Positions 1 to 64,000 of a DNA stretch of 64,000 bases are shown here, in pieces. The position numbers and the translations under genes are program-made. Location of the stretch: positions 2,842,130 to 2,906,129 of the forward strand of contig OZ251506.1 in NCBI GenBank assembly GCA_965242835.1, in the 5' to 3' direction. Source of the DNA: Vicinamibacterales bacterium (lineage in GTDB: Bacteria; Acidobacteriota; Vicinamibacteria; Vicinamibacterales; UBA8438). The notes under the pieces were generated by a model, which saw nothing but the letters and a program-made list of their open reading frames with translations, did not search any database and had not been told where the DNA came from. Positions within the stretch are counted from its first letter, which is position 1. Every line of letters starts with the position of its first letter.

Positions 1-265
1 CCGAGCTGTCGAACATCTCGCCGTTCGTGTGCCAGCCGCTGTAGTGGACGGTGACGGTCGACGTCGGGCCGGGATGCGTGGTTCCCGTGCCCGGCGTGAC
101 GACCTTCGACGCGAGGCCGGACGCCGTGCGCTCCGCGTCGGCGGGCGGCGCGGCGACGTCGGGCGGCGCGGGGACGGAGCGCTGCGCGGCGGCCGCCGCG
201 GCCAGGCCGAAGACGAACAGGGCGGCCAGGATCGGAACGGACGACGACGAGGTGTTGATCATCAT
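1..265 (-). CDS. FKBP-type peptidyl-prolyl cis-trans isomerase, N-terminal part (gene runs off the window start)
   Basis: Not in the ORF track because it has no stop in the window. Reverse translation from ATG at 265 gives MMINTSSSSVPILAALFVFGLAAAAAAQ (signal peptide), then ...STVTVHYSGWHTNGEMFDSS, the FKBP core motif. Confidence 0.75.
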   Translation of the reverse strand, partial: MMINTSSSSVPILAALFVFGLAAAAAAQRSVPAPPDVAAPPADAERTASGLASKVVTPGTGTTHPGPTSTVTVHYSGWHTNGEMFDSS

Positions 266-370
266 GGTGGCGCGATCTTATCGCAGTATCATGAGACGGA
301 TGCCGGCTGCCGGCCGGCGTCGGGCGGCGGTTGGCGCGCGGCCGGGGCGCCGCGGTCGGCGTTTCCCGTC

Positions 371-765
371 GGCGCGTTCGTAAACAGGTCTTGTGGCGTC
401 ACGGTCGGGGCGTTGCGGCCGGCGCGTTCGTAAACAGGGCTTGTAGCGGCGCGGCCGGGGCGGCGCGGCCGGCGTCGACGTCGTGACGGGCCGGCGCCCG
501 GGTTTGCGGGGGCTCGTGGCGTTCCCGCTGGCGTACCGCGGCCGGCGTTTTCCGCCGGGGCGCCGCGGCAGGTGTCGACGTCTGTGACGGGCCGGTGCCC
601 GGGTTCACGGGGCTTGTGGCGTTCCCGCCGGCGTACCGCGGCGGCGTTCCCGCCGGGGCGCCGCGGCCGGCGTCGGCGTCGTGACGGGCCGGCGCCTGGG
701 TTCACGGGGGCTCGTGGCGTTCCCGCCGACGCGCCGCGGCCGGCGTTCCCGCCCGCGCGTGTTTC
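371..765. repeat. Intergenic degenerate tandem array: 2 x ~50 bp (371-470), then 3 x ~100 bp (471-570, 571-668, 669-~765)
   Basis: Direct reading. Units start ggcg(c/t)...; the cores gtcgacgtc(g/t)tgacgggccgg and (c/t)ttgtggcgttcccgc recur. The array lies between the divergent FKBP and beta-propeller genes. Confidence 0.8.
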
Positions 766-836
766 GGGCACGGCGTACAGGCTTGTCGCGTCGCGGCCGG
801 GGTTCCGCGGCGCGCGTTTTCGCAAGGCGGTGACCG

Positions 837-2192
837 ATGGGGAAGGGTTTCCTGTTCCGTGCGTTCGTTCCGGCGCTGTCGGCGGCGCTCTCCGCCGCGC
901 CGGCGGCGGCGCAGTCCGGTTCCGACGCCGCGGCCTCCGGCGACTGGCCCCAGTGGCGCGGGCCGCTGGCGACCGGCGCCGCGCCGGCCGGCGATCCGCC
1001 CGCGCGCTGGAGCGAGACGGAGAACGTGCGCTGGAAGGTCGAGATTCCGGGCCACGGGCAGGCGTCGCCCATCGTCTACGGGAACCGCGTGTTCGTCCTG
1101 ACGGCGGTTCCCGGCGGTCCCGGAGACGGCGCGGGCGACGGCTTCTTCTCGCGCCTCCGGCGGCGCTTCATGGGCACGGTCGGTTCCGGCGACCTGCTGC
1201 GCTTCGTCGTCCTCGCCGTCGACCGCCGCGACGGGTCGCTGGTCTGGGAGCGGACCGCGGTGACCGAGCAGCCGCACGAAGGCCGGCACAACACGGGAAG
1301 CTGGGCGTCCGGGTCGGCGGTGACCGACGGAGAAGTGGTCTGCGCCTTCTTCGGGTCGCGCGGTCTCCACTGCTACGACGTGGACGGCGAACCGCTGTGG
1401 AACCGCGACTTCGGCGACATGCGCATCCGCATGGGCTTCGGCGAGGGGGCCTCGCCGGCGCTGCACGGCGATGCGATCGTCGTCGTCTGGGACCACGAGG
1501 GGCAGTCGTTCGTCACCGCGCTCGACAAGCGGACCGGGGCCGAGCGGTGGCGCACCGACCGGGACGAGATGACCTCCTGGTCGACGCCGCTCGTCGTCGA
1601 GCACGCGGGCGGAACGCAGGTGGTGACCAGCGCCACGGACGGCGTGCGCGGCTACGACTTCGAGACCGGCGAACTCCTGTGGGAAGGCGAGGGCGTGACG
1701 ACGAACGCCATCCCGTCGCCGGTCGCCGCCGGGGGCGTCGCCTATCTGATGAGCGGCTACCGCGGCAACCGGCTCTACGCGGTCGACCTGTCGGCGGCGC
1801 GCGGGCGCATCTCGGACGGCGGAGCGGTCGTCTGGTCGCTCGACCGCGACACGCCCTACGTGCCGTCGCCGGTGCTGCACGACGGCATCCTGTACTTCAC
1901 GAAGAGCAACTCCGGGGTGCTCTCGGCCTACGACGCCGCCAGCGGGGAGAACCTCTACGGCCCGGTGCGGCTGCCCGGCATCCGCGACGTCTACGCCTCG
2001 CCGGTCGTCGCCGGCGGCCGCCTCTACGTCACGAGCCGCGACGGCGTCACGCTGGTCGCGAAGGCCGGCCCGGAGTTCGAGGTCCTGGCGACGAACCGTC
2101 TCGAAGACGACTTCGACGCCTCGCCGGCCGTCGCCGGCGGGGAGATCCTTCTCCGCGGCCGGCGCTACCTGTACAGCATCGCGGCGGATTGA
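837..2192 (+). CDS. PQQ-like beta-propeller repeat protein (BamB/YfgL-like fold), secreted
   Basis: ORF 837..2192. Signal peptide FVPALSAALSAAPAAAQ; repeated W-x-x motifs such as DWPQWRGP, GNRVFV, GSLVWE, GELLWE and GILYF are typical of PQQ_2/PQQ_3 propellers. Confidence 0.85.
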   Translation: MGKGFLFRAFVPALSAALSAAPAAAQSGSDAAASGDWPQWRGPLATGAAPAGDPPARWSETENVRWKVEIPGHGQASPIVYGNRVFVLTAVPGGPGDGAGDGFFSRLRRRFMGTVGSGDLLRFVVLAVDRRDGSLVWERTAVTEQPHEGRHNTGSWASGSAVTDGEVVCAFFGSRGLHCYDVDGEPLWNRDFGDMRIRMGFGEGASPALHGDAIVVVWDHEGQSFVTALDKRTGAERWRTDRDEMTSWSTPLVVEHAGGTQVVTSATDGVRGYDFETGELLWEGEGVTTNAIPSPVAAGGVAYLMSGYRGNRLYAVDLSAARGRISDGGAVVWSLDRDTPYVPSPVLHDGILYFTKSNSGVLSAYDAASGENLYGPVRLPGIRDVYASPVVAGGRLYVTSRDGVTLVAKAGPEFEVLATNRLEDDFDASPAVAGGEILLRGRRYLYSIAAD

Positions 2193-2371
2193 CGATGCGG
2201 CGTCCGGGATCGGCGAGCCGGCGCGTGGAGATCGCGGCCGACCCGTCCCCGGTTCGTCCGTCCTGGAATTCGGACGGCGCCCGGGAGCGTCGGGCGGTCA
2301 TGACGTTGGCCCGCGATCGTGCGCGCGGTGCGTGAAGTACAATTCGGTGCGAGGCTGTCGAGGGGAGGACG

Positions 2372-2677
2372 ATGGGGCGGATCCAGGCACGTGAACGGCG
2401 GATGACGCCGGCGATTTCGCTCCAGGAGCTCCGCCGGCCGCTCCGGCGCCGGGAGCAGCGCCTGCCGGCTGGCAGGGGGCGGGACGTCCTGAACGCCCTG
2501 GGCCGCCTCGTGGAGCAGGGCGACGAGCAGGCCGAAGCCGTGGCCGAGGCGCTGGCGTGCGCGCTGATCTGCGAGGCGATGACGACACGCCTGATCGACG
2601 AACGCCGTGGAGCCGTGCCGGAGTTCATCGGGAGGATCAGGAAGGCGGTCGATGCGTTCGAGGCGAACCTCCATTGA
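2372..2677 (+). CDS. Hypothetical small protein (101 aa)
   Basis: Strong SD (gaggggagga) just upstream of the ATG and a TACAAT -10-like box at 2338-2343. Composition is plausible in the C-terminal two thirds. No family recognised. Confidence 0.5.
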   Translation: MGRIQARERRMTPAISLQELRRPLRRREQRLPAGRGRDVLNALGRLVEQGDEQAEAVAEALACALICEAMTTRLIDERRGAVPEFIGRIRKAVDAFEANLH

Positions 2678-2887
2678 ATGAGACGCCGCGGCCCCGGGAC
2701 CCGGCGCTCGATCCCGAAGTGGTCGGGGAGGATCAGCCGCGCGCCGGCAAGACGGATTCCAGTCCTCGGGTGTTTCAGGAGATCTTCGCGAGCTTCGCCA
2801 GGAGCAGCGGTCCCGCGTATCACCCGATCTTCCCGGCAACGCTATAATCGCGCCGCGCGGCGGGTCCCGCGCCGCCGCGCGAATCCG

Positions 2888-4213
2888 ATGCGCATCATCT
2901 CGATCACCGCCGGCGCCGGCGGCATGTACTGCGGAAGCTGCATCCGCGACAACACGCTGGCGAAGGCGCTGCGGCGGCTCGGGCACGACGTGCTGCTGGT
3001 GCCGCTGTACACGCCGCCGCGCACGGACGAGCCGAGCGTCAGCGAACAGCGGGTGTTCTTCGGCGGCATCAGCGTCTACCTCGAACAGTACTCCCGCCTG
3101 TTCCGCGGCACGCCGTGGCTGGTCGACCGGCTGTGGGAGGCGCCGTGGCTGCTGCGCGCCGTCTCGCAGCGCGGCGTGCGGACGCAGCCCGAGCAGTTGG
3201 GGGAGCTGACCGTCTCGGTGCTCGAAGGCCGGCACGGCCGCCAGCGCAAGGAGTTCGAAAAACTCGTCCACTGGCTGCGTTCGGAACCGAAGCCGGACGT
3301 GATCGACGTCTCCAACTCGATGCTGATCGCGCTGGCGCCGGCGTTCAAGGAGGCGCTCGGTTGCGGCGTCTGCTGCACGCTGCAGGGCGAGGACGTCTTC
3401 CTGGACCATCTCGACGAGCCGTACCGCTCCCGGGCGCTGGCGCTGATACGGGAGCACGCCCGGTCGGTCGACCGCTTCGCCGCGGTCAGCGACTACTACG
3501 CCGGCCACATGGCGCGGTACCTGCGCATCCCCGGCGCGAAGCTGGACATCGTGCCGCTCGGCATCGACGCCGAAGGCTACCCGGCGGCGGCGCGGGACGA
3601 GTCCCGACCGTTCACCATCGGCCATCTCGGCCGGATCGCGCCGGAGAAGGGCATCCACCTGCTCTGCGACGCCTACCACCGCTTGCGCGCGCGCGGCGGC
3701 CTGGAGGGCTGCCGCCTGGAGCTGGCGGGCTATCTGGGACCGGAGCACCGGGCGTATCTGGACGGCATGCTGCGCCAGGTCCGCGAGTGGGGCCTGGAGG
3801 CGGAGGTCCACTACCGCGGCGTGCTGGAGCTCGACGACAAGGTGGCGTTCCTGCAGCGCCTCGACGTGTTCGCGGCGCCGGCCACCTACGACGACCCGAA
3901 GGGGCTGTCGCTGGTGGAGGCGATGGCGTGCGGAACGCCCGTGGTCGCGGCGCGGCGCGGCACCTACGTCGAGCTGCTCGAGCGCACCGGCGGCGGCGTG
4001 CTCGTGCCGCCGGAAGACGCCGAGGCGCTGCAGGTCGAGTTGTCGCGGATGCGCGCCGACGAGCGATGGCGCGGCGAACTGGCGGCGCGCGCCGCCGCCG
4101 GCGTCCGCGAGCACTACAGCGCCGCGGTCATGGCCCGCCGCGCCGCCGACGTGTATCGGCGCGTCAGTCCGTCGCCGGCGGAAGACGCCGACTCGGGGTC
4201 CGGCCGCGCATAG
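2888..4213 (+). CDS. Glycosyltransferase, GT-B fold (family 1/4)
   Basis: Internal start MRIISITAGAGGMYCGS within ORF 2678..4213. C-terminal motif GLSLVEAMACGTPVVAARRG with EL is typical of the Glycos_transf_1 family. A TATAAT sits at 2844-2849. Confidence 0.85.
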   Translation: MRIISITAGAGGMYCGSCIRDNTLAKALRRLGHDVLLVPLYTPPRTDEPSVSEQRVFFGGISVYLEQYSRLFRGTPWLVDRLWEAPWLLRAVSQRGVRTQPEQLGELTVSVLEGRHGRQRKEFEKLVHWLRSEPKPDVIDVSNSMLIALAPAFKEALGCGVCCTLQGEDVFLDHLDEPYRSRALALIREHARSVDRFAAVSDYYAGHMARYLRIPGAKLDIVPLGIDAEGYPAAARDESRPFTIGHLGRIAPEKGIHLLCDAYHRLRARGGLEGCRLELAGYLGPEHRAYLDGMLRQVREWGLEAEVHYRGVLELDDKVAFLQRLDVFAAPATYDDPKGLSLVEAMACGTPVVAARRGTYVELLERTGGGVLVPPEDAEALQVELSRMRADERWRGELAARAAAGVREHYSAAVMARRAADVYRRVSPSPAEDADSGSGRA

Positions 4214-4865
4214 CGGCCCCGCGCGCAGGATCGCGCGGCCGCGGCCCGCCTTGCCGGGGGCGGGCGCCGTCCCCGTTGCGCCACGTCCAGGCCAGCGCGG
4301 CGAGGATTCCGATCCCCAGCAGCCGCCGCGGACCGCTGACGAAGACGACCGCGCCGTTGGCGATCATGAACACGAAGGCGCCGCGGACCGCCGTGGTCCA
4401 GACGGCGGGGCGCCGCGCATGGTGGAGCGGCCCGAGGCGCCACCAGAGTCCTTCGCCGATCCAGATCGCCGTGAATCCGTAGTTCACCCACAGGCCGCCG
4501 CCCCAGTGGAGGCCGACGAGCGCCTCGGTGCGCGCCGCGGTATGGGCCCAGGCGGCCGCGTGGCTCCAGTCGTGGTGGAGGGCGAAGGCGGCGGCGACGT
4601 GGGCCAGGTAGGCCAGCGCGCCCAGCAGCCAGACGGGCCGCGCCCAGGCCGCCGCCGGCCGCCGCGCGCGGCCGTACTCGCCGGCGGCGTAGAGGGCCAG
4701 CGCGGTCCAGATGGTGACGGCGACGGCGGGGGCGGCGGGCGTCGGCGGATGCACCCCGGGCACCTTACCGCACCCGGCCGCGGCCCCGACCCGATTCCCG
4801 GCGCCGCGGCACGGCCCGCCGACGCCGGTGAGGTCGACGCCCGCCTCCGACATGACGATGCCCAC
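4164..4865 (-). CDS. Hypothetical polytopic membrane protein (start uncertain)
   Basis: About five hydrophobic spans (AVAVTIWTALALYAAG, VWLLGALAYLAHVAAAFAL, GLWVNYGFTAIWIGEGLWW, GAFVFMIANGAVVFV, LLGIGILAALAWTW). Both termini are low complexity. The 3-prime end overlaps the GT gene by 50 bp. Confidence 0.45.
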   Translation of the reverse strand: MGIVMSEAGVDLTGVGGPCRGAGNRVGAAAGCGKVPGVHPPTPAAPAVAVTIWTALALYAAGEYGRARRPAAAWARPVWLLGALAYLAHVAAAFALHHDWSHAAAWAHTAARTEALVGLHWGGGLWVNYGFTAIWIGEGLWWRLGPLHHARRPAVWTTAVRGAFVFMIANGAVVFVSGPRRLLGIGILAALAWTWRNGDGARPRQGGPRPRDPARGAAMRGRTPSRRLPPATD

Positions 4866-5048
4866 CGTCCGGCGCCGCGGCTACGGCCCGCCGACGCCGG
4901 TGAGGGCCTCTGCGAGGCGGCCGGCCCCCGATCCGATTCCCCGGCGCCGCGGCCACGGCGCCCGGATCTCCCCCGGATCGCGTGCGCCCCGGCGCCCGCC
5001 GCCTGCGACGTGCAACCCCGACGTCCGTTCGACCGATAGAATGGGCCG

Positions 5049-6125
5049 ATGCAGCCCACCTGGCCGGCGCGGCGCCGATGGCTGGGCGCCTGTCTGGCGC
5101 TGTTCGCGCTGCCGGGGATGGTCGCCGCCGCGGGGTCTCGCGCGCCGGGCGCCGGCGACGCCCCCGCGCTCGACGCCGTCCACCGGGCGCGGATCCTCGA
5201 ACGGGCGGCGAACCTGCCGCGCCTGCGCAGCCTGCTGGTCTCGGTCGGCGGGGCGCGGATCGAGGAGCACTACTTCAACGGGGCGTCCGCCCGGCGCGCG
5301 GCCAACCTCAAGTCGGCCTCGAAGACGATCATCGCGATCCTGGTCGGCATCGCCATCGACCGCGGCTACCTGAAGGGCGTCGAGCAGCCGATCGTCGACT
5401 TCTTTCCGGACGAGCTGGCCGGGGCCGATCCCGTCCGGCGGTCCATCACCGTGGAGGACCTGCTCACCATGCGCTCCGGTCTCGAGACGACCTCGAACCG
5501 CAACTACGGGCGCTGGGTGCGGAGCCGGCACTGGGTGCGCCACGCGCTGAGCCGGCCGCTGGTCGACCGGCCGGGCGGCCGGATGATCTACAGCACCGGC
5601 AGCACGCACCTGCTGTCGGCCGTCCTGACGCGGGCCGCCGGGATGAGCACGCTGGAGTTCGGACGGCGGCGCCTGGCGCGGCCCCTCGGCATCGCGCTGC
5701 CCGCGTGGACCCGCGACCCGCAGGGCGTCTACCTGGGCGGCAACCAGATGGCGCTGACGCCGCGGGCGATGCTCGCGGTCGGCGACCTCTTCCGGCGCGG
5801 CGGGGAGAGCGGCGGGCGGCAGGTGGTCTCGCGCGACTGGATTCGCCGGTCGACGATACCGCGCACGCGGTCGCGGTTCAGCGGCCGGCGCTACGGCTAC
5901 GGCTGGTGGATTCGTTCGCTGGCCGGCCACCGGACGTACTACGCCTGGGGCTACGGCGGCCAGTTCATCTTCGTGGTTCCCGATCTCGACGCCGTGATCG
6001 TCGTGACGTCGTCGCCGAATCCGGGCCCGGGACGGCGGAGCCACCGGCGCGAGCTGGACGAGCTGATCGCCTGCGACCTCGTGCCCGCCATCCGGCGGGC
6101 GGCGGAAGCGGCGGAAGCGGCGTGA
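5049..6125 (+). CDS. Serine hydrolase, beta-lactamase/transpeptidase-like family
   Basis: Signal peptide, an S-x-x-K motif (SASK) and a YST motif (MIYSTGSTHLL); length about 358 aa. Confidence 0.85.
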   Translation: MQPTWPARRRWLGACLALFALPGMVAAAGSRAPGAGDAPALDAVHRARILERAANLPRLRSLLVSVGGARIEEHYFNGASARRAANLKSASKTIIAILVGIAIDRGYLKGVEQPIVDFFPDELAGADPVRRSITVEDLLTMRSGLETTSNRNYGRWVRSRHWVRHALSRPLVDRPGGRMIYSTGSTHLLSAVLTRAAGMSTLEFGRRRLARPLGIALPAWTRDPQGVYLGGNQMALTPRAMLAVGDLFRRGGESGGRQVVSRDWIRRSTIPRTRSRFSGRRYGYGWWIRSLAGHRTYYAWGYGGQFIFVVPDLDAVIVVTSSPNPGPGRRSHRRELDELIACDLVPAIRRAAEAAEAA

Positions 6126-6202
6126 ACGGCGGCGCATCGACGACTTCGGCGCCCGTCCGCGGCGCGGCCGCGGAACGGGCGCGGCGGGGGAGGAGGCAGC
6201 GC

Positions 6203-7213
6203 ATGACGACGCGATACGCACGGCGGTTCGGCGGGGGCGTCCTGGTCGCGATCCTCGCCGCCGGCCTCGGCGGGCCGGCCGCGCTCGGTCAGCAGGGCGG
6301 GGACCTGCCGGTCGTGAGCCAGGAGCGGTACGACGCCTGGTTCGACGAGCTCTCCAACTGGGGGCGCTGGGGGCCGGACGACGAAATGGGCGCGCTGAAC
6401 CTGATCACCCCGGAGAAGCGGCGGGCCGCCGCGGACCTGGTGACCGAGGGGTTCACCGTGTCGCTCGCCTCGATAGCCAACCGGGAGCGGACGCTCGACA
6501 ACCCGTGTCCGATCGAGTGGAGGATGGTGAGCGCGTCGCCGGGCGGCGCCGCCGACACGATCAACTATCCCTGCATCCACGGTCCCGGCACGACGCACAT
6601 CGACGGCTTCGCGCACCGCTTCTTCGACGGGAAGATGTGGAACGGCTACCCGATCGCCGAAACGGTCACCATGGAGCGCGGAGCGACGAAGAACGCCGTC
6701 CTGACGATGCGGCACGGGATCGTGACGCGCGGCGTGCTGTACGACGTGGCGCGCCTCGCGGGGCGCCCGCACCTCGAACCGGGCGAGCGGATCACCGTGG
6801 CCGACCTCGAGGCCTGGGAGGCGCGGACGGGCGTCCGGGCCGGTCCGGGCGACGCGTTCCTGCTGCGCTGGGGCCGCTGGGCGCGCCAGGACGCGATCGG
6901 CCCCTTCGACACCGGGGCCGAGGCGGCGGGTCTCGACAACACGGTGATCCCGTGGCTGCGCGAGCGGGACGTGGCGATCGTCGGGTGGGAGACGCCGGGC
7001 TACGCGCCGCAACCGCCGGGCGACCTGCCGCGGCTGGCCCTGCACGACTTCGCGCTGACCATGCTCGGCGTCCACCTGCTCGACCGCGCCGACTTCGACG
7101 ACCTGGCCGAGGCGGCGGCCGAGCGGAACCGCTGGGAGTTCATGCTGACCGTCGCGCCCCTGCCGATCCCGAACGGGACCGCCTCGCCGGTGAACCCGAT
7201 CGCGATCTTCTGA
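6203..7213 (+). CDS. Cyclase family protein (kynurenine formamidase-like fold), secreted
   Basis: Internal start MTTRYARRFGGGVLVAILAAG within ORF 4982..7213. The HGPGTTHIDGFAH motif matches the cyclase HxGTHxDxPxH signature. Confidence 0.85.
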   Translation: MTTRYARRFGGGVLVAILAAGLGGPAALGQQGGDLPVVSQERYDAWFDELSNWGRWGPDDEMGALNLITPEKRRAAADLVTEGFTVSLASIANRERTLDNPCPIEWRMVSASPGGAADTINYPCIHGPGTTHIDGFAHRFFDGKMWNGYPIAETVTMERGATKNAVLTMRHGIVTRGVLYDVARLAGRPHLEPGERITVADLEAWEARTGVRAGPGDAFLLRWGRWARQDAIGPFDTGAEAAGLDNTVIPWLRERDVAIVGWETPGYAPQPPGDLPRLALHDFALTMLGVHLLDRADFDDLAEAAAERNRWEFMLTVAPLPIPNGTASPVNPIAIF

Positions 7214-7244
7214 AACGCGGACCACGACCGAAACGAGGAGAGAC

Positions 7245-8786
7245 ATGACGAAACCGACCAGCCTGTTCGCGGCCGTGCTCGTAGCCTGGACGACGGCGTG
7301 CGGCGGGGCGCCGGAACCGCCCCCCGAGGAAGCGGACGCGGGCCCGGCCGCGGAGCCGGCCGGCGAGGGGTCCATCCTGCGGCTCGATCGGCGGCTCGAC
7401 TCGCTCGTCCCGCCCGGCGCGGCCATCGAGAAGGTGGCCGAGGGCTACACGTTCACGGAGGGGCCGGTCTGGATCCGGGGAGAGCAACGGCTGCTCTTCT
7501 CGGACGTGCGGGCCAACGCCATCCACCAGTGGACCGAGGCGGACGGCGCGAGTCCGTTCCTCGACCCGGTCTTCGATGGGGACCGCGAAGGGCTGCGGTC
7601 GATCTCGTCCAACGGCCTGACCTTCGACGGCGAGGGCCGGCTGATCATCTGCGAGCACGGCGCCCGCCGCATCTCGCGGCTCGAAGAGGACGGCAGCCGC
7701 ACGGTGGTGGTCGACAGCTTCGAGGGCGGACGCCTGAACAGCCCCAACGACGCCGTCTTCGGCTCCGACGGCTCGCTCTACTTCACCGATCCGCCGTACG
7801 GCCTGGAGGGACTCGAGGAGTCGCCGCTGCGCGAGCTCGACTTCAACGGCATCTACCGCCTGCGGCCGGATGGCGAGCTGCAACTGCTCGTGCGCGACCA
7901 GACCCGTCCGAACGGCATCGCGCTGTCGCCCGACGAGTCCACGCTCTACGTCGCCAACTCCGACCAGGACCAGAAGGTCTGGATGGCGTACGACCTCGAC
8001 GAGGACGGCGCCTCCAACGGGCGGGTCTTCTTCGACGTCAACGACCAGACCGCGGCCGGGGCCGCCGACGGACTGAAGGTCGACCTGCGCGGCAACCTCT
8101 TCGCCACCGGCCCGGGCGGCGTCTGGGTGTTCGGGCCGGACGGCGTCCACCTCGGGACCCTCCTGATGCCGGAGGTGACCGCCAACGTCGCCTGGGGCGG
8201 CGACGGGCGCACGCTCTACATGACGGCGAGCACCGGCGTCTACCGTATCGAGCTGGCCACCGCGGGCGCGATTCCGGGCAACCCCGTCGTGGTGATGGAG
8301 ACCACGATGGGCGACGTCACGATGGAGCTGTTCGCGGACCGGGCGCCGGTCTCGGTCAACAACTTCCTGCAGTACGCCTACGCCGGCTTCTACGAGGACA
8401 CCGTCTTCCACCGCGTGATCGAGGACTTCATGATCCAGGGCGGCGGGATGGGGGCGGACCTCGTGCCGAAGATCGCCCGCGAGCCGATCGCCAACGAGGC
8501 CGCCAACGGCCTCGGCAACCGGCGGGGCACGGTCGCCATGGCCCGGACGAACGCCGTCCACAGCGCCACGTCGCAGTTCTTCATCAACCACGCGGACAAC
8601 GGGGGCCGCGGCCTCGACCACCGCGGCCCGGCGCCGGACGAGTACGGCTACGCCGTCTTCGGCGAAGTGACCGCCGGCATGGACGTCGTCGACGCCATCG
8701 CCGGGGTCGAGACGACCGCGCAGGGCGGGCACGGGAACGTGCCGGTGACCCCGGTCGTGATCGACGCGATCACCGTGCAGCCGTAG
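7245..8786 (+). CDS. Lipoprotein fusing an SMP-30/gluconolactonase/LRE-like propeller to a cyclophilin-type PPIase
   Basis: Lipobox LVAWTTAC. N-terminal LNSPNDAVFGSDGSLYFTDPPYG and LYVANS motifs. C-terminal VVMETTMGDVTMELFADRAPVSVNNFLQY...FHRVIEDFMIQGGG (cyclophilin). Confidence 0.85.
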   Translation: MTKPTSLFAAVLVAWTTACGGAPEPPPEEADAGPAAEPAGEGSILRLDRRLDSLVPPGAAIEKVAEGYTFTEGPVWIRGEQRLLFSDVRANAIHQWTEADGASPFLDPVFDGDREGLRSISSNGLTFDGEGRLIICEHGARRISRLEEDGSRTVVVDSFEGGRLNSPNDAVFGSDGSLYFTDPPYGLEGLEESPLRELDFNGIYRLRPDGELQLLVRDQTRPNGIALSPDESTLYVANSDQDQKVWMAYDLDEDGASNGRVFFDVNDQTAAGAADGLKVDLRGNLFATGPGGVWVFGPDGVHLGTLLMPEVTANVAWGGDGRTLYMTASTGVYRIELATAGAIPGNPVVVMETTMGDVTMELFADRAPVSVNNFLQYAYAGFYEDTVFHRVIEDFMIQGGGMGADLVPKIAREPIANEAANGLGNRRGTVAMARTNAVHSATSQFFINHADNGGRGLDHRGPAPDEYGYAVFGEVTAGMDVVDAIAGVETTAQGGHGNVPVTPVVIDAITVQP

Positions 8787-8854
8787 CGGGAACCACGGGC
8801 GCTTCGTGCCGTACAATACGCGGCATGCCACTTGATTTCACGGCGGTCGGTTTG

Positions 8855-8872
8855 CCCCCCCCCCCCCCCCCC
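8855..8872 (+). repeat. Homopolymeric C18 tract followed by GGAA + G6 (possible C6:G6 hairpin with GNRA loop)
   Basis: Direct count from tttg-C18-ggaagggggga. Lies 38 nt downstream of a TACAAT box (8812-8817) and 70 nt upstream of the GTG start of the adhesin-like gene. Confidence 0.95.
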
Positions 8873-8942
8873 GGAAGGGGGGAGCAGGGTCGCGGCTGCC
8901 GGTAACCCTGCCGCGCGGCCCGACGCGCAAGGAGCTTCATCC

Positions 8943-10647
8943 GTGTCCCACGACCTTGGTCTTCCCCGACCGAACCGGCTCGCTTCGCGGGCCCGCCCGG
9001 GCGTCGCCGGGCTGGCGCTCGCCGCGGCGGTGCTGTCCGCGCCGTTCGCCGATGCGCAGACGGTCTCCATCACCTCCACCCCCGCCCAGCGGCTCCACCT
9101 ACGGCGCCGGCGAGACCATCACCACCCGGCTCAGCGGCCTCGCCTCGCTCGAGGGCGGCAACCCCAGCATCGCCACGATGAGGCTCGACGTCGGCGGCGT
9201 GGAGCGTCAGGCGAGCAGCACCACCTCCTTCGTCAGAGGCATCACGCAGGTGAACTTCTCCTACACCGTCACCGTCGACGATCGCGACACCGACGGCATC
9301 ACCATTCCGGCCAACTCCGTCGACACCGGCGGCAGCACCTGGAGAACCCTGGGCGCCGCGATCATCAACCGCAACCACGCCGCTCTGAGCAACCAGGCCG
9401 GGCACCGGGTGGACGGGTACCGGGGGACGCCGGGGGTGATCGGCCTGGAGCTGAATTCGCCGCTCGGGGCGGTTCCGTACTTCGAGCGGGGCGACGCGAT
9501 CGACGCCACGGTGCGGTTCACCCAGGCGGTGGACGTGACGGGGACGCCGCAACTGGCGCTGGCCATCGGTTCGAACACCCGGCAGGCGTCCTACGTCGGC
9601 GGCACGGGCACTACGAGGCTGGTGTTCCGCTACGTCGTGGTCTCGACGGACGACGACCCCAACGGCCTCAGCATCGCGGCGAACGCGCTGACCGGGGGGA
9701 CGATCCGGGTGGCGGGCGGCACGACGAACGCCACGCGGGGGCTGGGCGCCCGCGCCGTCTCGAACAGCGCGGGCCACCTGGTGGACGGCTCGCTGCTGAC
9801 GCCGGCGGCGGTGAACGGGGCGTCCATCACGAGCCGCCCGCGGGCGGGGGGTTCGTACGGACCGGGCGAGCGGATCGAGGTCGATGTGCGGTTCTACCGG
9901 GCGGTGGCCGTGTCGGGGACGCCGCAACTGGCGCTGACCATCGGCAGGGAGACCCGGCAGGCGGACTACGCCTCGGGCACGGGCACGATGACGCTTTCGT
10001 TCTCGTACGTGGTGGCGGCGAACGACGTGGACGAGAACGGCGTCGGCGTGGCCGCGGACGCGCTGACGCTCAACGGCGGGGAGATCGACGACGCGCGCAG
10101 CGCCACGACGCCGGCGAACCTGGACCTGGGGAGGAACGCGATCCGCGACGCCGCCGGGCACCGGGTGAACGACACCCTGGGCGGCCCGCCCGGGCCGGCG
10201 CCGCCCGAACCGCCGGCGGGAGTGGAGACGGCTTCGGCCGGCGACGGCAGCGTGACCATCTCCTGGGCGCATCCGGGAGATCCGGACGTCGCCTCCTACG
10301 AATACCTGCTGCAACGGGCGGGGCGCGCGGTCGGGGACTGGCGGACGGTCCCGGGCAGCGACGCCGACACCACCAGCGTCACGATCGACCTGACGACCGG
10401 CGAAGCCCGCGCCGTCAACAACGCCGCGCCGCCGGCCGAATGGACCATCCTGCTTCGCGCCCGCGACCGGAACGGGAACGCCGGGGGCATCGCCAGAACG
10501 ACCGTGACCGCCGCGGGAACGCCCGTGCCGGCCGTTCCCGCGGCGTGGCTGGGGGTGCAGGCGTTGCTGCTGCTCCGCGTTTACCGGAAGAGAAGCCGAA
10601 TGCTCCGCCGCCCGCCGGCCGGCGGGAGAGGCCGGCAGACCGGCTGA
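8943..10647 (+). CDS. Secreted/cell-surface repeat protein (3 adhesin-type Ig-like repeats + FN3-like domain + C-terminal hydrophobic anchor); reading frame broken once near 9079-9087
   Basis: GTG 8943 frame gives signal peptide RPGVAGLALAAAVLSAPFADAQTVSITSTPA. The continuation GSTYGAGETITTRLSG is in the frame of ORF 8956..10647. Repeats share GTPQLAL(A/T)IG..TRQA.Y..GTGT..L.F.YVV...D.D.NG. Tail: VPAVPAAWLGVQALLLLRVYRKRSR. Confidence 0.7.
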
Positions 10648-10750
10648 CGTTTCCTCGCCGCCGCCGTTCGGCCGTCGAACCGCGCACCGGCATCGCGGGC
10701 GGGCCGCGCCGCTCTCGAAGCGCGGATCCGCCGCGCGATGCTCGTCAAGG

Positions 10751-10849
10751 CCGCCGTCCCTCGCCGCGCGGGCGAGCGTCGCGGCCGGCGCGAGGGCGTC
10801 GGCCACAACCGCCGTCCCTCGACGCGCGGGCGAGCGTCGCGGCCGGCGC
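10751..10849. repeat. Two 41-bp direct repeats (10751-10791, 10809-10849; 1 mismatch), each with an internal CTCGCC...GGCGAG hairpin
   Basis: Direct reading: ccgccgtccctcg(c/a)cgcgcgggcgagcgtcgcggccggcgc. Confidence 0.8.
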
Positions 10850-10860
10850 CCCTCCTACCA

Positions 10861-10934
10861 TTGACGAAACACGACTTGACAAAAAACGACTTGACAAAAC
10901 ACGACTTGACGAAACACGGCGTCCGCCCCATACT
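10861..10934 (+). promoter_or_regulatory. Four in-phase 15-bp tandem repeats, each carrying TTGAC(A/G); the last one is 17 bp from a CATACT -10-like box, 6 nt before the ATG
   Basis: ttgacgaaacacgac / ttgacaaaaaacgac / ttgacaaaacacgac / ttgacgaaacacggc (10861-10920). CATACT at 10929-10934; ATG at 10941. An AT-rich island in a GC-rich context. Confidence 0.55.
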
Positions 10935-10940
10935 GCGGCG

Positions 10941-12386
10941 ATGGCGGCCTTCGTCGGGCGGGACACGGAACTGCGGCTGCTGGCGCAGGCGTTCGAGTCC
11001 CCGCGCTCGGCGCTGATCCCGATCTACGGCCGGCGGCGGGTCGGCAAGAGCGAGCTCATCCTGCGGTTTCTGGCCGGCAGGCCCGGCGTGTACTACCTGG
11101 GGCAGCAGTCGGCGGCCGGGCTGCAGGTGCGCGAGTTCCTGGCCGAGGCGGGCCGCGTGCTCGACGTGCCGTTGCTGGCGGAGCTGCGCGTCGGCGACTG
11201 GCGGCAGGCGCTGCTCACCGTGACCAGGCAATGGACGGCGGCCCATCCGGGGGCGAAGCTCGTCCTGGCCCTGGACGAATTCCAGTGGATGGCGGCGGCC
11301 AGCCCCGGCCTCCTCTCGGCGTTGCAGCACTGCTGGGACCGGGAGTGGAAGAAGTCGGGCTCCGTCGTGCTGCTGCTGTGCGGTTCGTACCTCGGGTTCA
11401 TGGAACGCGAGGTGCTCGGCAAGGCGAGCCCCCTGTTCGGCAGGCGCACCGCGCAGATCCACCTGCAGCCGTTCGGCTATCTCGATGCGGCCCGGTTCCA
11501 TCCGCGCTGGTCGCCCGAAGACCGGGCGAAGGCGTACTTCCTGGTCGGCGGCCTGCCGCAATACCTGCTCTGCCTCGACGACGCCCGGTCCATCGCCCGG
11601 AACGTGCGCCGCGCCCTGCTCGACGAGTTCGCGCCGCTGTTCCACGAGCCGGAGTTCCTGCTGCGCGAGGAACTGCGCGAGGTCGCGCCGTACCACGCGG
11701 TGCTCTTCGCCGTCGCGTCCGGCCACGGCGCCGCGCCGGCCATCGCCGCCGCCGCCGAGCTGCCCGAGCGCAACCTGCCCTACTACTTGCAACAACTCGT
11801 GAACCTCGGCTACCTGCGGCGCCGCTACCCGCTCGACCGCCGCCGGCCGAATCCGAAGCAGGTGCGCTTCGGCATCGACGACCCGCTGCTGCGCTTCTGG
11901 TTCCGCTTCGTGTTCCCCAACCGGAGCGCGATCCGCGGCAGCGGCCCCGAGCGGGTGTTCGCCGACCGCATCGCCCCGGAGCTCGACGCCTGGTTCGGGT
12001 CCGGCTTCGAACGGCTGTGCCGCGAGGCGCTGCCCCTCGTCTACGCGGCCGAGGGGGTCACCGCGGGGTTCGAGGTGGGCGAGTACTGGAGCCGCCCGCG
12101 GCGGAACGCGGCCGGGGCCGCTTCGCCCGACGCGCCCCCGGCCGCGCAGATCGACGTCGTCGGACTGCGCGACGACGACTGGACCGACCTCGGCGAGTGC
12201 AAGTGGGGCGCCGTGCCGTCGGCCCCGGCGCTGGAGGCCGAGCTCGACCGGAAGGCGCGCCTCTACCCCAACCGCCGCGGCGCCACGATAGGCCGCCGCT
12301 GTTTCGTGCGCCGCAAGCCGGCCTCCCGGTCCTCGGCGCCCGGCTGGTACTCGCTTCGGGACCTGTACGCGCTGGACGCCGCGTAG
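10941..12386 (+). CDS. ATP-binding protein, archaeal-type ATPase (Arch_ATPase-like) with C-terminal DUF234 (PD-(D/E)XK-like) domain
   Basis: C-terminal part of the composite 8832..12386 ORF. FVGRDTELRLL, Walker A IYGRRRVGKSELI, Walker B LVLALDEFQ, wHTH-like LQQLVNLGYLRRRYP, and IDVVGL...LGECKWG (D..ExK). Confidence 0.85.
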   Translation: MAAFVGRDTELRLLAQAFESPRSALIPIYGRRRVGKSELILRFLAGRPGVYYLGQQSAAGLQVREFLAEAGRVLDVPLLAELRVGDWRQALLTVTRQWTAAHPGAKLVLALDEFQWMAAASPGLLSALQHCWDREWKKSGSVVLLLCGSYLGFMEREVLGKASPLFGRRTAQIHLQPFGYLDAARFHPRWSPEDRAKAYFLVGGLPQYLLCLDDARSIARNVRRALLDEFAPLFHEPEFLLREELREVAPYHAVLFAVASGHGAAPAIAAAAELPERNLPYYLQQLVNLGYLRRRYPLDRRRPNPKQVRFGIDDPLLRFWFRFVFPNRSAIRGSGPERVFADRIAPELDAWFGSGFERLCREALPLVYAAEGVTAGFEVGEYWSRPRRNAAGAASPDAPPAAQIDVVGLRDDDWTDLGECKWGAVPSAPALEAELDRKARLYPNRRGATIGRRCFVRRKPASRSSAPGWYSLRDLYALDAA

Positions 12387-12422
12387 CGCCCGCCAAAAGC
12401 GTCGCCTTGCGGCTTCCGCGCC

Positions 12423-12846
12423 TCAGGCTCGCGATCCGCCGAACAGGCCGGCGAGCCAGCCCCAGAACCCGCGCCGGCGCGTGGTCACGAGGCCCGTCTC
12501 GGACGGGACGTCGATGACTTCGCCGGAGACCGCCGGCGCGTCTTCGTCGTCGGCGTCGGGTTCGGGGGCCGGAGGCGGCTCCGGCGGCGCGGTCCGGACC
12601 AGCGGCGGCCCGCCGAGGCGGACGGTGACCAGCACCTCGCCGGGAGCGGGGACGCTGGCCGCCGGCAGGCCGCCCCCGGAACGGGCGGCGAGCGCGGCGA
12701 CCAGCACGCTCTCGGCCGCCTCGAAGACGCCCGGGACGCCCCGGCCGGCGGCCAGGGCTCCCGGGACGTCCCGGAACGAAATCGTCGAGTCGGGCGTCCC
12801 GCGCTCGATACGGCAGGGATAGCTGGCGGTGCGTGCGGACTGCATG
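12423..12846 (-). CDS. Hypothetical protein (140 aa), downstream of the epoxide hydrolase
   Basis: Internal start MQSARTASYPCRIERG in ORF 12423..14330. Acidic/Pro linker and RRRGFWGWLAGLFGG tail. No family recognised. Confidence 0.45.
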
Positions 12847-12871
12847 ACTTCAGGTATCGAAACGCGCCCGC

Positions 12872-14140
12872 TCACCGCAGCCCGCGGAAGAACTTGCGGA
12901 CGTCCTCGGTCAGCAGCTCGGGTTCCTCGAGCGCCGCGAAGTGTCCGCCCCGCGGCATCTCCGTCCAGTGCGTCACGTTGAAGGCCGCCTCGGCCCACGC
13001 CCGCGGCGGAATGAACAGCTCCTTCGGGAAGATGGCACAGCCCACCGGCGTCTCGACGTAGCCCATCTCCCGGCTCGGCGGCGTGTGGCGCGACTCGTAG
13101 TAGATGCGGGTCGACGACGTGATCGTCTGGGTGGCCCAGTAGATCGTGACGTTGGTCAGCAGCTCGTCCTTCGTGAAGCGGCTCTCGACGTCGCCCTCGC
13201 AGTCGCACCACGTGCGGAACTTCTCGACGATCCAGGCGGCCAGCCCGGCCGGCGAGTCGTTCAGGCCGTAGCCGAGCGTCTGCGGCTTGGTCCCCTGGAT
13301 GTTGCTGTAGCCGCGCTCGTCGGCGAAGAACTCCTGCCGCTCGCGGGTGCGGGCCAGCTCCTCCGGCGGCACGCCGGCGGCCGGGTCCTCCACGCCGGCC
13401 GGCGGGCCCGCGGTCACCATGTTGATGTGCACGCCGACGACGCGGTCGGGATGCTGCACGGCCTGCCAGCGGCTGATGATGCTGCCCCAGTCGCCCCCCT
13501 GCGTCCCGTAGCGGTCGTAACCCAGGCGCTCCATCAGCTTGCCGATGACTTCCGCCATCTTCTCCGGGTTCCAGCCGCGGCCGGCCGGCTTGTCGGAGAA
13601 GCCGTAGCCGGGGATCGACGGGGCCACGACGTGGAACGCGTCGGCCGCGTCGCCGCCGTAGTTGGTCGGATCGACCAGCAGCGGGATGATCTTGTAGAAC
13701 TCCATGATCGATCCGGGCCAGCCGTGCGTGATGACCAGCGGCAGGGCGTCCTCGTGGGGCGAGCGCTGGTGGATGAAGTGGACGTCCAGCCCGTCGACGT
13801 CCGTCTTGAAGTGGTCGAAGCCGTTCAGCAGCCACTCCTGGCTCCGCCAGTCGAACTCGTCCCGCCAGTAGGCGAGCAGCTCCTCCAGGTATTCGCGGTC
13901 GGTTCCGTAGTCCCACGCCGTGCCGGGCAGGTCGTCGGGCAGCCGCGTGCGGGCCAGCCGCTCCCGCAGGTCGACCAGCACCTCGTCGGGCACGTCGATC
14001 GTGAACGGGCGGACGGCCTCGGCGTCGCCGGCCGCGTTCTCTTCCTGCGCGGCGGCGGGGGCGGCGAGCGCGAAGGCGGCCGCCGCCGCGAGCGGCGCGG
14101 CGCGGCGAATCGGGGCGAATCGGGGCAGGGTCATGAGCAC
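12872..14140 (-). CDS. Epoxide hydrolase (microsomal EH-like, alpha/beta hydrolase with EHN N-terminal domain)
   Basis: HGWPGS oxyanion motif, GGDWGS nucleophile elbow, N-terminal FDWR..E..LN.F.HF segment, signal peptide. Confidence 0.9.
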   Translation of the reverse strand: MLMTLPRFAPIRRAAPLAAAAAFALAAPAAAQEENAAGDAEAVRPFTIDVPDEVLVDLRERLARTRLPDDLPGTAWDYGTDREYLEELLAYWRDEFDWRSQEWLLNGFDHFKTDVDGLDVHFIHQRSPHEDALPLVITHGWPGSIMEFYKIIPLLVDPTNYGGDAADAFHVVAPSIPGYGFSDKPAGRGWNPEKMAEVIGKLMERLGYDRYGTQGGDWGSIISRWQAVQHPDRVVGVHINMVTAGPPAGVEDPAAGVPPEELARTRERQEFFADERGYSNIQGTKPQTLGYGLNDSPAGLAAWIVEKFRTWCDCEGDVESRFTKDELLTNVTIYWATQTITSSTRIYYESRHTPPSREMGYVETPVGCAIFPKELFIPPRAWAEAAFNVTHWTEMPRGGHFAALEEPELLTEDVRKFFRGLR

Positions 14141-14196
14141 ACCTTTCGTTCAGGGCGGCCCCTATAATGCCACGAACGAACAGGAGGGCCCGATCG

Positions 14197-14670
14197 ATGC
14201 CGAAGACATGGCTCGCCCGCGCGCTCGTTCTCGGCTGGATTCCGACGCTCTTCGTCGCCGGCGGCGCGCGCTGGTTCGGCGAGCCGGCCGCGTCGGCGCA
14301 GGAGCGGACGCCGATCCGGGTGACCCGCATCTACACCGGCGAGGACGGCCGGACCCACGCCGAGGAGTACGACGTCCCGCTCACCTCGTCGCGCGGGGCC
14401 ACCGAGCTGTCCGACCCGGTCGCGGTGACCGGCGTCCAGTTCCGGCGGACTTCGCCCGACTACTTCATCGACTGGCACACGGCCCCGCGCCGGCAGTTCG
14501 TCATCACGCTGGCCGGGGAGAGCGAGGTCGAGATCGGCGACGGAACGACGATCCGGCTGCACCCGGGCCACATCCTGCTGGCCGAGGACACCACCGGCCA
14601 GGGCCACGTCTCGCGGGCCGTCGGCGACGAGGACCGCATCTCGATCTTCCTGCCGCTCGCCGAGCGGTAG
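14197..14670 (+). CDS. Cupin-domain protein, secreted or membrane-anchored
   Basis: AGGAGG at 14182-14187, 9 nt before ATG 14197; TATAAT at 14163-14168. Beta-barrel-like C-terminus WHTAPRRQFVITLAGESEVEIGDG...HPGHILLAEDTTGQGH. Confidence 0.75.
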   Translation: MPKTWLARALVLGWIPTLFVAGGARWFGEPAASAQERTPIRVTRIYTGEDGRTHAEEYDVPLTSSRGATELSDPVAVTGVQFRRTSPDYFIDWHTAPRRQFVITLAGESEVEIGDGTTIRLHPGHILLAEDTTGQGHVSRAVGDEDRISIFLPLAER

Positions 14671-14797
14671 CGGCGTCCGCTCCGGCGCGTCCCGCGGCTT
14701 CCCGGGGCGCGCCTCGGCGCGGGACGCCGTGGCCCGGAGCAAGGCCGAGAGGAACGACAGGACCGGACCGGCCGTGACCCGGACGGAAGGAGACGCC

Positions 14798-15636
14798 GTG
14801 GCGGAGGAATTTCCGGACTTGACGGTGGCCTTGAAGAAAGCGGTCGATGAAGCCGGACGTGATCTCGGCAAGGTCAACGTGCTGATCGCCGGCCGCTCCG
14901 GCGTCGGCAAGAGCACACTCGTCAACAGCGTCTTTCGCGGCCGGCTGGCGACGACGGGTCAGGGGGAGCCGGTCACGAAGACGACGCGGCTGATCTCGAA
15001 GCAGGGCGTCCCGCTGGCGATCTGGGACACGCGCGGTCTGGAGATGGCCGACTTCGACGAGACGCTCGGCGAGTTGACGCGGTTGGTCGAGGAGCGGGCC
15101 GGGGAGCCGGACGCGCGGAACCGCGTTCACGTCGCCTGGCTCTGCGTGCATGAAGATGGACGCCGTGTCGAAGAGGCCGAAAGGAAGCTGTGCCGGGCGT
15201 TGAAGGAGCACGTGCCGGTGCTCGGCGTGATCACCAAGTCGCGCCGGGACGACGGGTTCCGCGCCGAGGTGCAACGGCTGCTGCCGGAGGCCGGGAACGT
15301 GGTCCGTGTGCGGGCGATCGCGGAAGAGTTCGACGAACCCGGCCGCGCGCTGCCGCCGATGGGGCTGGAGGATCTCGTCGAGGCGACGGCCGAGATGGTT
15401 CCCGATGCGGTCGTCGCTGCATTCGAGGCCGCACAGAAGGTCAGGCTGCAAGACAAGACACGCTGGGCGAGGTCTACGTCGCGTCGCTCGTCGCCGTGTC
15501 CGGCAGGAGCGGCGGGGCGACGCCGGAGATGGATGCCGTGCGGACGGAGTTCACGAAACGGGTGAAGAAGGCGACGGACCGTTCCTGGCTCGGGAAGATG
15601 AAGTCCGTCGTCCGCGAGCGGCTCGGCCGCCGGTGA
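14798..15636 (+). pseudogene. YfjP/YeeP-like small GTPase, frame broken by a 5-bp tandem duplication (CAAGA x2 at 15449-15458)
   Basis: GGAAGGAG SD before GTG 14798. G1 GRSGVGKST and G3 DTRG present. After ...AAQKVRLQD the sense continues in the frame of ORF 15190..15636 (TLGEVYVASLVAV...KSVVRERLGRR). Removing one CAAGA restores a single frame. Confidence 0.7.
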
Positions 15637-15785
15637 ATGCCGCCGGCCGGTTCCTGCGCGGTGCGCCCGGGCGTCCGGCCGGCTCGACGCACTTGACGCC
15701 GCCCGGTCCGCCGTCGATCATGAGGCGTCGGCGGCCGGCGCCGGGGCCGCCGGCCCACGGAACTCTTGTGACGAGGAGCCGTACG

Positions 15786-17585
15786 ATGCAGAAGCAGTGG
15801 CGTGAATCGCGATCCGTTCCCGGAATCGCGCTGGCCGTGACGGTTCTCCTTGCGGCGCCGGCCGGCGCGGGCGCGCAGCCGGCCGCCGGCTTCGTCCCCG
15901 TCACCGACGCGATGCTCCAGGACCCGGCGCCGGGCGACTGGCTGACGTGGCGGCGGACGCTGGACGGCTGGGGCTACAGCCCGCTGGACGAGATCGACCG
16001 GGACAACGTGCGCCGGCTGCGGATGGTCTGGACGCGGGGGCTCGCGGAGGGACGGCAGGAGGGCACCCCGCTCGCCTACGGCGGCGTCCTCTACATGCCG
16101 CAGTCGAGCGACGTGATCGAGGCCATCGACGCGGTCACCGGCGACCTGATCTGGAGCCACCGGCGCGACCTGCCGGAGGACGTCTACGAGTACGTCGGCG
16201 GCAACGCCCGCAACAACCGGAACATCTCCCTCTACGACCGGTTCATCGTCAACACCAGCGACGACGACTACATCTTCGGGCTCGACGCCGCGACCGGCGA
16301 GATCGCCTGGGAGACGCGCATCTTCGACTACCGGGAGATCCCGGCCGGACACAGCTCGGGACCGATCATCGCCGACGGCAAGGCGATCTCCGGGCGGAGC
16401 TGCCGCCCGCGGGGCGGACCCGAGTCGTGCGTGATCGTGGCCCACGACGCCCGCACCGGCGAGGAGCTGTGGCGGCGGCGGACGGTGCCGGCCCCGGGCG
16501 AGCCGGGCGACGAGACGTGGGGCGGGGTGCCGTTCGAGGAGCGCATCCACGTCGGCACGTGGATGCCGGGCAGCTACGACCCGGAGCTGCGGTTGTTCTA
16601 CCAGGGCACGTCGGTCACTTCGCCGGCGCCGAAGTTCATGCTCGGGGGCGTCGACAACACGCACCTGTACCACAACTCCACGCTGGCCCTCGACGTCGAC
16701 ACCGGCGAGATCCGCTGGCACTACCAGCACCTGAACGACCACTGGGACCTCGACCATCCGTTCGAGCGCATCCTCGTCGACACCGCGGTGGCGCCCGACC
16801 CGTCCGAGGTGAGCTGGATCAACCCGCGGATCGAGCCGGGGGAGGTCCGCCGGGTGCTGACCGGCATCCCCGGCAAGACCGGCGTCGTCTACACGCTGGA
16901 CCGCGAGACGGGCGAGTTCCTGTGGGCCACCCCGACCGTCGCGCAGAACGTCATCAGCAGCATCGACGGCGCCACCGGGGCGGTGACGGAGAACGCCGAG
17001 GTGGTCTTCAACGCGGTGGGGCAGGAGGTCTTCGCCTGTCCGACCTGGAACGGCGGCAAGGACTGGGAGGCCGGCGCCTACAGCCCGCTGACCAACACGA
17101 TGTACATGCCGCTGCGCAACACCTGCGCCCGCATGCTGGCGACGCGGACGTTCGCCGACGACACGCCGGCCGCCCCGACGGAGAGCCGTTCGGCGATCTA
17201 CGCCATCGCCTACCGCCACCAGTTGGCGCCGGGCAACGACAACGCGGGCACCGTGCGGGCGATCTCGGCGGAGACCGGCGAGACCGTCTGGCTCCACGAG
17301 CAGCGCGCGGCCACGCTGTCGCTCGTGGCGACGGGCGGCGGCCTGGTCTTCGGCGGCGACGTCAACGGGCGGTTCAAGGCATTCGACCAGGAGACCGGCG
17401 AGGTGCTGTGGGAGATCAACCTCGGCTCGCCGGTCAGCGGCTTTCCCATCAGCTACGCGGTCGACGGCAAGCAGTACCTGGCGGTCGGCACGGGCACCGG
17501 CGGGACGTCGTCGCACTTCAGCCGGTTGACCCCGGAGCTGCGGCCGAGCGCGGGGAACAACCTCTTCGTGTTCGCGCTGCCGTGA
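15786..17585 (+). CDS. PQQ-dependent dehydrogenase (quinoprotein alcohol/sugar dehydrogenase family), periplasmic
   Basis: Internal start MQKQWRESRS with GAGGAG SD. Motifs: DAMLQDPAPGDWLTWRRTLDGWGYSPL, GVLYMP, TGDLIWS, WDLDHP, W-repeat propeller. Confidence 0.9.
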   Translation: MQKQWRESRSVPGIALAVTVLLAAPAGAGAQPAAGFVPVTDAMLQDPAPGDWLTWRRTLDGWGYSPLDEIDRDNVRRLRMVWTRGLAEGRQEGTPLAYGGVLYMPQSSDVIEAIDAVTGDLIWSHRRDLPEDVYEYVGGNARNNRNISLYDRFIVNTSDDDYIFGLDAATGEIAWETRIFDYREIPAGHSSGPIIADGKAISGRSCRPRGGPESCVIVAHDARTGEELWRRRTVPAPGEPGDETWGGVPFEERIHVGTWMPGSYDPELRLFYQGTSVTSPAPKFMLGGVDNTHLYHNSTLALDVDTGEIRWHYQHLNDHWDLDHPFERILVDTAVAPDPSEVSWINPRIEPGEVRRVLTGIPGKTGVVYTLDRETGEFLWATPTVAQNVISSIDGATGAVTENAEVVFNAVGQEVFACPTWNGGKDWEAGAYSPLTNTMYMPLRNTCARMLATRTFADDTPAAPTESRSAIYAIAYRHQLAPGNDNAGTVRAISAETGETVWLHEQRAATLSLVATGGGLVFGGDVNGRFKAFDQETGEVLWEINLGSPVSGFPISYAVDGKQYLAVGTGTGGTSSHFSRLTPELRPSAGNNLFVFALP

Positions 17586-17726
17586 GCGGAGGGTCGGCGC
17601 CCGACCGGCCGGGAACGCCGCGCGCCGCCTCGCGGCCGGGGAAGTCGTTTTACACGTCCGAGCCCTGCCGACCAGCGACTCCGGCCGTGAGCCGCGGGCG
17701 GCCAGCCGGTCGTCGTTCGCCCTCGG

Positions 17727-18356
17727 TCAGGCGCCGGGCCGCGGAGCGTCGAACAGGGCCGTCACGTCGACCGCGAATCCGGCGAGCAACGGCGAGGTCG
17801 TCGTGTCGCCGGGCGCGAATACGCCGTGTTCGACGTATTCGTTCCCTTCCAGCGCGAGCACGGTGATCGTTTCGTCGCGGGGGTCGACGATCCAGTACTC
17901 CGGAATGCCCGCCTCGGCGTAGTCGGCGCGCTTGACGACCAGATCCCGGGCCGGGTCGTCCGGGCTGACGACCTCGGCCACCAGGTCCGCGCCCAGCCAG
18001 TAGCGGTCCCGGCCGCGGGCGTCCGAACGGTCGCGGAGCAGCAGCAGGTCGGGTTCGCGGAACTTGCCCTCGCGGACGCGCAGCCGCAGGGCGGCGAACA
18101 GCACGACGCCCCCGCGCGGCGCGACGTGCGCGTGGAACAGGCGATGGAGAAGCGCGAGGATCGCCTGGTGGGTGAAGGTCGGCATCGGCAGCTCTTCGAC
18201 GTGGCCGTCGGTGAACTCGACCAGGCGTCTGCACCTGTCCGTGAGCCACAGGTACTCCTCGTCGCTCCAGGCGCCCTGGGGCGGCAGGATCTCGCGCAGG
18301 AGGGCGTGCAGCCCTTCCGGCGACGCGGCGGCCGGCGGCGCATCGGCGACCGTCAT
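17727..18356 (-). CDS. Uma2-family (DUF820) PD-(D/E)XK-fold endonuclease
   Basis: Internal start MTVADAPP in ORF 17727..18485. Motifs EEYLWL, EFTDGHVEELPMPTFTHQ, REPDLLLL, ADLVAEVVSPDD, K..DYAEAGIPEYWIVDP. TACGAT box 6 nt upstream of the ATG. Confidence 0.85.
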   Translation of the reverse strand: MTVADAPPAAASPEGLHALLREILPPQGAWSDEEYLWLTDRCRRLVEFTDGHVEELPMPTFTHQAILALLHRLFHAHVAPRGGVVLFAALRLRVREGKFREPDLLLLRDRSDARGRDRYWLGADLVAEVVSPDDPARDLVVKRADYAEAGIPEYWIVDPRDETITVLALEGNEYVEHGVFAPGDTTTSPLLAGFAVDVTALFDAPRPGA

Positions 18357-18492
18357 GCCTCCATCGTACCGCCGGGAGCGTGCGGCGGCAAGACGCGCAC
18401 GGCCGCACGGTGGCGGCGGTGGCGGCGATCTCCAGCTTGCGCGTCGAGTCCCGCGGCGCGGGGCAGGGGACGACGTGCAGGTCATCGTTCGT

Positions 18493-19650
18493 CTATCGGG
18501 TCTGTCGGTGCGCCGCCAGCTTGCTTCCCGCTTCCAGAACGAACGTCGTCAGCGACGGTATGCCGGCGCTCCAGGCGATGGGCGGCATTTGTCCCGGCGG
18601 GTCCCAGACGTAGCCCAGGCGGTTCAGGGCCTTGAGCGCGAGGTTGCGAGAGTCCGCATCTTCGATGCCGGTCCTTGCGAGCGCGTCGTCCAGCTCGTGC
18701 TCCGGTACGGCGGCGTCCGGACCATCCTGAAAGAGAGGGGCGACGGCCATGGCGGCCGCGAGCAGTCCGCCGTCGCGCAGTTCCTTGTATCGGATCTGAT
18801 AGTAGTCGGCCATGCGGGCCGCCACGCCGGGCCGCGACGCGTCGACGGCGGCCATCGTGATGGTGGTCTCGCCCGTGGCCCCATGGTGCCGCCACAGCGC
18901 ATCGCCCCAAAGCTGGATGAAGTACGAGTAGCGCTGGCCGTGTTCGACGACGGCCGTCAGGGCGCACTCGTCGATGGCGACGCCCTGTTCCTCCAGCGGC
19001 TTGGCCAGTGCTTCCCGGGCGGCGGGGGCGTCGAGGAGGCCGACGCCCAGCAAACCCTCGCCCAGCCGCGACCAGAACGACGCTTCCATCCGGCTCAGGC
19101 GATCCGGCAGCCCCGGCGTGCCGGCCAGCACCAGCAGGAACGGCGCGGCGGCGCGAACCTGCTGGCTGGCGTTGAGCAACGCGCGGCCGACGCCGCTCTC
19201 CAGCGTGTGCGCTTCGTCTAGCAGCACGGCCAGCGGCCTTCGGCGGCAGCGCGCCGTCAAGGCCCGCACGAGGTCCCGGTTCACGGCGCCGTCGGTTTGC
19301 CACTCGGCAGAGGCCATCGACGCCACGCCGACCTTGCGCGGCAGCCATCGGGCGATGCCCCGTCTCGGCGCCAGCGCGTCCGCGAGGGCCTGGTGGCTGG
19401 AGATGCGATCCGGCGTCAGAAACACGACGTCCACCGACGCCTCGTTGCAAACGCCCTGGAACCAGTTCAGCAGCACGGTCTTGCCGTTTCCGCGCGGACC
19501 CAGCAGGACGACGTTGTGGGGGGGCGCGGTCCCGGCGGCAAGGTCCGCGAGGCAGCGCGACAGCACCGCTTGCTGGACCTCGCGCCCGGCGAGCGTGGGC
19601 GGCGGCGCGCCGTCGCCGGGCCGGAAGAGGCGCGGCGCGATCGTGCTCAT
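18493..19650 (-). CDS. AAA+ ATPase (Orc1/Cdc6-like / AAA_16-like) with C-terminal wHTH-like tail; paralog of 59767..60945
   Basis: LAGRE...L, Walker A LLGPRGNGKTVLL, Walker B LAVLLDEAH, LVLAGTPGL, C-terminal LNRLGYVWDPPGQMPPIAWSAGIPSL. Roughly half of positions are identical by eye to the second copy over the full length. Confidence 0.8.
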   Translation of the reverse strand: MSTIAPRLFRPGDGAPPPTLAGREVQQAVLSRCLADLAAGTAPPHNVVLLGPRGNGKTVLLNWFQGVCNEASVDVVFLTPDRISSHQALADALAPRRGIARWLPRKVGVASMASAEWQTDGAVNRDLVRALTARCRRRPLAVLLDEAHTLESGVGRALLNASQQVRAAAPFLLVLAGTPGLPDRLSRMEASFWSRLGEGLLGVGLLDAPAAREALAKPLEEQGVAIDECALTAVVEHGQRYSYFIQLWGDALWRHHGATGETTITMAAVDASRPGVAARMADYYQIRYKELRDGGLLAAAMAVAPLFQDGPDAAVPEHELDDALARTGIEDADSRNLALKALNRLGYVWDPPGQMPPIAWSAGIPSLTTFVLEAGSKLAAHRQTR

Positions 19651-19805
19651 CGCGTGGCCAGTATACGCCGCCCCTTTTCGACCCGCGCGGGCCGGCCGGT
19701 CTCGACAGCCGCCCGCGAGCCGGCATACCCTTGCACCTGCGCCGGGAAACGGGCGGCGGCGCCGCGCCGCGCGTTCGGACGGGACAGCGAGAGGAGACGC
19801 CGACG

Positions 19806-20600
19806 ATGCCGAGGTTCGCCGCCAACCTGACGATGATGTACAACGAGGTCGACTTCCTCGACCGCTTCGCGGCGGCGGCCGGCGCCGGTTTCCGGGGCGT
19901 CGAGTACCTGTTTCCCTACGACTTCTCCAGGGAGGAGCTGGCCGGGCGTCTGGCCGACCACGGGCTCGAGCAGGTGCTGCACAACCTGCCGGCGGGCGAC
20001 TGGGCCGCCGGCGATCGCGGCATCGGCTGCCTGCCCGAGCGGGTGGGCGAGTTCCAGGACGGCGTCGGGCGGGCCGTCGACTACGCCCGCGCGCTGGACT
20101 GCCCGCGCGTGAACTGCCTGGCGGGGATCGCCCCGGAAGGCGCCGACCGGGAGCGGTTGACCGACACCTTCGTCACCAACCTCCGCTTCGCCGCCGGGAA
20201 GCTCGGCGAGGCCGGGATTCAGCTTCTCGTCGAACCGATCAACACGCGGGACGTTCCGGGGTTCTTCCTGACCGGGACCGCGCAGGCGAACGCCGTCATC
20301 GACGCCGTCGGATCCGACAACCTCGCGCTGCAGTACGACGTCTACCACATGCAGATCATGGAGGGGGACTTGGCGCGGACCATGCAGGACAACCTGGCGC
20401 GCATCTCCCACGTGCAGCTCGCCGACAACCCGGGCCGGCACGAACCGGGCAGCGGCGAGATCAACTACCCGTTCCTGTTCGACTTCCTCGACCGCATCGG
20501 CTACTCGGGCTGGATCGGCTGCGAGTACAAACCGGCCGCGGCGACGGCGGAGGGGCTGTCCTGGGCGGCTCCCTGGCTCGGCGCCGGGGCCTCGCGCTGA
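19806..20600 (+). CDS. Hydroxypyruvate isomerase (Hyi/OtnI family, TIM-barrel)
   Basis: Internal start MPRFAANLTMMYNEVDFLDRF. Motifs FRGVEYLFPY, LLVEPIN, LQYDVYHMQIMEGDL, GWIGCEYKP. Confidence 0.9.
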   Translation: MPRFAANLTMMYNEVDFLDRFAAAAGAGFRGVEYLFPYDFSREELAGRLADHGLEQVLHNLPAGDWAAGDRGIGCLPERVGEFQDGVGRAVDYARALDCPRVNCLAGIAPEGADRERLTDTFVTNLRFAAGKLGEAGIQLLVEPINTRDVPGFFLTGTAQANAVIDAVGSDNLALQYDVYHMQIMEGDLARTMQDNLARISHVQLADNPGRHEPGSGEINYPFLFDFLDRIGYSGWIGCEYKPAAATAEGLSWAAPWLGAGASR

Positions 20601-20625
20601 ACGCTTCCCGGAGGGACACCGACTC

Positions 20626-21522
20626 ATGGCGAAGGTAGGCTTCATCGGACTCGGCATCATGGGCCGCCCCATGGCGGGGCATCTGCAGAACGGCGGGCAC
20701 GCGTTGTTCGTCCACGACCTGGTTCCGATTCCCCGGGAGCTGGTCGACGGCGGCGCCGCCGTCTGCGGCAGCGGCCGGGAGGTGGCGGAACGGTCGGAGA
20801 TCGTCATCACGATGGTGCCCGACACCCCCGACGTCGCGGCCGTCCTGTTCGGGGACGGCGGCGTCGCCGAGGGCCTGTCCGCGGGCAAGACCGTCGTCGA
20901 CATGAGCTCCATCTCGCCGATCGAGACCAAGGGCTTCGCCGAGCGGATCAACGCGCTCGGCTGCGAGTACCTCGACGCGCCGGTGTCCGGCGGCGAGGTC
21001 GGCGCCAGGGCCGGCAAGCTGACCATCATGGTGGGCGGCGCCCAGGCGGCGTTCGACAGGGTGAAGCCGCTGTTCGACCTGATGGGCGCCAACGTCACGC
21101 TGGTCGGCGGCAACGGCGACGGGCAGACCACGAAGGTCGCCAACCAGATCATCGTGGCCCTGACGATCGAGGCGGTCGGCGAGGCGCTGCTGTTCGCGTC
21201 GAAGGCGGGGGCCGACCCCGCCCGGGTGCGGCAGGCGCTCATGGGCGGGTTCGCCTCGTCGAAGATCCTCGAGATCCACGGCGAGCGCATGATCGCCCGC
21301 ACGTTCGATCCGGGGTTCCGGATCAACCTGCACCAGAAGGACCTGAACCTCGCGCTCGGCGGCGCCCGCGCGCTGGGCCTGTCGCTGCCCAACACGGCGG
21401 CCTGTCAGGAGCTGTTCAACTGCTGCGCCGCCCACGGCGGTTCGGCCTGGGACCACTCCGGCATGGTCAAGGCCCTGGAGATGCTGGCCGGCCACGAGAT
21501 CGGCCAGGGCGGCGGGAGCTGA
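20626..21522 (+). CDS. 2-hydroxy-3-oxopropionate (tartronate semialdehyde) reductase
   Basis: MAKVGFIGLGIMGRPMA Rossmann motif, DAPVSGGEVGA, KVANQIIVA. Adjacent to hyi, as in glyoxylate/glycerate loci. Confidence 0.9.
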   Translation: MAKVGFIGLGIMGRPMAGHLQNGGHALFVHDLVPIPRELVDGGAAVCGSGREVAERSEIVITMVPDTPDVAAVLFGDGGVAEGLSAGKTVVDMSSISPIETKGFAERINALGCEYLDAPVSGGEVGARAGKLTIMVGGAQAAFDRVKPLFDLMGANVTLVGGNGDGQTTKVANQIIVALTIEAVGEALLFASKAGADPARVRQALMGGFASSKILEIHGERMIARTFDPGFRINLHQKDLNLALGGARALGLSLPNTAACQELFNCCAAHGGSAWDHSGMVKALEMLAGHEIGQGGGS

Positions 21523-21566
21523 GCCTGCTGGAGCGGCCCGGCCGCGGCCGGGCGGCGGCGGCCGGC

Positions 21567-21881
21567 TTGACTTCGGCTCGCCGATGCTTCATGAATAGGT
21601 GGATGGCGTCGTTGAAGCAGGCCGTGGCGGCGGCTGCCGCACTGCTCGTCGTGCTGGCGTCGGTGGGCAGCGCTCTCCACGAGCATGACGCCGACGTGCA
21701 GGCCGCCGGTCACGCGGACTGCGATGCGTGCCATCTCCGGCATCTGGCCGGTGTCGAAGCCGCCGGCGCGCCCGCGCCGGCGGCGCCGGATCCGGTAGCC
21801 GCCGCCGTCGTTTCCGTCTTCCCGGCCGCCGGCCGGCCCGCCGAGCTCGGCATCGCTCCGACGCGCGGCCCTCCCGCGTAG
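21567..21881 (+). CDS. Small His/Cys-rich membrane-anchored protein, DUF2946-like (start uncertain)
   Basis: TM span AVAAAAALLVVLASV, then HEHDADVQAAGHADCDACHLRH and a C-terminal APTRGPPA tail. Its position directly upstream of a TonB-dependent receptor is typical for DUF2946 as I remember it. Confidence 0.5.
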   Translation: MTSARRCFMNRWMASLKQAVAAAAALLVVLASVGSALHEHDADVQAAGHADCDACHLRHLAGVEAAGAPAPAAPDPVAAAVVSVFPAAGRPAELGIAPTRGPPA

Positions 21882-22134
21882 CCGCTTCCTCGCAATTCCC
21901 AGTTCCCCGCGGCGTCCCGTACCCGCACGACCGCCGACGGCCGGGGCCGGCGTCGGCGCCGGCCCGCCTGTCGTGCGTGCGTCGGCGCTCGCGGATCGAC
22001 GTTCGGCGCCTTTCGACGCCGGAGCGGCGCGATCTCGACGGATCCTCCGGGATCGACGGGGACGCCGTCCGTCCGCATCGTCGAGATCGGCAGAAATCCC
22101 GGCCGCCGCGCGCGGCGCCGGTGGAGGAGAAACC

Positions 22135-24591
22135 ATGCGTATTCGTCACCATGCCGCCGCCGCGGCTCTCGCCTGGAGCGCCGCGGCGGCCGCCGGGCCA
22201 GGGACGCCGGGCTCGGCCTTCGCGTTCGAGGAGACCGCTTCGATCCAGGGCGTCGTCGTGGCCGAGGACGGCGGCGCGCCGCTGCCGGCCGCCGTCGTGG
22301 TCCTGGACGGCGCGGCGACGTCGACCACGACGGGAGCGGACGGCAGGTTCACCCTCGCCGGCGTCCCCGCCGGAACGTATCGGCTGACCGTGACGCGGGA
22401 AGCCTTCGCGGCGCTCACGGCGACGGTGACGGTGACGGCCGGACGGCCCGTGCTTCTCGACCTCCGGCTCCCGGCGCTGCAGTTCGAGGAGCGCGTCGTC
22501 GTGACGGCGACGCGGACCGAACGGGCGGTCACCGAGGTCGCGGCCAGCGTCACGATACTGGACGCGGAGACCATCGAGGCGTCGGCGGCCCGCAACCTGC
22601 AGGACCTGCTGCGCCGGACGCCCGCCGTCGATCTGGCGGAGACGTCGGGCATGGCCGCCCGCGCCAACTCGTCGCTCGTCATGCGCGGCGTCCCCGGCAC
22701 CAAGCGGGCGCTGCTTCTGGTGGACGGGCTGCCGGCCAACGACCTGGGCCTCGGCACCCTGGCCGCGCTGAGCCTGGTGCCGCTGGAATCGGTGGAGCGC
22801 GCCGAGGTGGTCCGCGGGCCGTTCTCGAGCCTCTACGGCGCCAACGCCTTCGCCGGCGCCGTCAACGTGATCACCCGCCCCGGCGAGGGGCCGCCGGACG
22901 CCGGCTTCTTCGCCAGCGGCGGCTCGGCCGGCTACTACCAGCTCGGGGCGTCGGCGCGCGGGGAATCCGGTCCCGCCGCCTGGGCCGTCACGGCCGATCG
23001 CCGCCGGATCGACAACGTCTACGACCGCGACACCCGCACGGTCCCGGGCGTCGCCGACGACGGCAGCCTGCAGCCGCGGACGGTCCCGTTGCGCAACGTC
23101 GGGTACGAGGACGTGCGGATGACGGGCCGGCTGGACCTCGCGGTCTCCGAGGCGTGGGACCTGACGCTGCTGCCGCGGATCTCGAGCTACGAAACCGGCC
23201 TCGACCTGTCGTCCCGTCTGCCGGCGGCGGTCGAAGAGCACAAGCGGGACACCGCGGTCAATCTGGGCGGGATCCTCCGCCATGACGGGGCCGGCGCGCT
23301 GTCGGCGCGGATCCGGACGAGCTACCGCTACTCGAACCAGAGTCTCTTCCAGGAGAACTTCACGCTCGCCCCGACGCGGCAGACGGTCGTCGTCGATCCG
23401 CCCGGACCGGCCGTCCGCGAGTCGGTGACGCGCGGCGTGTTTCCGTTCGCGGCGCTCACCGGGCAGGACACCGGTTTCCACAACGTGCTCGTCGAACCGC
23501 AGCTCGCCTGGACCCCGAACCTCGCCCACACCGTCGTCTTCGGGGCGAGCTACACGGGCGAGCGCGGCGCGTTCGGCGACAGCGTCATCGCCGACCGTTC
23601 CAACCTGCTCGGCTCGGACGAGGCGCTCGCGCGGGTGGCGGCGGGCATCCAGGCCGGCATGGCCGCCGGAGGCGCGCCCAACCCGGCCGTCACGCTGGTC
23701 CGCGACCCCGCGATCGGCGACGTCTTCCCCCTCTCGCAGGGCCGCCGGGAGCGGTTCGACGTCCTTTCGGCGTACGTGCAGGACGAGTGGCTGCCCGCGG
23801 GTCGGCTGCGGCTGGTGCCCGGGCTGCGCTACGACCGGCACTCGGAGTTCGGATCGGTCGCCTCGCCGAAGGTCGCGCTGCTGTACGCGCTGACGCCGGC
23901 GACGCGGATCCGCGCCTCCGCCGGCCGCGCCTTTCGCGCGCCGAGCCTGTTCGAGCTGTTCGGCAACGTCGTCTTCCACGGCCCCATCCCCGGATTGCCG
24001 AACCCGGATCTGAAGCCCGAGCACATCACCTCGTTCGACGGCGGGATCCAGCACGAGGTCGGCCGCGCGCTTCGAACCGAGATGAACGTCTTCCACAACG
24101 ACATGACGGACCTCATCCAGCTCGTGATCTCGCCGCGGCGCGATCACTTCGACTGGGTCAACGTCGCCGAGGCGCGCTCGACCGGGCTGGAGCTGGTGGC
24201 GAACGGGCAGGCGGCCTCGTGGCTCGGCTACTACGCCAACTACGCGTACACGGACAGCGAGGATCGCGCGGCCGGCGCGCCGCTGGCGCTGGTGCCGCGG
24301 CACAAGGTCAACACGGGAGTCCAGTGGAACGCGGCGCTCGGGTCGTGGCGCCTGACCGGTTCCGTCGATCAGCGCTGGGTCGGCGAGCGGACGCAGAGCT
24401 CCCAGGGCGTCCCGGTCCTGCTCGACGGGTACGCGCGCACGGACCTCGCGATCCACCTGCACCCGAACGACGGCCTGCGCGTGGGCGTCCACGTGCTGAA
24501 CGTGCTGGACGCCGACTACCAGGAGACCGCGGCGAGCCCGACGCTCGGCCGCTTCGTGTCGATGAGCCTGACGGTGACGCCGTTCCGCTAG
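22135..24591 (+). CDS. TonB-dependent receptor with N-terminal carboxypeptidase-regulatory-like domain
   Basis: GGAGGAG SD. IQGVVVAEDGGAPLPAAVVVLDG...TGADGRFTLAGVPAGTYRLTV (CarbopepD_reg), then plug (VVVTATRTERAV..VAASVTILDAE, LVMRGVPG, LVDGLP) and a long beta-barrel. Confidence 0.9.
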   Translation: MRIRHHAAAAALAWSAAAAAGPGTPGSAFAFEETASIQGVVVAEDGGAPLPAAVVVLDGAATSTTTGADGRFTLAGVPAGTYRLTVTREAFAALTATVTVTAGRPVLLDLRLPALQFEERVVVTATRTERAVTEVAASVTILDAETIEASAARNLQDLLRRTPAVDLAETSGMAARANSSLVMRGVPGTKRALLLVDGLPANDLGLGTLAALSLVPLESVERAEVVRGPFSSLYGANAFAGAVNVITRPGEGPPDAGFFASGGSAGYYQLGASARGESGPAAWAVTADRRRIDNVYDRDTRTVPGVADDGSLQPRTVPLRNVGYEDVRMTGRLDLAVSEAWDLTLLPRISSYETGLDLSSRLPAAVEEHKRDTAVNLGGILRHDGAGALSARIRTSYRYSNQSLFQENFTLAPTRQTVVVDPPGPAVRESVTRGVFPFAALTGQDTGFHNVLVEPQLAWTPNLAHTVVFGASYTGERGAFGDSVIADRSNLLGSDEALARVAAGIQAGMAAGGAPNPAVTLVRDPAIGDVFPLSQGRRERFDVLSAYVQDEWLPAGRLRLVPGLRYDRHSEFGSVASPKVALLYALTPATRIRASAGRAFRAPSLFELFGNVVFHGPIPGLPNPDLKPEHITSFDGGIQHEVGRALRTEMNVFHNDMTDLIQLVISPRRDHFDWVNVAEARSTGLELVANGQAASWLGYYANYAYTDSEDRAAGAPLALVPRHKVNTGVQWNAALGSWRLTGSVDQRWVGERTQSSQGVPVLLDGYARTDLAIHLHPNDGLRVGVHVLNVLDADYQETAASPTLGRFVSMSLTVTPFR

Positions 24592-24655
24592 GAGGCTGGT
24601 CCGCGGTGCGGGAGCGGTGGCGCAAGGGGCGCGGCGACGGACGGAGGGAGACCCG

Positions 24656-27600
24656 ATGACTGCCGGAACGAGACCGGGACGAACGACCACGGCGCGGGCA
24701 TGGCTGGACGGCCCGTGGCGGCATCGCCGGCGGATCGCGGCGGCGGCGCTCGCGGCGGCGGCGCTCTGGAGCGGCTTCGCCGTCTGGCAGCGGCATCTCG
24801 CCGTGACCCGGGTCGCCTTCGTCAACTTCCCCGGCTTCCAGCTCGCCCGCATCGAGCGCGCGCGCCGCGGCGGGGCGGTGCGCGTCGAAGCTCTGGACCT
24901 GGAGTCGCTGCACCGCGCCGCCGACTATCCGGTCGTCTACGTGTTCGGCCGCGGCCTGCAGCTCGACCAGGCGCAGCTCGCGCAGTTGCGCGAAGCGGAT
25001 CGCCGCGGCGCGCGCCTGTTCGTGCAGGGGGCCACGAATCCGACCCTCGACGTCACCAACCTGCGCGGCCGGGAGCTCGACGCCGTCAGCGGCTATCTCG
25101 AGTTCGGAGGCGCGGAGAACTACGCCCGGCTGCTCAACTTCTCGCGCGCGGCGCTCGACGGCAAGACGTTCCGCTCGGAGCCGGTGCAGCCCCCCGTCGA
25201 GCGTTCCATGGACGTCCTGTTCCATCTGGAGGACGATCGGACGTTCGAGACGGTCGACGCCTTCGAAGGCTGGTACGAGGCGCAGGGACTCGTGAAGCCC
25301 GGGCGCCCGAAGATCGCCCTGCTCACCAGCGTGCCCGGCCCCTTCAACGCCAACCGCGATCACGTGGACGCGTTCATCCGCGCGCTCGAAGACCGCGCGT
25401 GGAACGTCTACCCGCTGGCCGCCACCGAGAAGCGGCTCGACTTCCTGCGGCGGATCGAGCCGGATCTGGTGGTGCTGATGCCGCACGGCCGGCTCACCCT
25501 GGGCCGGGCCGACGAGGCCCTCGCCTGGCTGCGCGAGCGCGACGTCCCCATGCTGACGCCGGTGTCGGTGTTCCGGAACCACGACGACTGGATGGCCGAC
25601 CAGCAGGGCATGGCCGGCGCCATGCTCACGATGAGCGTCGTCCTTCCCGAACTCGACGGCGGGGTGGCGCCCTACGCGGTGGCGGCGCAGTTCACCGACG
25701 CCGACGGCTACGAGATCTTCGAAGCGCTGCCGGAGCGCCTCGACACGTTCTGCGACCTGATCGAGCGCTGGCTGACGCTGAAGACGAAGCCCAACCGCGA
25801 CAAGCGCGTGGCCGTCTACTACTACAAGGGTCCGGGCAGGAACGCCATGACCGCCGGCGGCCTGGAGGTCGCGCCGAGTCTGCTGAACCTGCTGCGCTCC
25901 CTGCGGGACGCCGGCTACACGGTCGACGGACTCCCCGGGACGGAGGACGAGTTCCGGCGTCTCATCCAGACGAAGGGGCCGGTCCTCGGGCCGTACGCGC
26001 GCGGCGCGTTCGAGGAGTACCTCGCCGCCGGGGATCCGGCGCTGGTGCCGGCCGGCGAGTACGCCGCGTGGCTGGAAGCGGATCTCGATCCGGGAATGCG
26101 CGACGCCGTCGTCGGGCGCCACGGCCCCGCCCCCGGCGAGTACATGACGGTCGGGGACGGCGAGGAGACCGCGCTGGCCGTCGCCCGCGTGCGGTTCGGC
26201 AACGTCGTCCTCCTGCCGCAGCCCCTGCCGGGCGTCGGCGACGACACGTTCCGGCTGGTCCACGGCGTGCAGAAAGCGCCGCCGCATCCCTACGTCGCCT
26301 CCTACCTGTGGACCCGGAACGCCTTCGAGGCCGACGCCGTCGTCCACTTCGGCACCCACGGCAGCCTGGAGTTCACGCCCTGGCGGCAGGTCGCCCTGTC
26401 GGCCTCCGACTGGCCGGACGCGCTGATCGGCGGGATCCCGCACGTCTACGTCTACGTCATGAGCAACGTCGGCGAAGGGATCATCGCCAAGCGGCGCTCC
26501 TACGCGGCCACGGTGACGCACCTGACGCCGCCCTTCATGGAAGGCGGTCTGTACGAGGGGCTGCGTCCGTTGCGGGACCGGCTCGACGGCTATCGCGGCG
26601 CGGCCGACGGCCCGGTCCGGACGGAGCAGGCGCGCACCGTCCGGCGCCTGGCGACGGAGATGAACCTGCACGTGGACCTCGGTCTGGACCCCGGCGCGGA
26701 GTGGTCGGCGGACGACCTGTTCCGCCTGAGCAACCACGTCGAGACCATCGGCGGGGAGAAGGTCGCGCGGGGGCTCTACACGCTGGGCGGCGTCTTCACG
26801 CCGGAGGAGATCGACGCGACGGCGGAGCTGATGGCGATCGACCCGATCGCCTACGCCCTGTCCCGCATCGACGTCGTCGAGTCCGCGGTCGACGCCGCCG
26901 AGCTGGAGGACGAGGTGTTCTTCGAGCGCCGCTACCGCCGGCGCGCGCGGCGGGCCTACGCGCGGCGCGCGGCGGGCCGGGACGCCGGGACGGTGCTCTC
27001 CGGCCTGGTGGCGGAGGAGGATCTGCGGCGCGCCCACGCTTGGCGGGAAGCGGCGCGCCGGCCGTCGGACGACGACGTCATCCGCGGCTTCATTTCGATG
27101 GGCGCGCCGGCCCGCGCGCGGCCCGACGCCGCCCCATCGGAATCCCGCGCCGCCGATCTGGAGGACCTGGTGGCGCGCATCCGGCCCCATCCGAAGAAGG
27201 TCGAGTTCGTCGAGAGGCTGCAATCGGAGCAGGAGTTCGCGCGGATGTCGCAGATCCTCGATCCGGCGCGGCTCGAACGCGCCAGGACCATCGCCGCGGT
27301 CATCCCGCCGATGGCCGAGGCGCTGGAGACGGCCGAGGACCCGGACGTGTTCGCCCTCCTCGAGGCGATGCAGGACCCGTCGCTCCGCGAACGGACCTTC
27401 ACGCTGCTGAAGGACCCGGGCCTCGTCGACCGGGTCGAGGAGGAAAGGCGGCGGCTGGCGGCGGAGCGGCTCGCGTTCGCGCTCGAGGCGCCGCGGGTCG
27501 AGGCGCTCGAGCGGGCCTGGGGCCGCGAGTCGGCCGGCGGTCTGCTGACCGCCGCCACCGCCGACGTCGAGCGGGCGCTCTCGGCGATGGCCTTCTACCG

Positions 27601-29443
27601 GGAGCACCGCGCGGCGCTCCGCGGCCAGCTTCCGGACGTCGACGCGCCGCCGGCGGGCCGTCTGCGGCGGATTCTCGCCGACCCCGCGTTCGACCGGCGC
27701 CTCGCCGCCGCCGCCGACGCCGCGACGATCGAGCTGCAGGAGCGCGCCGCCCGGGACGCCGAGTTCGCCCGGGCCGTCCTGACGCTGGAAGCGGCCGTGG
27801 CCGGCATCGACCGGCATCGCGACGCCCTGCGCGACAGCCCGGATCTGGAGCGGCGGAGCGTGGTGCGCGCCCTGGCCGGCGGCTACGTCGAGCCTTCGCC
27901 CGGCGGGGACCCGATCGTCAATCCGGACGCCGTGCCGACCGGGCGCAACCTCTACGCCATCGACGCCGAGAAGACGCCGTCGCCGGAGGCGTGGGCGGTG
28001 GGACGCGAGCTGGCGGAGACGCTCCTCGACGAGCACCGGCGGCGGCGCGGCGCCTGGCCCAGGAAGGTGGCGTTCACCCTCTGGCCGAGCGACTTCATCG
28101 GAACCGAGGGCGCCACCATCGGGCAGATCTTCCACCTGCTGGGAGTCGAGCCGGTCTGGGATCCGTTCGGGCGGGTCGCGGACCTGCGCCTGATCCCGGA
28201 GGCGGACCTCGGCCGGCCCCGCATCGACGTCGTCGTCCAGACCGCCGGCCAGCTCCGCGACCTCGCCGCGAGCCGCCTCGCGCTGATCAACCGCGCCGTC
28301 GCTATGGCGGCCGGCGCGCGCGGCGCCGACGCGCATCCGAACTTCGTCCGGGATGGACGCCGCCGCGCCGAGGAGGTGATGAAGGAGAAGGGCCTGTCGC
28401 CCGCCGACGCGCGCCGCTACTCCACGCTGCGGGTCTTCGGCGGGGTCAACGGAAACTACGGGACCGCCATCATGGAGATGGTCGAACGGGGCGACCGGTG
28501 GGAGGACGGCGCCGAGGTGGCCGGCCAGTACCTGCGCAACATGGGCGCGGTCTACGACGAGGGCGAGCTCTGGAGCTTCTACGCCGACGGCGTCTTCGAG
28601 GCGGCCCTGGCCGACGCCGAGATCGTCGTGCAGCCGCGGGAGAGCCATACCTGGGGAGCGCTGAGCCTGGACCACGTCTACGAGTTCATGGGCGGGCTGA
28701 GCATGGCCGTCCGGCACGTGACCGGAAGGGACCCGGACGCGTACTTCAACGACTTCCGGAACGCGCAGCGGCCGCGCGTGACGGACCTGGACGAGACCGT
28801 CTGGACCGAGGCGCGGTCGACGCTGCTGAACCCGGCCTGGGTCGGCGAGATGCAGGAGGGCGGGGCCTCGTCGGCCGAGCGGTTCGCCGAGACGTTCCGC
28901 AACACCTACGGGTGGAACGTGATGAAGCCGGCGGCGATTGACGACGCGCTCTGGAACGAGTTGTACGACGTGTACGTCGACGACCGCCACGACCTCGGGG
29001 TCGAGGCGTTCTTCCGGCGCGAGAACCCGTACGCCCTGCAGGAGATGACGGCGGTGATGCTCGAGACGGTGCGCAAGGGCTACTGGGACGCCACGCCGGG
29101 ACAGGTCGCGGCGCTGGCCGAGCTGCACACCGGTCTGGTGCGGGAGTTCGAGGCCGGCTGCGGCGGGTTCGTCTGCGACAACGCGGCCCTGGCGTCGTTC
29201 ATCGCCGAGCAGGCCCCGCCGGACCTCGCGTCGGCGTACCGCGGCGAGTTGCGGCGGGCGCTGACGTCGAGCGTGGAGCTGACCGAGGCGAGCGTGGTGC
29301 TGGCGGAGCAGGAGACGCGGCCGGCCGACGCGCCGGCGAACCGGCCGGGCCCGGACCGCGCCGCCTGGGTGGGCGCCGTCCTCGTCGCGGTCCTGTTCGC
29401 GGCCGCGCTGTTCGTCCTGCGGAGGCGGCGGGGCGCGAGCTGA
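24656..29443 (+). CDS. CobN/Mg-chelatase-family protein, membrane anchored at both ends (HmuS-like context)
   Basis: GGAGGGAG SD before ATG 24656. N-terminal TM IAAAALAAAALWSGFAVW; CobN motifs HFGTHGSLEFTPW, YVYVMSNVGEG, LYAIDAEKTPSPEAW; C-terminal TM AAWVGAVLVAVLFAAALFVL. Confidence 0.9.
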   Translation: MTAGTRPGRTTTARAWLDGPWRHRRRIAAAALAAAALWSGFAVWQRHLAVTRVAFVNFPGFQLARIERARRGGAVRVEALDLESLHRAADYPVVYVFGRGLQLDQAQLAQLREADRRGARLFVQGATNPTLDVTNLRGRELDAVSGYLEFGGAENYARLLNFSRAALDGKTFRSEPVQPPVERSMDVLFHLEDDRTFETVDAFEGWYEAQGLVKPGRPKIALLTSVPGPFNANRDHVDAFIRALEDRAWNVYPLAATEKRLDFLRRIEPDLVVLMPHGRLTLGRADEALAWLRERDVPMLTPVSVFRNHDDWMADQQGMAGAMLTMSVVLPELDGGVAPYAVAAQFTDADGYEIFEALPERLDTFCDLIERWLTLKTKPNRDKRVAVYYYKGPGRNAMTAGGLEVAPSLLNLLRSLRDAGYTVDGLPGTEDEFRRLIQTKGPVLGPYARGAFEEYLAAGDPALVPAGEYAAWLEADLDPGMRDAVVGRHGPAPGEYMTVGDGEETALAVARVRFGNVVLLPQPLPGVGDDTFRLVHGVQKAPPHPYVASYLWTRNAFEADAVVHFGTHGSLEFTPWRQVALSASDWPDALIGGIPHVYVYVMSNVGEGIIAKRRSYAATVTHLTPPFMEGGLYEGLRPLRDRLDGYRGAADGPVRTEQARTVRRLATEMNLHVDLGLDPGAEWSADDLFRLSNHVETIGGEKVARGLYTLGGVFTPEEIDATAELMAIDPIAYALSRIDVVESAVDAAELEDEVFFERRYRRRARRAYARRAAGRDAGTVLSGLVAEEDLRRAHAWREAARRPSDDDVIRGFISMGAPARARPDAAPSESRAADLEDLVARIRPHPKKVEFVERLQSEQEFARMSQILDPARLERARTIAAVIPPMAEALETAEDPDVFALLEAMQDPSLRERTFTLLKDPGLVDRVEEERRRLAAERLAFALEAPRVEALERAWGRESAGGLLTAATADVERALSAMAFYREHRAALRGQLPDVDAPPAGRLRRILADPAFDRRLAAAADAATIELQERAARDAEFARAVLTLEAAVAGIDRHRDALRDSPDLERRSVVRALAGGYVEPSPGGDPIVNPDAVPTGRNLYAIDAEKTPSPEAWAVGRELAETLLDEHRRRRGAWPRKVAFTLWPSDFIGTEGATIGQIFHLLGVEPVWDPFGRVADLRLIPEADLGRPRIDVVVQTAGQLRDLAASRLALINRAVAMAAGARGADAHPNFVRDGRRRAEEVMKEKGLSPADARRYSTLRVFGGVNGNYGTAIMEMVERGDRWEDGAEVAGQYLRNMGAVYDEGELWSFYADGVFEAALADAEIVVQPRESHTWGALSLDHVYEFMGGLSMAVRHVTGRDPDAYFNDFRNAQRPRVTDLDETVWTEARSTLLNPAWVGEMQEGGASSAERFAETFRNTYGWNVMKPAAIDDALWNELYDVYVDDRHDLGVEAFFRRENPYALQEMTAVMLETVRKGYWDATPGQVAALAELHTGLVREFEAGCGGFVCDNAALASFIAEQAPPDLASAYRGELRRALTSSVELTEASVVLAEQETRPADAPANRPGPDRAAWVGAVLVAVLFAAALFVLRRRRGAS

Positions 29444-29454
29444 CGCGGGGAGAC

Positions 29455-30129
29455 ATGGAAGCGGCACTCGACGTCGCCGCGGGGACGGGCGTCATCCTGT
29501 TCGTGCTGGCGACGGCGTTCATCGATCGTCCGTGGGGGCGGTTGCTGACCGCCGCCGCCGCGGCGGCGATCGCCTGGGCCGTGCACCCGATCGCCGTGCG
29601 CCACAGCCTGACCGCCTTCATCGGCGGTCTGGACGACGCCGGCGTTCGGACGCTGGCGGCCGTCCTGGCGTTCGACGGCGTGCTCGGCTGCGCCGGGGCC
29701 GCCGCGTTGCTGCGGGCGCCGTACCGTCCGCCGGCGCGCCGCTGGCGGCGGCTGGCGGCGCACCACGTCGGCGTCGTCCCGCTGCTCGCGCTGTTCTACC
29801 TGGAGACGAAGGCGTTCGGCGCGTCGGAATGGTCCTTTACGGCGACCGCGCTGGGGCTGTGCCTCGCCGTCGCCGCGGTCGGTCTGGCGGGGAGCGCGGC
29901 GGTTCGACGGCTCCTGCCGCATCGGGAACCGCGGATCGAGCTGCGCCTGCTCGCGCACGTCGGGCAGGTGGCGCTGGCCGCCGGGCTGACGGCGTTCGCC
30001 CGGCCGGGGGGAGTGGAGAGCACGGCGCCGCCGCTCGAAGCCGGACCCCACGCCGTCGTCGCCGGCGCGGCGGCGCTCGGGGTCCTCATCGGGTACCGGA
30101 GCCACCGGCGGCGCCTGCGCCGCGGCTGA
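29455..30129 (+). CDS. Hypothetical polytopic membrane protein in the receptor/CobN-like operon
   Basis: Five to six hydrophobic spans. Start is 11 nt after the CobN-like stop; its stop is 4 nt before the ExbB-like start. Confidence 0.6.
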   Translation: MEAALDVAAGTGVILFVLATAFIDRPWGRLLTAAAAAAIAWAVHPIAVRHSLTAFIGGLDDAGVRTLAAVLAFDGVLGCAGAAALLRAPYRPPARRWRRLAAHHVGVVPLLALFYLETKAFGASEWSFTATALGLCLAVAAVGLAGSAAVRRLLPHREPRIELRLLAHVGQVALAAGLTAFARPGGVESTAPPLEAGPHAVVAGAAALGVLIGYRSHRRRLRRG

Positions 30130-30133
30130 GTCC

Positions 30134-30605
30134 ATGGAACTGTTGACGCGCGCGTTGTATCTGCTCTCGACCGGACTGCTGGTCCCGGTCATCGTCCTGT
30201 TGCTGGCGCTCTTCGTCCGATCGTTGTTGCTCGCCGGAAGCACGTACGGCGCCTGGCTGTCGCGGCTCCGGTTCCGCTCCGCGCTGCGGCCGCTGCTCGA
30301 CCGCGTGGGCCGCGACGACGTGGAGGCCGTGCTGCGGGACGCCGACCTGCCCCCCGAACCGCGGTGGTCGACGGCGATCGAGCGCCTGGCGGCCCACGGC
30401 CGGTCCGCCACGCAGCGCGAGAAGGTGCTCGCCGACTTCGAGGCGGGCTGCGAGGCGGATCTGGCCCCGGCGCGGACCATGGCCAGGCTGGGCCCGATGC
30501 TCGGCCTGATGGGGACGCTCATACCGATGGGACCGGCGCTGGTCGGGCTGGCCGCCGGGGACGTGGCGGCGATGGCCGAGAACTTGCAGGTGGCCTTCTC
30601 CACCT
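30134..30605 (+). pseudogene. MotA/TolQ/ExbB-family proton-channel gene, 3-prime truncated
   Basis: LYLLSTGLLVPVIVLLLALF, then ARLGPMLGLMGTLIPMGPAL..MAENLQVAFST. Family similarity stops near 30605; the remaining ORF (to 30781) is Ser/Pro/Thr junk read from the next gene out of frame. Confidence 0.7.
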
Positions 30606-32559
30606 CGGCGCGGAGCAGCTCGCATCCGACGCCGTCTTCACGGTGGAGGACGCCTTCAACCGCACCGCCAACGCCTTCACGGGCACGGCCCAGTTCGGGG
30701 CCTACAGCATCCGCGGCGTCAACAACAACGGCCTCGATTCCGGTTTCGGCAACGCCAACGCGCTGGCCTCCATCCTGCTGAACCAGACGGCCGTCGGCCC
30801 GCGCACCGGCGACTACCTGAACCCGTCGCTCTTCGACGTCGGCTCGGTGGAGATCCTGCGCGGCCCGCAGTCGACGCTGCAGGGACCCAACGCCCTCATC
30901 GGTTCGGTGCTCATCAATTACAACAAGGCGGCGTTCGACGGCTGGGACGGGCGGGTCAGGCTCGAAGGCGGGGGGCTCGGCGCGCGCCGCGTGCAAGTGA
31001 TGCAGAACGCGGAGATCGTCGACGACGTCCTCGCCGCGCGCGTCACCTTCGAGGACCGCTACGCCCGCGGGGCGGTCACCAACAGCGTCAGCGGCGCGGA
31101 CGACGTGCAGCGGACCGACGAGCGGACCATCCGCACGCAGTTCTCCCTCCGGCCGCGGGCCGACGACCGGGCGCGGTTCGACTTCACGTGGCTGCGCAAC
31201 GACTCCGACTCGAATCCGTTCGGCATGGTCGTGGCCGACGACGCCGCGGGGATCACCCTGGAGGACCGGCGGCAGCCGTGGAACCAGCCGGACCGCTACC
31301 CGTCGAAGCTCGACTTCCTGAACCTGGAGGCGCACGTCGCGCTCGACGAGCACTGGACCCTCGACGCCGTCACCGGCTACAGCCGGTTCGACCTCACGCA
31401 GAACTTCGACGGCGACCTCAGCCCGTTCGACTTCCTCGCCGTCGACGCCGCGGGCGACGACACGATCCTGAGCCAGGAGGTGCGCGCGTCGTACCGGGGC
31501 GACGCCCTCGACGCGCTGGTCGGCGTCTTCCATTCCCGGGGCGACTACGGTTTCGGGTTCCGGGGGACCGGGATCTTCCCGGACGGCATGGGCGGCGTGG
31601 CGCCGTTCAACCGCGAGACCAGACTGCTGGAGGAGGTCGACCAGACCGGCCTGTTCGGGCGCGCGGAGTGGGCCGCGGGCGACCGCCTGCTCGTCACCGG
31701 CGGCGTGCGGCTGAACCGCGAGACGCGGCGCAACGACAACTACGCCGACAACAACGGGGCGGTGAGCGACCTGAACGCCGAGAAGACCTTCCTGCAGGTG
31801 CTGCCGTCCGGCTCGGCCGCCTGGAGCCTGACGCCCGCCACCTCCCTCGGCGCGTCGTACGCCCGCGGCTACAAGGCCGGGGGCTTCGCGTTCGCCGTCT
31901 TCCTCGGCGTCGCGGAGGCCTACGGCGAGGAGTTCACCGACAACTACGAGGTGTTCGTCCGGCACCGGACCGCCGACGGCCGGCTGACGCTGAACGCCAA
32001 CGTCTTCACCATCGACTGGCGGGAACAGCAGATCCCGTACACGGCGGAGGGCGGCTTCCCCGGATTCGACGCGCTGATCACCAACGCCGGCCGGTCCGCC
32101 CTGCGCGGCGTCGAGATCGAGGCGGAGTACCGCCCCGGCCGCGCGCTGAACCTGTTCGCCTCGTTCGGCGTCACCGACTCGGAGTTCATCGACTTCGTGC
32201 TCGACGGCGAAGACCTCGCCGGCCGGGCGTTTCCGCAGTCCCCGGCCTGGAACGGCGCGGTGGGGCTCGGCTGGCGGGCGCCGGCCGGCTGGTTCGCCAG
32301 CGGCACGTTCAGCTACACCGACGACGCCTACACCGAGATCTCGGCGCCCGTGCTGACGCGGGTCTCGAGCCGGAGCCTCCTGAGCGGCCGCGCCGGCTAC
32401 GAATGGTCGGGCTGGTCGTTCTACGTCTGGGGAACCAACCTGCTCGACGACCAGTACGAGCTGGGGCTGTTCGACGGCCGCGCCTTCGGGCTGGGAGGCG
32501 CGTACGGGCGGATGGCCGACCCGCGGGCCGTCGGCGCCGGGATCGACGTCGGCTGGTAG
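30606..32559 (+). pseudogene. TonB-dependent receptor lacking signal peptide, TonB box and first part of the plug
   Basis: In the frame of ORF 30364..32559, sensible sequence begins GAEQLASDAVFTVEDAFNRTANAFTG..YSIRGVNNNG..VEILRGPQS (mid-plug). A full barrel follows, ending in the canonical aromatic terminus GIDVGW. Confidence 0.8.
32445..32559 (+). repeat. Copy 1 of a 115-bp direct repeat (last 38 codons + stop of the TonB receptor)
   Basis: cgacgaccagtacgagctggggctgttcgac...gatcgacgtcggctggtag. Identical to 33438-33552 except for 1 mismatch. Confidence 0.95.
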
Positions 32560-32566
32560 CTTTCGG

Positions 32567-32594
32567 CCGCCCGCGTCCCGGGCGGCGCGGGCGG
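32567..32594 (+). terminator. GC hairpin after the receptor stop (9-bp stem ccgcccgcg/cgcgggcgg, 10-nt loop), no U-tract
   Basis: Direct reading. A related 10-bp-stem hairpin follows repeat copy 2 (33560-33592). Confidence 0.35.
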
Positions 32595-32608
32595 GGAAGG
32601 AGGACCGG

Positions 32609-32740
32609 ATGCTGACGAAAGACGCGGTCCGGCGCTGGTACGTCGTCCACAAGTGGACCAGCCTGGTGAGCACGATCTTCGTCCTGATCGCCTGCGTCAC
32701 CGGACTGCCGCTGGTGTTCCACCACGAGATCGACCACTAG
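32609..32740 (+). pseudogene. PepSY-associated TM-helix protein (PiuB-like), N-terminal 43 codons only
   Basis: GGAAGGAGG SD. MLTKDAVRRWYVVHKWTSLVSTIFVLIACVTGLPLVFHHEIDH then TAG. These proteins are normally about 350-500 aa, and the downstream sequence is unrelated. Confidence 0.6.
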
Positions 32741-32821
32741 CCCGCCGACGGCCCGGAACGAGGCGGTCTGCTCGGAGGCGGCCGCTACGACGAAGGCTTC
32801 ATGGGGGTTCATGACGATGCT

Positions 32822-33022
32822 TCACATCGAACTGTTCGCGCCGATCAGTCCGTAGTGCTCGGCGACCGCGTGGCGGAGCACGTCGGGCGTGACGACATAG
32901 TTCTCGATCTCGTAGCGTTTCCAGTAGACGACCCGCAGGCCGCCCTTGTCGGCCGGCCTGCCGGGCACGCTGTGGACGGCCGAACCCGAGTTCGACCCGC
33001 GCGCCGGACGGCCGGACCGCTG
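32822..33022 (-). pseudogene. Start-less C-terminal gene remnant, possibly DUF4435/OLD-Toprim-like
   Basis: Open frame without a start codon. It ends ...GGLRVVYWKRYEIENYVVTPDVLRHAVAEHYGLIGANSSM. The W-K-x-x-E-I-E-N-Y motif near the C-terminus is what I remember from DUF4435-type proteins (memory only). Confidence 0.3.
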
Positions 33023-33047
33023 CTACAATGGAACAACGGGAGGATAC

Positions 33048-33350
33048 GTGACCGAGATCACCTTCACCGCCGGGCAGCTGCTCGCCGCTCTCGTCGGGAT
33101 CTCGACCATCATCGGCAGCGGCATCTTCGCCGCGTTCCACGCGCTGCGCAACGACGTGCGCGACCTGAAGCGCGACCTGAAGCGCGACCTGAAGGAGACG
33201 GCCGACGCGATGCAGCACGAGAACCGCGTCGCCCACGCCGCGATCACCAAGAACATCGAGCGGGTCGAAGGTCAACAGGAAAAGAGCCTCGACCGGCTGT
33301 ACGGACTACTCTCGAACGTCTTCCCGCGCGCCGCCGCCGAACAGGCGTAG
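33048..33350 (+). CDS. Small N-terminal-TM + coiled-coil protein (100 aa) containing an in-frame (RDLK)x3 repeat
   Basis: GGGAGGA SD 3 nt before GTG 33048; TACAAT at 33023-33028. TM span LLAALVGISTIIGSGIFAAF; 12-bp perfect repeat x3 at 33159-33194. Confidence 0.55.
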   Translation: MTEITFTAGQLLAALVGISTIIGSGIFAAFHALRNDVRDLKRDLKRDLKETADAMQHENRVAHAAITKNIERVEGQQEKSLDRLYGLLSNVFPRAAAEQA

Positions 33351-33437
33351 GCTCACGGTCCGCGTCCACCGGCCCGCCGCCAGAGGGTGATCCTGCCAGG
33401 AGCAGAGGGCCCGCGGTCGGCGGGAAACGGGCGCACC

Positions 33438-33552
33438 CGACGACCAGTACGAGCTGGGGCTGTTCGACGGCCGCGCCTTCGGGCTGGGAGGCGCGTACGG
33501 GCGGATGGCCGACCCGCGCGCCGTCGGCGCCGGGATCGACGTCGGCTGGTAG
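33438..33552 (+). repeat. Copy 2 of the 115-bp direct repeat (orphan receptor 3-prime end)
   Basis: Same sequence as 32445-32559 (cgcgggccg versus cgcgcgccg is the only difference). It is not preceded by receptor coding sequence. Confidence 0.95.
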
Positions 33553-33610
33553 GCCGCGGCCGCCCGCGCTTCCCGAGCAGGGGCGCGGGCGGGAATTCAG
33601 GGAGAGGTCG

Positions 33611-34507
33611 ATGCAGGACACCGGCGAAGGCTTGCGGGTCACGGGACTGACGAAGACGTACGCGGGCGGCGTGCGCGCCCTCGACGGCGTGGACCTGGCG
33701 GTCGGACCGGGCCTCTACGGTCTGCTCGGCCCGAACGGGGCCGGCAAGAGCACGCTGATGCGGACGCTGGCCACGCTGCAGAAGCCCGACCGCGGCTCGA
33801 TCACGCTCGACGGCGTCGACGCGCTCGCCGACCCCGACTACGTGCGCCGGCGGTTGGGCTACCTGCCGCAGCAGATCGGCACGTACCCGACCGTCACCGG
33901 GCGGCAGCTCCTGGAGCGCTTCGCGTGGCTGAAGGGGCGGACGGACGCCGCCGAACGCCGGCGCGAGGTGGCGCGGCTGCTCGAACGCGTGAACCTGCGG
34001 CAGGACGCGGACCGCGCCGTCGCGACCTGGTCGGGCGGCATGCTGCGGCGGTTCGGCATCGCCTTGGCCCTGGTCGGAGCCCCGCGGCTGCTGATCGTCG
34101 ACGAGCCGACGGCCGGCCTCGACCCCGCGGAACGGAGCCGCTTCCACCGGGTGCTGGCCGACGTCGCGGCCGACGACGTCGTGCTGCTGTCGACGCACAT
34201 CGTCGACGACGTCGAGAGTCTCTGCGAGCGGCTCTCGATCCTGGCGGAGGGGCGCATCGTCGCCGAGGGGACGCCGGCCGCCCTGATCGCGCCGCTCGAA
34301 GGGCGCCTCTGGTCCCGCGTCGCGCCGCGCGGCGAGCCGTTGCCGGAAGGCGGGCTGCGCGTGTCGGCGACCCCCGCCGGCTCGCGGGTGGTGGTCGAAG
34401 CGCCGGCGCCCCCGGACGGGGCGTGGGCGCCGCACCCGGCGTGTCTCGAAGACGTGTACCACGCGGCGATCGCGCGGGCCGGCGTGGCCGGCGAGGAGGC
34501 GGCATGA
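33611..34507 (+). CDS. ABC transporter ATP-binding protein
   Basis: Internal start MQDTGEGLRVTGLTKTY. Walker A GPNGAGKST, signature WSGGMLRR, Walker B LLIVDEPTAGLD. Confidence 0.9.
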   Translation: MQDTGEGLRVTGLTKTYAGGVRALDGVDLAVGPGLYGLLGPNGAGKSTLMRTLATLQKPDRGSITLDGVDALADPDYVRRRLGYLPQQIGTYPTVTGRQLLERFAWLKGRTDAAERRREVARLLERVNLRQDADRAVATWSGGMLRRFGIALALVGAPRLLIVDEPTAGLDPAERSRFHRVLADVAADDVVLLSTHIVDDVESLCERLSILAEGRIVAEGTPAALIAPLEGRLWSRVAPRGEPLPEGGLRVSATPAGSRVVVEAPAPPDGAWAPHPACLEDVYHAAIARAGVAGEEAA

Positions 34508-37500
34508 CGACCCTGCGCTTCGTGGCGGTCGAGGCCTGGCACGAGTTCCGCGCCGGCTGCCGGGGACCGCTCGTCACCCTCGTCTTCCTGGGACTGATCG
34601 CCTATCTGCTGCTGGTGCTGCTCAACGCGGACTACGTGCGCGAGATGGGCGCGACGGACGTGCCGCGCAACAGCCCGCACCTCGTCTACCTGATGACGAG
34701 CGGGCAGGCGGTCTGGCTGATCTTCGTCTGGGCCTGGCTGTTCGCGCAGCCGGTGGTCCGCGACCGGACGGCGCGCCTGCACGAGGTGGTGCTGTCGGCG
34801 CCGGTCTCGCTGCCCGCGCTCTTCGCGGGGCGCTACCTCGGGGCGCTCGTCCTCGGCTGCCTGCTCGTCACGGCGACGGGCGTCGGGTTCCTGCTGGTGC
34901 CGCCGCTCGGCGCCGCCGGCCTGTTCGCGCCCGACTCGGTGGGGCCGCGGCCGCTGTTCGCGATCGGCCACTCGCTGCTGATCTTCACGCTGCCGTCGGC
35001 AGCCGGGCTCGGCGCGCTGTTCCTCTGCGCGGCCATCCGCACCCGCGGGGTCGCCGGGCCGTTCGCCCTGGCGGCGGTCCTGATGCTCGTCTGGATGGTG
35101 TCGATGGTGGTGGTGCGGGGCGGCGACGCGAACCCGGTGCTGGCGACCGTCCTCGACCCCTCGGGGTTCGCGGAGGCGGAGGAGCAGACGAACCTGTGGA
35201 CGCCGCGCGAGAAGGCCGCCGGCGTCCTGCGGATGACGCCGCCGCTGATCGCCAACCGCCTGGTCTGGACCCTCCCGGGGCTGCTGCTGCTGGGGATCGT
35301 GCTGCGGCGGGCGGGGCGGGAAGGGCTGGTGCTGGAAAGGGCGCCCGGCGGGCGGGCGGGCCGCGAGTCCCGATCCGCCGCCGAGGCGCCGCCGGCGGAC
35401 GTCGGCGCTCCGCTCCCCGGCCCGGCTGGCCGGCCGTCGTGGGTCCGCGTGGCCGCGAGCGAAGCGGCGTGGCACTTCGCCCTCTCGTTCCGGGGCTGGG
35501 GAACCCCGCTGGCCCTGGGCATGCTGGCGGCGATGGGCGTGGGCGGCTCCTTCGTGCACGTCGTCCTGCACGCGGACGGCCCGCTCGTCCCGCGCCCCGA
35601 TCTGATCGAACCGCTGGCGGTCGAGTTCTTCTACCTGGTGGTCGTCTCCATGGTGGCGGCGTTCGTCGGCGTCATGGCGCGCCGGGACGAGAGCGCCGGC
35701 TACGCCGAGATCGTCGACGCCGCGCCCGCGCCGCTCGGCGCCCGCGTGGCGGGCCGGGCGCTGGCCGCCGCCGCCGTCACGGTCGTCTTCGCCCTGACCC
35801 CGACGCTCGCGGTGTGGATCGTGACGGCGATCGCGGCGCCCGACGCCTTCAGCCTGCTCGACCCGCTGCTCTACTTCGGTCTGCTGCTCGCGCCGGCGCT
35901 GCTCGAGCTCTGCGCCCTGGTGCTGGCCGCCCACGCGCTGATCCGGCACGCCGGCGCGGCGCACGCCGCCGGGATCATCTGCGCCTTCTTCGTGGTGGTC
36001 AACCACGAGCTGGGGGTCGTCACCTGGCCGCCGGCCGAGGTCGGCGTCCCGGCCCACGTCACCCTCTCCGAGTTCGCCGGCTGGGCGCCGTGGCTTTCGC
36101 ACGTGCTGGCGGCCGACGTCTACAAGCTGGCCCTGGCCGCCGTGATCGTCGCCTTGGCGTGGCTGGCCTGGCCGCGCGGGACCGCGCTCACCCTTTCCCT
36201 CCGCTGGCGGGCCGTGCCGGGCCGGGTGCTCGGCGGCGCCGGCGTGCTGGCGGCGGCCGGGGCCGTGCTGGCGGTGGTGACCTACGGCGTGCTCCACGAG
36301 CAGTTCGTGACGCGCGGCGGCTACCGCTCCGCGGCGGCCGAGACGGCCGACGACGCGGCGTGGGAGGCCCGCTGGTGGGACTCGGCGGCGCCCTTCACGG
36401 CGGCGGGAGGCGAGGTCGCGGTCTCGATAGACCCCTCCGCGCGGTCGGCCGCCGCCCGCTGGCGGCTCGAAGACGTCCGCTCCGCGTCGGGCGCGCTGCA
36501 CGGTTCCCTGCCGCACGGCTCGCGGCCGCCGCGGGCCACGGTCGACGGCCGGCCCGTTCCGGTGACCGTGGCGTTCGACCACTTCGAGCTGCCGCTCGGC
36601 GCGTGCGGGGCGGCGGCCCCGGCCGGAGAGGACGGGGCGCCCGCCTCCGGCGCGGAAGGCTGCTCCGTGGAGCTGGAGGTGGCGGTGCGGGGAGAGGGCT
36701 GGTCGGCCGAGGGAGAGAGCCCCTGGCTGCACCCTTCCGGCGTATGGCTCCGCGCGGCCGACCTGTTGCCGACGCTGGGCCACGACCCGGACCGGCTGCT
36801 GCGCGCGCCGCGCGAACGCGACGCGCACGGACTGGCGGCCGAACCGGCCGCCGCGGCCGCCGGGGCGCTGGCGCCGGCCCTCGGCGTGGCGCCGGCCGGC
36901 GACTGGCGCTGGACCGTGACGTTCGCCGGCGCGGAGGGGCCGGACGATGCGCCGTCCGGGGGAGCGCGGGCGTCCCGCCCGCGTGTCGCGGCGGCGTCGG
37001 GTCGCACCGGCGGCCCGCTCGACTTCGCCGCCGCGTGGTGGCCCGGCGCGCCGGCCGAAACCCGCCGCCGCGATGGCGTGACGGCGCTGCACGGGCCGCA
37101 CCGCGCGCGCGACGCGGGCGGCGTGCTCGACGACGTGGCGGCCATGCGCGCCTGCGTGGCCGCGGCCCTCGGGGGCGCGCCGGCGGTCCGCACCGTGCTG
37201 CAGGCGCCTCGCGAGCGGGGCTCGACCGCCCTGCACGGCGACCTGCTCTGGTTGCCGGAGCATGAAGGGTGGGACGTCGCCGGCGAGGGTTTCGGGCGCT
37301 GGCGTCGGCGGGCGGTGATCGCCGCCGCGCTGGCCGCGCGCCGGCTGGCCGACGGGGCCGACCTGCGCAAGGAGCCGGGCGCCGGCTGGCTGCGGACCGG
37401 CGTCCCCGGCTGGGTGGGCATGGAGTGCGTCCGGCAGGAGGACGGCGCGGACGCCTGGCTGGCGCTGCAGGAGCGCGAGAGCGACCGGGTCGTCGAGGCG

Positions 37501-37995
37501 TTCGGCGCGCTCGACGCGCCGGCGACCAACGTGGCCGCGGCCGGCGACGTCCCGTGGGTGCGGCGTTACGCCCCGCTGGCGGCCACCGGGTGGCTCGCCG
37601 CGGCCGGTCCCGCCGGGGCCGCGGAAACGGTCGGCGCGGTGGTCGCCGCGGCCCGGGCGGGCGCGCCGCTCGCCGACGCCCTCGCCCGGACGGCCGGCCC
37701 CGACACCGCCGCGGCGCTGCTCGGCCCGCCCGGGTCGTCCGACCTCGTGGTCACGCCGGCGGAGCGGGCCCTGGGCGTCGAAGGCCGGCGCTGGATCTGG
37801 CGCGGCGGCGGCTGGGAACCGGCCGCGGCGCCGGTGGACGTGGTGCAGCGCTTCGACGACGGCAGCGGCGCCCGGCGGCGGATCGGCCCGGCGCCGGCGA
37901 CGGTCTCTCCCGCCGCGCCCTTCACGCTGATCGACGCCCGGCCGTCGTTCGAGCGCACGCCCGTCGACAACGTCTGGCGGGGCGTGCGCGACTGA
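34504..37995 (+). CDS. ABC-2-type permease with very large C-terminal extracytoplasmic region
   Basis: ATGA overlap with the ATPase stop. About 12 hydrophobic spans in the first ~620 aa, then ~540 aa soluble. This architecture is usually annotated permease/M1-peptidase, but I see no HEXXH motif here. Confidence 0.75.
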   Translation: MTTLRFVAVEAWHEFRAGCRGPLVTLVFLGLIAYLLLVLLNADYVREMGATDVPRNSPHLVYLMTSGQAVWLIFVWAWLFAQPVVRDRTARLHEVVLSAPVSLPALFAGRYLGALVLGCLLVTATGVGFLLVPPLGAAGLFAPDSVGPRPLFAIGHSLLIFTLPSAAGLGALFLCAAIRTRGVAGPFALAAVLMLVWMVSMVVVRGGDANPVLATVLDPSGFAEAEEQTNLWTPREKAAGVLRMTPPLIANRLVWTLPGLLLLGIVLRRAGREGLVLERAPGGRAGRESRSAAEAPPADVGAPLPGPAGRPSWVRVAASEAAWHFALSFRGWGTPLALGMLAAMGVGGSFVHVVLHADGPLVPRPDLIEPLAVEFFYLVVVSMVAAFVGVMARRDESAGYAEIVDAAPAPLGARVAGRALAAAAVTVVFALTPTLAVWIVTAIAAPDAFSLLDPLLYFGLLLAPALLELCALVLAAHALIRHAGAAHAAGIICAFFVVVNHELGVVTWPPAEVGVPAHVTLSEFAGWAPWLSHVLAADVYKLALAAVIVALAWLAWPRGTALTLSLRWRAVPGRVLGGAGVLAAAGAVLAVVTYGVLHEQFVTRGGYRSAAAETADDAAWEARWWDSAAPFTAAGGEVAVSIDPSARSAAARWRLEDVRSASGALHGSLPHGSRPPRATVDGRPVPVTVAFDHFELPLGACGAAAPAGEDGAPASGAEGCSVELEVAVRGEGWSAEGESPWLHPSGVWLRAADLLPTLGHDPDRLLRAPRERDAHGLAAEPAAAAAGALAPALGVAPAGDWRWTVTFAGAEGPDDAPSGGARASRPRVAAASGRTGGPLDFAAAWWPGAPAETRRRDGVTALHGPHRARDAGGVLDDVAAMRACVAAALGGAPAVRTVLQAPRERGSTALHGDLLWLPEHEGWDVAGEGFGRWRRRAVIAAALAARRLADGADLRKEPGAGWLRTGVPGWVGMECVRQEDGADAWLALQERESDRVVEAFGALDAPATNVAAAGDVPWVRRYAPLAATGWLAAAGPAGAAETVGAVVAAARAGAPLADALARTAGPDTAAALLGPPGSSDLVVTPAERALGVEGRRWIWRGGGWEPAAAPVDVVQRFDDGSGARRRIGPAPATVSPAAPFTLIDARPSFERTPVDNVWRGVRD

Positions 37996-38064
37996 TCGCG
38001 GTCATCCCGCGCCCGCCCGGGCGCAGGTGACGACGGCCGGGAACGTCCGCGTCGCGGTCACGGA

Positions 38065-39636
38065 TCAGCGTTGCGCGTTCGCCCGCTCGCGCTCGACGAG
38101 CCGCCGCCGCAGGATCTTTCCGGAGGGGACCTTCGGGATGGCGTCGATGAACTCGACCCGGCGCACCTTCTTCTGCGGAGCGACCCGCGCGGCGACGTGC
38201 GCCATGATCTCCTCCGCGCCGGCCGAGGCTCCCTCGCGCAGCACGACGAAGGCCTTCGGGACCTCGCCGGCCTCCTCGTCCGGGCTCGGGACGACGGCGG
38301 CGTCGGCGACCGCGGGATGCGTCTGGACCACGGCCTCCAGCTCGGCCGGGGCCACCTGGAACGCCTTGTACTTGATCAGCTCCTTGAGCCGGTCGACGAC
38401 GTACAGGTAGCCGTCGGCGTCGGCCCGGCCGACGTCGCCGGTGCGCAGCCAGCCGTCGTCGCCGATCATCTCGCGGGTGGCCTTCGGGTTGTGGAGGTAG
38501 CCCTTCATCACCTGCGGCCCCCGTATCCGGACCTCGCCCGGCGCGCCGGGGGCGGCGTCCCGGCCGGTGGCGGCGTCGACGATGCGCCACTCGGTGTTGG
38601 GCAGCGCGGAGCCGACCGAGGCGATGCGGATCTCCTGCCGCGGCGAGTTGGTGTGGGTGACGGGGCTCGTCTCCGTCAGGCCGTAGCCCTGGCGGACGAG
38701 CATGCCCTCGTTGCGCGCGGCGGCGGCGCGGGCCACCGACTCGGGCAGCGGCGCGGCGCCCGACATCACGTTCTTCAGCGACGAGACGTCGAACCGGTCC
38801 ACCAGCGGATGTCTGGCCAGGGCGAGCACGATGGGCGGCGCCAGGTAGGCCGTCGTCACCCGGTGCTTCTGCAGCAGGCCGAGGAACTGCTCGAGGTCGA
38901 AGCGCGGCATCGTGACCACGGTCGCGCCGGCCCGCAGCGCGGCGCTCATGATCACCGTCATGCCGTAGATGTGGTAGAACGGCAGGACGCCGATGAGGGT
39001 GTCCTCCGTCGCGATGCCCTCCTGGGCGCAGATCTGCGAGACGTTGGCCACCAGGTTGTAGTGCGTCAGCATGACGCCCTTCGGCATGCCGGTGGTGCCG
39101 CTCGAGTAGGGCAGGGCGGCCAGGTCCTCGCGCGGGTCGATCTCCACCGCCGGCGGGTCTCCCCCGGCCGTCAGGGAGGCGAACGGCGTCGCGCCCTCCG
39201 CCTCGCCGAAGACGAAGATCTCTTCGACGGCGGTCCCTTCCGCCCCCTTCCGGGCCGCGTCGAGGAACGGCGGGACGGTCAGGAGGAACCGGGCCCCGGA
39301 GTCCCGGAGCTGCCGGGCGACCTCGTCGGCCGTATAGAGCGGGTTCATCGTGGTGACGACCCCGCCGGCGGCCGAGACGCCGAAGAACGCGGCGGCGTAC
39401 TCGGGCAGGTTGGGACTGTAGACGGCCAGCACGTCCCCGCGCCCGAAACCGCGCTCGGCCAGGCCGGCCGCGGCCGCGCGCGCCGCGGACCGCAGCCGCG
39501 CGTAGGTCAGGGTCCGGCCGCCGGGCCCGTCGATCAGCGCCGGCTTGTCCGGCCAGCGGCCGGCGTGCTCGAACACGTGCTCGTGCAGCGGCCGGACCGG
39601 GATTTCGACGTCGGGCAGCGGGCTCCTGTAGATCAT
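38065..39636 (-). CDS. AMP-dependent acyl-CoA synthetase/ligase (4-coumarate-CoA-ligase-like)
   Basis: YSSGTTGMPKGV AMP-binding motif, GYGLTE, TGDVGRADADGYLYVVDRLKELIKYK, C-terminal PKVPSGKILRR. Confidence 0.9.
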   Translation of the reverse strand: MIYRSPLPDVEIPVRPLHEHVFEHAGRWPDKPALIDGPGGRTLTYARLRSAARAAAAGLAERGFGRGDVLAVYSPNLPEYAAAFFGVSAAGGVVTTMNPLYTADEVARQLRDSGARFLLTVPPFLDAARKGAEGTAVEEIFVFGEAEGATPFASLTAGGDPPAVEIDPREDLAALPYSSGTTGMPKGVMLTHYNLVANVSQICAQEGIATEDTLIGVLPFYHIYGMTVIMSAALRAGATVVTMPRFDLEQFLGLLQKHRVTTAYLAPPIVLALARHPLVDRFDVSSLKNVMSGAAPLPESVARAAAARNEGMLVRQGYGLTETSPVTHTNSPRQEIRIASVGSALPNTEWRIVDAATGRDAAPGAPGEVRIRGPQVMKGYLHNPKATREMIGDDGWLRTGDVGRADADGYLYVVDRLKELIKYKAFQVAPAELEAVVQTHPAVADAAVVPSPDEEAGEVPKAFVVLREGASAGAEEIMAHVAARVAPQKKVRRVEFIDAIPKVPSGKILRRRLVERERANAQR

Positions 39637-39707
39637 CGTCCTCTCCAGCGCGGTCGGCGGCTCGGGATTCCGCCCCGGGGCGCCGCCGCGGCCGGCCCGC
39701 GGGTCAT
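39633..39707 (-). other. 24-codon upstream ORF created by a duplicated SD+ATG region; its TGA overlaps the ligase ATG (ATGA)
   Basis: 27-bp repeat catcgtcctctcc(a/g)gcgcggtcggcgg at 39634-39660 and 39705-39731 (reverse: GGAGAGGACGATGA). uORF peptide: MTRGPAAAAPRGGIPSRRPRWRGR. Confidence 0.3.
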
Positions 39708-39775
39708 CGTCCTCTCCGGCGCGGTCGGCGGGGCCGGCGCCCGCCGCGCATCGCGCGGGTCCCGGCCGCCGCGCG

Positions 39776-40567
39776 TCAGGCGAGCAGCGTGCCGCCGTCC
39801 ACCGGGATCACCGCGCCGTTGGTGTACGCCCCGGCCCGCGAGGCCAGGTAGATCGCGACGCCGGCCATCTCTTCCGGGCGCCCGATGCGTCCCAGCGGAC
39901 AGGCGGCGGCGACGTCCGCCCCGTGCCGCCGCAGCACGTCGGCCGTCATCCGGCTCTCGAAGAATCCGGGGGCCACGGCGTTCACGGTGACGTTGCGGGG
40001 GCCGAGCTCGACGGCCAGCGTGCGCGTCAGGTGGTGCACGGCCGCCTTGCTCGCCGCGTAGGCGAACGTGCCGGTCCGCACGAGGCGCTGCACGTGCAGG
40101 CCGTCCATCGAGCCGACGTTGATGACGCGGGCCGGGTCGCCGGCCGCCGCGCCGCGCTCGAGCAGCGGCGTCAGGTCGCGCGTCAGCAGGAACGGCGCCG
40201 ACACGTTGAGGCCGAGCACCTTGTCGAACGCCGCCGCGGGGTACTCGGCGTACGGCGCGCCCCAGGCCGCCCCGGCGTTGTTGATCAGCACGTGCAGGCG
40301 CTCCTCGCGCGCGCCGAGCGCCTCGACCAGCGCCGCCCGCCCCGCTTCGGCCGCCACGTCCGCCGGCAGCGAGCGGCACGGACCCGACGCCGAGAGCTCG
40401 GCCGCCGCCCGGTCGCAGGCGTCCTTCTTGCGGGACGAGACGTAGACGGTCGCGCCGGCCTGCAACAGCCCCTCCGCCATCATGCGCCCGATGCCGCGCG
40501 AACCGCCGGTGACCAGCGCCACCTTGCCGGACAGCGAGAAGAGGGACGATACGTCGATGTCCGTCAT
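39776..40567 (-). CDS. Short-chain dehydrogenase/reductase (SDR) family oxidoreductase
   Basis: TGGSRGIG cofactor motif, NNAG, catalytic YAASK. Confidence 0.9.
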   Translation of the reverse strand: MTDIDVSSLFSLSGKVALVTGGSRGIGRMMAEGLLQAGATVYVSSRKKDACDRAAAELSASGPCRSLPADVAAEAGRAALVEALGAREERLHVLINNAGAAWGAPYAEYPAAAFDKVLGLNVSAPFLLTRDLTPLLERGAAAGDPARVINVGSMDGLHVQRLVRTGTFAYAASKAAVHHLTRTLAVELGPRNVTVNAVAPGFFESRMTADVLRRHGADVAAACPLGRIGRPEEMAGVAIYLASRAGAYTNGAVIPVDGGTLLA

Positions 40568-40601
40568 CGGACCGTCGCGGGGCGTCGGCGCGCGGCCTCG
40601 G

Positions 40602-40907
40602 TCAGGCGCTCCAGTCGAGCAGGCGGAGCACGGCGACGATCAGCCCGCCCACGGCGAGCATGCGCCACGTCAGATCGGCGCGAAGCTCGGCGAGCCCGGC
40701 CCTGAACTGATCGGGGCTCACGTGCTCGCCGTGCTCGGCGGCCTGCCGGACGGCGTTGGCGATGGCTTCGGCCTGCGCGGGCGTGAGGTCGGCGTCGGTC
40801 AACGCGCGGGCGACAGCGAGGGTGTCGAACAATCGGGCGCCTCCCCCCTGCCGGCCGGAACTGCCGCGGCCGGTCGTGTCGTGTCTTGCGGCGGGCACTT
40901 CACTCAC
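40602..40907 (-). CDS. DUF1640-like small coiled-coil protein with C-terminal TM anchor
   Basis: LFDTLAVARALTDADLTPAQAEAIANAV...LRADLTWRMLAVGGLIVAVLRLL. A partial paralog lies at 50509..50682. Confidence 0.65.
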   Translation of the reverse strand: MSEVPAARHDTTGRGSSGRQGGGARLFDTLAVARALTDADLTPAQAEAIANAVRQAAEHGEHVSPDQFRAGLAELRADLTWRMLAVGGLIVAVLRLLDWSA

Positions 40908-40923
40908 TGCAAGAATACTACGT

Positions 40924-41319
40924 TCAGTCCCATTCCTTCTCGACGCCGTGGCCGCGCGCCGGGTCGCCGTGCAGCGGGGTGACGAACCCCAGCAGGCAGC
41001 CGTCCGAGCCGTCCTTCAGCCGGTGGCAGCGCACCCGGACGGGATCTCCCGGCAGCACGAAGTCGCGCTCGATGCCGTTGCGGGCGAGCCCGGCGGGGTT
41101 GGTGGCCTCCAGGGCCCAGAGGGCGGGCTCGCCGCCGTCTCCGCCGGGCGCTTCCAGGAAGATCCAGGAGTGCGGGTTGATCCAGTGGACCTCGGTGACC
41201 GTGCCCTCCACGTGGGTGAAGTCGCTCAGTTCGTAGTTGCCGTGCGAATGGTGCGCCCCGGCCGGGACGACGAGGGAAGCCGCGAGGACGGCCGCGCCGG
41301 TCGGGATTCTGAAGGTCAT
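40924..41319 (-). CDS. DUF6152-like secreted protein
   Basis: Internal start MTFRIPTGAAVLAASLVVPAGAHHSHGNYE...GTVTEVHWINPHSWIFL. The signal peptide plus AHHS...NPH pattern is what I remember for DUF6152. Confidence 0.65.
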   Translation of the reverse strand: MTFRIPTGAAVLAASLVVPAGAHHSHGNYELSDFTHVEGTVTEVHWINPHSWIFLEAPGGDGGEPALWALEATNPAGLARNGIERDFVLPGDPVRVRCHRLKDGSDGCLLGFVTPLHGDPARGHGVEKEWD

Positions 41320-41320
41320 G

Positions 41321-41977
41321 TCAGCGGACTCGGGGAGGCGGAGGAAAGCCGTTGGTGTACACCGACTCGTAGCGGATGCCGGCGCCGCCGGCGTCCAGGA
41401 AGCGCAGCGACTGCTGGAACAGTTCCGGCCCCGGCCGGCCCGCGGGCGCCGTCGCCTCGAGGACGTACAGGCGGTTCTCGTGCATGTAGACGGCCGCGAA
41501 CGTGCGGGAGCCGTCCGCGTTGGTGAGCTGCAGGTGGCGTCCCTCGACGAGATCGACGAAGTTCCAGCCGAAGAACGTCGGCCTCGCGCCCCGCCGCAGG
41601 AAGCGCCAGACCGCGTACTCCGGGGCGCCGCGCACGTCGACGATCCACGACCCGACGCCCGTGTAGGACGCGCCCGTGCAGCCGGTGTGCGCGTCGGGAG
41701 GGCAGTTCCGCGCGCGCTCCGCATGGATCCGCTCGGCGTCCGTGTAGTCGGCCACGGTCACCGAGTAGCGGATCGGGCCGTCCTCGCAGGCGTGGATCCG
41801 GGCCGGGAACTCGGCCTCGTACTCCGACGTCCAGGTGGTCTCCTCCACGGACGGTTCGCAGGGCAGGTTGACGCTGAAGAAGTCCGCCCGGCTGGCGTGC
41901 TCCGTCCAGCCCTGGGTGAAGAGCGGCCCCGGTGCTCCGAGGAGCAACAGCGCCGGAACGAGTCGCATCGGACGCAC
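41321..41977 (-). CDS. Hypothetical secreted protein (218 aa)
   Basis: Signal peptide MRLVPALLLLGAPGPLFTQG; balanced composition with four Cys. Its stop abuts the start of the next gene. Confidence 0.65.
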   Translation of the reverse strand: MRPMRLVPALLLLGAPGPLFTQGWTEHASRADFFSVNLPCEPSVEETTWTSEYEAEFPARIHACEDGPIRYSVTVADYTDAERIHAERARNCPPDAHTGCTGASYTGVGSWIVDVRGAPEYAVWRFLRRGARPTFFGWNFVDLVEGRHLQLTNADGSRTFAAVYMHENRLYVLEATAPAGRPGPELFQQSLRFLDAGGAGIRYESVYTNGFPPPPRVR

Positions 41978-42046
41978 GGCTTCACCTCCGTTCGACAGCC
42001 GCCGGCGTGTCCGCCCGCGCCGCGTTCGCCGGAAGGCGGTGAACGG

Positions 42047-42587
42047 TCACTCTCCGACGTGCGGCCGGAGGCGCGCGTGGAAGTCCCGCTCGCTGGCGCA
42101 GGCGAGCGCCGCGGCGAAGACGACGCGGCCGGGCACGCCGTCCGGGATGCCGGTGATCGAGTCCACCGAACAGGGGATGCCCCGCGCCCGCAGCACGTCG
42201 CGCACCGCCTCCGCCCGGCCTTCCGCCCGGCCCTTCGCCTCGCCCTCCGCGCGGCTCTGGTCCCGTAGCGAATACAGCAAGGGATCGTCGTCCGGCCCCC
42301 GTGCCGTCCCGTTCGCCCAGCGTCCGGCCCAGGTGCTCCAGACGCTGGGCGGGACTCTCGTGGGCCGCGGTGGTCGGCGAGCGGACCTGCCAGGCGGTCT
42401 CGGTCTCGGCGTCCCAGACCTCCAGCCGCCCCTCGTAGCGGTGGTACTCGCCGCGCGTCAGGGGAAACGCCTCGCAGCCGGCGAACTCCATCTCGGACAG
42501 CGGCGGCATCGGCACGGCGGCCGGCGCCCTGTCCGGCTTGCGCTTCGCGGGCGCGACCGATACGGGCGTCCAGGGCGTGAAGGCCAT
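42047..42587 (-). CDS. Small protein with Uma2-like N-terminal segment and DUF4351-like (EGEAKGRAEGRAEA) C-terminus; split by a C5-run frameshift at 42296-42300
   Basis: ORF 41982..42587 is sensible up to ...LGERDGTG; ORF 42047..42280 and its upstream frame continue PDDDPLLYSLRDQSRAEGEAKGRAEGRAEAVRDVLRARGIP. TATAAT (42598-42593) lies 5 nt before the ATG. Confidence 0.5.
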
Positions 42588-42799
42588 ACCGCATTATAGG
42601 CCGCGGCATCCGCGGAGCAACCGATGTCGATCGGAGCGGGCGGTGATCGTCGACGGCCCCGGCCGGGAGGTCATCGCCGCGAGCGATGCCGGCATCGCGG
42701 CGCGTTGCCGCGGGCGCAGGCCGGGGATGCGGTTCCTTCGGCATGGCGGCGTGGTCCGGGTGCGGCCCGTTCGCGTGGCGCTCACGGGTCGAGGCCGCC

Positions 42800-44486
42800 G
42801 ACGTCGAAGAACGCGGCGTCCGCCGGCCTCGCCCTTGCGGCCCATCCGGTTCGGCGTCGCCGCGCGCCCGACCCACAGGGCGATCTCGAACGGCCACTCG
42901 CCCAGGCGCTCCGGCGCCCGTTCGCGTTCCAGCTCCAGGGCGCAGACCAGCGCGGCGGCCCGGCCGAGCTGATCGAGCGTCAGCAACCGCAACGTGTAGC
43001 GCATCAGCACCGACAAGCCCCGGCCGGCGTCGTCGGGACAGCGCAGGCGGCGGAGCGCGAGCGTGAAGGCCGCGAGTCCCAGATAGGCTTCCGTCTTGCC
43101 GCCGCCGGTGGGGAAGAACAGCGGGTCGACGACGTCGCGTTCGGGGTGCGCGGGGTCGGCGACGCCGCGCAGGTTCATCAGGACGTAGGCGAGCTGGAAC
43201 GGACGCCACGCCGGGGCGGCGACCGCGTGCGGCGGCCGCCCCTGCTCCTGCGCCCGCCGCCGGCGCGCGGCGGCGGCCAGCGCCCGGTTGGCGACGCGGA
43301 ACGCTTCGAGCACGTCCGGTTCGGCCAGCAGATCGATACCGGCCCGGATGCGGTCCGCGGCGGCGCCCGCCCGCCGCGCCAGCTCGTCGGCGACCTGCCG
43401 GCGGCGGCCGGCGAAGGCCGCCGCGGCCCGTTCCTGCTCCGCGACCCAGCCGCGGTACCGCTCCACCAGCGGTTCGAGGCGCGCTCTCGCGGCCCCGGCG
43501 CCATCGAGGCCGCCGAGCGCCTCCATCCCGAACTCCACGCCCTCGATGGGCGACGGCTCGACCCGCGGCACGCCCGCTTGCGGCATCCATTCGGTGCGGA
43601 CGCGGCGGCACGCGCCGTCGACGAGGTCGGCGCAGGTCGAGACGTTGTGGCCGACCGCGTACTCGGCGGCGTCGCGGTGATGCAGGTCGGCCAGGCGTTC
43701 GTCCCAGTCCGCGCTGTCCAGGCCGGTCAGGTCGCGGCGCGGCATCAGCGGGCGATCCGCCTCGACGCGCATCTCGACCTGGAACGCGAACGCGACGTCC
43801 TGCTCTTCGTCGTCGGAAGCCGGCGCCCGGCGGTTCACCGTGAACAGCGAGACCGCCCGGGCCTCCCGGAATCCTTCGAGCGTCCGCACCCGCGTCGGCC
43901 GCACGAGGCAGGCCACGGCGAGGCCGTCCGGCAGTGGGAACGAGGTCGACCGGCCGGCGGGGACGGCATCGAGGTCGACGGCCACGGCGCCCGCGCCGGG
44001 TCTGCGCCTCCAGGGCGCGAGGCGGCGCGAACGCCGGGCGCCGGACGCCACGACACGGCGACGTCAAGGCGCCGGGTCTCCGCGTCCGCCAGGATGCCGA
44101 GGCCCATCGACGACGGCAGGAAGCGCCGCTTGCGGCTGCCGCGATCCGGCGCGCCCGAATCGTCGCCGCCGTGGACCGGCTCGGCCGGCTCGTCGAGTTC
44201 CTCCTCGCTGTCCTGCGCCCGCTGCTCTTCCGGCGCGCCGCTCGGGACCAGAAAACCGGTCAGATACCACCGCGACGGCGCCTGCGGCAGGCGCTCGCGC
44301 TGCAGGGCCGCGTCGTCGGGCCGCGGGCCGAGCAGATCGATCCGCAGGGCGTCGCACAGGTAGCGCCGCACCGAGGCGCCGTCGGGCGGCGGGTTCGCGG
44401 AGGCCCGGGCGCGACCGGTATTCCGACGACCGCATCAGCCGCACCGAGGCGCCGTCGGGCGGCGGGTTCGCGGAGAGAGGGGGCAT
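42800..44486 (-). pseudogene. SF2 helicase remnant, DISARM DrmA-like (N-terminal region + Walker A only); 5-prime duplication, at least one frameshift, 3-prime truncated
   Basis: MPPLSANPPPDGASVR / RRYLCDALRIDLLGP...WYLTGFLVP...SSMGLGILAD (ORF 43835..44371), then the frame of ORF 42594..44051: AVSLFTVNRR, FFPTGGGKTEAYLGLAAF, MRYTLRLLTLDQL, EIALWVGRAATPN. Sense is lost near 42.8 kb. The lower boundary is approximate. Confidence 0.55.
44365..44475. repeat. Perfect 38-bp direct repeat (44365-44402 and 44438-44475), period 73 bp, inside the 5-prime end of the DrmA-like gene
   Basis: gccgcaccgaggcgccgtcgggcggcgggttcgcggag occurs twice. The 73-bp offset shifts the frame and puts a TGA after the first copy. 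Confidence 0.95.
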
Positions 44487-44659
44487 GATGGCGTCCGGTT
44501 TCCGCGCGCGGAAGCGCCCGGCGCCGACGCGCGTCGCGGGCAACGATACCGCAAGCGGCGCGGGCTGTTGAGGGGTCGGTCGACCGGCGGAGTCGCAAGG
44601 CGGCGATTCACGGCAGCCGGCGGGAGGGGATGTAGAATGAAGGGCCGGGAGCGAGAATC

Positions 44660-45118
44660 ATGACGACTGCAACGAGCAGGGAGCCGCGGCTGGCCGCCGA
44701 ACAGATTCTCTGGCTGCGGCGCGGGACGGAAACGACGCCGATGCACGTCCTGAAGCTCGTGTACATCAGCCACGGATGGACGCTCGGGCTGTACGGGCGA
44801 TCGCTCATCAACGAGCCGGCCGAAGCGTGGCGCTACGGCCCGGTGGTGCCCAGCGTCTACCACCGCTACAAGTCGTTCCGCGGAGACGCCATCACGACGG
44901 AGCCGGTGGACCGGTCGGACGCGTTCGACGACGAGCAGCGCGACGTCATCGAGCAGGTTCACGAGGTCTACGGCGACTTCACGGCCCTGCAGCTGTCCGC
45001 CCTCACGCACAAGCCGGGCACCCCCTGGGACGTCACCTACCGGGAATACGGCGCGGGCGTGATCATCCCGAACGAGTTGATCCGGGACTACTACGAGCGT
45101 CTGGCGGAGCAGGCGTGA
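44660..45118 (+). CDS. Panacea-domain (DUF4065, SocA/GepA-like) protein, putative PanA-type antitoxin
   Basis: MHVLKLVYISHGWTLGLYGRSLINEPAEAWRYGPVVPSVYHRYKSF is the DUF4065 core as I remember it; 152 aa. Confidence 0.85.
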   Translation: MTTATSREPRLAAEQILWLRRGTETTPMHVLKLVYISHGWTLGLYGRSLINEPAEAWRYGPVVPSVYHRYKSFRGDAITTEPVDRSDAFDDEQRDVIEQVHEVYGDFTALQLSALTHKPGTPWDVTYREYGAGVIIPNELIRDYYERLAEQA

Positions 45119-45393
45119 CGGCCCGCCGGGGCACGGTGGCCCGCGAACCGACGCCGGAGCCGCGGGCAGCCGCGGCGATCGCCGAGTTGAAGACGCTGAT
45201 CGGCGGCCAACGGGAGGCCACCGGCGACCTTCGCGAGCGCGTGAAGGGGCTGGAGTCCGAGTCGAAGCACTACGCGACCAAGGCCGATCTCGCCAACGTC
45301 AAGGTCTGGGCGATGAGCGGCGTCGTCGCCGCGCTTCTGTCGCTCCTCGTCGCTTTGGGCGTCGCGTTCGTCCGCCTGACCGTCGGCCCCTGA
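45115..45393 (+). CDS. Small coiled-coil protein with C-terminal TM helix (92 aa), GTGA-overlapped with the Panacea gene; candidate membrane toxin
   Basis: GTG 45115 overlaps TGA 45116-45118. ...IAELKTLIGGQREATGDLRERVKGLESESKHYATKADLANVKVWAMSGVVAALLSLLVALGVAFVRL. Architecture resembles DUF1640/XhlA-type proteins. Confidence 0.55.
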   Translation: MTARRGTVAREPTPEPRAAAAIAELKTLIGGQREATGDLRERVKGLESESKHYATKADLANVKVWAMSGVVAALLSLLVALGVAFVRLTVGP

Positions 45394-45579
45394 CGTCGCC
45401 TTGATCGGAACTCCTCGCCGCGGACCCCCGCCGAGCGACGCGGACGTCCGAGTCGATGGAACGCATTTACAAGGGGTCGATGCGGTGACGGTCGACTGCG
45501 AAACGCCAGAGGGTCGGATGCCCGGCGAAGAGCCGAAGCGGGTCCGGCGCGGTGACGATCCATGTTGGGAACGTTCTAC

Positions 45580-45607
45580 TTGACACGAAAACGGGACCTG
45601 CTATATT
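45580..45607 (+). promoter_or_regulatory. Sigma70-like promoter for higB: TTGACA - 16 nt - TATATT, with the ATG 6 nt after the -10 (leaderless geometry)
   Basis: TTGACA 45580-45585, TATATT 45602-45607, ATG 45614. Lies in a visibly AT-richer 220-bp intergenic region. Confidence 0.55.
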
Positions 45608-45613
45608 TTCGGA

Positions 45614-45907
45614 ATGCGGGTCATCGCGAAGAGGCCGCTCCGCGCATTATGGGAGCGCCATCCGGCAGCCAGGGAGCCGTTGCGCGCCTGGCTCCGGGAG
45701 GTTGAACGAGCGGACTGGGATACGCCGGCCGCGGTGAAGGCGCGGTACCCCGCGGCCAGCATCGTCGGCGGCGGCCGCGTGGTGTTCAACGTCAAGGGCA
45801 ACGCCTACCGGCTGGTGGTGAGGATCCGGTACGAGCTCCGCATCGTCTACGTGCGGTTCGTGGGCACGCACGCGGAGTACGACGCCGTGGACGTCGAGGA
45901 GGTGTGA
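45614..45907 (+). CDS. higB: Type II toxin HigB (HigB_toxin / RelE-fold mRNA interferase family)
   Basis: MRVIAKRPLRALWERHP..A...L.AW...V..A.W..P..VK..YP.AS.VGGGRVVFNVKGNAYRLVVRIRY....VYVRFVGTHAEYD matches the family pattern almost position for position. Confidence 0.9.
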   Translation: MRVIAKRPLRALWERHPAAREPLRAWLREVERADWDTPAAVKARYPAASIVGGGRVVFNVKGNAYRLVVRIRYELRIVYVRFVGTHAEYDAVDVEEV

Positions 45908-45909
45908 AG

Positions 45910-47121
45910 ATGGCCGACATCCGCCCGGTTCGGACCGAAGCCGACTACGAGACCGCCCTCGCCCGGATCGACGAGATCATGGACGCCGATCCCGACAGCC
46001 CCGACGCCCGGGAGCTCGACGTGCTGGTCGACCTCGTCGAGCTGTACGAGAGCAGGCACGAGCCGATGGGGCATCCCGACCCGGTGTCGGCGATCGAGTT
46101 CCGCATGGATCAGGCGGGGCTGAAGCGGCGCGACCTGATCCCGTTCCTCGGAAGCCGCGCGAAGGTTTCCGAAGTCCTGTCCGGGAAGCGCGCGATCACC
46201 ATGCCGATGGCGCGCGCGCTCCACGAGCACCTTGGGATTCCGGCCGACGTCCTTCTGCGCCAGTCCGGAAAAACACCGCGGGACGGGTCGGCGGACGTCG
46301 AATGGACCCGGTTTCCGCTCGAGGCGCTTGCGAAGCGCGGCTGGATTCCGGCCGTTCCCGACCTGGCGGCCCGGGCCGAACAGCTCGTCGGGGGGCTGAT
46401 CGAGCAGGCCGGCGGCCAGCGCGTGGCCGATGCCGCGCTTTACCGCAAGACCGACACCCTGCGCGCGAACGCCAAGACGGATCCATACGCGCTCCAGGCG
46501 TGGTGCTGGCAGGCGTTGGCGGAGGCGGCCGAAAGGCGGCCGGACGTCGACTACGCGCCCGGAACCGTGACGCTCGACTTCCTGCGGCAGGTCGCCCGGC
46601 TGAGCTGCTCGCCGGACGGACCGAAGCGGGCGCGGGAATTCCTGCACGGCAACGGCATACCCTTCGTCATCGTCGAGCACCTCCCGAAGACCTATCTCGA
46701 CGGCGCGGCGCTCCGTCTCGGCGACGGCCGGCCGGTGGTCGCGCTGACCTTGCGCCACGACCGGCTCGACAACTTCTGGTTCTGCCTGCTGCACGAGCTG
46801 GCCCACGTCGGCCGGCACCTGAACGCCGGAGACGATCAGGTGTTCGTCGACGACCTGTCCTTGCGCCGCCTCGAGGGCGGACGCCAGGACCCGCGGGAGA
46901 AGCAGGCCGACGAATGGGCCGAGGAAGCGCTCATCCCGCGCGAGGCGTGGGAAACCAGCGACGTCCGGGAACGCCCGACGCCGATGGCCGTGCTGAGTCT
47001 GGCGCAGGCGTTGCAAGTGCATCCGGCGATCGTCGCGGGCCGGGTACGGCACGACACGGGCAACTACCGGCTGCTGTCGCAGTTCGTCGGCACCGGCGAG
47101 GTGCGGCGGCAGTTCTGCTGA
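45910..47121 (+). CDS. Fusion of HigA-type HTH antitoxin (COG5499-like) with an ImmA/IrrE (COG2856) zinc metallopeptidase domain
   Basis: GAGGAGG SD. N-terminus IRPVRTEADYETALARIDEIMDA..P..PDARELDVLVDLVELYE..H.P....DPV.AIEFRMDQAGL...DL...LGSRAKVSEVLSGKR.ITM.MARALHE.LGIPADVLL. C-terminal half has FCLLHELAHVGRH (HEXXH) and E.QADEWAEEALIP. Confidence 0.85.
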   Translation: MADIRPVRTEADYETALARIDEIMDADPDSPDARELDVLVDLVELYESRHEPMGHPDPVSAIEFRMDQAGLKRRDLIPFLGSRAKVSEVLSGKRAITMPMARALHEHLGIPADVLLRQSGKTPRDGSADVEWTRFPLEALAKRGWIPAVPDLAARAEQLVGGLIEQAGGQRVADAALYRKTDTLRANAKTDPYALQAWCWQALAEAAERRPDVDYAPGTVTLDFLRQVARLSCSPDGPKRAREFLHGNGIPFVIVEHLPKTYLDGAALRLGDGRPVVALTLRHDRLDNFWFCLLHELAHVGRHLNAGDDQVFVDDLSLRRLEGGRQDPREKQADEWAEEALIPREAWETSDVRERPTPMAVLSLAQALQVHPAIVAGRVRHDTGNYRLLSQFVGTGEVRRQFC

Positions 47122-47133
47122 AAGGGTCATCCG

Positions 47134-47463
47134 ATGTCATTCTGGTCTGCCGAAACGCTTGCGAAGAAGCTGCCGGATCTGAAGCTGATCGACCCTTACG
47201 ATCCGGATGCCGTCGACTGTGCGGCCTACACGCTACGGGTGGGCAACGAGGTCTATGTCAGTCCGGATCAGAAAATCAAAAATCCCGACCGGCACACCAG
47301 GCGGACGCTGGCTGACAGGGAGTGCTTTTCCATTCCACCAGGGCAATTCGCGTTTCTCCTGACACAGGAAACCGTCGCAGTGCCGGACGACGCGATCGCT
47401 TTCCTGTCGATCAAGGCTCGCACAAAGTTTCGCGGGCTGATCAACATCTCCGGGTTCCATGTC
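47134..47463 (+). pseudogene. dCTP-deaminase/dUTPase-fold gene, 3-prime truncated (first ~110 codons only)
   Basis: YTLRVGNEVYV, IPPGQFAFLLTQETVAVPDDAIAFLSIKARTKFRGLINISGFHV, then the expected DPGF is missing and the frame reads antisense helicase sequence. Visibly lower GC than the surroundings. Starts 12 nt after the higA-immA stop. Confidence 0.7.
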
Positions 47464-47465
47464 TG

Positions 47466-48424
47466 TCCCTCGAGGACCTTCACGCCGCGGCAGAAGCGCT
47501 GCGGATCGAGGATCTCGAGCAGCGCCGAGAAACTGTTGGAATGGCCGTTGTGAGGCGTCGCCGACAGGAACAGCCGGTGCTCGAAACGCGGCGCCACGTC
47601 GCGGACGGCCCGCGTGGTCTGCGAGTCGATGGCGTAGCGGGCGCCGCTCGACGGCGCGGCGTTGTGCGCTTCGTCCAGGATCAGAAGGGACCGCGGGGCG
47701 AAGTCTCCGAGCCAGTCGCGCAGGCCGGCGGCCCAGGTCTCGTCGATCAGCAGCCGGTGCGAGACCAGAAACCGCGAATGCGTCGTCCAGGGGTTGACCG
47801 CGAAGCCCCGCTCGCGCCGCGTGCGCGTCACGTGCGCGCGGTCGAGGATGGTGAACGCGAGGCCGAAGCGCGCCTCCATCTCGTCGCGCCACTGTTCCAG
47901 CATGGCGGGCGGGCACGCCACCACGATCCGGTCGACGCGCCGGCGCAGCAGCAGTTCGCGGGCGATCAGCCTCGCCTCGATCGTCTTGCCGAGGCCGACG
48001 TCGTCGGCGATGAACAGGTTGACGCGCGGCAGGCGCAGCGCAGCGCCTTCCACAGCGGCTCGAGCTGGTAGGCGTCGATGCGGATCCCGGCGCGGAACGG
48101 CGCCTGGAACAGGTTCGGGTCGGTTGCCGTGACGCAGTTCCACGACAGCGTGCGCAGGTAGGCCGCGAACAGCGCCGGCTCGTCGAATTCCTTCCTGGCG
48201 ACGGCGCTCCAGCCGTCGTCGTCCAGGACCCGCGCGTCCAGTTCGTGCTCCCAGAGCACGGCCAGCGGCTGCCCCTGGGCGTCGTCGTCGAGACAGGACA
48301 GGCGGACGAGCGTCGCCTCGCCGTCCGCGCCGGGTGCCGAGACGTCCTCGACGAGGTAGCGGCGCTGTCGGACGAAGGCCACCCGGCCCGGTTCGGGAGC
48401 GATCCGGCGTTCGCGGCGGTTCAC
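47466..48424 (-). pseudogene. SNF2-family helicase remnant (DISARM DrmD-like): N-terminal region + SNF2_N only, 5-bp duplication frameshift, 3-prime truncated
   Basis: GTG 48424: VNRRERRIAPEPGRVAFVRQRRYLVEDV...RIDAYQLEPLWKAL (frame of ORF 47966..48943), then LRLPRVNLFIADDVGLGKTIEA...LLILDEAHNA...LFLSATPHNGHSNSF..LLEILDP (ORF 47268..48143). No helicase C-terminal domain. Confidence 0.75.
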
Positions 48425-48592
48425 GTGCGCGCGGATCGTATTACGACGTTCGGTACGAGGCCGCGCGGGAGCCGTAGCGGACTTCCGGCGAAGGGCGGCG
48501 CCGCTTCCGGTGGGGGCGGCGCCCCGGCTGGCGGAAGCCGCGGCGGACGAGTAGACTGGCGGGGCGGCTCCGGCCCGAACCATGCTCCGCTC

Positions 48593-48732
48593 GGGAACCG
48601 AAAAGATGCGCCCGTTCCTGACCGCGCCCCTGGCCGCCGGGAACCGAAACAGGATGCGCCCTCGCGGCGGGCAGCTTTCCGTCGCCGTCCCGCCGACGCC
48701 CCTGGCCGCCGGGAACCGAAACAGGATGCGCC
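48593..48732 (+). repeat. Triplicated translation-start region of the CMD gene (three in-frame ATGs at 48606, 48654, 48726, each preceded by gggaaccgaaa(c)a(g)g)
   Basis: Perfect 34-bp repeat cccctggccgccgggaaccgaaacaggatgcgcc at 48627-48660 and 48699-48732 (period 72), plus a shorter, diverged copy at 48593-48612. Confidence 0.9.
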
Positions 48733-49994
48733 TGTTCAGGATCGCGGCGCTGGCCGCCGCGCTCGCCGTGGCGGCGCCCCCCGCCGTGCCGCGGGCGGCG
48801 GGGACCGCCGCGGCGCAGGATCCGGTGGTCGCGCCCGCGCCGCCGCGGGTCGCGCCGATCTCCCCGGATGACCCGGCCGCGTGGACCGGCGAGGTGCGCG
48901 CGGGGCTCGCGTCGTTCGGCGGCGACCCGGAGCGGGCGACCAACCTGCTCCGCGCACTGGCCCGGCATCCCCCCGCGCTGCGCGGCCTCGGACCGCTCGC
49001 CGCCTACCTGCGCCGGCGCACCATGGTTCCGGCCGTGGACCAGCTCCTGATGGGGCTGCGCGCCGCCTGGCTGTGCCGTTCCGAGGCGACGTGGGCGGAG
49101 CTGGCCGCCGAGGCGCGCGGCTTCGGACTCGGGGACGCCGACCTGCGCCGGGTGGCGGAAGGGCCGGACGCCGGGTGGGGGCCGTGGGACGGCCTGATGC
49201 TGCGCGCGATGGACGAGCTGCACCGCGACGCGTTCCTGAGCGACGCCTCCTGGGACGAGCTGGCGACGCGCTACAACGCGCCGCAGCTCGTCGACACGAT
49301 CTTCGGCGGCGCGGAGTTCGTCCTGCTGGCGACGCTGGCCAACGCCCTCGGCGTGCGGCCGGACGAGCGGTTCGCCGACCGCCTGCCGGCCGGCGTCGAG
49401 CGCGCGGCCGGCCCGGCCCGCGCGGCCCCGGCGCGTCTCGGCGCGCCGCGGCTGGACCCGCTGCCGCGCGGCGCCTGGTCCGACGAGGTCCGCGGTCTGC
49501 TCGATCCCGGCGGCGCCGGCCGCCCGGTGTCCGCCTTCGACGCCACGCTGGCCCGCCACCCGGCCCTCCTCCGCCCGTGGGCGGTGCGGTCGGCCTACGT
49601 CCGGAGCGGCTCCACGCTGTCCGGCCGCGCGCGCGGGATCCTGATCCTGCGCAGCGCCTGGCTCGGCGGGTCGGAGTCCGGGTGGTCGCGGCACGTGGAG
49701 GCGGCGCGGCGGGCCGGGATGACCGGCGGCGAGATCCGGCGGGTCGCGGCGGGCGCGGATGCGCCGGGCCGGGACCCGTTCGAAGCGGCGCTTCTCCGGG
49801 CGGCGGACGAGCTGCACCGCGGCGCCGCCGTCTCGGACGCCACCTGGGCGGCGCTCGCCGCGCGCTACGGCGCGCCGGCGCTGATCGACGTCGTGATCAC
49901 CGCCGCCGCCGCCCGGGCGTCGGCGATCGTCCTCAACTCGCTCGGCGTGCCGCCGGCGCCCGGAGGTCCGCGCTTTCCCGACGCGCCGCGCTGA
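48726..49994 (+). CDS. Carboxymuconolactone decarboxylase (AhpD-like) family protein, two CMD domains, secreted
   Basis: Third ATG gives the signal peptide MRLFRIAALAAALAVAAPPAVPRAAG. Two similar halves (..LMLRAMDELHRDAFLSD..WDELA..Y....LVD.. and ..ALLRAADELHRGAAVSD..WAALA..Y....LID..). Confidence 0.8.
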   Translation: MRLFRIAALAAALAVAAPPAVPRAAGTAAAQDPVVAPAPPRVAPISPDDPAAWTGEVRAGLASFGGDPERATNLLRALARHPPALRGLGPLAAYLRRRTMVPAVDQLLMGLRAAWLCRSEATWAELAAEARGFGLGDADLRRVAEGPDAGWGPWDGLMLRAMDELHRDAFLSDASWDELATRYNAPQLVDTIFGGAEFVLLATLANALGVRPDERFADRLPAGVERAAGPARAAPARLGAPRLDPLPRGAWSDEVRGLLDPGGAGRPVSAFDATLARHPALLRPWAVRSAYVRSGSTLSGRARGILILRSAWLGGSESGWSRHVEAARRAGMTGGEIRRVAAGADAPGRDPFEAALLRAADELHRGAAVSDATWAALAARYGAPALIDVVITAAAARASAIVLNSLGVPPAPGGPRFPDAPR

Positions 49995-50120
49995 CGGGAC
50001 GGCCCGTCCGCCGGGCCGGTGCCGCGGCCCGTCTCCCGAGGCGACGCCTTCCGCGTCGGATCGGAGGACGGCGTGCTTGTCCTCCGCCGTGGACGAGGCA
50101 GTCCCCCGTCCTCCGCGGGC

Positions 50121-50408
50121 CTACGCCTGCCGCGGGTAGATCGGCTTCGTCTCCAGGATCTCCCAGCGCTCGAACACTTCGTCGACGAGGTAGGGATCCC
50201 GCGCGAAGGTCGCCTTCGCATCCGCCAGGCTGTGCGCCTCCAGGATGATCAGGCTGCCGGCCGCGTTCCCGCCGCCGTCGAGGAGCGGGCCGCCGTGCCG
50301 CAGGCGCCCGGCCTCGTCGAGCCGGTTCATGTGCTCCAGGTGCGCGGGCCGGGCGCGACGGCGGCGTTCCGGCGAGGGGTCGCGAGCGATCAGGGCGTAG
50401 AGCGGCAT
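50121..50408 (-). CDS. YciI-family protein
   Basis: MPLYALIARD....R...RP.HLEH...L...G.L..GGP......AGSLIILEA.S...A.....DPY. 95 aa. Confidence 0.85.
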   Translation of the reverse strand: MPLYALIARDPSPERRRRARPAHLEHMNRLDEAGRLRHGGPLLDGGGNAAGSLIILEAHSLADAKATFARDPYLVDEVFERWEILETKPIYPRQA

Positions 50409-50508
50409 GGCTTGGTTCTCTCCCGCCGGCCGTCGATGAAGCGCCCGGGCGCCGGCCCGGCGGGCCCGGTCAGTCGCGTCGGCGGCGGACGCGGCGCGCC
50501 GGCTTCGG

Positions 50509-50682
50509 TCAGCCGCTCCAGTCGAGCAGCCGGAGCACGGCGACGATCGACCCGCCCACGGCGAGCATGCGCCACGTCAGATCGGCGCGGAGCGCGGCCA
50601 GCCCCGCGTTGAACCGGTCGGGAGTCACGTGCTCGCCGTGCTCGGCCGCCTGCCGGACGGCGTTGGTGATGGCGTCGGGCAT
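50509..50682 (-). CDS. Truncated paralog (57 aa) of the DUF1640-like gene at 40602..40907
   Basis: MPDAITNAVRQAAEHGEHVTPDRFNAGLAALRADLTWRMLAVGGSIVAVLRLLDWSG. About 170 bp of high nucleotide identity (most positions by eye) to 40602-40770. TATGCT box 9 nt upstream of the ATG. Confidence 0.5.
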   Translation of the reverse strand: MPDAITNAVRQAAEHGEHVTPDRFNAGLAALRADLTWRMLAVGGSIVAVLRLLDWSG

Positions 50683-50745
50683 TCCAAGGCAAGCATACGA
50701 CATCCCGGCCGGCATCCCGCGCCGGTGCGGTATCGTAGGGGAACC

Positions 50746-52077
50746 ATGGACGAGCACCAGCGCCGGGTCGGCGGCGACGAGCGCGCGGGCACCGCCGGGC
50801 GGGCGCGCGGCGAGCGGGACCGGCGCCGGGCGATCTGGTCGTGGTGCCTGTACGACTGGGCGAACTCGGCGTTCACGACGCTGGTCGTCACCTTCATCTA
50901 TTCCGCCTACTTCACGGCCGCGTTCGCGGACGACCCCGGACGGGGCACCGCGCTGTGGTCGCGCGGCATCACGGCGAGCGCGCTGGCCGTCGCGGCCCTG
51001 GCCCCGCTCGCGGGCGCGCTGGCCGACCGCGGCGGCCGGCGCCGGTACCTGATCCTCTGCTCGCTGGTCTGCGTCGCGGCGACGGCGGCGCTGACCTTCG
51101 TGCGGCCGGACCAGGCCAACGCGGTCGTGATCGCCCTCGGGGTGTTCGTCGTGGCCAACGTCGCGTTCGAGCTCGGCCTGGTCTTCTACAACGCGTTCCT
51201 GCCGGCCATCGCCGCCCCGGAGCGCATCGGCCGGATCTCCGGCTACGGGTGGGGACTGGGCTACGTCGGGGGCCTGCTGGCGCTGGTGGCGGCGCTGGTG
51301 GTCTTCGTGCCCGAGACGCCGCCGTTCGGCATCCCGACCGACGGCGGGTTCAACCTGCGGGCCACCAACCTGCTGGTCGCCGGCTGGTTCCTGCTGTTCG
51401 CGGTCCCCGCCTTCGTCTTCCTCCGCGACGAGGCCCCCGCGGGCGGCGGGGTGAGCGTGCGGCGCGCCTTCACGGACCTGGCGGCCACCGCGCGCCATCT
51501 GCGGCGCTACCGGCAGGTCGGCCTGTTCCTGCTGGCGCGCCTGTTCTACAACGACGGTCTGGTGACCATCTTCGCCTTCGGCGGAATCTACGCGGTCGGC
51601 ACGTTCGGCTTCGGCTTCGAGGACCTGGTGACGTTCGGCATCGTCATCAACGTCGGGGCCGGTCTCGGCGCGCTGGCGTTCGGCTTCGTCGACGACCGCA
51701 TCGGCGGCAAGGCGACGGTCGGGCTGAGCGTGGCGGCGCTGGCGGGGGCGACGCTGCTGGCCGCGGCGGCGCAGACGCGGACCGCGTTCTGGGTGGCGGC
51801 GGTGGCGGTCGGCGTCTTCGCCGGGCCCAACCAGTCGGCCAGCCGGTCGCTGATGGCGCGCTTCGTCCCGGCGAAGCACGAGTCGGAGTTCTTCGGCTTC
51901 TTCGCCTTCTCCGGCAAGGTGACCTCGTTCCTCGGCCCGGTCCTGCTCGGCGTGCTGAGCGACGTCTACAGCCAGCGCGTCGGGGTGGCGAGCCTGCTGG
52001 TCTTCTTCCTCGTGGGCGGCCTGATCCTCCGGCGCGTCGACGAGCGGGAGGGCGTCGCCGCGGCCGGCCGCGCGTGA
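50746..52077 (+). CDS. MFS transporter, UMF1/Atg22-like family
   Basis: Internal start MDEHQRRVGG. WSWCLYDWANSAFTT is the hallmark N-terminal motif; about 12 TM spans. Confidence 0.85.
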   Translation: MDEHQRRVGGDERAGTAGRARGERDRRRAIWSWCLYDWANSAFTTLVVTFIYSAYFTAAFADDPGRGTALWSRGITASALAVAALAPLAGALADRGGRRRYLILCSLVCVAATAALTFVRPDQANAVVIALGVFVVANVAFELGLVFYNAFLPAIAAPERIGRISGYGWGLGYVGGLLALVAALVVFVPETPPFGIPTDGGFNLRATNLLVAGWFLLFAVPAFVFLRDEAPAGGGVSVRRAFTDLAATARHLRRYRQVGLFLLARLFYNDGLVTIFAFGGIYAVGTFGFGFEDLVTFGIVINVGAGLGALAFGFVDDRIGGKATVGLSVAALAGATLLAAAAQTRTAFWVAAVAVGVFAGPNQSASRSLMARFVPAKHESEFFGFFAFSGKVTSFLGPVLLGVLSDVYSQRVGVASLLVFFLVGGLILRRVDEREGVAAAGRA

Positions 52078-52203
52078 CGGGCCGGCTCGCCGGCCGGAGG
52101 GGGCGCGTCGGCGCGGTCCGGTCCGCGGGCGGTGATAGAGTAGAGCCGAAGGACGCGCGCGGCGCATCGAAGCGCCGGGGCGCGTCCGTTTGGGGAGGTC
52201 GTC

Positions 52204-52968
52204 ATGCAACGTCACGTCAGCGGTTTCGCCGCGCTGCTCGCCGGCGCGATCCTCGCGCCCGGCGCCGCGTCCGTCACCCTCGCGCAGGAGGAGACCTCGT
52301 GGATGCGGGTCGACGTCCTGCAGGTCCAGCCCCGGGAGCTGGACGACTTCATCGAGATGCAGCTCGAAGAGGTCAATCCGGCGCTGCGGCGGGCCGGCGT
52401 GCCGTGGCGCTCGGCGTGGCGCACGGCGGAGTTCGGGAACACGTACGAGCGGCTGTTCGTGACGCCGGTCGAGAGCCTGGCCGAGCTCGACTTCGGCGGT
52501 CCGCTGGCGCGCGTCCTCGAGCCGGACCGCCTGGCGCGGATCCGCGACCGCGTGCGCCGGACCCTCTCCGCCCGGCAGAGTTACGCGGTGCGCTACCGTT
52601 CCGACCTGAGCGTCGAATCCGACGACGTCAGCGGTCTGTCGCTGGCCTGGATCACGACCCTGCAGGTGGCCCCGGGCCGGCTCGCCGACTGGGAGGCGTT
52701 CCTGCGGGAGAACCTCACGCAGTTCCGCGGCGCCGACGTGGTCTTCGGCGTCTACGAGCGCGTGTTCGGGCCGGGGCCGGCGGTGTGGCAGATCGTCGAG
52801 AACCACTCCAGCTTCGCCGAGCTCGATCGCCCCACCATCCTGCAGCGGACCTTCGGCGAACAGGCGGACGAGGTCGCGGCCCGCCTGGCCGGCGTCCTCC
52901 TGTCCATCGAGCGCAGCGTGCTGCGCTACGATCCCGAGCTGAGCTTCTCCACGCCGGCGGCGCGGTAG
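52204..52968 (+). CDS. Hypothetical secreted protein (254 aa), two similar halves
   Basis: GGGGAGG SD, signal peptide FAALLAGAILAPGAASVTLAQ, balanced composition. No family recognised. Confidence 0.65.
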   Translation: MQRHVSGFAALLAGAILAPGAASVTLAQEETSWMRVDVLQVQPRELDDFIEMQLEEVNPALRRAGVPWRSAWRTAEFGNTYERLFVTPVESLAELDFGGPLARVLEPDRLARIRDRVRRTLSARQSYAVRYRSDLSVESDDVSGLSLAWITTLQVAPGRLADWEAFLRENLTQFRGADVVFGVYERVFGPGPAVWQIVENHSSFAELDRPTILQRTFGEQADEVAARLAGVLLSIERSVLRYDPELSFSTPAAR

Positions 52969-53092
52969 CGCGCCCCACCGGGCGTCGCCTTGCGGCGGCG
53001 GTCGGGTGGCGGCCGGGCGGCGAACCCGCGTAGCGGAGGGGGTTCCGCCGGCGCGTTGCGGCCCGCCGGAACCCGGTTCGAGAAGGCGCGCG

Positions 53093-54808
53093 CTACTCGT
53101 CGAGCGCGAAGACGAAGAGCCCGTTGCCCCCGACCGGACGCTTCTCCTCCGGCATCAGATCGGCCGGGATCATGCCGCCCCAGCTCGCGCCGCCGGCGCC
53201 GACCGGCACCGCCACGTACTGCCGGCCGTCGACCGCGTAGCTGATCGGGAACCCCTGGACGGAGGTCGGCAGCCGCCGGCGCCAGAGGATCTCGCCGTCC
53301 GCGGCGTCGAAGGCGTAGACGTAGCGGTCCCAGCTTCCCGCGAACGCCAGCCCCCCGGCGGTGGTCAGCGCGGCGCTGTTGATCGGCGTCTTGAAGCGCT
53401 GCCGCCAGAGGACCTCGCCGGTGCGGATGCTCATCGACAGCAGCTCGCCGAGCTGCCCCGGGCTGTCCGGGTGGAAGTGGTTGGTGCGCCGCACCGGGCC
53501 GGTCCCGCCGCCCCCTTCGACGCGGTCCACCGGCCCGAAGACGGCGGTCTCGCAGTTGAGGTTGATGGGGATGACGAAGGCCTCGGTCGCCGGGTGGTAC
53601 GCCATCGCCCGCCAGCTCTTGAAGCCGGCGGTGCTCGGGCACCAGAAGATCTCCTCGTAGAGCTCGGGGATCATGCCCTCCCGGTAGGTGACCGCGCCGG
53701 TCTCGGGATCGACGTCGGCGAAGGTCTGGTAGCCGAGGTCGTGCGCGTTGCGGAACGCGCCGGTCTCGACGTCGAGCTCCCAGAGCACCGCCATCTTGCC
53801 CATCGTGAAGACCGAGCGCCGCCCGCCGTAGTCGACCAGGATCCGCTCGAAGACCTCGTCCATGTCGAGGGTCTCGCCGGGGATGTGCTGGAAGTACCAC
53901 TTCATCGCGCCCGTGTCGGGGTCGAGCGCGAGGGTGGAATTCGTGTAGAGCGCGTCGCCGTCGGTGCCGCGCGCCGCCCGCGCCCACGGCTTGGCCTGCG
54001 ACGTGCCGTGGAACAGGGTGCGGGTGACCGGGTCGTAGCTGCCCGGAATCCACGAGTCGCTCCCGGCCCGGAACATGACCGGCAGGTCGCCCCACGAGTC
54101 GCCGCCCCGCTCGCCGGGCAGGGCGATGGTGGAGGTCCGCCAGCGCTCCTCGCCGGTGCGCGCGTCGAGCCCCACGATGTAGCAGGTGTCGTCGCGGTAG
54201 CGCCCGCAGCCGGTCAGCCCCGAGACCACCTTGCCGTCGGCGACGATGGATCCGCTGGAGTACTGGAAACCGGCCCCGCGGCCGACGTCGGCGTCCCAGA
54301 CCGCCTCGCCGGTGCGCGCGTCGAGGGCGATGACGTGCGCGTCGGCGGTGTTCAGATAGACCTTGTCCTCGTAGATGGCGATGTTGCGGTGCGCGCGGCC
54401 GGGCGGCGGGCCGCCGAAGCTGTTCCCCGGCGGCGGCGCGTCGCGGCGGTACTCCCACAGGAAGTCGCCGGTGGCGGCGTCGAGCGCCTGCACGATCTCG
54501 CCGGGATTGGCGATGTACAGCACGCCGTCGTGCACCAGCGGCGTGGTCTGCTGCGAGCCCGGCCCCAGGCTCCAGCTCCACGCCAGCCGCAGCCGGTCCA
54601 CGTTGTCCGTGGTTATCTGGTCGAGGGGGCTGTGGCCCTGGCCGTCGAGCGTGCGCCGCCAGCTCAGCCAGTCGGACGGCGGCGGGTCGCGCAGCGCGTC
54701 GTCGGTGACGGGGGTGTAGTCCTCCCCCTGGGCGCCGGCGGGCGCGGCCGGAGCGGCGCCGAGCGCGGCGGCGAGGACGGACGTTGCGAAGAGGTTGCGG
54801 CGTGTCAT
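53093..54808 (-). CDS. PQQ-dependent dehydrogenase, second paralog, periplasmic
   Basis: Internal start MTRRNLFATSVLAAALGAAPAAPAGAQ. Motifs DDALRDPPPSDWLSWRRTLDGQGHSPL, GVLYIANPG, TGDFLWE, TGEVLWRQ. Confidence 0.9.
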   Translation of the reverse strand: MTRRNLFATSVLAAALGAAPAAPAGAQGEDYTPVTDDALRDPPPSDWLSWRRTLDGQGHSPLDQITTDNVDRLRLAWSWSLGPGSQQTTPLVHDGVLYIANPGEIVQALDAATGDFLWEYRRDAPPPGNSFGGPPPGRAHRNIAIYEDKVYLNTADAHVIALDARTGEAVWDADVGRGAGFQYSSGSIVADGKVVSGLTGCGRYRDDTCYIVGLDARTGEERWRTSTIALPGERGGDSWGDLPVMFRAGSDSWIPGSYDPVTRTLFHGTSQAKPWARAARGTDGDALYTNSTLALDPDTGAMKWYFQHIPGETLDMDEVFERILVDYGGRRSVFTMGKMAVLWELDVETGAFRNAHDLGYQTFADVDPETGAVTYREGMIPELYEEIFWCPSTAGFKSWRAMAYHPATEAFVIPINLNCETAVFGPVDRVEGGGGTGPVRRTNHFHPDSPGQLGELLSMSIRTGEVLWRQRFKTPINSAALTTAGGLAFAGSWDRYVYAFDAADGEILWRRRLPTSVQGFPISYAVDGRQYVAVPVGAGGASWGGMIPADLMPEEKRPVGGNGLFVFALDE

Positions 54809-54982
54809 GAAGTCACTCCCGAGTTCCTTTCGTTTCCGGGCCCGCATCGGCCGGGCGGCGAGGCTGCCGTCCATGCCCCTGCCGAGGGAGACACGGGCGC
54901 TCCGTGCGCACGGACAGGATCGATCCGAATCGGCCGCGCGGTCAACCGCCGGACCCCGGGGCGTCCGCTTCCGGGGCGGTTC

Positions 54983-55705
54983 TCAGGCCCGGACGATCTG
55001 CCGCACGACGATCGCCGCGCCGGTCAGGGCCACGACGGCCAGGACCGCCGGCCGCGTGCGGCCACGGTCGATCCACGGCGCGACGCGGCGCGAGAGGGCG
55101 AGTCCGGCCAGCATGCCGGGCAGCATCACCAGCGCCAGGCGCAGCTCGCCCGCGCCGAAACGGCCGACGATCCACAGCGCGGCCAGCGACACGATCGTCC
55201 CCACCACGAAGAACCCGGAGATCGTGCTCCGGATGCGCGCTCCGGAGGCGTCCTGGTAGAGCAGCGCCAGCGGCGGGCCGCCGACCGCCGCGACCGTGCC
55301 GAGCAGCCCCGAGACCACGCCGGCGGCGACCAGGGCGCGGCCGGTCGGCTCGAACCGCAGCCCGGACACGCTCAGGGCCACGGCGGCCAGGATGAACGAC
55401 CCGAACAGGAGGACGAGCGTGTCGGCGGCCACGGCCGCCAGCACGCCGCCCGCGGCGACCGTCCCGGCGATGCGCCCCAGGATCGCCCACTTGATGCCGC
55501 GCACGTCTATCGCCCGCCGCTCGCGGCAGGCCATCAACAGCGTCAGGACCAGGGTGCAGACCAGGATGGGGGCCGGGACGAAGCGCGGGTCGAGCAGGAT
55601 GAGGAGCGGCGCGGCCAGCAGTCCCATGCCGAAACCGATCGCCCCCTGCAGCGTCGCCCCGACGAACGTGAGCGCCGTCACGAGCGCGACTTCGGCGAAG
55701 GACAA
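54983..55705 (-). CDS. TauE/SafE-family anion exporter
   Basis: Eight hydrophobic spans. N-terminal FVGATLQGAIGFGMGLLAAPLL is typical for TauE. Confidence 0.85.
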   Translation of the reverse strand: MSFAEVALVTALTFVGATLQGAIGFGMGLLAAPLLILLDPRFVPAPILVCTLVLTLLMACRERRAIDVRGIKWAILGRIAGTVAAGGVLAAVAADTLVLLFGSFILAAVALSVSGLRFEPTGRALVAAGVVSGLLGTVAAVGGPPLALLYQDASGARIRSTISGFFVVGTIVSLAALWIVGRFGAGELRLALVMLPGMLAGLALSRRVAPWIDRGRTRPAVLAVVALTGAAIVVRQIVRA

Positions 55706-55870
55706 GACGCGGCAAGTTTACCGCGGGACCCCGGACGGCCGGCGGGCCGGGGGCTGGCGGGCCGCCGGCACGACGGTAACGTGGACGGCGCCGGACTGGT
55801 GACCCGGCGTGCCCGGACGCCTTCGACGAGGCGTCGCACCCGGCCCCGTTCCTCGCGGTAGACTGGACGA

Positions 55871-56551
55871 ATGAGCGGCGCTCCCGTCCGGCCGCGGCCG
55901 GCCGCCTCGGTGATGCTGATGCGGACCGGCGCCGGCGGCCTCGAGATCCTCTTTCTGCGGCGCAACCCGACGCTGGCCTTCCACGGCGGCTACTGGGTGT
56001 TCCCCGGCGGGCGGATCGACGACGCGGACGCCGACCCGGAGTCGCCCGGCGACCAGGCCGCGGCGGCGCGCCGGGCCGCCGTGCGCGAGGCCCGCGAGGA
56101 GGCCGGCGTCGACGTCGCGGCCGACGCGCTGGCGTTCGCCGTCCACTGGACGACGCCGGAGGTCAGCCCCATCCGTTTCGCCACCTGGTTCTTCGCCGCG
56201 CCGGCGCCGGCCGCGCGCGTCACGGTGGACGGCGGCGAGATCCACGCCCACCGCTGGCTGCCCCCGGCCGAGGCTCTCGCGCGGCAGCGGGCCGGCGAGA
56301 TCGCGCTGGCCGCGCCCACCTTCGCCCTGACGACGCGGATGGCGGACTTCGACGACGCGGACGCGGCGCTGGCCGCCGTGGCGGAGTGGCCCGAGGAGCG
56401 GCTGCTCGGCGACCTGCTCGACGTGGAAGGCGGTCAGGTGGCGCTGTACCACCAGGACGCGGCGCACGGCGGCGGCCCGCTGGACCGGCCGGGACCGCGG
56501 CACCGGCTGTGGATGGTGGAGTCGGGCTGGCGCTACGAGCGGGCGTTCTGA
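55871..56551 (+). CDS. NUDIX hydrolase
   Basis: FPGGRIDD...AAVREAREEAGV matches the Nudix box GX5EX7REUXEEXGU. Confidence 0.8.
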   Translation: MSGAPVRPRPAASVMLMRTGAGGLEILFLRRNPTLAFHGGYWVFPGGRIDDADADPESPGDQAAAARRAAVREAREEAGVDVAADALAFAVHWTTPEVSPIRFATWFFAAPAPAARVTVDGGEIHAHRWLPPAEALARQRAGEIALAAPTFALTTRMADFDDADAALAAVAEWPEERLLGDLLDVEGGQVALYHQDAAHGGGPLDRPGPRHRLWMVESGWRYERAF

Positions 56552-56705
56552 CCCGCTCCGCCGCGCGGATTCCCCGGCGGCGGCGACCGAGGTCGGAGGG
56601 CGTCGCGAGCGGTCGTTCCGACCCGCTCTTCCGCGCGGATTCCTCGGCGGCGGCGACCGAGTCGAGGGCGTCGCGAGCGGTCGTTTCGACCCGCGCTCCC
56701 GCTCC
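56546..56705. repeat. About 2.3 tandem copies of a ~69-bp unit starting at the NUDIX stop codon
   Basis: tt(c)(t/c)gacccgctc(t)(c/t)ccgcgcggattcc(c/t)cggcggcggcgaccgag(g)tcg(g)agggcgtcgcgagcggtcg occurs at 56546 and 56616; a partial third copy starts at 56683. Confidence 0.85.
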
Positions 56706-56776
56706 GCGTCCGGCGTCGGTCTCGCAGCGCCGGTTGCGCGCCGCGTCCTCGCGCCGACGGCCTTCGCGTCCGGCGT

Positions 56777-57280
56777 CTATTCCGTCGCCGCGGCGTCGAA
56801 CGGCTCGATCGTGCCGTACATCAGGCCGCCGTACTCGCCGTGGTCCCACGTGCCCGCGTAGCGTTCGTCGTGGAAGACCACGCGCGCGCCGAACTCCTCG
56901 CCGAGGCCGGGGATGGCGAAGTCGGTGATGCTGACCATCGGCGTGTCGCCCGCCCAGACCATCGGCACCACCACCGGCAGCGTGGCGTCGACGCTGCCGT
57001 AGGTCAGGCGCACGTCGAACCGCCAGCGGTCGCCCTCCAGCTTGGTGACCTCGCTGATCTCGTAGCGCTCCGGCAGGCCGTCGCGCCGCTCCTGCCCCTC
57101 GATGGTGAAGTGGCCCACGAGGACGACGTTGCGCATCCGTTCCGTGAACTCGCGTTCGAGGTCCGTGAGGGAGGCGGGGGCGGCCTCCTGCCCGGTCCCC
57201 GTGGCCGCCGTCAGCCATCCGAGGCCGAACACGGCGGCCAGCACGACGCCGGCGGCGGCGATCTTCGTCACGGCATTCAT
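56777..57280 (-). CDS. Hypothetical secreted/anchored protein (167 aa)
   Basis: Internal start MNAVTKIAAAGVVLAAVFGLGWL in ORF 56777..58876. Balanced composition (FTIEGQERRDGLPERYEISEVTKLEGDRWRFDVRLTYG). Confidence 0.65.
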   Translation of the reverse strand: MNAVTKIAAAGVVLAAVFGLGWLTAATGTGQEAAPASLTDLEREFTERMRNVVLVGHFTIEGQERRDGLPERYEISEVTKLEGDRWRFDVRLTYGSVDATLPVVVPMVWAGDTPMVSITDFAIPGLGEEFGARVVFHDERYAGTWDHGEYGGLMYGTIEPFDAAATE

Positions 57281-57360
57281 CGCAGTCGACCTCCCGGAAA
57301 TGGCGCGATGCGCGATTATAGCCGGTTCGCGCCGCGCGCCGCGGCTCGGCGGGGCCGGGT

Positions 57361-58530
57361 TCAGGCGCCGCCCCCGGCGGCCTGCCACCGCAGCCAGTGG
57401 TCGGCCAGGACCAGGGCGACCATCGCTTCCGCCATCGGGACGAAGCGGGGGAGCAGGCACGGGTCGTGGCGGCCCTTCGTGGCGATGGTGGCCGGCGCGC
57501 CGCCGCGGGTCACCGTCTCCTGCGGTTGCGGCAGGCTGCTGGTCGGCTTGACCGCGGCGCGCAGGACGATCGGCATCCCGCTGGAGATGCCGCCGAGCAT
57601 GCCGCCGTGCCGGTTCGTACGGGTGGCGACGCGCGCCGCGGCGGCGCGCCCGGAGCCCTCGGGCGCGGCCTCGCCGCCGCCGGCCCGCCCGGCGCCGCCG
57701 GGCGCGTAGAACAGGTCGTTGCACTCCGTGCCGCGCAGCGCCGCGCAGCCGAACCCGACCCCGTACTCGACGCCCAGCACCGCCGGGAGGCTGAACAGGG
57801 CCTTGCCGAGGTCCGCCTTCAGCTTGTCGAAGACCGGCTCGCCGAGCCCGGCCGGCACGCCGGTGGCCGCGACCTCGGCCACGCCGCCGATCGAGTTCCG
57901 CTCGCCGCGCATCCGCTCGATCAGCGCCACCATGCGCCCGGCCGCCGCGGCGTCGGGGCAGCGCACCACGTTCGGCCGGCCGTCCGGGAGCCGCTCCACG
58001 GCGTCGAGGGTCACCGCGGCCGGGTCCGGCACCTCCGCCGCGACGTCCCCGACCTGCCGCACGTAGCCGACGACCCGCCCCCCGAACCGCGCGGCGATCA
58101 GCTTCTTCGCGATCGCGCCGGCCGCGACGCGGACCGCCGTCTCCCGCGCGCTCGCCCGCCCACCGCCCCGGTAGTCGCGGAAGCCGTACTTCGCGTCGTA
58201 GCCGTGGTCGGCGTGGCCGGGGCGGTACTTGTCGCGGATGGCGGCGTAGTCGCGGCTGCGCTGGTCGCGGTTGCGCACCAGGACGGCGATGCTCGCGCCG
58301 GTCGTGCGGCCCTCGAACACGCCGGAAAGAATCTCCGGCTCGTCCGGCTCGTCGCGCGGGGTGACGATGGCGCTCTGGCCCGGGCGCCGGCGCGCCAGAT
58401 CGGGGATCAGGTCCTCGACGCCCAGAGGCAGCCCCGGGGGGCAGCCGTCGACGATGACGAGGTTGCCGGGGCCGTGCGACTCGCCGGCGGTGGTGATCCG
58501 GAAGGCTTGCCCGAAGCTGTTGCCCGGCAT
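57361..58530 (-). CDS. aroC: Chorismate synthase
   Basis: MPGNSFGQAFRITTAGESHGPG, GRTTG, RPGHADHGYDAKYG..DYRGGGRASARETA, GG(M/I)LGGISSG. Confidence 0.95.
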   Translation of the reverse strand: MPGNSFGQAFRITTAGESHGPGNLVIVDGCPPGLPLGVEDLIPDLARRRPGQSAIVTPRDEPDEPEILSGVFEGRTTGASIAVLVRNRDQRSRDYAAIRDKYRPGHADHGYDAKYGFRDYRGGGRASARETAVRVAAGAIAKKLIAARFGGRVVGYVRQVGDVAAEVPDPAAVTLDAVERLPDGRPNVVRCPDAAAAGRMVALIERMRGERNSIGGVAEVAATGVPAGLGEPVFDKLKADLGKALFSLPAVLGVEYGVGFGCAALRGTECNDLFYAPGGAGRAGGGEAAPEGSGRAAAARVATRTNRHGGMLGGISSGMPIVLRAAVKPTSSLPQPQETVTRGGAPATIATKGRHDPCLLPRFVPMAEAMVALVLADHWLRWQAAGGGA

Positions 58531-58617
58531 CGCGGGAAGGATGGTACCCCCACGCCTCCCCGAACGTCGACCGCCGGGACCGCCGGTGCCGGCCCGTCAC
58601 GCGCCTCCGGTTTCCGG

Positions 58618-59564
58618 CTACCGTTCGAGCCCCGGATCGAGTCCCCGGAGGTGCGGGTCGAACGCGCGCTTCATCGCCGCCGCGGCCTGGTTGATTTCGC
58701 GCATCTTCGCCGGGTCGACTTCGTCCTCGCGGTCGGCGGGGACCGCGTAGCGGATGACCCAGCGGCCCGCGGCGATCCGTCCGTCCCATTCGAGGGGCCG
58801 CGGAAGGCCGGCGGCGGCGAACGCCCGATCGATTTCGTCCCGGCGCTCGGCCAACGCGTCGATCGCCGCCGTCCATCGGCCTTGCGCGTTGGTGACGACC
58901 ACCCGGGCCTCCCGGCGGTTGACCGCGACCCGGTAGAGCAGCCCCGCGCCCCGCGCATGCGTGTGCTGCACCCCGTCGGCCCTCGGCGCGAGGTCCCTGA
59001 ACGGCGAGTCGATCCCTTCGTCCCGCGCCTGCGCGAACAGGGCGGCCATGAAGTCACGTCTCCGACGCTGCGCCGGCGTCAGGTCCAGGCCGGCGTCTCC
59101 GTCGACCAGCGCGTCTTCGGACGGCCCGGCGACGACCGTGAACAGGGGGCGGCCGGGGAGTCGCCGATCCGGACGGCGCGCACGGTGACCATCCAGATCC
59201 GCCCCCCGCCGCGGGCGTTCAGGGTCTCCACGGCCTTGACGTGCTCCCGCCTGGCCTCTTCCACGATCCAGATCGCGCGCTGGACCTCGCGGTGCGAAAG
59301 ATAGGTCACGAGCTGGCCCAGGTGGCGATGGTCGCTCCGGCCGTACTGGTTCTCGACGACGACGTCGCCGAAGTCGGTTTCCGCCACCAGGTCGATGCGG
59401 AAGTCGCCGGCGCCGACCTCGCTCCGGGCGTTGCTCAGGCCCAGTCCGAGCACCTTGTCGAGCTCGACGACGTGCGACCGCAGCCACGGGGTGAAGTCGG
59501 CGTTCTCGGTCGGCCAGACGTCGCGGATCGACACCGTCTCGATGAATCCGACTTCCAGGGGCAT
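58618..59564 (-). CDS. PD-(D/E)XK nuclease-fold + DUF4268 protein; frame broken in a G5 run (59145-59149)
   Basis: ORF 59079..59564: FRIDLVAETDFGDVVVENQYGRSDHRHLGQLVTYL...VRAVRIGDSPAAP. The continuation LFTVVAGPSEDA...LLYRVAVNRREARVVV...RPLEWDGRIAAGRWVIRY is in ORF 58618..59487. Confidence 0.7.
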
Positions 59565-59766
59565 GCGCGGGGGCGGGGGCCGGGCGGCCGTTCCAGCCCC
59601 GGACTGTACGCAGCGCCGCCGGCCGTCGTCAAGGCTGGTCGGACCCCGCCCCCGGCCGATGGGCAGCCGCGGCCGACCCGACCGACCACCGTCCGGCGCG
59701 CCGCGCTGTATGCGGCGGCCGCCGTTGCCCGCGGCCGGTCGGGCGCCGCCGCGGGCGCGGCGACGA

Positions 59767-60945
59767 TCAGCCCGTGGCCGGCGCGCCGCTCTCTCCGCGG
59801 TCCCGGCCGTGCGCAGCGGCGGCGGTCTGGTCCAGAACGTGCTGCATCAGCGAGGGGATGCCGGGGCTCCAGACCACCGGCGGCAACTGCCCCGGCGGGC
59901 GCCAGACGAAGCCGAGCCGGTTCAGCTCCTCGCGGGCCGCGCGCCGGCCGGAGGCGTCCAGACCGGCGGCGGCCAGCGCGGCGTCGACGTCCCCGTCGGC
60001 GGCGGTGGCGTCCAGGCCGCCCCGGAACGCGGACGCCACGGACAGGGCCGCCGGCAACAGTCCGCCCGCTTCCAGTTCCCGGCGCCGGCTCTCGTAGTAT
60101 TCCGTCACCCGCCGTGCGACGGCCGGGCGGGCCGCGGCGGCATGGACGGCGGTCAGCCGCGTCTCCCCCGTGGCCAGACGCTGGTTCCACAGCGCCTCGC
60201 CCCAGAGCTGGACGAAGTAGGCGTAGCGCTGGCTGTGCTCGATGATCGGGTCGAGCGCGTCGGCGTCGATGCCGACACCCTGTCCGGCGAGCGGGCCGGC
60301 CAGCGCTTCCCGGGCGGCGCCGCCGCTCAGGCGGCCGATGCCGAGCAGGCCGCTGCCCAGACGGTCCCAGAAGGAAGCGTTCATCCTGCCGAGATGCGCC
60401 GGCAGCCCCGGGGTGCCGGCCAGCACCAGCAGGAACGGCGCCCGGGCGCGAACGTCCTGACTGGCGTTCAGCAGGAGCTGGCCGACACCCGGGTCCAGCG
60501 TATGCGCTTCGTCGAGCAGCACGGCCACCGGCTTCCTGCGGCAGCGGGCGGTCAGCCGGTCCGCGAAGCCGTGCGCCGAGACGGAGGACGCCTCCCGTTC
60601 GACCTTGCCCGACCCCGTGACGCCCCATTTCGCAGGCAGCAGCCGGCGGAGGCCGGTGGCGGGCAGCAAGGCATCGAACAGGGCCCGTTCCGTGCGGACC
60701 CGGCTGGGGGCCAGACGGGCCGCGTCGACGCGAACCGCGCCGCAACGGCGTTCGAACCAGTTGAGCAGCGCCGTCTTGCCGTTGCCGCGCGGCCCGACCA
60801 GCACGACGTCGTGCGGCGGCGCCCGGCCGCCGAGCAGGTCCGACAGGCACAGCGACAGCGTCTCCTGCTCCCGCTCGCGCCCGGCCAGCACGGGCGGCGT
60901 GGCGCCGGCGCCGGGGGTGAAGAGCCGCCGCTCCGGCGTATCCAC
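59767..60945 (-). CDS. AAA+ ATPase, paralog of 18493..19650
   Basis: GTG start. LAGREREQETL, Walker A LVGPRGNGKTALL, Walker B VAVLLDEAH, LVLAGTPGL, C-terminal LNRLGFVWRPPGQLPPVVWSPGIPSL. TACACT box 6 nt upstream of the GTG. Confidence 0.8.
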   Translation of the reverse strand: MDTPERRLFTPGAGATPPVLAGREREQETLSLCLSDLLGGRAPPHDVVLVGPRGNGKTALLNWFERRCGAVRVDAARLAPSRVRTERALFDALLPATGLRRLLPAKWGVTGSGKVEREASSVSAHGFADRLTARCRRKPVAVLLDEAHTLDPGVGQLLLNASQDVRARAPFLLVLAGTPGLPAHLGRMNASFWDRLGSGLLGIGRLSGGAAREALAGPLAGQGVGIDADALDPIIEHSQRYAYFVQLWGEALWNQRLATGETRLTAVHAAAARPAVARRVTEYYESRRRELEAGGLLPAALSVASAFRGGLDATAADGDVDAALAAAGLDASGRRAAREELNRLGFVWRPPGQLPPVVWSPGIPSLMQHVLDQTAAAAHGRDRGESGAPATG

Positions 60946-61022
60946 GCGGGCAGTGTACCGTCGACCGCTCGTCCCTGAACCGTGGGTCGTCCCTGCTTCG
61001 CCGCTCTCCGGAGGAAATCGTC

Positions 61023-63506
61023 ATGGGGGTTCTCGACGTCGAATACGGCGCCGGCCATGCGCGGCTCGAAGAACTGCTGCGCTCCATCGACCGGCCGGGC
61101 GACTTCTGCGCCCACGGCAGGCTGTTCGCGCCCATGCCGCGGCTGGAGGTCGAGGGCGCCGGCATGGTGTCCTTTCCGGTGCCCGAGGCGCAGGTGCGCG
61201 CCCTGATCGAGGCGGCCGAGCGGGCGCCCTACGGCAAGGGGCCGGAGACCCTGGTGGACGCCTCGGTCCGCGACTGCTGGCAGATCGACGCGGAGCGGGT
61301 GCGGCTGGGAGGGGGCGCGTGGCCGGAGACGTTCGCGCGCATCCTCGACACCGCCGCGGCGGGTCTCGGCTGCCCGGGCGAGCGGCTCGACGCCAGGCTC
61401 TACAAGCTGCTCGTCTACGAGCCGGGCGGGTTCTTCCTGCCGCACCGCGACACCGAGAAGGCCGACGGCATGATCGCGACCCTCTCTGTCTCGCTGCCGG
61501 CCGCGGGCGCCGGCGGCGAGCTGCTCGTCCGCCACAAGGACCGCGAGGTCACCGTCGACATGCGCGCGGAGGAGCCTTCCGAACTGGCGTTCGCGGCCTT
61601 CTACGCCGACTGCGCGCACGAGATCCGGCCCGTGCTCGAGGGCCATCGCCTCTCGCTGGTCTTCAACCTGTGCCTGCGCCCCGGAGACCGGGACACGCCG
61701 CGCGAGGCGCCCGACTACAGCCGGCAGATCGCCGAGGTCGCGCGGCGCCTCGCCGCGTGGAGCCGCGAGGAAGGCGCGGCCGACAAGCTGGTCTGGCTGC
61801 TCGACCACGAGTACAGCGAATCGGGGTTGTCCTTCGCCGCGCTGAAGAACTCCGACGCGGCCGTGGCGCAGGTCCTGACGCCGGCGGCGGAGCGCGCCGG
61901 GTGCGAACTGTACGCGGCCGTCGTCCACGTCGAGGAGTCCGGCGAGGCGACGTTCCACGGCGACGACGTCGGCGGGTACGGAGGAGACTGGGACGAGGGC
62001 GACGTCGCGGACGTGGACGTCGAAGAGGTGTACGACGACGAGCGCTGGCTCGACGGCTGGGCGGGTCGGGACGGCGGCCGGCCGCCGTTCGCGGAAATCC
62101 CTCTGGAGCCCGGCGAGCTGCTGCCCGCGGGCGCGCTCGACGGCGCCAGGCCGGACAGTCAACGGCTGCACGAAGCCTCGGGCAACGAGGGAGCGACCCT
62201 GCACCGCGCCTACCGCCGCGCCGCCATCGTGATCTGGCCGCGGGCGAAGGCCCTGGACATCGTCGCCAGCGCCGGGATCGAGGGCGCCGTCGCCTGGGTG
62301 GCGGAGACGCTCGACCGCAACGGCGGGGTGGTGGACGACAGGATCGGGGGTCTCGTCTCGCGGCTGATCGGCCTCTGGGCCTCCACCCTGAAAGGCCGCG
62401 GCAAGAGAGCCCGCATCGGGACGTTCGACCCGCGCGGCGACGCGGACGGCCGCGCGCCGTCGAGCACGAGCGGCAACGAAGCCCGCGTCGGGATGCTCGA
62501 CCTGCTGTGCAGGATCGGGGACGAGGCCCGCCTCGGGCGTTTCCTGCGCGAAGTGGTCCTGCCGAGCTACGGCGGCGGCGAGAACGAAGCCTTGTCGGTG
62601 GCGCTAGCCGTGGCCGGGCCGAAGGCCGCCGGGCGTTTCCTGCCGGCTCTGGTCGAAGCGCACTTCGCACGGAACCCCGGGGACACGCTCGCGCTCCTGC
62701 GCTGTCTCGGCGAGGCGCACGGCGACCCCGCGAGCCCCGACGCCTCCTGGGACGGCGCGCTCCGGAAAGGCGTGCGCGCGGCCCTCGCCGCCCTGCCCGG
62801 CGCGCTGGCGGGCCGCGCGAAGGGCCGCGTTCCGAAGCCGGATTCGGAATGGAGGTTCAACCGGGGCTCCGTTCGGGGCCACGCCGTCGGGGACGCGGAG
62901 GTGCGCGACCTCTTCGCACTGGCCTGGCGTTGGAGATTGACGAAGGAGGCCGCAACGGCGGCCGACGCCGTCGTCGGCCACCCGCGGGCCGTCACGCCGG
63001 ACCGCGCCCTGCCCGCGGCGCTGCGGGCGCTGCACGCGGAAACGGGCCTGGCGGACGCCGCCCCCTTCGCGCTGCTGTGGCGCCATGCCGCGGACTTCCT
63101 GCTGGCGCGCAGCGCGACGCCCCCCGAGGCGCCGAAGAACTGGAAGATCGCCGCCCCCGTCAGGTGCCGTTGCGAGCACTGCGCGAAGCTGCGGGCCTTC
63201 TGCAAGGACCCCGTGGCGGAGACGGCGCGCTTCCCGTTGCGCAAGGAGTTGCGCGCCCACCTGCACCAGATCATCGATCGCCACCGGCTCGACCTCGAGC
63301 ACGTGACCGAACGCCGGGGCAGCCCCTACACCCTCGTGTGCACCAAGACCCGCGCGAGCCACGAGCGGCGGCTGGCCGAGTACGCCGGGGACGTATCGAA
63401 CATGCGCGCGCTGGCCGATTCCGCGCCGGGCGGGAAGCAGGCGGAACGGTGCGTGGCCGATCTCGGACGGCTTCGCGGGGCGATCGCGGCGGCCGGGAGA
63501 GGCTGA
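61023..63506 (+). CDS. Large (827 aa) protein with N-terminal 2OG-Fe(II) oxygenase (prolyl-4-hydroxylase-like) domain, helical middle and Cys/His-rich C-terminal module
   Basis: GGAGGA SD. YKLLVYEPGGFFLPHRDTEK (HxD), GGELLV, FYADCAHEIRPVLEGHRLSLVFNL (distal His, Arg). C-terminus: VRCRCEHCAKLRAFCKD...GSPYTLVCTKT. Confidence 0.75.
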   Translation: MGVLDVEYGAGHARLEELLRSIDRPGDFCAHGRLFAPMPRLEVEGAGMVSFPVPEAQVRALIEAAERAPYGKGPETLVDASVRDCWQIDAERVRLGGGAWPETFARILDTAAAGLGCPGERLDARLYKLLVYEPGGFFLPHRDTEKADGMIATLSVSLPAAGAGGELLVRHKDREVTVDMRAEEPSELAFAAFYADCAHEIRPVLEGHRLSLVFNLCLRPGDRDTPREAPDYSRQIAEVARRLAAWSREEGAADKLVWLLDHEYSESGLSFAALKNSDAAVAQVLTPAAERAGCELYAAVVHVEESGEATFHGDDVGGYGGDWDEGDVADVDVEEVYDDERWLDGWAGRDGGRPPFAEIPLEPGELLPAGALDGARPDSQRLHEASGNEGATLHRAYRRAAIVIWPRAKALDIVASAGIEGAVAWVAETLDRNGGVVDDRIGGLVSRLIGLWASTLKGRGKRARIGTFDPRGDADGRAPSSTSGNEARVGMLDLLCRIGDEARLGRFLREVVLPSYGGGENEALSVALAVAGPKAAGRFLPALVEAHFARNPGDTLALLRCLGEAHGDPASPDASWDGALRKGVRAALAALPGALAGRAKGRVPKPDSEWRFNRGSVRGHAVGDAEVRDLFALAWRWRLTKEAATAADAVVGHPRAVTPDRALPAALRALHAETGLADAAPFALLWRHAADFLLARSATPPEAPKNWKIAAPVRCRCEHCAKLRAFCKDPVAETARFPLRKELRAHLHQIIDRHRLDLEHVTERRGSPYTLVCTKTRASHERRLAEYAGDVSNMRALADSAPGGKQAERCVADLGRLRGAIAAAGRG

Positions 63507-63527
63507 CCGCCGGGAGAGGCCGACCAT

Positions 63528-63590
63528 TTCGACCTTGCCGATGCCCCGTGACGCCCCGTTTCGCGGGCTTCGCGGGCAGCAGTCGGCGGA
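63528..63590 (-). pseudogene. About 60-bp relic of a third copy of the AAA+ ATPase gene (internal segment), carrying a 9-bp tandem duplication
   Basis: ttcgaccttgccgatgccccgtgacgccccgtttcgcgggc/ttcgcgggc/agcagtcggcgga aligns with 60598-60650 of ATPase 2 (codons ...LRRLLPAKWGVTGSGKVE...). Confidence 0.5.
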
Positions 63591-63608
63591 TATGACCTCG
63601 TCCGGGCG

Positions 63609-64000
63609 CTACTCCGACGTCGGAGGCGAGAGATCGACGGCCCAATTCCTGAGTTGCGCGTCGAGCTCCGGCCGATCGAGCAGCGTGAGCAATTCCTCCT
63701 GACGGGGTTGTCCGAGGACCACGCGGTAGGCGGCGAGTTGGCGCTTGAGGCGCTCGAAGGCCTCGACCTCGGCCGTGTACGGCAGTTGGAGCACGTGGCG
63801 CTCCACCCGATGCCTGCCCGGCGCGATCCAGTGCGGCTCCAGGTCGGGGCGGAGCTCGGCGCGCGCGGCCTGATCGGCCCGCTCGAAGATCAGCGTCCAG
63901 AGGTCGTCGCCCGCCCGCCAGGACCGCAGCGCATCGTCGGCGTGGGCTTCGGCGACGTTGCGGCGCACGGCATGGCCCTTGTAGCGGTGCACGCGGCCCT
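63609..64000 (-). CDS. Hypothetical protein, C-terminal part (the frame is still open at the window end)
   Basis: ORF 63609..63992, with no stop upstream to position 64000. ...LWTLIFERADQAARAELRPDLEPHWIAPGRHRVERHVLQLPYTAEVEAFERLKRQLAAYRVVLG. No family recognised. Confidence 0.4.
   Translation of the reverse strand, partial: GRVHRYKGHAVRRNVAEAHADDALRSWRAGDDLWTLIFERADQAARAELRPDLEPHWIAPGRHRVERHVLQLPYTAEVEAFERLKRQLAAYRVVLGQPRQEELLTLLDRPELDAQLRNWAVDLSPPTSE

Follow-up and report, generated by a model that had tools for sequence, protein, structure and literature searches.

What does an uninterrupted run of 18 C do in front of a surface-protein gene in a Vicinamibacterales (Acidobacteriota) genome, and could it act as a switch? 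The window analysed here is a 64-kb stretch of this genome with a G+C content of 73.4%, in which C18 occupies positions 8855-8872 whereas, according to a run-length table, all other runs reach at most C6 or G7, with G7 at 19518-19524; the chance expectation for such runs is about 1e-3 (both strands of 64 kb, C frequency 0.36). Phase variation through homopolymer slippage is textbook knowledge for Neisseria, Haemophilus, Campylobacter, Bordetella and Moraxella, and comparable on/off switches have so far been described mainly from host-adapted pathogens; a full-text literature search found no paper joining Acidobacteria, phase variation and homopolymeric tracts. The answer we lean towards is that C18 is a hypermutable tract in a presumed transcribed leader, most likely serving as a contingency (phase-variation) switch. 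All the elements named in the original prediction (the TACAAT box, C18, GGAA, G6, the GCAGGG and CCCTGC arms, the GTG start and the C5-G-C3 run) were found on the sequence exactly where it had placed them. The features are listed here by position in the window; L081 and L082 are related loci described further on.

7245 to 8786, + strand: gene for a fusion of an SMP-30/gluconolactonase-like (SGL) domain with a cyclophilin (Pfam PF08450, E = 2e-48; PF00160, E = 6e-40)
8812 to 8817, + strand: -10-like promoter box TACAAT, read from the sequence and identical in L081
8825 to 8905, + strand: speculative upstream ORF (uORF) of 26 codons (MPLDFTAVGLPPPPPPGRGEQGRGCR, then a stop), from sequence reading; its ATG lies 8 nt past the -10-like box and C18 would be read as six Pro codons
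8855 to 8872, + strand: C18 homopolymer, candidate slipped-strand switch, 38 nt past the end of the -10-like box and ending 70 nt short of the GTG
8867 to 8882, + strand: C6-GGAA-G6 hairpin, from sequence and fold; any six C of the tract can pair with G6
8884 to 8911, + strand: second hairpin GCAGGG...CCCTGC, with arms at 8884-8889 and 8906-8911; stem identical in the window, L081 and L082
8929 to 8934, + strand: Shine-Dalgarno (SD) sequence AAGGAG, 8 nt 5' of GTG 8943, kept in L081 and in the tract-less L082
8943 to 9086, + strand: surface-protein ORF, 5' part, frame 0, from translation, GC3 and the intact orthologues P0001, P0003, P0122 and P0123
9085 to 9087, + strand: frame-break site, CCC in the window against CC in orthologues, hence one extra C, in the C5-G-C3 run at 9079-9087
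9088 to 10647, + strand: remainder of the surface-protein ORF, frame 1, from translation and a GC3 of 0.85-1.0

The gene upstream of the leader, coding for the SGL-cyclophilin fusion, has a GC3 of 0.9-1.0 in frame 0, is syntenic in L081 and ends with a stop 25 nt 5' of the -10-like box. An exact look-up of its protein returned no record and, in ten other Vicinamibacterales species, the synteny downstream of this gene is not kept and no tract is present at that place in any of them. In the window the leader then runs from TACAAT through C18, GGAA (8873-8876), G6 (8877-8882) and AAGGAG to GTG 8943. Judging from the TACAAT box alone, transcription would start near 8824-8826. Because the tract lies 3' of this box and 70 nt 5' of an SD-preceded GTG, it presumably belongs to the 5' leader and not to a promoter spacer, and its place between TACAAT and the start codon would be that of a transcribed-leader switch of the uspA1 type, provided that TACAAT is the -10 element. 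A sigma-70 consensus scan of 8500-9300 gave no full -35/-10 pair. Since the SD-preceded GTG 8943 is 3' of the tract, the length of the tract cannot switch the window ORF by frameshifting. The related locus L082 has the same SD and GTG and no tract whatever. The uORF at 8825-8905 is listed as a possibility read from the letters; its peptide is not kept in L081 because a T4 run there shifts the frame.

Several other kinds of element were considered for this leader and set aside. The C-stretch of the Bordetella fim genes sits in the promoter spacer, and a switch of this kind was rejected for the window: a -10-like box is found 5' of the tract in eight of eight tract-bearing loci, GGAAGGGGGGAGCAGGG, the sequence 3' of the window tract, is devoid of any -10-like hexamer, and the promoter scan was empty. 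The presence of the box upstream in every context and the lack of such a hexamer after the tract make a promoter-spacing mechanism unlikely. An invertible promoter was rejected as well, with only weak inverted pairs detected (71-87% complementary, 13-24 nt), none of them meaningfully flanking the leader. The GNRA-capped hairpin, which the original prediction had drawn from the last six C of the tract, does pair as proposed but is not conserved: its loop is GGGGA in L081, no G run follows the tract elsewhere, and L082, L083, L084, L085 and L089 have no such hairpin. As a terminator or structured RNA it was discarded, since an intrinsic-terminator scan of 8500-9300 gave no site, the window leader folds no better than shuffled sequences (z = -1.5), and Rfam scans of the window, L083 and L153 leaders brought nothing relevant. 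Among the family leaders folded against shuffles, only L085 showed extra stability, and no structure was common to them. The loop of the second hairpin varies, and its stem shows no covarying pair among the three sequences, which are too few for a structure test.

The closest comparison is provided by L081, an independent short-read metagenome scaffold from the same species, with 97.2% nucleotide identity to the window over 6.6 kb. Its tract is C16 followed by GGGGAGGGGGG, against C18 followed by GGAAGGGGGG in the window. These are the n=2 window-type alleles recovered; when JGI metagenome contigs were searched with the exact flanks, no further allele came up.

The product of the gene behind the tract has a signal peptide, then Ig/FnIII-like repeats and, at the C terminus, a membrane helix. 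The 5' part of the gene gives the signal peptide VSHDLGLPRPNRLASRARPGVAGLALAAAVLSAPFADA, then QTVSITSTPA, and the frame-1 part gives three repeats of about 125 amino acids and an FnIII-like domain, together with the hydrophobic helix at the C terminus and a basic tail. Searches of the protein against Pfam, NCBIfam and PDB sequences gave no match, and the sole informative protein search was Foldseek, which returned tandem Ig/FnIII ectodomains; in the AlphaFold model of the orthologue P0001 (pLDDT 75.9), the repeats are all-beta and a helix spans 533-550. GC3 peaks in frame 0 between 8943 and about 9080; beyond about 9090 the peak is in frame 1, up to the stop codon at 10647. The gene is broken in this genome by a 1-nt insertion at 9085-9087: alignments show CCCCCG-CCAGC in L081, L082 and L084 at the site where the window has CCCCCGCCCAGC, and the extra C is absent from the four intact orthologues P0001, P0003, P0122 and P0123. 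The public gene call P0121 (531 aa, start ATG 9052) corresponds to the frame-1 product, so that the deposited genome carries the same break. The original prediction had placed the frame break at a second C run, C5-G-C3, and this location was confirmed, but the C3 itself is likely too short to be a slippage tract; the break has the appearance of one inactivating insertion or of an error in the consensus. For the C5-G-C3 run, programmed +1 ribosomal frameshifting was ruled out, the extra C being simply missing in the four orthologues. An error-ridden assembly was ruled out too, as most genes run to a stop codon in a GC-frame segmentation and as 9085-9087 is the sole frame-breaking indel within any gene against L081 over 6.6 kb.

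The tract recurs in the gene family. Among ten family genes that could be evaluated, eight carry a C11-C18 or G16 run at the 5' end: C18 in the window, C16 in L081, C17 in L083, C13 in L084, C11 in L085, C18 in L089 and G16 in both L153 and L154, with the proviso that several family assemblies are MAGs built from long reads, where the count of a homopolymer is possibly off by 1-2 nt. L082 and L086 have no tract; L087 and L088 were left out, being long-read contigs of 2-4x with giant-gene fragments and unusable 5' ends. By comparison, only four G/C runs of at least 11 nt (about one per 300 kb) occur in 1.24 Mb of loci collected around a different, unrelated gene, a background rate that predicts about 1e-3 runs in a 5' region of 250 nt. 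Four unrelated contexts of flanking sequence are represented among the tract-bearing loci, and this recurrence, together with the C18 and C16 alleles of the strain/MAG comparison, backs the claim of a hypermutable tract beside a surface-protein gene. The proposed TACAAT box gained support likewise, since a TAnAnT box precedes the tract in every context (eight of eight loci, at a distance of 37-205 nt, with the extended form TGnTAnAnT in five of the eight). The leaders of the family also vary less than its coding sequences (82-86% vs 68-79% conserved). A profile-based search of JGI contigs recovered 63 distant relatives (30-49% amino acid identity) without comparable tracts; two of the 63 have short runs, C10 about 390 nt upstream in L100 and C9 within an ORF in L124. 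Outside the family, C21 and C12 tracts surround a signal-peptide/Fn3 gene in L051, an unrelated MAG from the Thermodesulfobacteriota, which hints that the design is more widespread.

The position of the tract relative to the start codon differs between members. In L085, L089, L153 and L154 the first in-frame start past the tract falls within the hydrophobic core of the signal peptide, so the tract must be intragenic in these four loci; L089, for instance, reads AAGGAG-N11-ATG CTA C18. In P0125, from the same genome as the window, an SD-preceded ATG opens a frame (MQRAVDASCRLR) that runs through PPPP into the adhesin frame. L084, an allele of P0125 with at least 90% amino acid identity, has a tract 1 base longer and thereby loses the frame of that ATG, and L085 is likewise 1 nt away from being in frame; ON calls among such genes are partly the product of gene callers lengthening ORFs in stop-poor high-GC DNA. 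The runs are made of C, coding for Pro, or of G, coding for Gly, with a single codon each, which points to selection acting on the DNA and not on the peptide. Tract length can also stay stable, since L153 and L154 both have G16 at about 20% flank divergence.

From these sequences we infer that the tract probably slips within the population and thereby affects expression. Slipped-strand mispairing at replication would alter its length. Depending on the member, the tract would sit either in the leader or in coding sequence that extends the protein N-terminally of its signal peptide; in the intragenic case a change of length would shift the reading frame and turn the gene ON or OFF, and in the window version it would most likely alter the amount or the translatability of the mRNA and give graded expression, for which Moraxella uspA1, with its transcribed G(n) tract ahead of the gene, is a precedent. 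The locus combines marks of a contingency locus (an over-long homopolymer, a 5' site at a surface-protein gene and a length polymorphic between close relatives, with n=2 window-type alleles) and is a credible candidate for phase variation. At least three paralogues of the surface-protein family are present in its genome, the source contig of which encodes P0121, P0125 and P0126. A wider proposal, which we make only tentatively and consider rather doubtful, is a multi-gene 'phasome' in host-associated Vicinamibacterales, probably sponge symbionts, in which several Ig/FnIII-like paralogues, eukaryote-like adhesion proteins each behind its own G/C homopolymer, would be displayed in stochastic combinations; the link to sponges is one we infer from sample and assembly names only. 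If such a phasome exists, the range of contingency loci would widen beyond pathogens to take in Acidobacteria and symbionts of early-diverging animals. If the tracts do switch, surface Ig/FnIII-like proteins would be diversified at random in a lineage of Acidobacteria that is uncultured and probably host-associated, with a bearing on the response of symbionts to host recognition, phagocytosis or phage attack. The tracts matter for annotation also, as gene callers put them within ORFs or truncate the genes (e.g., P0121, P0004 and P0010).

Other explanations can be given for the tract. It could be a cis element of fixed function with incidental length polymorphism. In RNA, the C run would act as a Rho-loading (rut-like) or C-binding-protein site and cause premature termination or attenuation in the leader, its availability at this locus perhaps being tuned by pairing with G6; in DNA, RNA polymerase could be impeded by a G-quadruplex of the template G18 or an i-motif of C18. 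The strongest known activator of Rho is poly(C), the tract is 3' of the -10-like box in all contexts and thus probably transcribed, the predicted minimum-energy fold leaves it free in L083 and L084, with part of it bound to G6 in the window and in L081, and the better conservation of leaders than of coding sequences would fit as well. The replacement of the C tract by G16 in L153 and L154 is, however, incompatible with a role in Rho or poly(C) binding, translating ribosomes would shield the tract inside the ORF in four loci, no conserved structure surrounds it and no Rfam family matches, and the frames differ between alleles as a switch predicts; we hold a fixed element to be unlikely. A little less likely again is a relic, that is, a tract inherited from an ancestral intragenic switch or a recombined leader module that has lost control of a gene now decaying through the 9085-9087 frameshift. 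The broken gene itself, the extra C of which is missing in four orthologues, would fit a relic, as would the run of L085, interrupted as CCTCCT then C11 in the way that decay predicts, and the existence of L082, with the same ORF design and no tract; the loci are also mosaic, since L084 ceases to be homologous to L083/L085 at the tract and L082 becomes homologous to the window just past the place of the tract. Without selection, long perfect homopolymers are nevertheless expected to vanish quickly, and unbroken runs of 16-18 nt are kept in two alleles differing at 2.8% of sites; the gene otherwise has a high GC3 and an open frame throughout, and its close relative P0122 is intact.

The window tract could also be translated, from TTG 8832 or a leaderless ATG 8825, with the frame in which the main ORF is reached then depending on tract length; the protein would gain an N-terminal extension, or initiation at GTG 8943 would be governed by a uORF ending ahead of the SD or reading across it. 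From 8787 on, the adhesin frame has no stop, and TTG 8832 shares the frame of GTG 8943 when read through C18. In L081 two changes, +1 (T3 to T4) and -1 in the tract region, compensate each other and leave TTG 6352 in frame with the GTG and the intergenic length unchanged at 156 nt, an outcome expected by chance about one time in three. ATG 8825, 8 nt from TACAAT, is at the usual transcription-start distance, and a start 5' of the tract would reproduce the layout of L083, L089 and L153. Against this, both TTG 8832 and ATG 8825 are without an SD, a strong SD that is conserved together with its GTG follows further on, the stretch 8800-8940 has no coding signal in GC3, and the peptide from the start to the tract is wholly different in the window and L081. 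Translation is held to be slightly less likely still than a relic. Finally, an artefact of sequencing or assembly, such as poly-G/C read tails or homopolymer over-calling, is extremely improbable. A long-read consensus can miscount homopolymers, and 18 versus 17 or 19 is not certain from the consensus, but the tract lies well within the contig between unique flanks, comparable tracts occur in seven further loci from six different assemblies, and the rest of the window has no excess of frame breaks. The low-coverage assembly artefact that the original prediction had allowed for was not borne out, because the same leader with C16 is found in L081, an independent short-read scaffold from another sample. 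We keep the contingency switch as the preferred reading, and compare it with known systems.

Intragenic 5' homopolymer switches include poly-G genes of Neisseria and Campylobacter. In Listeria inlA, a poly-A tract near the 5' end of the surface-protein ORF gives ON/OFF switching by frameshift (PMC2831843). L085, L089, L153, L154 and P0125 resemble this type, in contrast to the window, where the tract is 5' of an SD-preceded start; unlike in the inlA type, the intragenic tracts of the family are part of an N-terminal extension that precedes the signal peptide. Bordetella fim2, fim3 and fimX have upstream stretches of C10-C19 that are polymorphic between strains, form part of the fim promoter element and affect transcription through their length (PMC1891110). 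The likeness to the window is in C runs upstream of surface-structure genes, in a high-GC genome and in polymorphism; the difference is that the -10-like box is here 5' of the tract in every context. Moraxella catarrhalis offers both layouts, an upstream G(n) tract that alters mRNA levels in a graded manner at uspA1 and an intragenic G(n) tract in the 5' ORF with on/off expression at mid/hag (PMC7302503). The present tracts are longer (11-18 nt vs 6-12), their host is a high-GC acidobacterium and not a human pathogen, and the proteins, made of Ig/FnIII-like repeats, are unrelated to the trimeric autotransporters of Moraxella. As at uspA1 and mid/hag, however, G/C homopolymers adjoin adhesin genes, and both layouts occur in the present family.

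Re-reading of the sequence confirmed all coordinates of the original prediction, which had placed a C18 homopolymer in the leader of a gene for a secreted repeat protein. The features below, from the -10-like box to the C5-G-C3 run, were read from the sequence.

Features of the surface-protein locus (window positions)
7245-8786, + strand: upstream gene, a fusion of gluconolactonase-like (SGL) and cyclophilin domains
8812-8817, + strand: -10-like box TACAAT
8855-8872, + strand: C18
8873-8876, + strand: GGAA
8877-8882, + strand: G6
8884-8889 and 8906-8911, + strand: arms GCAGGG and CCCTGC of the second hairpin
8929-8934, + strand: Shine-Dalgarno (SD) AAGGAG, with 8 nt spacing to GTG
8943, + strand: start codon GTG
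9079-9087, + strand: C5-G-C3 run
10941-12386: separate ATPase_2/DUF234 gene, 3' of the surface-protein gene

The window has a G+C content of 73.4% and its longest other runs are C6 and G7; because the run-length table, with its single C18, otherwise ends there, the tract is not explained by chance. Over the tract region no Rfam family matched, and a simple sigma-70 and terminator scan reported no sites. The best reading is that the tract sits within the 5' leader, some 30-48 nt away from the inferred transcription start: GC3 over 8800-8940 gave no coding signal, and AAGGAG and GTG 8943, both downstream of the tract, are kept in the same-species allele L081 and in the tract-less homologous locus L082. 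The alternative is that this tract may be translated too, from a start upstream of C18. Through C18, TTG 8832 shares its reading frame with the GTG, and compensating indels maintain this in L081, a syntenic, independent short-read scaffold with the same leader: it reads C16 then GGGGAGGGGGG where the window reads C18 then GGAAGGGGGG, and has T4 where the window has T3 at 8836, the intergenic length being 156 nt in both. Also, ATG 8825, 8 nt past TACAAT, would start a poly-proline uORF of 26 codons that ends at 8905. However, neither start has an SD and neither yields a conserved peptide.

In the surface-protein gene itself, the GC3 signal lies in frame 0 between GTG 8943 and about 9080 and in frame 1 thereafter, up to the stop at 10647. 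This change, with the intact relatives P0001, P0003, P0122 and P0123, confirms the predicted break of the reading frame at the C5-G-C3 run; in place of the window's CCCCCGCCCAGC, L081, L082 and L084 (another homologous locus) read CCCCCG-CCAGC. Over the 6.6 kb shared with L081 (97.2% nucleotide identity), no gene contains a frame-breaking indel other than the one at 9085-9087, and GC-frame segmentation showed that most window genes terminate at stop codons, so the break does not point to a poor assembly; it is a single genuine insertion that inactivates the gene, or else an isolated error of the consensus. As a slippage switch, a run of C2 or C3 would be implausibly short. The gene is truncated in the deposited annotation as well: the public call P0121 (531 aa, NCBI and ENA) equals the frame-1 product from ATG 9052 to 10647 (+) and lacks a signal peptide, the real 5' end being masked by the frameshift. 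Frame 0 stays open for 3.6 kb (8787-12386, +), spanning the leader, the surface gene where it is off frame, the intergenic stretch and the gene after it; the 1184-aa ORF (8832-12386) of a mechanical ORF list was rejected as a spurious effect of stop-poor 73% G+C DNA.

With one C removed, the repaired protein has 567 aa. Besides a signal peptide it contains three repeats, each about 125 aa long, and an FnIII-like domain, with a hydrophobic helix and a basic tail at the C-terminus. It matched nothing in Pfam, NCBIfam or PDB sequences. The AlphaFold model of its orthologue P0001 (94% identical) is all-beta (pLDDT 75.9), and Foldseek matched this model to tandem Ig/FnIII ectodomains, e.g. of RPTP sigma, contactins and fibronectin, so that "adhesin-like surface protein" is a fair description in the structural sense only. 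Relatives of the upstream gene all come from Vicinamibacterales MAGs, with at most 88% amino acid identity.

Tracts at the 5' ends of homologous genes (amino acid identity to the repaired window protein)
L083, P0005: 69%; C17; second leader type
L084, P0004: 69%; C13; second leader type
L085, P0010: 52%; C11; second leader type
L089, P0035: 33%; C18; reads AAGGAG-N11-ATG CTA C18
L153, P0024: 46%; G16, 51 nt past the called ATG
L154, P0018: 45%; G16, 51 nt past the called ATG
L082, P0003: 76%; no tract; just 114 nt of upstream DNA covered
L086, P0012: 47%; no tract

A G/C run of at least 11 thus stands at 8 of the 10 evaluable family 5' ends, in four unrelated flanking-sequence contexts; the background, taken from loci collected for the unrelated SGL-cyclophilin gene upstream, is four such runs in 1.24 Mb, or about 1e-3 expected per 250-nt 5' region. 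Such tracts were not found in distant family members from JGI metagenomes; in one of these (L124), a C9 (2528-2536) lies inside a large repeat-protein ORF whose frame appears to change there. Two further family members, P0061 (contig CBDEVO010000003.1, from the genome of locus L003) and P0124, start with MITQPPPD and MSALQSPPPPG, which suggests more 5' C tracts. In another Vicinamibacterales genome (L002, 8484-8523), a hairpin, GGGGGGCGTCC-N8-GGACGC14, has as its 3' arm a C14 run that lies about 40 nt past a gene's stop, between convergent genes and not at a 5' end.

Upstream of every tract, at a distance of 37-205 nt, stands a TAnAnT box (extended TGnTAnAnT in 5 of 8), so the tracts are probably transcribed and not promoter spacers. 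For L085, L089, L153 and L154, the first in-frame start past the tract falls within the hydrophobic core of the signal peptide; translation therefore begins upstream and the tract is intragenic. The second leader type, about 125-135 nt from -10-like box to C tract (L083 7906-8042, L084 128-256, L085 3901-4035), carries a conserved GGAGG-N8/9-ATGCAGC ahead of the tract, has no Rfam match and is more conserved (82-86% identity) than the coding regions (68-79%). Its ATG is in frame through C17 in L083 and 1 nt off in both L084 and L085. The protein P0125, from the window's own genome, is an allele of L084 (at least 90% identity) and reads MQRAVDASCRLR-PPPP-EHQAGVVKARS, joining the ATG frame to the adhesin frame, so its tract region is one base shorter than in L084; at the sequence level, this difference is the signature expected of a translational switch. 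P0126, of the same genome, shows six Pro in an N-terminus of the L083 type, which brings the tract-bearing paralogues there to three or more. Homology of L084 to L083/L085, and of L082 to the window, stops at the tract position, forming mosaic junctions.

These comparative data substantially strengthen the proposal of a contingency locus, which for the window we place just on the probable side of even, and leave its hairpin part without support: C6-GGAA-G6, read as a GNRA hairpin, is not conserved (the L081 loop is GGGGA, and other contexts have no G run after the tract), and the leader folds no better than shuffles. If functional, the leader tract would, we infer, act on mRNA abundance or translatability, as does the transcribed upstream G(n) of Moraxella uspA1.

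The neighbourhoods of the homologues offered further observations. Downstream of the P0005 gene, at a distance of about 400 nt, L083 has a second, partial C-terminal FnIII-like and anchor copy (10215-10601; 82% amino acid identity, by tblastn with the mature window protein without its signal peptide as query, to query residues 398-526), which may have arisen by duplication or rearrangement, or may represent a silent cassette. Upstream of the C18-bearing P0035 (L089, 467-3344) stand an HTH gene and, in tandem, three tyrosine-recombinase (Phage_integrase) genes, an arrangement that resembles a recombinase-in-trio element, and a Uma2-family endonuclease gene follows the surface-protein gene in L083 (10709-11344) and L085 (5948-6583). 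Assembly names suggest that related contigs come from sponge metagenomes; one study on microbial lineages associated with sponges mentions Vicinamibacterales (PMC8941161).

A full-text literature search returned no report joining Acidobacteria, phase variation and homopolymeric tracts. A putative switch of the same design occurs in an unrelated phylum, in a Thermodesulfobacteriota MAG (L051, OY729416.1, 48% G+C): C21 (15348-15368) ends 9 nt before the ATG of a gene whose product has a signal peptide plus an FnIII-like domain, and C12 (15466-15477) directly follows the signal peptide, the ORF stopping past it where C11 would restore the frame. The C-stretch of Bordetella fim (C10-C19) is similar in length to the tracts here, in a genome of comparable GC richness. 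It belongs to a promoter, however, and the tracts, when tested, did not show its promoter-spacer layout. In Moraxella, upstream and 5'-ORF tracts both adjoin adhesin genes, and the upstream G(n) of uspA1 is transcribed (PMC7302503). Listeria inlA illustrates the general case of a 5'-ORF tract, as in the intragenic members, and the family shows both classical layouts of homopolymer phase variation, the upstream tract and the 5'-ORF tract.

Follow-up and report, generated by a model that had tools for sequence, protein, structure and literature searches.

The window analysed here is a 64-kb stretch of DNA from the chromosome of a soil acidobacterium related to Vicinamibacterales, in which two genes conserved in related genomes enclose a chromosomal island of 6.7 kb, delimited by flank-gene comparison. 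The features of the island and its borders are as follows.

41321-41977, minus strand: conserved flank gene, 218-aa lipoprotein-like
41978-48725: whole variable island, between the lipoprotein-like and CMD-family genes
42047-42587, minus strand: Uma2-family (PD-(D/E)XK nuclease-like) pseudogene (phmmer; Pfam Uma2 on its homologs; blastn against locus L093)
42588-42818: spacer from the drmA break to the Uma2-like gene, ~220 bp, no family assigned
42819-44486, minus strand: drmA remnant (DISARM_DrmAS and PADLOC DrmA matches; tblastn)
44027-44050, minus strand: out-of-frame internal deletion in drmA (DNA alignment with L001, L007 and L008)
44365-44475, minus strand: 73-nt insertion in drmA after codon 16 (against four homologs that lack it)
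44660-45118, plus strand: Panacea-domain (SocA-like antitoxin) gene, intact (Pfam SocA_Panacea)
45115-45393, plus strand: small ORF of 92 aa, read from the sequence; its GC3 of 0.92 fits a coding pattern
45580-45607, plus strand: promoter-like site 5′ of higB (TTGACA, 16 nt, TATATT, TG extension; 11/12 consensus matches)
45614-45907, plus strand: higB-like gene, intact, PD-lambda-2 A homolog (PADLOC, Pfam)
45904-47121, plus strand: higA-immA, intact, PD-lambda-2 B homolog (PADLOC, Pfam)
47134-47462, plus strand: dcd-like (dCTP deaminase fold) remnant, codons 1 to ~110 of 180
47457-47469: drmD/dcd junction, GGGACAG/ACATGG on the drmD sense strand, breakpoint 47462/47463
47463-48424, minus strand: drmD remnant (DISARM_DrmD and PADLOC DrmD matches; tblastn)
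48032-48046, minus strand: 5-nt duplication in drmD (GCGCT GCGCT GCGCC; against L009 and L010)
48726-49994, plus strand: conserved flank gene, CMD-family

Class-1 DISARM, reportedly described by Ofir and colleagues in 2018, comprises drmD, drmMI, drmA, drmB and drmC. One such system has been described in Serratia (bioRxiv 10.1101/2021.12.28.474362). Judged by sequence, the two minus-strand remnants in the window are drmD and drmA, on one strand and in class-1 order. Both matched curated DISARM models (E 1e-40 to 1e-111) far ahead of the other helicase families scanned (BrxH, DpdE, RapA and Zorya ZorD), so that no better fit to a non-DISARM helicase was seen among the 25 families listed, which do not include a Druantia DruE model. 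Searching the whole 64 kb by tblastn (E <= 0.01) detected no drmMI, drmB, drmC or C-terminal helicase halves. Among related loci, the order drmA-drmB-drmC is seen in L001 and L008. The closest drmD relative, L009, lies in a drmD-drmMI-drmA operon, where drmMI (1284 aa) occupies the position of the plus-strand block in the window.

The drmD remnant starts with GTG at 48424 and keeps codons 1 to ~315 of ~1020-1100 (~30% of the gene), with SNF2 motif I (DVGLGKT) present and the terminal residues ...LDPQRFCRGVKVLEGQ. NCBIfam DISARM_DrmD (NF038317) matched 47969-48502(-) at profile positions 2-123 (1.4e-39) and 47271-48143(-) at positions 119-311 of 1021 (2.1e-97); PADLOC DrmD gave 3e-42 and 1.2e-96. 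The remnant shares 83-88% aa identity with DrmD of L009 and L010, and tblastn and alignment place the end of homology at 47463 (aa 315). Relative to both of these homologs it carries five additional nucleotides (GCGCT), which shift the frame at ~codon 127 in a three-frame translation. Independent decay was also observed elsewhere in this drmD clade: the L010 drmD ends after 397 aa and is followed by a CBASS-like set, and the L009 system is broken by two IS elements.

The drmA remnant starts with ATG at 44486 and keeps the first ~570-600 codons of ~1150 (~50% of the gene); helicase motif I (FPTGGGKTEAYL) is present, the terminal residues are ...TPNRMGRKGEAG and the Helicase_C half is missing. 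NCBIfam DISARM_DrmAS (NF038325) matched 43838-44371(-) at profile positions 2-126 (1.4e-11) and 42597-44051(-) at positions 148-573 of 1165 (6e-111), and PADLOC DrmA gave 5e-84. By tblastn, the remnant is 77-82% identical (aa) to the L001 drmA, and homology ends at ~42819-42821 (aa ~562 of the L008 homolog). Compared with the L009 system, the drmD remnant shows 83-88% and the drmA remnant 68-72% aa identity, a gap that is in keeping with DrmD being, in general, the better conserved protein and does not by itself prove a common origin.

The 73-nt insertion in drmA is made up of a 38-nt direct repeat, exact in both copies (44365-44402 and 44438-44475), around a 35-nt filler (44403-44437) that has no second copy anywhere in the window; removing the 73 nt restores MPPLSANPPPDGASVRRYLCDALRIDLLGP. 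Further downstream, drmA has lost its conserved GDYxPE motif together with the acidic linker that follows VSW, and the W codon (44048) is separated from RRLAPW (44027) by only 20 nt, which identifies this lesion as an out-of-frame deletion rather than a simple indel. By tblastn, L008 aa 2-122 match in one frame and aa 158-562 in another.

The preliminary description had recognised the N-terminal parts of an SNF2 gene and a DrmA-like gene in the order of class-1 DISARM. Both identities and the order on a shared strand agree with the model matches and the L009 operon, but what it called a half of the first gene is ~30% and its third of the second is about half. The missing methylase, helicase C-terminal halves, DrmB and DrmC, the 5-bp duplication and the 73-bp insertion are all borne out by the searches and alignments above, as is the preference of the remnants for DISARM over other helicase models. 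The change of frame noted in the DrmA-like gene is real, although its cause is the linker deletion and not a simple frameshift.

Beyond the drmA break, GC1/2/3 of the spacer (42588-42818) is flat in all six frames, and a TATAAT-like box stands just 5′ of the Uma2-like ATG. The minus-strand reading at 42597-42860 has no family match, and homology to L093 begins only at 42599. The Uma2 pseudogene, matched by phmmer to P0292 (82% identity) and P0294 (363 aa), has lost ~467 bp with the nuclease core at a junction at ~42338-42341; blastn against L093 yields two blocks, skipping L093 6244-6710. Its frame is also shifted by one additional G, in a G5 run near 42295.

The plus-strand block, whose left edge falls somewhere within 44487-44659, opens with the Panacea-domain gene, which matched Pfam SocA_Panacea over the gathering score (2.2e-19) and NCBIfam SocA_antitoxin under the cut-off of that model (3.5e-22); PADLOC PD-Lambda-2_C did not match it. 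Its stop codon overlaps the GTG start of the small ORF (GTGA), whose product is predicted to form a coiled coil and a C-terminal hydrophobic helix and has no Pfam or PADLOC family. This ORF is a candidate for the partner toxin of the Panacea gene. The arrangement resembles the PanA/PanT toxin-antitoxin pairs reportedly described by Kurata and colleagues in 2022, in which the antitoxin has a Panacea domain, and the window likewise couples a Panacea-domain gene in translation to a small neighbour; the difference is that the candidate toxin has no recognised toxin family. The Panacea-domain gene is not conserved with the higB/higA-immA pair in 80 related loci, and no relative sharing the module was present among the loci fetched through other queries.

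The higB product matched PADLOC PD-Lambda-2_A across the full profile (1.1e-41, positions 1-97 of 97) and Pfam HigB_toxin (5e-31), and its stop codon overlaps the start of higA-immA. The latter encodes a helix-turn-helix fused to an M78/ImmA-IrrE metallopeptidase with the HELAH motif present (Pfam HTH_31, Peptidase_M78), and matched PADLOC PD-Lambda-2_B (3.4e-141, positions 1-396 of 402), with a weak capP match (4e-5). A scan of the 6.9-kb region for promoter-like sites gave two, which overlap, where 0.2 would be expected. The 80 full-length relatives of HigA-ImmA are 62-73% identical, and higB stands directly 5′ of higA-immA in 77 of these 80 loci. Relatives of the pair lie directly 5′ of CBASS cyclase, TIR, Mrr and kinase genes, and in metagenome loci the clade is accompanied by integrase, T4SS, primase and terminase genes.

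In the E. coli PD-lambda-2 system, B is toxic on its own, an effect that A neutralises (Vassallo et al. 2022, PMC9519451). The window resembles that system in its full-length, overlapping HigB-like A and HTH-peptidase B genes with a strong promoter-like site. Unlike it, the window has no match to the C model, a truncated dcd-like gene follows the pair, and the Panacea-domain gene is upstream of the pair rather than downstream.

The dcd-like remnant matched Pfam DCD (4.6e-10, positions 3-103 of 153) and has a GC of 0.57 and a GC3 of 0.72, clearly below its neighbours. It shares 81% aa identity with an intact 180-aa protein of the close relative L091, where the higB/higA-immA pair heads a DCD-160aa-ThsB-like TIR-Nmad2 operon. 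L091 and the window are 85% identical at the nucleotide level as far as 47469, and in the window this operon breaks off within dcd at 47462/47463, where it abuts drmD. The junction is bounded by blastn homology to L091 up to 47469 and tblastn homology to DrmD up to 47463, and a four-way alignment of the window DNA to L009, L010 and L091 showed that the parents have only a few bases in common. Because the L091 pair heads a DCD-x-TIR-Nmad2 operon, the locus also holds a second truncated defence system. The genes between the remnants are those of the preliminary description (a Panacea pair, higB, higA-immA and a truncated dcd-like gene). Its toxin-antitoxin cassette indeed holds two toxin-antitoxin-like pairs, but one of them is of PD-lambda-2 A/B type and leads into an operon cut in dcd, so the filler is itself a wreck.

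Two related Vicinamibacterales genomes, L002 and L003, have the same two flank genes (74-91% aa identity) only 0.4-0.9 kb apart, which marks 41978-48725 as a variable hot spot. The comparison with syntenic loci proposed in the preliminary description thus recovered the shared flanks but, in place of an intact DISARM, Phd/YefM and PIN genes (vapBC) in L002 and a VapC remnant in L003. The 6.7-kb island is not bordered by an integrase, a transposase, a tRNA or terminal repeats. Its genes have a GC below that of the flanks, with dcd at 0.57, and the GC3 of the drmD and drmA fragments (0.92-0.94) is at the level of host genes. Only the two toxin-antitoxin-like pairs are intact.

At least two defence systems have therefore decayed at the locus, as the PD-lambda-2-type/DCD operon is cut inside dcd besides the broken DISARM. 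The locus is probably a class-1 DISARM operon, now dead, that lies in a chromosomal hot spot of defence and toxin-antitoxin genes. A single ancestral minus-strand operon drmD-drmMI-drmA-drmB-drmC would have occupied this very site. The 3′ part of drmD and drmMI would then have been replaced by 3 kb of plus-strand DNA in two modules: the Panacea antitoxin gene with its translationally coupled small membrane-protein gene, and higB/higA-immA (PD-lambda-2 A/B type) with the first 60% of the dcd-like gene. The 3′ part of drmA, drmB and drmC would have given way to the 220 bp spacer and the Uma2-family pseudogene. The break points have neither IS ends nor long repeats and share few bases between their sides, and resemble the products of illegitimate deletion or replacement of a microhomology type. 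DISARM presumably has no present function at the locus, and the toxin-antitoxin-like pairs likely persist through addiction, since a cell that lost the neutralising partner would be harmed.

Because vapBC or what is left of it occupies the site in both syntenic relatives, a complete DISARM may never have existed there. All or much of the 6.7-kb block could have arrived horizontally with the drm fragments already truncated, as hitch-hiking debris beside selfish toxin-antitoxin pairs. The unrelated cargo in both relatives, the low GC of the island (dcd 0.57), the mobile-element genes that travel with the higB/higA-immA clade and the truncated drmD beside other defence cargo in L010 would suit such an import. 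It is nevertheless unlikely, given that the drm fragments retain class-1 order and strand and host-like GC3, that no mobile-element boundaries enclose the island and that small extra lesions in each fragment suggest continued local decay. Far less probable still are chimeric joins or collapsed repeats at the junctions and sequencing errors as frameshifts. Many genes are split in the related records, which are metagenome assemblies, and the extra G in the Uma2 G5 run is a typical homopolymer error. Since two other genomes have both flanks next to each other in synteny, however, a chimera could arise only through several exact joins inside 6.7 kb, and read errors do not typically take the form of a 5-nt duplication, of an insertion of 73 nt that includes an exact 38-nt repeat or of deletions hundreds of bp long.

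CapH/CapP proteins and CapH-CapP fusions are regulators of CBASS and DISARM (Lau et al. 2022, bioRxiv 10.1101/2022.04.27.489752); in Nocardia, a vapC-like gene and such a fusion lie upstream of class-1 DISARM, beside drmD-drmMI-drmA-drmB-drmC. The HTH and ImmA/IrrE-type (M78) domains after a toxin-like gene, beside defence genes, and the weak capP match recall this arrangement, and the higB-like gene and HTH-ImmA fusion might originally have been a DNA-damage-responsive regulator of this DISARM rather than an invader, in which case the present layout would have come from rearrangement of that regulated system. This origin is already disfavoured, and very improbable, by orientation and by the survey of 80 related loci, none of which has DISARM genes within 6 kb, bar two weak SNF2 matches. 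Instead of standing upstream of drmD and divergent from it, the pair is located within the operon footprint and points towards drmD, it is co-directional with its cargo, its partner is HigB-like, and the gene 3′ of it is dcd, as in L091.

A DISARM operon that died at a hot spot thus remains the preferred reading, and as it stands the locus cannot work as DISARM. It matches class-1 DISARM in the NCBIfam equivalog models (DrmD and short DrmA), PADLOC, strand and order, but it keeps only frameshifted parts of two genes. The in-situ turnover of a defence island proposed in the preliminary description is borne out as regards a variable site between conserved genes; "in situ" goes further, since no intact DISARM was found at the present chromosomal site in any related genome examined. 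Turnover of defence islands and the decay of defence systems through IS elements or deletions are general phenomena, of which the locus is a clear but ordinary case. It shares with them a hot spot with different cargo per genome, truncated or frameshifted defence genes and parallel drmD decay in L009 and L010, and differs in having break points without an IS, integrase or repeat and survivors that are exclusively toxin-antitoxin-like pairs.

Two minus-strand helicase remnants in the island, designated drmD′ and drmA′, were compared with NCBIfam and PADLOC models, and the best matches to both were DISARM models. In drmD′, nucleotides 47969–48502 match profile positions 2–123 of NF038317 (NCBIfam DISARM_DrmD; 1.4e-39) and nucleotides 47271–48143 match positions 119–311 of 1021 (2.1e-97). 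In drmA′, nucleotides 43838–44371 match positions 2–126 of NF038325 (DISARM_DrmAS; 1.4e-11) and nucleotides 42597–44051 match positions 148–573 of 1165 (6e-111). The PADLOC models concur (DrmD, 1.2e-96; DrmA, 5e-84), and the next-best families, BrxH, HmaA, DpdE, RapA and ZorD, score at least 60 orders of magnitude worse. Because the DISARM models match and other helicase families score so much worse, the identification of the remnants as drmD and drmA is firm, in line with the DrmD-like and DrmA-like assignments of the preliminary description; the higher score to helicases outside DISARM that would have overturned it did not occur. The two lie on the same strand with drmD′ 5′ of drmA′, the class-1 DISARM arrangement that had been suggested and that L009, the locus with the closest drmD found in full context, also shows. 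The features of the island are as follows.

48424–47463, minus strand: drmD′, with a GTG start at 48424.
47134–47462, plus strand: dcd-like remnant, encoding residues 1 to ~110 of a protein with the DCD fold.
45904–47121, plus strand: higA-immA (PADLOC PD-Lambda-2_B, 3.4e-141, profile 1–396 of 402).
45614–45907, plus strand: higB (PADLOC PD-Lambda-2_A, 1.1e-41, profile 1–97 of 97).
45580–45607: near-consensus promoter upstream of higB.
44660–45118, plus strand: Panacea-domain gene (Pfam SocA_Panacea, 2e-19; score 70.9 bits, cut-off 25.7).
44486–42819, minus strand: drmA′, with an ATG start at 44486.
42587–42047, minus strand: Uma2-family pseudogene, whose N-terminus matches a family of ~350-aa proteins.

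Neither helicase gene is complete. Profile coverage of drmD′ is confined to NF038317 positions 2–311 of 1021 (score 328 bits, cut-off 610), and that of drmA′ to NF038325 positions 2–573 of 1165 (score 372 bits, cut-off 950). Homology of drmD′ to L009 and L010, the loci of its closest relatives, ends at 47463, corresponding to residue 315, with 88% amino acid identity over the last 193 residues. Homology of drmA′ to three relatives' loci (L001, L007 and L008) ends at 42819–42821, directly after TPNRMGRKGEAG, which corresponds to residue 562 of the L008 protein. The proportions first given, half of the SNF2 gene and a third of the DrmA-like gene, are thus reversed, with ~30% of drmD and about half of drmA retained.

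The remaining parts of the operon were sought across the whole window by tblastn with relatives' proteins (E ≤ 0.01). No match was found to the C-terminal parts of DrmA (L001 and L008), the C-terminal half of DrmD (L009), DrmB (DUF1998/MZB domain) or DrmC (phospholipase D domain; L001 and L008 queries for both), or the N6-adenine methylase DrmMI (the 1284-aa L009 protein and an upstream fragment from L008). The reported absence of the methylase, the C-terminal helicase halves, DrmB and DrmC therefore holds for all 64 kb. A Helicase_C domain (pfam00271) was not found for drmA′. No working DISARM system is left at the locus.

Both remnants carry further, smaller lesions. Relative to its two closest homologues, drmD′ contains five extra bases, GCGCT, within 48032–48046 that alter the reading frame near codon 127, which bears out the 5-bp duplication noted previously. 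The 73-bp insertion described in the DrmA-like gene was also recovered: compared with four homologues, drmA′ has 73 extra bases after codon 16, comprising an exact 38-nt direct repeat (44365–44402 and 44438–44475) around 35 nt that have no second occurrence anywhere in the window. Taking out these 73 nt gives back MPPLSANPPPDGASVRRYLCDALRIDLLGP, which can be aligned with the homologues' N-termini. The second lesion in drmA′ does change the frame, as stated, but is an out-of-frame deletion rather than a simple frameshift; the GDYxPE motif and acidic linker that come after VSW in all homologues are lost, and from the W codon it is only 20 nt to RRLAPW.

In relatives of this DISARM clade, damage is also evident. 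The closest drmD in full context lies on a 5.94-Mb contig (L009:1–21602) and shares 83–88% amino acid identity with drmD′. The gene order there is the N-terminal part of drmD, an insertion sequence, the C-terminal part of drmD, drmMI, the N-terminal part of drmA, IS66 and the rest of drmA. This is the class-1 order of the literature, in which drmD and drmMI precede drmABC, and the operon is broken twice, by DDE_Tnp_1 inside drmD and by IS66 inside drmA. As it adjoins an nSTAND NTPase gene and SLFN/HATPase_c_4 fragments, L009 is a dense defence island. At L010:10001–16552, a drmD of the same clade (87% identity) breaks off at residue 397; next to it come a Mu-transposase fragment and CBASS-like genes (E2-CBASS, ThiF and patatin), and an HTH-M78 gene lies 8 kb farther along. 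Loci L001 and L008 retain the order drmA-drmB(MZB)-drmC(PLD). A homologous protein search for full-length DrmA and DrmD relatives returned fragments and split genes, none of those listed being longer than ~1.75 times the query. The interrupted genes of L009 and the truncated drmD of L010 show that decay of this clade is recurrent and takes differing routes in differing genomes.

The plus-strand genes between the remnants include two toxin-antitoxin-like pairs, which are exactly the intact genes of the island. The first has a Panacea-domain gene, the antitoxin component of a PanA-type pair by its above-cut-off Pfam match, whose stop codon overlaps the GTG start of a 92-aa ORF (GTGA, 45115–45118). 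This coupled ORF has a coding-like GC3 of 0.92 and a hydrophobic C-terminus, matches no family, and is a candidate toxin. A tblastx comparison of 41978–42830 and 44487–45620, which take in the ~220-bp spacer past drmA′ and the left edge of the plus-strand block, with all fetched loci gave GC-rich noise only, so that neither stretch was assigned to a source.

The second pair gives full-length matches to components A (HigB-like) and B (an HTH domain fused to a peptidase) of PD-lambda-2, and the Pfam domains of higA-immA are HTH_31 and Peptidase_M78. In the Escherichia coli PD-lambda-2 system, B alone is toxic and is neutralised by A, and defence additionally requires a third protein, described as 'related to a P4 antitoxin' (PMC9519451). 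The window differs in having no match to component C: none of the window proteins scanned, the Panacea protein included, matched the PD-Lambda-2_C model at E ≤ 0.01. The Panacea gene was considered as the missing component C and rejected, as it has no PADLOC match and no Panacea gene lies beside the pair in the related loci scanned; neither a Panacea domain nor a C-model match occurred among 48 downstream and 45 upstream ORFs from 80 related loci.

The dcd-like remnant shows that these pairs are not a simple cassette. Its closest relative is an intact 180-aa protein of L091 (84% identity by BLASTP, 81% by tblastn), encoded 14 bp past the end of a higA-immA that is itself 89% identical to that of the window. 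At the nucleotide level, the window matches L091 with 85% identity over 46771–47469 and no further, and a four-way alignment places the switch, GGGACAG|ACATGG, at 47462/47463, with drmD on one side, the reverse complement of dcd on the other and few bases common to both. With dcd cut at its junction with drmD′ and the L091 operon continuing beyond this point, the filler is itself a defence operon cut short, which meets the truncated drmD tail to tail. The earlier proposal that a toxin-antitoxin cassette replaced the centre of the DISARM operon thus stands as regards the presence of the pairs and gives way, on the evidence of L091, to a truncated operon that included dcd. The dcd remnant has a GC content of 0.57 and a GC3 of 0.72, against a GC3 of 0.90–0.94 in all neighbouring genes and pseudogenes, which suggests an origin different from, or more recent than, that of the higBA-immA pair before it.

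In L091 (365–2832), dcd is followed by genes for a 160-aa protein of no assigned family, a ThsB-like TIR protein (PADLOC ThsB, 6e-61) and Nmad2. At L092:3555–8339, the same dcd family occurs with TIR, Nmad2, MazG_C and HMUDK_hel. No PADLOC model matched this set except for the TIR protein, and DCD-x-TIR-Nmad2(-MazG_C-HMUDK_hel) may be an undescribed nucleotide-centred defence set.

On the 3′ side of the drmA′ break, ~220 bp without codon-position signal lead to the Uma2-type gene. Its N-terminus is 82% identical to its best match (P0292), from a family carrying a Uma2 nuclease-like domain, and no Pfam match was obtained for the window's ORF. Relative to the comparison locus L093, it lacks ~467 bp covering the PD-(D/E)XK core, and an extra G in a G5 run causes a frameshift. 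It is a fourth wreck besides drmD, drmA and dcd.

The window has a GC content of ~73% and no tRNA genes, and outside the island it holds ordinary chromosomal genes, among them TonB-dependent receptors, CobN, chorismate synthase and PQQ dehydrogenases. The product of the CMD-family gene on the island's right side served as query in a scan of species-representative genomes, which yielded two Vicinamibacterales MAGs (L002 and L003). Both share the acyl-CoA synthetase, SDR, DUF6152 and 218-aa lipoprotein-like genes on one side of the CMD-family gene at 74–91% amino acid identity, and L002 additionally shares YciI, MFS and PQQ dehydrogenase genes on the other. The interval from the lipoprotein-like gene to the CMD-family gene is 0.4–0.9 kb in these genomes, compared with 6.7 kb (41978–48725) in the window; the N-terminal region of the CMD-family gene is too divergent to place the right island edge at the nucleotide level. 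The intact DISARM operon sought at this syntenic locus was found in neither genome: L002 has an intact Phd/YefM-PIN pair (9083–9807), and L003 has only residues 54–132 of a PIN toxin (9538–9858; the C-terminal 79 residues). A vapBC trace was looked for in the window, and none was found. The L003 remnant beside the intact L002 pair indicates that cargo decay is not confined to the window genome, and the site is a variable hot spot at which cargo decays in more than one genome.

The most economical account is decay of a DISARM operon in place. A class-1 operon at the hot spot would have lost its middle and 3′ end by illegitimate recombination and then gained the small lesions. An operon headed by higBA-immA, having come to lie between the DISARM ends, would then have been cut short as well; the 47462/47463 junction is what one deletion between the convergent dcd and drmD genes would leave. 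In-situ turnover, as first proposed, is thus the favoured reading, while it is not demonstrable that DISARM was ever intact at this site. That the block was imported already mosaic is a real alternative, although we regard it as rather improbable. Misassembly is unlikely, with synteny on both sides and the kinds of lesion present speaking against it.

Survival of the two pairs fits addiction, and with it the idea that addictive modules stay while costly non-addictive defence genes erode. As a DISARM finding, the locus adds little, being one more decayed copy; as a record of turnover in defence genes, dated by structure, it surpasses most in clarity. Three genomes with the same flanking genes present three states of the site, and the break points of the four wrecks could be placed with a precision of a few bases and bear no scars of mobile elements. 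With DISARM, PD-lambda-2, Panacea pairs and defence-island flux already known, what is new is a well-resolved instance rather than a kind of system.

One lead concerns the PD-lambda-2 A/B-type pair, which may serve widely as the leading module of diverse defence operons. Related pairs were found at 80 metagenome loci (62–73% identity), with higB directly 5′ in 77 of them, and always where the contig allows; conservation does not extend to the Panacea gene or to dcd. The same-strand genes 3′ of the pair are diverse defence genes, including CBASS cyclases (seven loci), Mrr (five), PD-T4-6-type kinases (four), ThiF/DUF6791 (four) and TIR. Where at least 600 bp of downstream room was available (57 loci), such a gene lies within 400 bp in 45 and within 100 bp in 23. 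Genes 5′ of the pair include integrases, T4SS components, primase and terminase. At these loci (L011–L090) and in L091 (1–2832), the conserved two-gene unit looks like a portable head module of defence operons. That it is a self-stabilising 'front end' heading many unrelated operons, including DCD-x-TIR-Nmad2 in the window and L091, is a tentative extension, with the balance somewhat against it. If so, DCD-x-TIR-Nmad2(-MazG_C-HMUDK_hel) would be an undescribed nucleotide-targeting defence system, and wrecks in which only such pairs survive would be expected, since the pair, being addictive, would outlive its cargo.

Such a pair would act like CapH/CapP, yet co-directionally and with a toxin-like partner. 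The domains of that regulator type, an HTH repressor and an ImmA/IrrE metallopeptidase, are found in the window pair. CapH-CapP has a divergent layout, and in Nocardia a CapH-CapP fusion and a vapC-like gene lie upstream of DISARM (Lau et al., bioRxiv 10.1101/2022.04.27.489752). CapH/CapP is thus divergent from the operon it regulates, whereas the window pair runs in the same direction as its cargo and is convergent with drmD′. The pair was considered as a former regulator of this DISARM system and rejected, as its orientation misfits and none of the 80 related loci carries DISARM genes within 6 kb, two weak SNF2 matches aside.

Several repeats were observed in the window. An element of 45 nt, 34 nt of which form an exact core (CCCCTGGCCGCCGGGAACCGAAACAGGATGCGCC), occurs twice (48616–48660 and 48688–48732, 72 nt apart) between the drmD′ start and the start of the CMD-family gene, the second copy overlapping the likely ATG of the latter; the window contains no further copy. 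A 179-nt direct repeat (40593–40771 and 50500–50678; 90% identity), its copies 9.9 kb apart, encloses the island and four conserved genes. It represents a small membrane-protein gene in one full copy (40602–40907, minus strand, weak CCDC90-like match) and one partial copy, and L002 and L003 have neither copy at the matching positions. Short intergenic tandem arrays lie near 363–747 (two 50-nt and three ~98-nt units) and at 56526–56711 (three ~70-nt units). Longer, diverged repeats of 71–75% identity pair 18866–19165 with 60161–60460 and 15896–16475 with 54137–54713; as the second set links two PQQ-dependent dehydrogenase genes, they resemble segments of paralogous genes more than mobile DNA.

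Follow-up and report, generated by a model that had tools for sequence, protein, structure and literature searches.

The locus considered here raises the question of whether a gene for a Panacea-domain protein and the small gene overlapping its end form a toxin-antitoxin pair of the PanA-PanT type. The locus lies in a stretch of 64,000 nucleotides of DNA from a Vicinamibacterales bacterium, and we refer to this whole stretch as the window. An earlier note, made from the sequence alone, had proposed the two genes as a candidate PanA-PanT pair. Their positions in the window are as follows.

44660..45118, + strand: panA, encoding a standalone Panacea (DUF4065/SocA-like) domain protein of 152 aa, the presumed antitoxin
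45115..45393, + strand: candidate panT, encoding a 92-aa tail-anchored protein (GC3 0.914, 29 homologues, Panacea gene upstream)

The panA ORF starts with ATG at 44660 and ends with a TGA stop codon at 45116-45118, and its GC3 is 0.915. Its product matched Pfam PF13274 (SocA_Panacea) with a score of 70.9 bits (E 2.2e-19), which is above the gathering threshold of 25.7 bits. The match spanned positions 2-112 of the 113 positions of the profile, and the protein has no additional N-terminal domain. The AF2 model of PanA is a compact alpha/beta domain with a pLDDT of 95.9. In this model, the invariant residue Y59 just precedes the second strand (60-62), and the invariant H117 closes the fifth helix (109-117). 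PanA also contains the motif WRYGPVVPSVY; the mutagenesis primers for the V. harveyi PanA encode KFGPSVPSVYF, in which S is the introduced V64S change (Kurata Dataset S3, PMC8832971). The search for homologues gave 499 proteins at E<=1e-5, including a 100% identical one, and a search of the PDB with PanA by sequence and by fold gave no relative (best Foldseek E 0.21). Homologues of PanA carry the JGI label 'uncharacterized phage-associated protein'. Among plasmids, tblastn with PanA gave no record from Bartonella or Thalassospira.

In order to clarify whether the small ORF is a gene, its composition and its homologues have to be considered. The DNA of the locus is 73% GC and holds 49 ORFs of at least 40 aa within 6 kb. 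Chance ORFs are frequent in such DNA, and thus the existence of the small ORF is by itself no proof. The ORF runs from a GTG start codon at 45115-45117 to 45393. The GC content at its three codon positions was 0.72/0.53/0.91, whereas that of the same-frame upstream extension (44776-45114) was 0.94/0.66/0.43. This difference between the two sides of the GTG indicates that coding begins at the GTG. A longer ORF of 205 aa (44776-45393) was considered as the true gene and was ruled out, because the codon-position GC of its upstream part is non-coding. All of the 29 metagenomic homologues of the small protein (50-99% identity) start with MT, and the indels among them are whole codons or repeat units only, that is, all are in frame; the length of the helix varies by repeat expansion. 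Codon-level conservation, on which the earlier note had let its proposal depend, was evident in a core motif that is kept across phyla, but not in the whole-gene dN/dS, which was 0.47-1.2 among close relatives compared to 0.26-0.5 for most panA pairs, although the strong GC3 bias lowers dS and the high values of the small gene should be read with this caveat. The 92-aa ORF is clearly coding and conserved.

The signals around the two genes are listed below.

44633..44638, + strand: possible -10 element TAGAAT, about 22 nt upstream of the panA start
45106..45118, + strand: coupling junction, with GGAG at 45106-45109 and GTG at 45115-45117 overlapping the panA TGA at 45116-45118
45580..45607, + strand: predicted promoter of the next module, TTGACA-16 nt-TATATT, with 11 of 12 consensus matches

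At the junction, the GGAG sits 5 nt ahead of the GTG of the small gene, and relatives have GGAGC(A/C)GGCATGA at the same place. The overlap is ATGA in L001-L006 and L008 and GTGA in the window; the GTGA overlap and the two gene lengths had been reported earlier, and both coordinates and lengths were exact. Upstream of panA, a scan with the sigma-70 consensus gave no full promoter. The intergenic region is poorly conserved apart from TAGAAT, TAGGAT or TAGTAT, one of which stands at a similar distance 5' of panA in L008, L006 and L001. TAGAAT may therefore be the -10 element of panA, as this recurrence weakly suggests. Sites of the quality of that at 45580..45607 were expected 0.1 times in shuffled sequences. 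The next module thus has its own promoter, meaning that panA and the candidate panT are a separate transcription unit. Around the pair, neither operator-like inverted repeats nor a terminator were convincing.

We then compared the arrangement across genomes. The small protein led to 7 loci, and all of them, as well as L088 and L089, have an overlapping Panacea gene upstream. Conversely, 80 genome loci were reached from PanA, and in 25 of these the downstream slot was occupied by a homologue of the small protein (class A), in MAGs of Vicinamibacterales, Alphaproteobacteria, Spirochaetia, Binatia, Chloroflexota, Latescibacterota and Pseudohongiella. The overlaps or gaps in these 25 loci ranged from -38 to +5 nt, and the 4-bp overlap was the commonest arrangement of PanA with class A. 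In at least 50 of the 80 loci, the protein in the downstream slot was a small TM protein. The association was thus reciprocal in the sense of Kurata et al. in the close and mid-distance family loci that were looked up, and conservation of the small ORF beside orthologous Panacea genes, whose absence the earlier note had regarded as fatal to its proposal, was confirmed.

The pair also seems to decay in one direction. That is, PanA was intact and its partner truncated in L009, L020, L023, L024, L026-L028 and L063, while PanA was broken only where the partner was broken too or missing (L021 and L081). The locus sets were found via PanA or via the small protein and are therefore biased samples, so that this asymmetry is suggestive and not statistical. 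In other phyla the surroundings of the pair were mobile or defence-related. The small protein had no match in plasmids or phages (tblastn; 50,697 phage records) or in IMG/VR (pattern scan), and mobility is therefore judged from neighbouring genes only. The locus L104 is a 68-kb circular element, and some remote relatives lie near phage-like genes. A different arrangement was observed in the remote relatives P0165, P0170, P0175 and L096-L101, which have no adjacent PanA and are coupled, again by a 4-bp overlap, to a soluble protein of about 90 aa that is unrelated to PanA. This alternative partner had no match in the PDB, Pfam or PHROG, and no HTH or ImmA domains.

The small protein itself was analyzed as follows. 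Two of its segments are given with their positions.

45220..45306, + strand: conserved core motif, residues 36-64, TGDLRERVKGLESESKHYATKADLANVKV
45304..45378, + strand: predicted C-terminal TM helix, residues ~64-88, VWAMSGVVAALLSLLVALGVAFVRL, with Kyte-Doolittle 19-residue averages of 2.0-2.53

The AF2 model (mean pLDDT 67.7) has disorder at residues 1-16 and one helix at 17-89, of which the predicted TM helix is the most confident section (pLDDT 82-88). Across residues 18-64 (helix about 18-63), one register gave a heptad pattern with hydrophobic residues at a/d. The a/d excess in this register was +3.37 KD units, and the values in the other six registers were -2.3 to +0.7. An enrichment of conservation at the a/d positions was also considered and was rejected, since the enrichment is seen for hydrophobicity only. 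The heptad pattern, the Kyte-Doolittle profile and the single AF2 helix agree with the earlier description of a coiled coil followed by one C-terminal TM helix. In the close family, L39, R40, E41, R42, L46, E47, K51, H52, Y53, A54, K56, A60 and K63 are invariant, and the core and TM segments align with those of remote relatives (hhalign probability 99.2%). The small protein belongs to no curated family in Pfam, PADLOC, NCBIfam or the annotated PHROGs; its best PHROG match was phrog_1103, whose function is not annotated (20 of 26 members, best E 6.6e-5).

Taken comprehensively, these results support the candidate PanA-PanT pair, and we consider that panA and the 92-aa ORF probably constitute a type II toxin-antitoxin module of this type. 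This reading is based on the Panacea domain, which is above the Pfam threshold and has a confident AF2 model, on a small ORF that is coding and conserved, and on the reciprocal association of the two genes in a coupled bicistron across phyla. It is strengthened by the equivalence of the downstream slot, where small TM proteins including members of the validated-toxin cluster T3 are found, and by the exchange of PanA for the ~90-aa protein, since such partner swapping is typical of toxin-antitoxin modules. The decay asymmetry, the mobile or defence contexts in other phyla, an N-terminal segment common to two classes of partner, and the published neutralization of PanT-D11 as the closest analogue also point to it. 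On this analysis the 92-aa protein is most likely a membrane toxin, and we treat it as a candidate.

Such a module might act in the following way. PanA would hold the cytoplasmic N-terminal segment and the helix of the toxin and so block its action. Once PanA has been lost, titrated or triggered, as might happen in a phage infection or when the locus is lost, the small protein would insert into the inner membrane by its C-terminal helix and oligomerize through the heptad-patterned helix. The oligomer may then depolarize or permeabilize the membrane, and growth arrest or abortive infection would be the consequence.

Several other explanations were weighed against the toxin-antitoxin reading. 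The one that survives best, although we regard it as unlikely, is that the small protein is non-toxic and serves as a membrane anchor, sensor or regulatory partner that localizes or controls PanA or reports membrane or phage cues to it, so that there is no toxin-antitoxin system. The Panacea domain has been proposed to be primarily a sensor (Ernits et al. 2023, PMC10440598), and 1004 Panacea proteins have no predicted toxin in Kurata Dataset S1 (PMC8832971). The fast evolution of the small gene, with its helix length varying by repeat expansion, would also suit such a role. However, PanAs that are 35-40% identical to the window PanA carry a partner of the validated-toxin cluster T3 in the same slot, the partner is repeatedly truncated beside an intact PanA, and the membrane family is also coupled to a different small soluble protein, as toxins are in toxin-antitoxin networks.

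The second explanation concerns the neighbouring genes, which are listed here.

42822..44401, - strand: drmA remnant, truncated and frameshifted, codons ~4-555 of ~1130, divergent from panA
45614..45907, + strand: HigB-like gene, PADLOC PD-Lambda-2_A (E 1.1e-41), Pfam HigB_toxin
45904..47121, + strand: HTH and M78 peptidase gene, PADLOC PD-Lambda-2_B (E 3.4e-141), Pfam HTH_31 and Peptidase_M78

The earlier note had placed the pair in a defence island immediately before a HigBA module. The position was correct, but the 'HigBA' genes match the A and B models of PD-Lambda-2, and the flanking DISARM consists of remnants. The next ORF (47134-47553) is a dCTP-deaminase-like fragment without a match to the PD-Lambda-2 C model. 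The drmA remnant was recognized by tblastn with the intact DrmA of L002, a 485-aa piece of it matched PADLOC DrmA (E 5e-84), and it shows indels compared with L088, L008 and L002. An intact DISARM would comprise complete drmA, drmB and drmC together with a methylase and/or drmD; the window, with only 5' fragments of drmA and drmD, contains no such system. In L002, L006 and L008, drmA is intact and the beginning of drmB comes after it, cut off by the end of the fetched DNA.

We find it improbable that the pair is an accessory or regulator of this DISARM, for example one that controls or guards drmA. Such a role would fit the close Vicinamibacterales relatives, in all of which the pair is divergent from drmA-drmB and stands between drmA and MmeI-type methylase/helicase genes, and it would fit L031, where an orphan PanA directly precedes drmA-drmB in head-to-tail orientation. 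Nevertheless, drmA is within 4 kb in only 3 of the 80 genome loci, namely L008, L009 (a 32-aa remnant) and L031, and the class A loci of other phyla are all without drmA. DISARM is largely deleted in L088, as in the window, whereas panA and the small gene are intact in both. The literature searched gave no link between DUF4065 and DISARM. The pair thus looks autonomous, and not a part of the adjacent DISARM or PD-Lambda-2.

It is also quite improbable that the small protein is an XhlA-like or holin-accessory lysis protein of a prophage remnant, with PanA as a mere 'phage-associated' neighbour. XhlA (PF10779; PBSX/SPbeta-type phage lysis-associated 'haemolysin') resembles the window protein in its small size, its N-terminal coiled coil and its lone C-terminal TM helix, and weak matches to XhlA and to 'hemolysin' PHROGs recur in the family. 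The JGI label of the PanA homologues, the phage-like genes near some remote relatives and the circular element L104 agree with such an origin. On the other hand, the window gene does not lie in a lysis cassette, and it is coupled to Panacea and not to a holin or amidase. The window protein gave no XhlA match at E<=1. Of 26 family members, 10 had sub-threshold matches (best E 0.02). The highest score anywhere, 21.4 bits in the remote member P0166, is below the gathering threshold of 34.7 bits. Near the window pair there are no endolysin, holin or structural phage genes, the phage records and IMG/VR gave no match as described above, and a dedicated pair is suggested by the 4-bp overlap that links the gene tightly to panA in different phyla. 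DUF1640 (PF07798) had no match at E<=10 among the 26 members, so that of the earlier label 'XhlA/DUF1640-like' the resemblance in architecture stands and membership in either family does not.

In SocAB, a type VI system of Caulobacter, the antitoxin SocA has the same Panacea/SocA-like domain and works as an adaptor for ClpXP, and the toxin SocB acts on the sliding clamp of the DNA polymerase. That PanA is such a protease adaptor, handing its partner to ClpXP rather than neutralizing it by binding, is highly improbable. SocA_antitoxin (NF047745) was the sole NCBIfam match of PanA (E 3.5e-22), but the score of 78.9 bits falls short of the equivalog cut-off, which is 190. The partner in the window is not SocB-like but a membrane protein, and published PanATs form complexes, interpreted by their authors as direct neutralization of type II (PMC8832971).

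We return to the PanA-PanT reading and to its wider meaning. The profile search with the family gave 441 clusters (50% identity), nearly all of which come from uncultured bacteria, and a metagenome scan for the remote subfamily gave 6 loci. We can only tentatively suggest that these proteins are a large, as yet unannotated superfamily of tail-anchored coiled-coil membrane toxins with a modular build. Each would combine a conserved effector, made up of the heptad helix, an HxATKxD motif and the C-terminal TM helix, with an N-terminal docking segment that is exchangeable and chooses the antitoxin. In this possible scheme, PanA would neutralize one branch and the new ~90-aa soluble protein another, and the PanA-docking segment would also be present in an unrelated two-TM toxin class.

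The Panacea network is the clearest case of one antitoxin domain neutralizing many unrelated toxins. If the toxin is confirmed, a widespread unnamed membrane-toxin family will be added to this network, by which the current picture of toxin-antitoxin systems is extended and not altered. One effector family with two unrelated upstream partners, together with the shared N-terminal ~36 residues, offers a testable handle on Panacea recognition, namely a portable docking segment. In staying intact beside a decaying DISARM, the pair behaves as an addictive module within a defence island would be expected to.

Finally, we compared the pair with published PanA-PanT systems. Three membrane-targeting PanTs have been validated, namely T3 (E. 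coli, a toxin that disrupts the membrane), T12 (Bartonella, WP_077993242.1; NetFlax D11) and T4 (Helicobacter, WP_095295403.1). In T3 and T12 the N-terminus is charged and TM segments lie towards the C-terminus, and T4 has an N-terminal coiled coil and C-terminal TM helices (Kurata et al. 2022, PMC8832971). Because published PanTs already include membrane proteins, one of them with a coiled coil and C-terminal TM helices (PMC8832971, PMC10440598), the earlier claim of an undescribed toxin type was overstated. Only the sequence family of the partner may be new, as judged by sequence against the T3 representative only and by description against T12/D11 and T4. The T3 representative (class C) was the partner in L085, whose PanA falls in the same clade as that of the window. 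L085 is the pair of Pseudarcicella hirudinis E92 that Kurata Dataset S1 assigns to T3 with a gap of -17, and class A had no detectable similarity to its partner protein (hhalign probability 3.8%). The T12 entries include a Pseudohongiella isolate (Kurata et al. 2022, PMC8832971), and the Pseudohongiella MAG of L019 carries a class A partner, so that identity with T12 is possible.

The recognition of partners can be compared as well. A standalone Panacea domain directly neutralizes the membrane toxin PanT-D11, contacting its N-terminal unstructured region and pre-TM helix, and the PanA residues involved are Y56, just before beta2, and H120, at the end of alpha5 (Ernits et al. 2023, PMC10440598). 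Y59 and H117 of the window PanA resemble these two residues, as matched by the positional description in that paper and not by alignment. The N-terminal ~36 residues of class A match those of class B, a partner with two TM segments (hhalign 83.5%, E 8e-6), with HMM scores of 12-16 bits compared to a maximum of 9.4 in 3900 shuffles. The likeness is confined to this segment, the partners being otherwise unrelated, and it fits a common PanA-docking segment in class A and class B partners. In RosmerTA (RmrT-D5 and Panacea:D5; Ernits et al. 2023), one membrane-toxin family is neutralized by different antitoxin families, and the pairing of the window family with PanA or the ~90-aa protein recalls this pattern by description and not by sequence.

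In common with the published membrane PanA-PanT pairs, the window pair has a standalone Panacea gene first and a small overlapping gene second, and its small protein runs from a charged or disordered N-terminus through a helix to a C-terminal TM segment; T4 likewise joins a coiled coil to C-terminal TM helices. Unlike the published membrane PanTs, the window protein has a single TM helix at its extreme C-terminus, and its family has a conserved core of its own, LRERV..LE...HYATKxDLxNVKVW.

GC content in the window is 73%, so chance long ORFs abound, with 49 of at least 40 aa in the 6 kb around the pair. The features that bear on the analysis are as follows.

42822-44401, minus strand: drmA remnant; codons ~4-555 are left, with a frameshift or small deletion at 44048
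44660-45118, plus strand: panA, ATG 44660 to TGA 45116-45118, 152 aa; GC at codon positions 1, 2 and 3 of 0.64, 0.45 and 0.92
44776-45114, plus strand: upstream extension of the small-ORF frame; GC 0.94, 0.66 and 0.43
45115-45393, plus strand: small ORF (candidate panT) from GTG 45115, 92 aa; GC 0.72, 0.53 and 0.91
45580-45607, plus strand: strong, near-consensus promoter-like site, TTGACA-16-TATATT, 5' of the next gene
45614-47121, plus strand: two genes matching PADLOC PD-Lambda-2_A (E 1e-41) and PD-Lambda-2_B (E 3e-141)
47134-47553, plus strand: dCTP-deaminase-like ORF, 139 aa; Pfam DCD, E 4.6e-10, profile positions 3-103 of 153 only
47268-48943, minus strand: frameshifted drmD remnant; the N-terminal ~330 codons are left

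Despite this ORF-rich background, panA and the small ORF are genuine genes. The coordinates of the two-gene overlap described in the earlier note were read off directly, and both genes show the GC pattern of coding sequence. The contrast in codon-position GC between the small ORF and its upstream extension indicates that translation begins at the GTG, which overlaps the panA stop as GTGA and has GGAG 5 nt upstream. PanA scored 70.9 bits on Pfam SocA_Panacea (cut-off 25.7), and the profile was covered almost end to end. Because the strong promoter-like site precedes the next gene, the pair is a separate unit.

The small ORF is kept beside orthologous Panacea genes. Every locus examined from the small protein (L001-L006, L088/L089 and L102-L104) has an overlapping Panacea gene upstream; in L001-L006 and L088 the two genes overlap by 4 bp, in L102-L104 (as called) by 11-38 bp. 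L104 is a 68,243-bp Chloroflexota-assigned contig, marked circular and with many small unannotated genes; as a plasmid or phage-plasmid, it might act as a vehicle of the module. In close relatives, dN/dS was 0.47-1.2 for the small gene and 0.26-0.5 in most pairs for panA (>1 in two very close pairs with dS <0.04). The small gene evolves faster than panA, although its core motif is kept across phyla.

Starting from PanA, we scanned one genome per species. This gave 80 loci with PanA identities of 34-87%, mostly MAGs (Vicinamibacterales, Alphaproteobacteria, Spirochaetia, Binatia, Chloroflexota, Latescibacterota and others). The ORFs that occupy the slot after PanA were clustered into the following classes.

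Partners in the downstream slot of PanA
Class A: family of the window, single C-terminal TM; 25 loci
Class B: ~115-125 aa, with a clear hydrophobic helix plus, in most cases, a second weaker one; 19 loci
Class C: two TM; 6 loci
Class D: weakly hydrophobic C-terminus; 5 loci
Other: singletons or decayed partners; the remainder

L085, the Pseudarcicella hirudinis E92 locus, falls in class C; Dataset S1 of Kurata et al. 2022 (PMC8832971) lists the PanA-PanT of this strain in cluster T3 with a gap of -17, exactly the overlap that we found. T3 includes the validated membrane-disrupting E. coli PanT (PMC8832971). The small protein of the window thus sits where related PanAs have a member of a validated toxin family. 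Close PanA homologues (50-68% identity, among L008-L087) span many uncultured bacterial phyla. Several taxa bear names suggestive of sponge symbionts (Poriferihabitaceae, Porisulfidus, Latescibacterota, Binatia), with habitat read from the names, and one match is in a MAG labelled Cenarchaeum, a distribution suggestive of horizontal transfer in a single habitat.

These results are best explained by a type II PanA-PanT module with a membrane toxin. The data establish the gene structure, the identity of the domain, the architecture, a conserved coupling, the equivalence of the slot and the swapping of partners. Beyond this, the tail-anchored small protein would oligomerise and, when freed from PanA, would be toxic by depolarising or permeabilising the membrane; PanA would bind it directly through its N-terminal segment, and the module would serve in defence or addiction. 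A first rival is that the small protein is a non-toxic membrane partner of PanA.

A search of a 5.8-billion-protein collection gave 29 homologues of the small protein (50-99% identity), all metagenomic and without names, and all beginning with MT. AF2 with a 16-sequence alignment placed residues 1-16 in a disordered segment and 17-89 in a single helix (mean pLDDT 67.7, peak 82-88 in the hydrophobic end). Residues ~64-88 are hydrophobic (Kyte-Doolittle up to 2.53) with just 4-5 residues after them, a tail-anchored topology. One heptad register fits residues 18-64, with hydrophobic a/d positions at +3.37 KD units against at most +0.7 for the six others. All length differences among homologues are in-frame tandem duplications of internal units of 10-35 residues (LRERVKALE(T)..., (D)YATKADLAK), as in L008 (4456-4809), L002 (5001-5384) and proteins P0012, P0029, P0166 and P0173; remote relatives carry up to several copies, and the stalk can apparently vary freely in length.

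No curated family matched the small protein. Among 26 members, sub-threshold matches recurred to Synaptobrevin (14/26), XhlA (10/26, best E 0.02) and phrog_1103 (20/26), and none was found to DUF1640. Of the XhlA/DUF1640-like character proposed earlier, the architecture (helix, heptads, C-terminal TM) thus stands and the family membership does not. A second rival takes the small protein for a phage lysis protein.

When 1.84 billion cluster representatives were searched with a profile, 441 clusters matched at E<=1e-3; they share the core RLxxLE...HLATKEDIQKLKVWVLGGV and a TM helix (hhalign of remote clusters against class A, 99.2%). The remote members examined do not adjoin PanA; they are instead translationally coupled to a soluble, conserved protein of ~90 aa (MRVFAVVLNEANPDV...YSGYSSRSLWEWL), in most cases with genes overlapping by 4 bp. 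This protein has no relative in Pfam, PHROG or PDB. Such pairs occur in L090-L101 (e.g. 3732-4004 and 4001-4243 in L090), some near phage-like or methylase genes, and are a candidate new two-gene, toxin-antitoxin-like module. This is partner swapping: a single effector family goes with either of two unrelated upstream genes, the pattern seen in TA networks (PMC10440598).

Classes A and B resemble each other over the first ~36 residues (hhalign 83.5%, E 8e-6), their membrane parts being unrelated; an HMM of the class A N-terminus scored 12-16 bits on class B members against a shuffle maximum of 9.4 (n=3900). Ernits et al. (PMC10440598) reported that standalone Panacea uses Y56, before beta2, and H120, at the end of alpha5, to contact PanT-D11 in its N-terminal unstructured region and pre-TM helix. 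In our PanA model (pLDDT 95.9), two invariant residues are Y59, directly before the second strand, and H117, which closes the fifth helix; judged from the published positional description, these would correspond to Y56 and H120. A third rival takes PanA for a SocA-type adaptor.

PanA is intact beside a truncated or frameshifted partner in L009, L020, L023, L024, L026-L028 and L063, and both loci whose PanA is broken, L021 and L081, lack an intact partner. Since locus sampling was biased, this asymmetry of decay is only suggestive.

The adjacent two-gene module that the earlier note called HigBA is present, but in detail it matches PD-Lambda-2 A/B: the second match, of 405 aa, is an HTH plus M78 peptidase, and its start overlaps the higB stop as GTGA. 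The dCTP-deaminase-like ORF lies in a lower-GC patch overlapping the truncated drmD end and has no PADLOC match; it could derive, as a fragment, from a third gene of PD-Lambda-2 or from some different defence gene. drmA lies upstream of panA on the minus strand and the drmD remnant downstream; drmB, drmC and the methylase were not found in the window, and housekeeping genes lie on the flanks. Relatives L002, L006 and L008 have an intact drmA of 1130 aa (PADLOC E 4e-270), with drmB after it. The 99.4% identical strain L088 has another deletion pattern and retains a drmB fragment, so DISARM is undergoing loss next to panA, the small gene and the PD-Lambda-2 genes, all of which remain intact. A further rival makes the pair a DISARM accessory. 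drmA lies within 4 kb in only three of the 80 genome loci (L008, L009 with a remnant, and L031), all of them Vicinamibacterales MAGs, so the association seems to reflect common descent inside a defence island. L031 has a second, different juxtaposition of PanA and DISARM: its PanA (60% identical, 4001-4456), without a small partner, lies head-to-tail ~70 nt 5' of drmA-drmB, in a stretch followed downstream to ~8000.

The earlier note knew of no described PanT of this toxin type. This kind of toxin is already known: membrane-targeting PanTs are established, those of T3 and T12 having a charged N-terminus and C-terminal TM segments, and that of T4 a coiled coil with C-terminal TM helices (PMC8832971; PMC10440598). 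The sequence family itself appears to be unannotated, and no similarity links it to the T3 representative. Since T12 is listed with a Pseudohongiella isolate and class A occurs in a Pseudohongiella MAG (L019), class A could be T12. We consider this identity, compared by description only, rather unlikely, because the short helix before the TM region published for the T12-type Bartonella PanT D11 (WP_077993242.1) fits class B better than class A.
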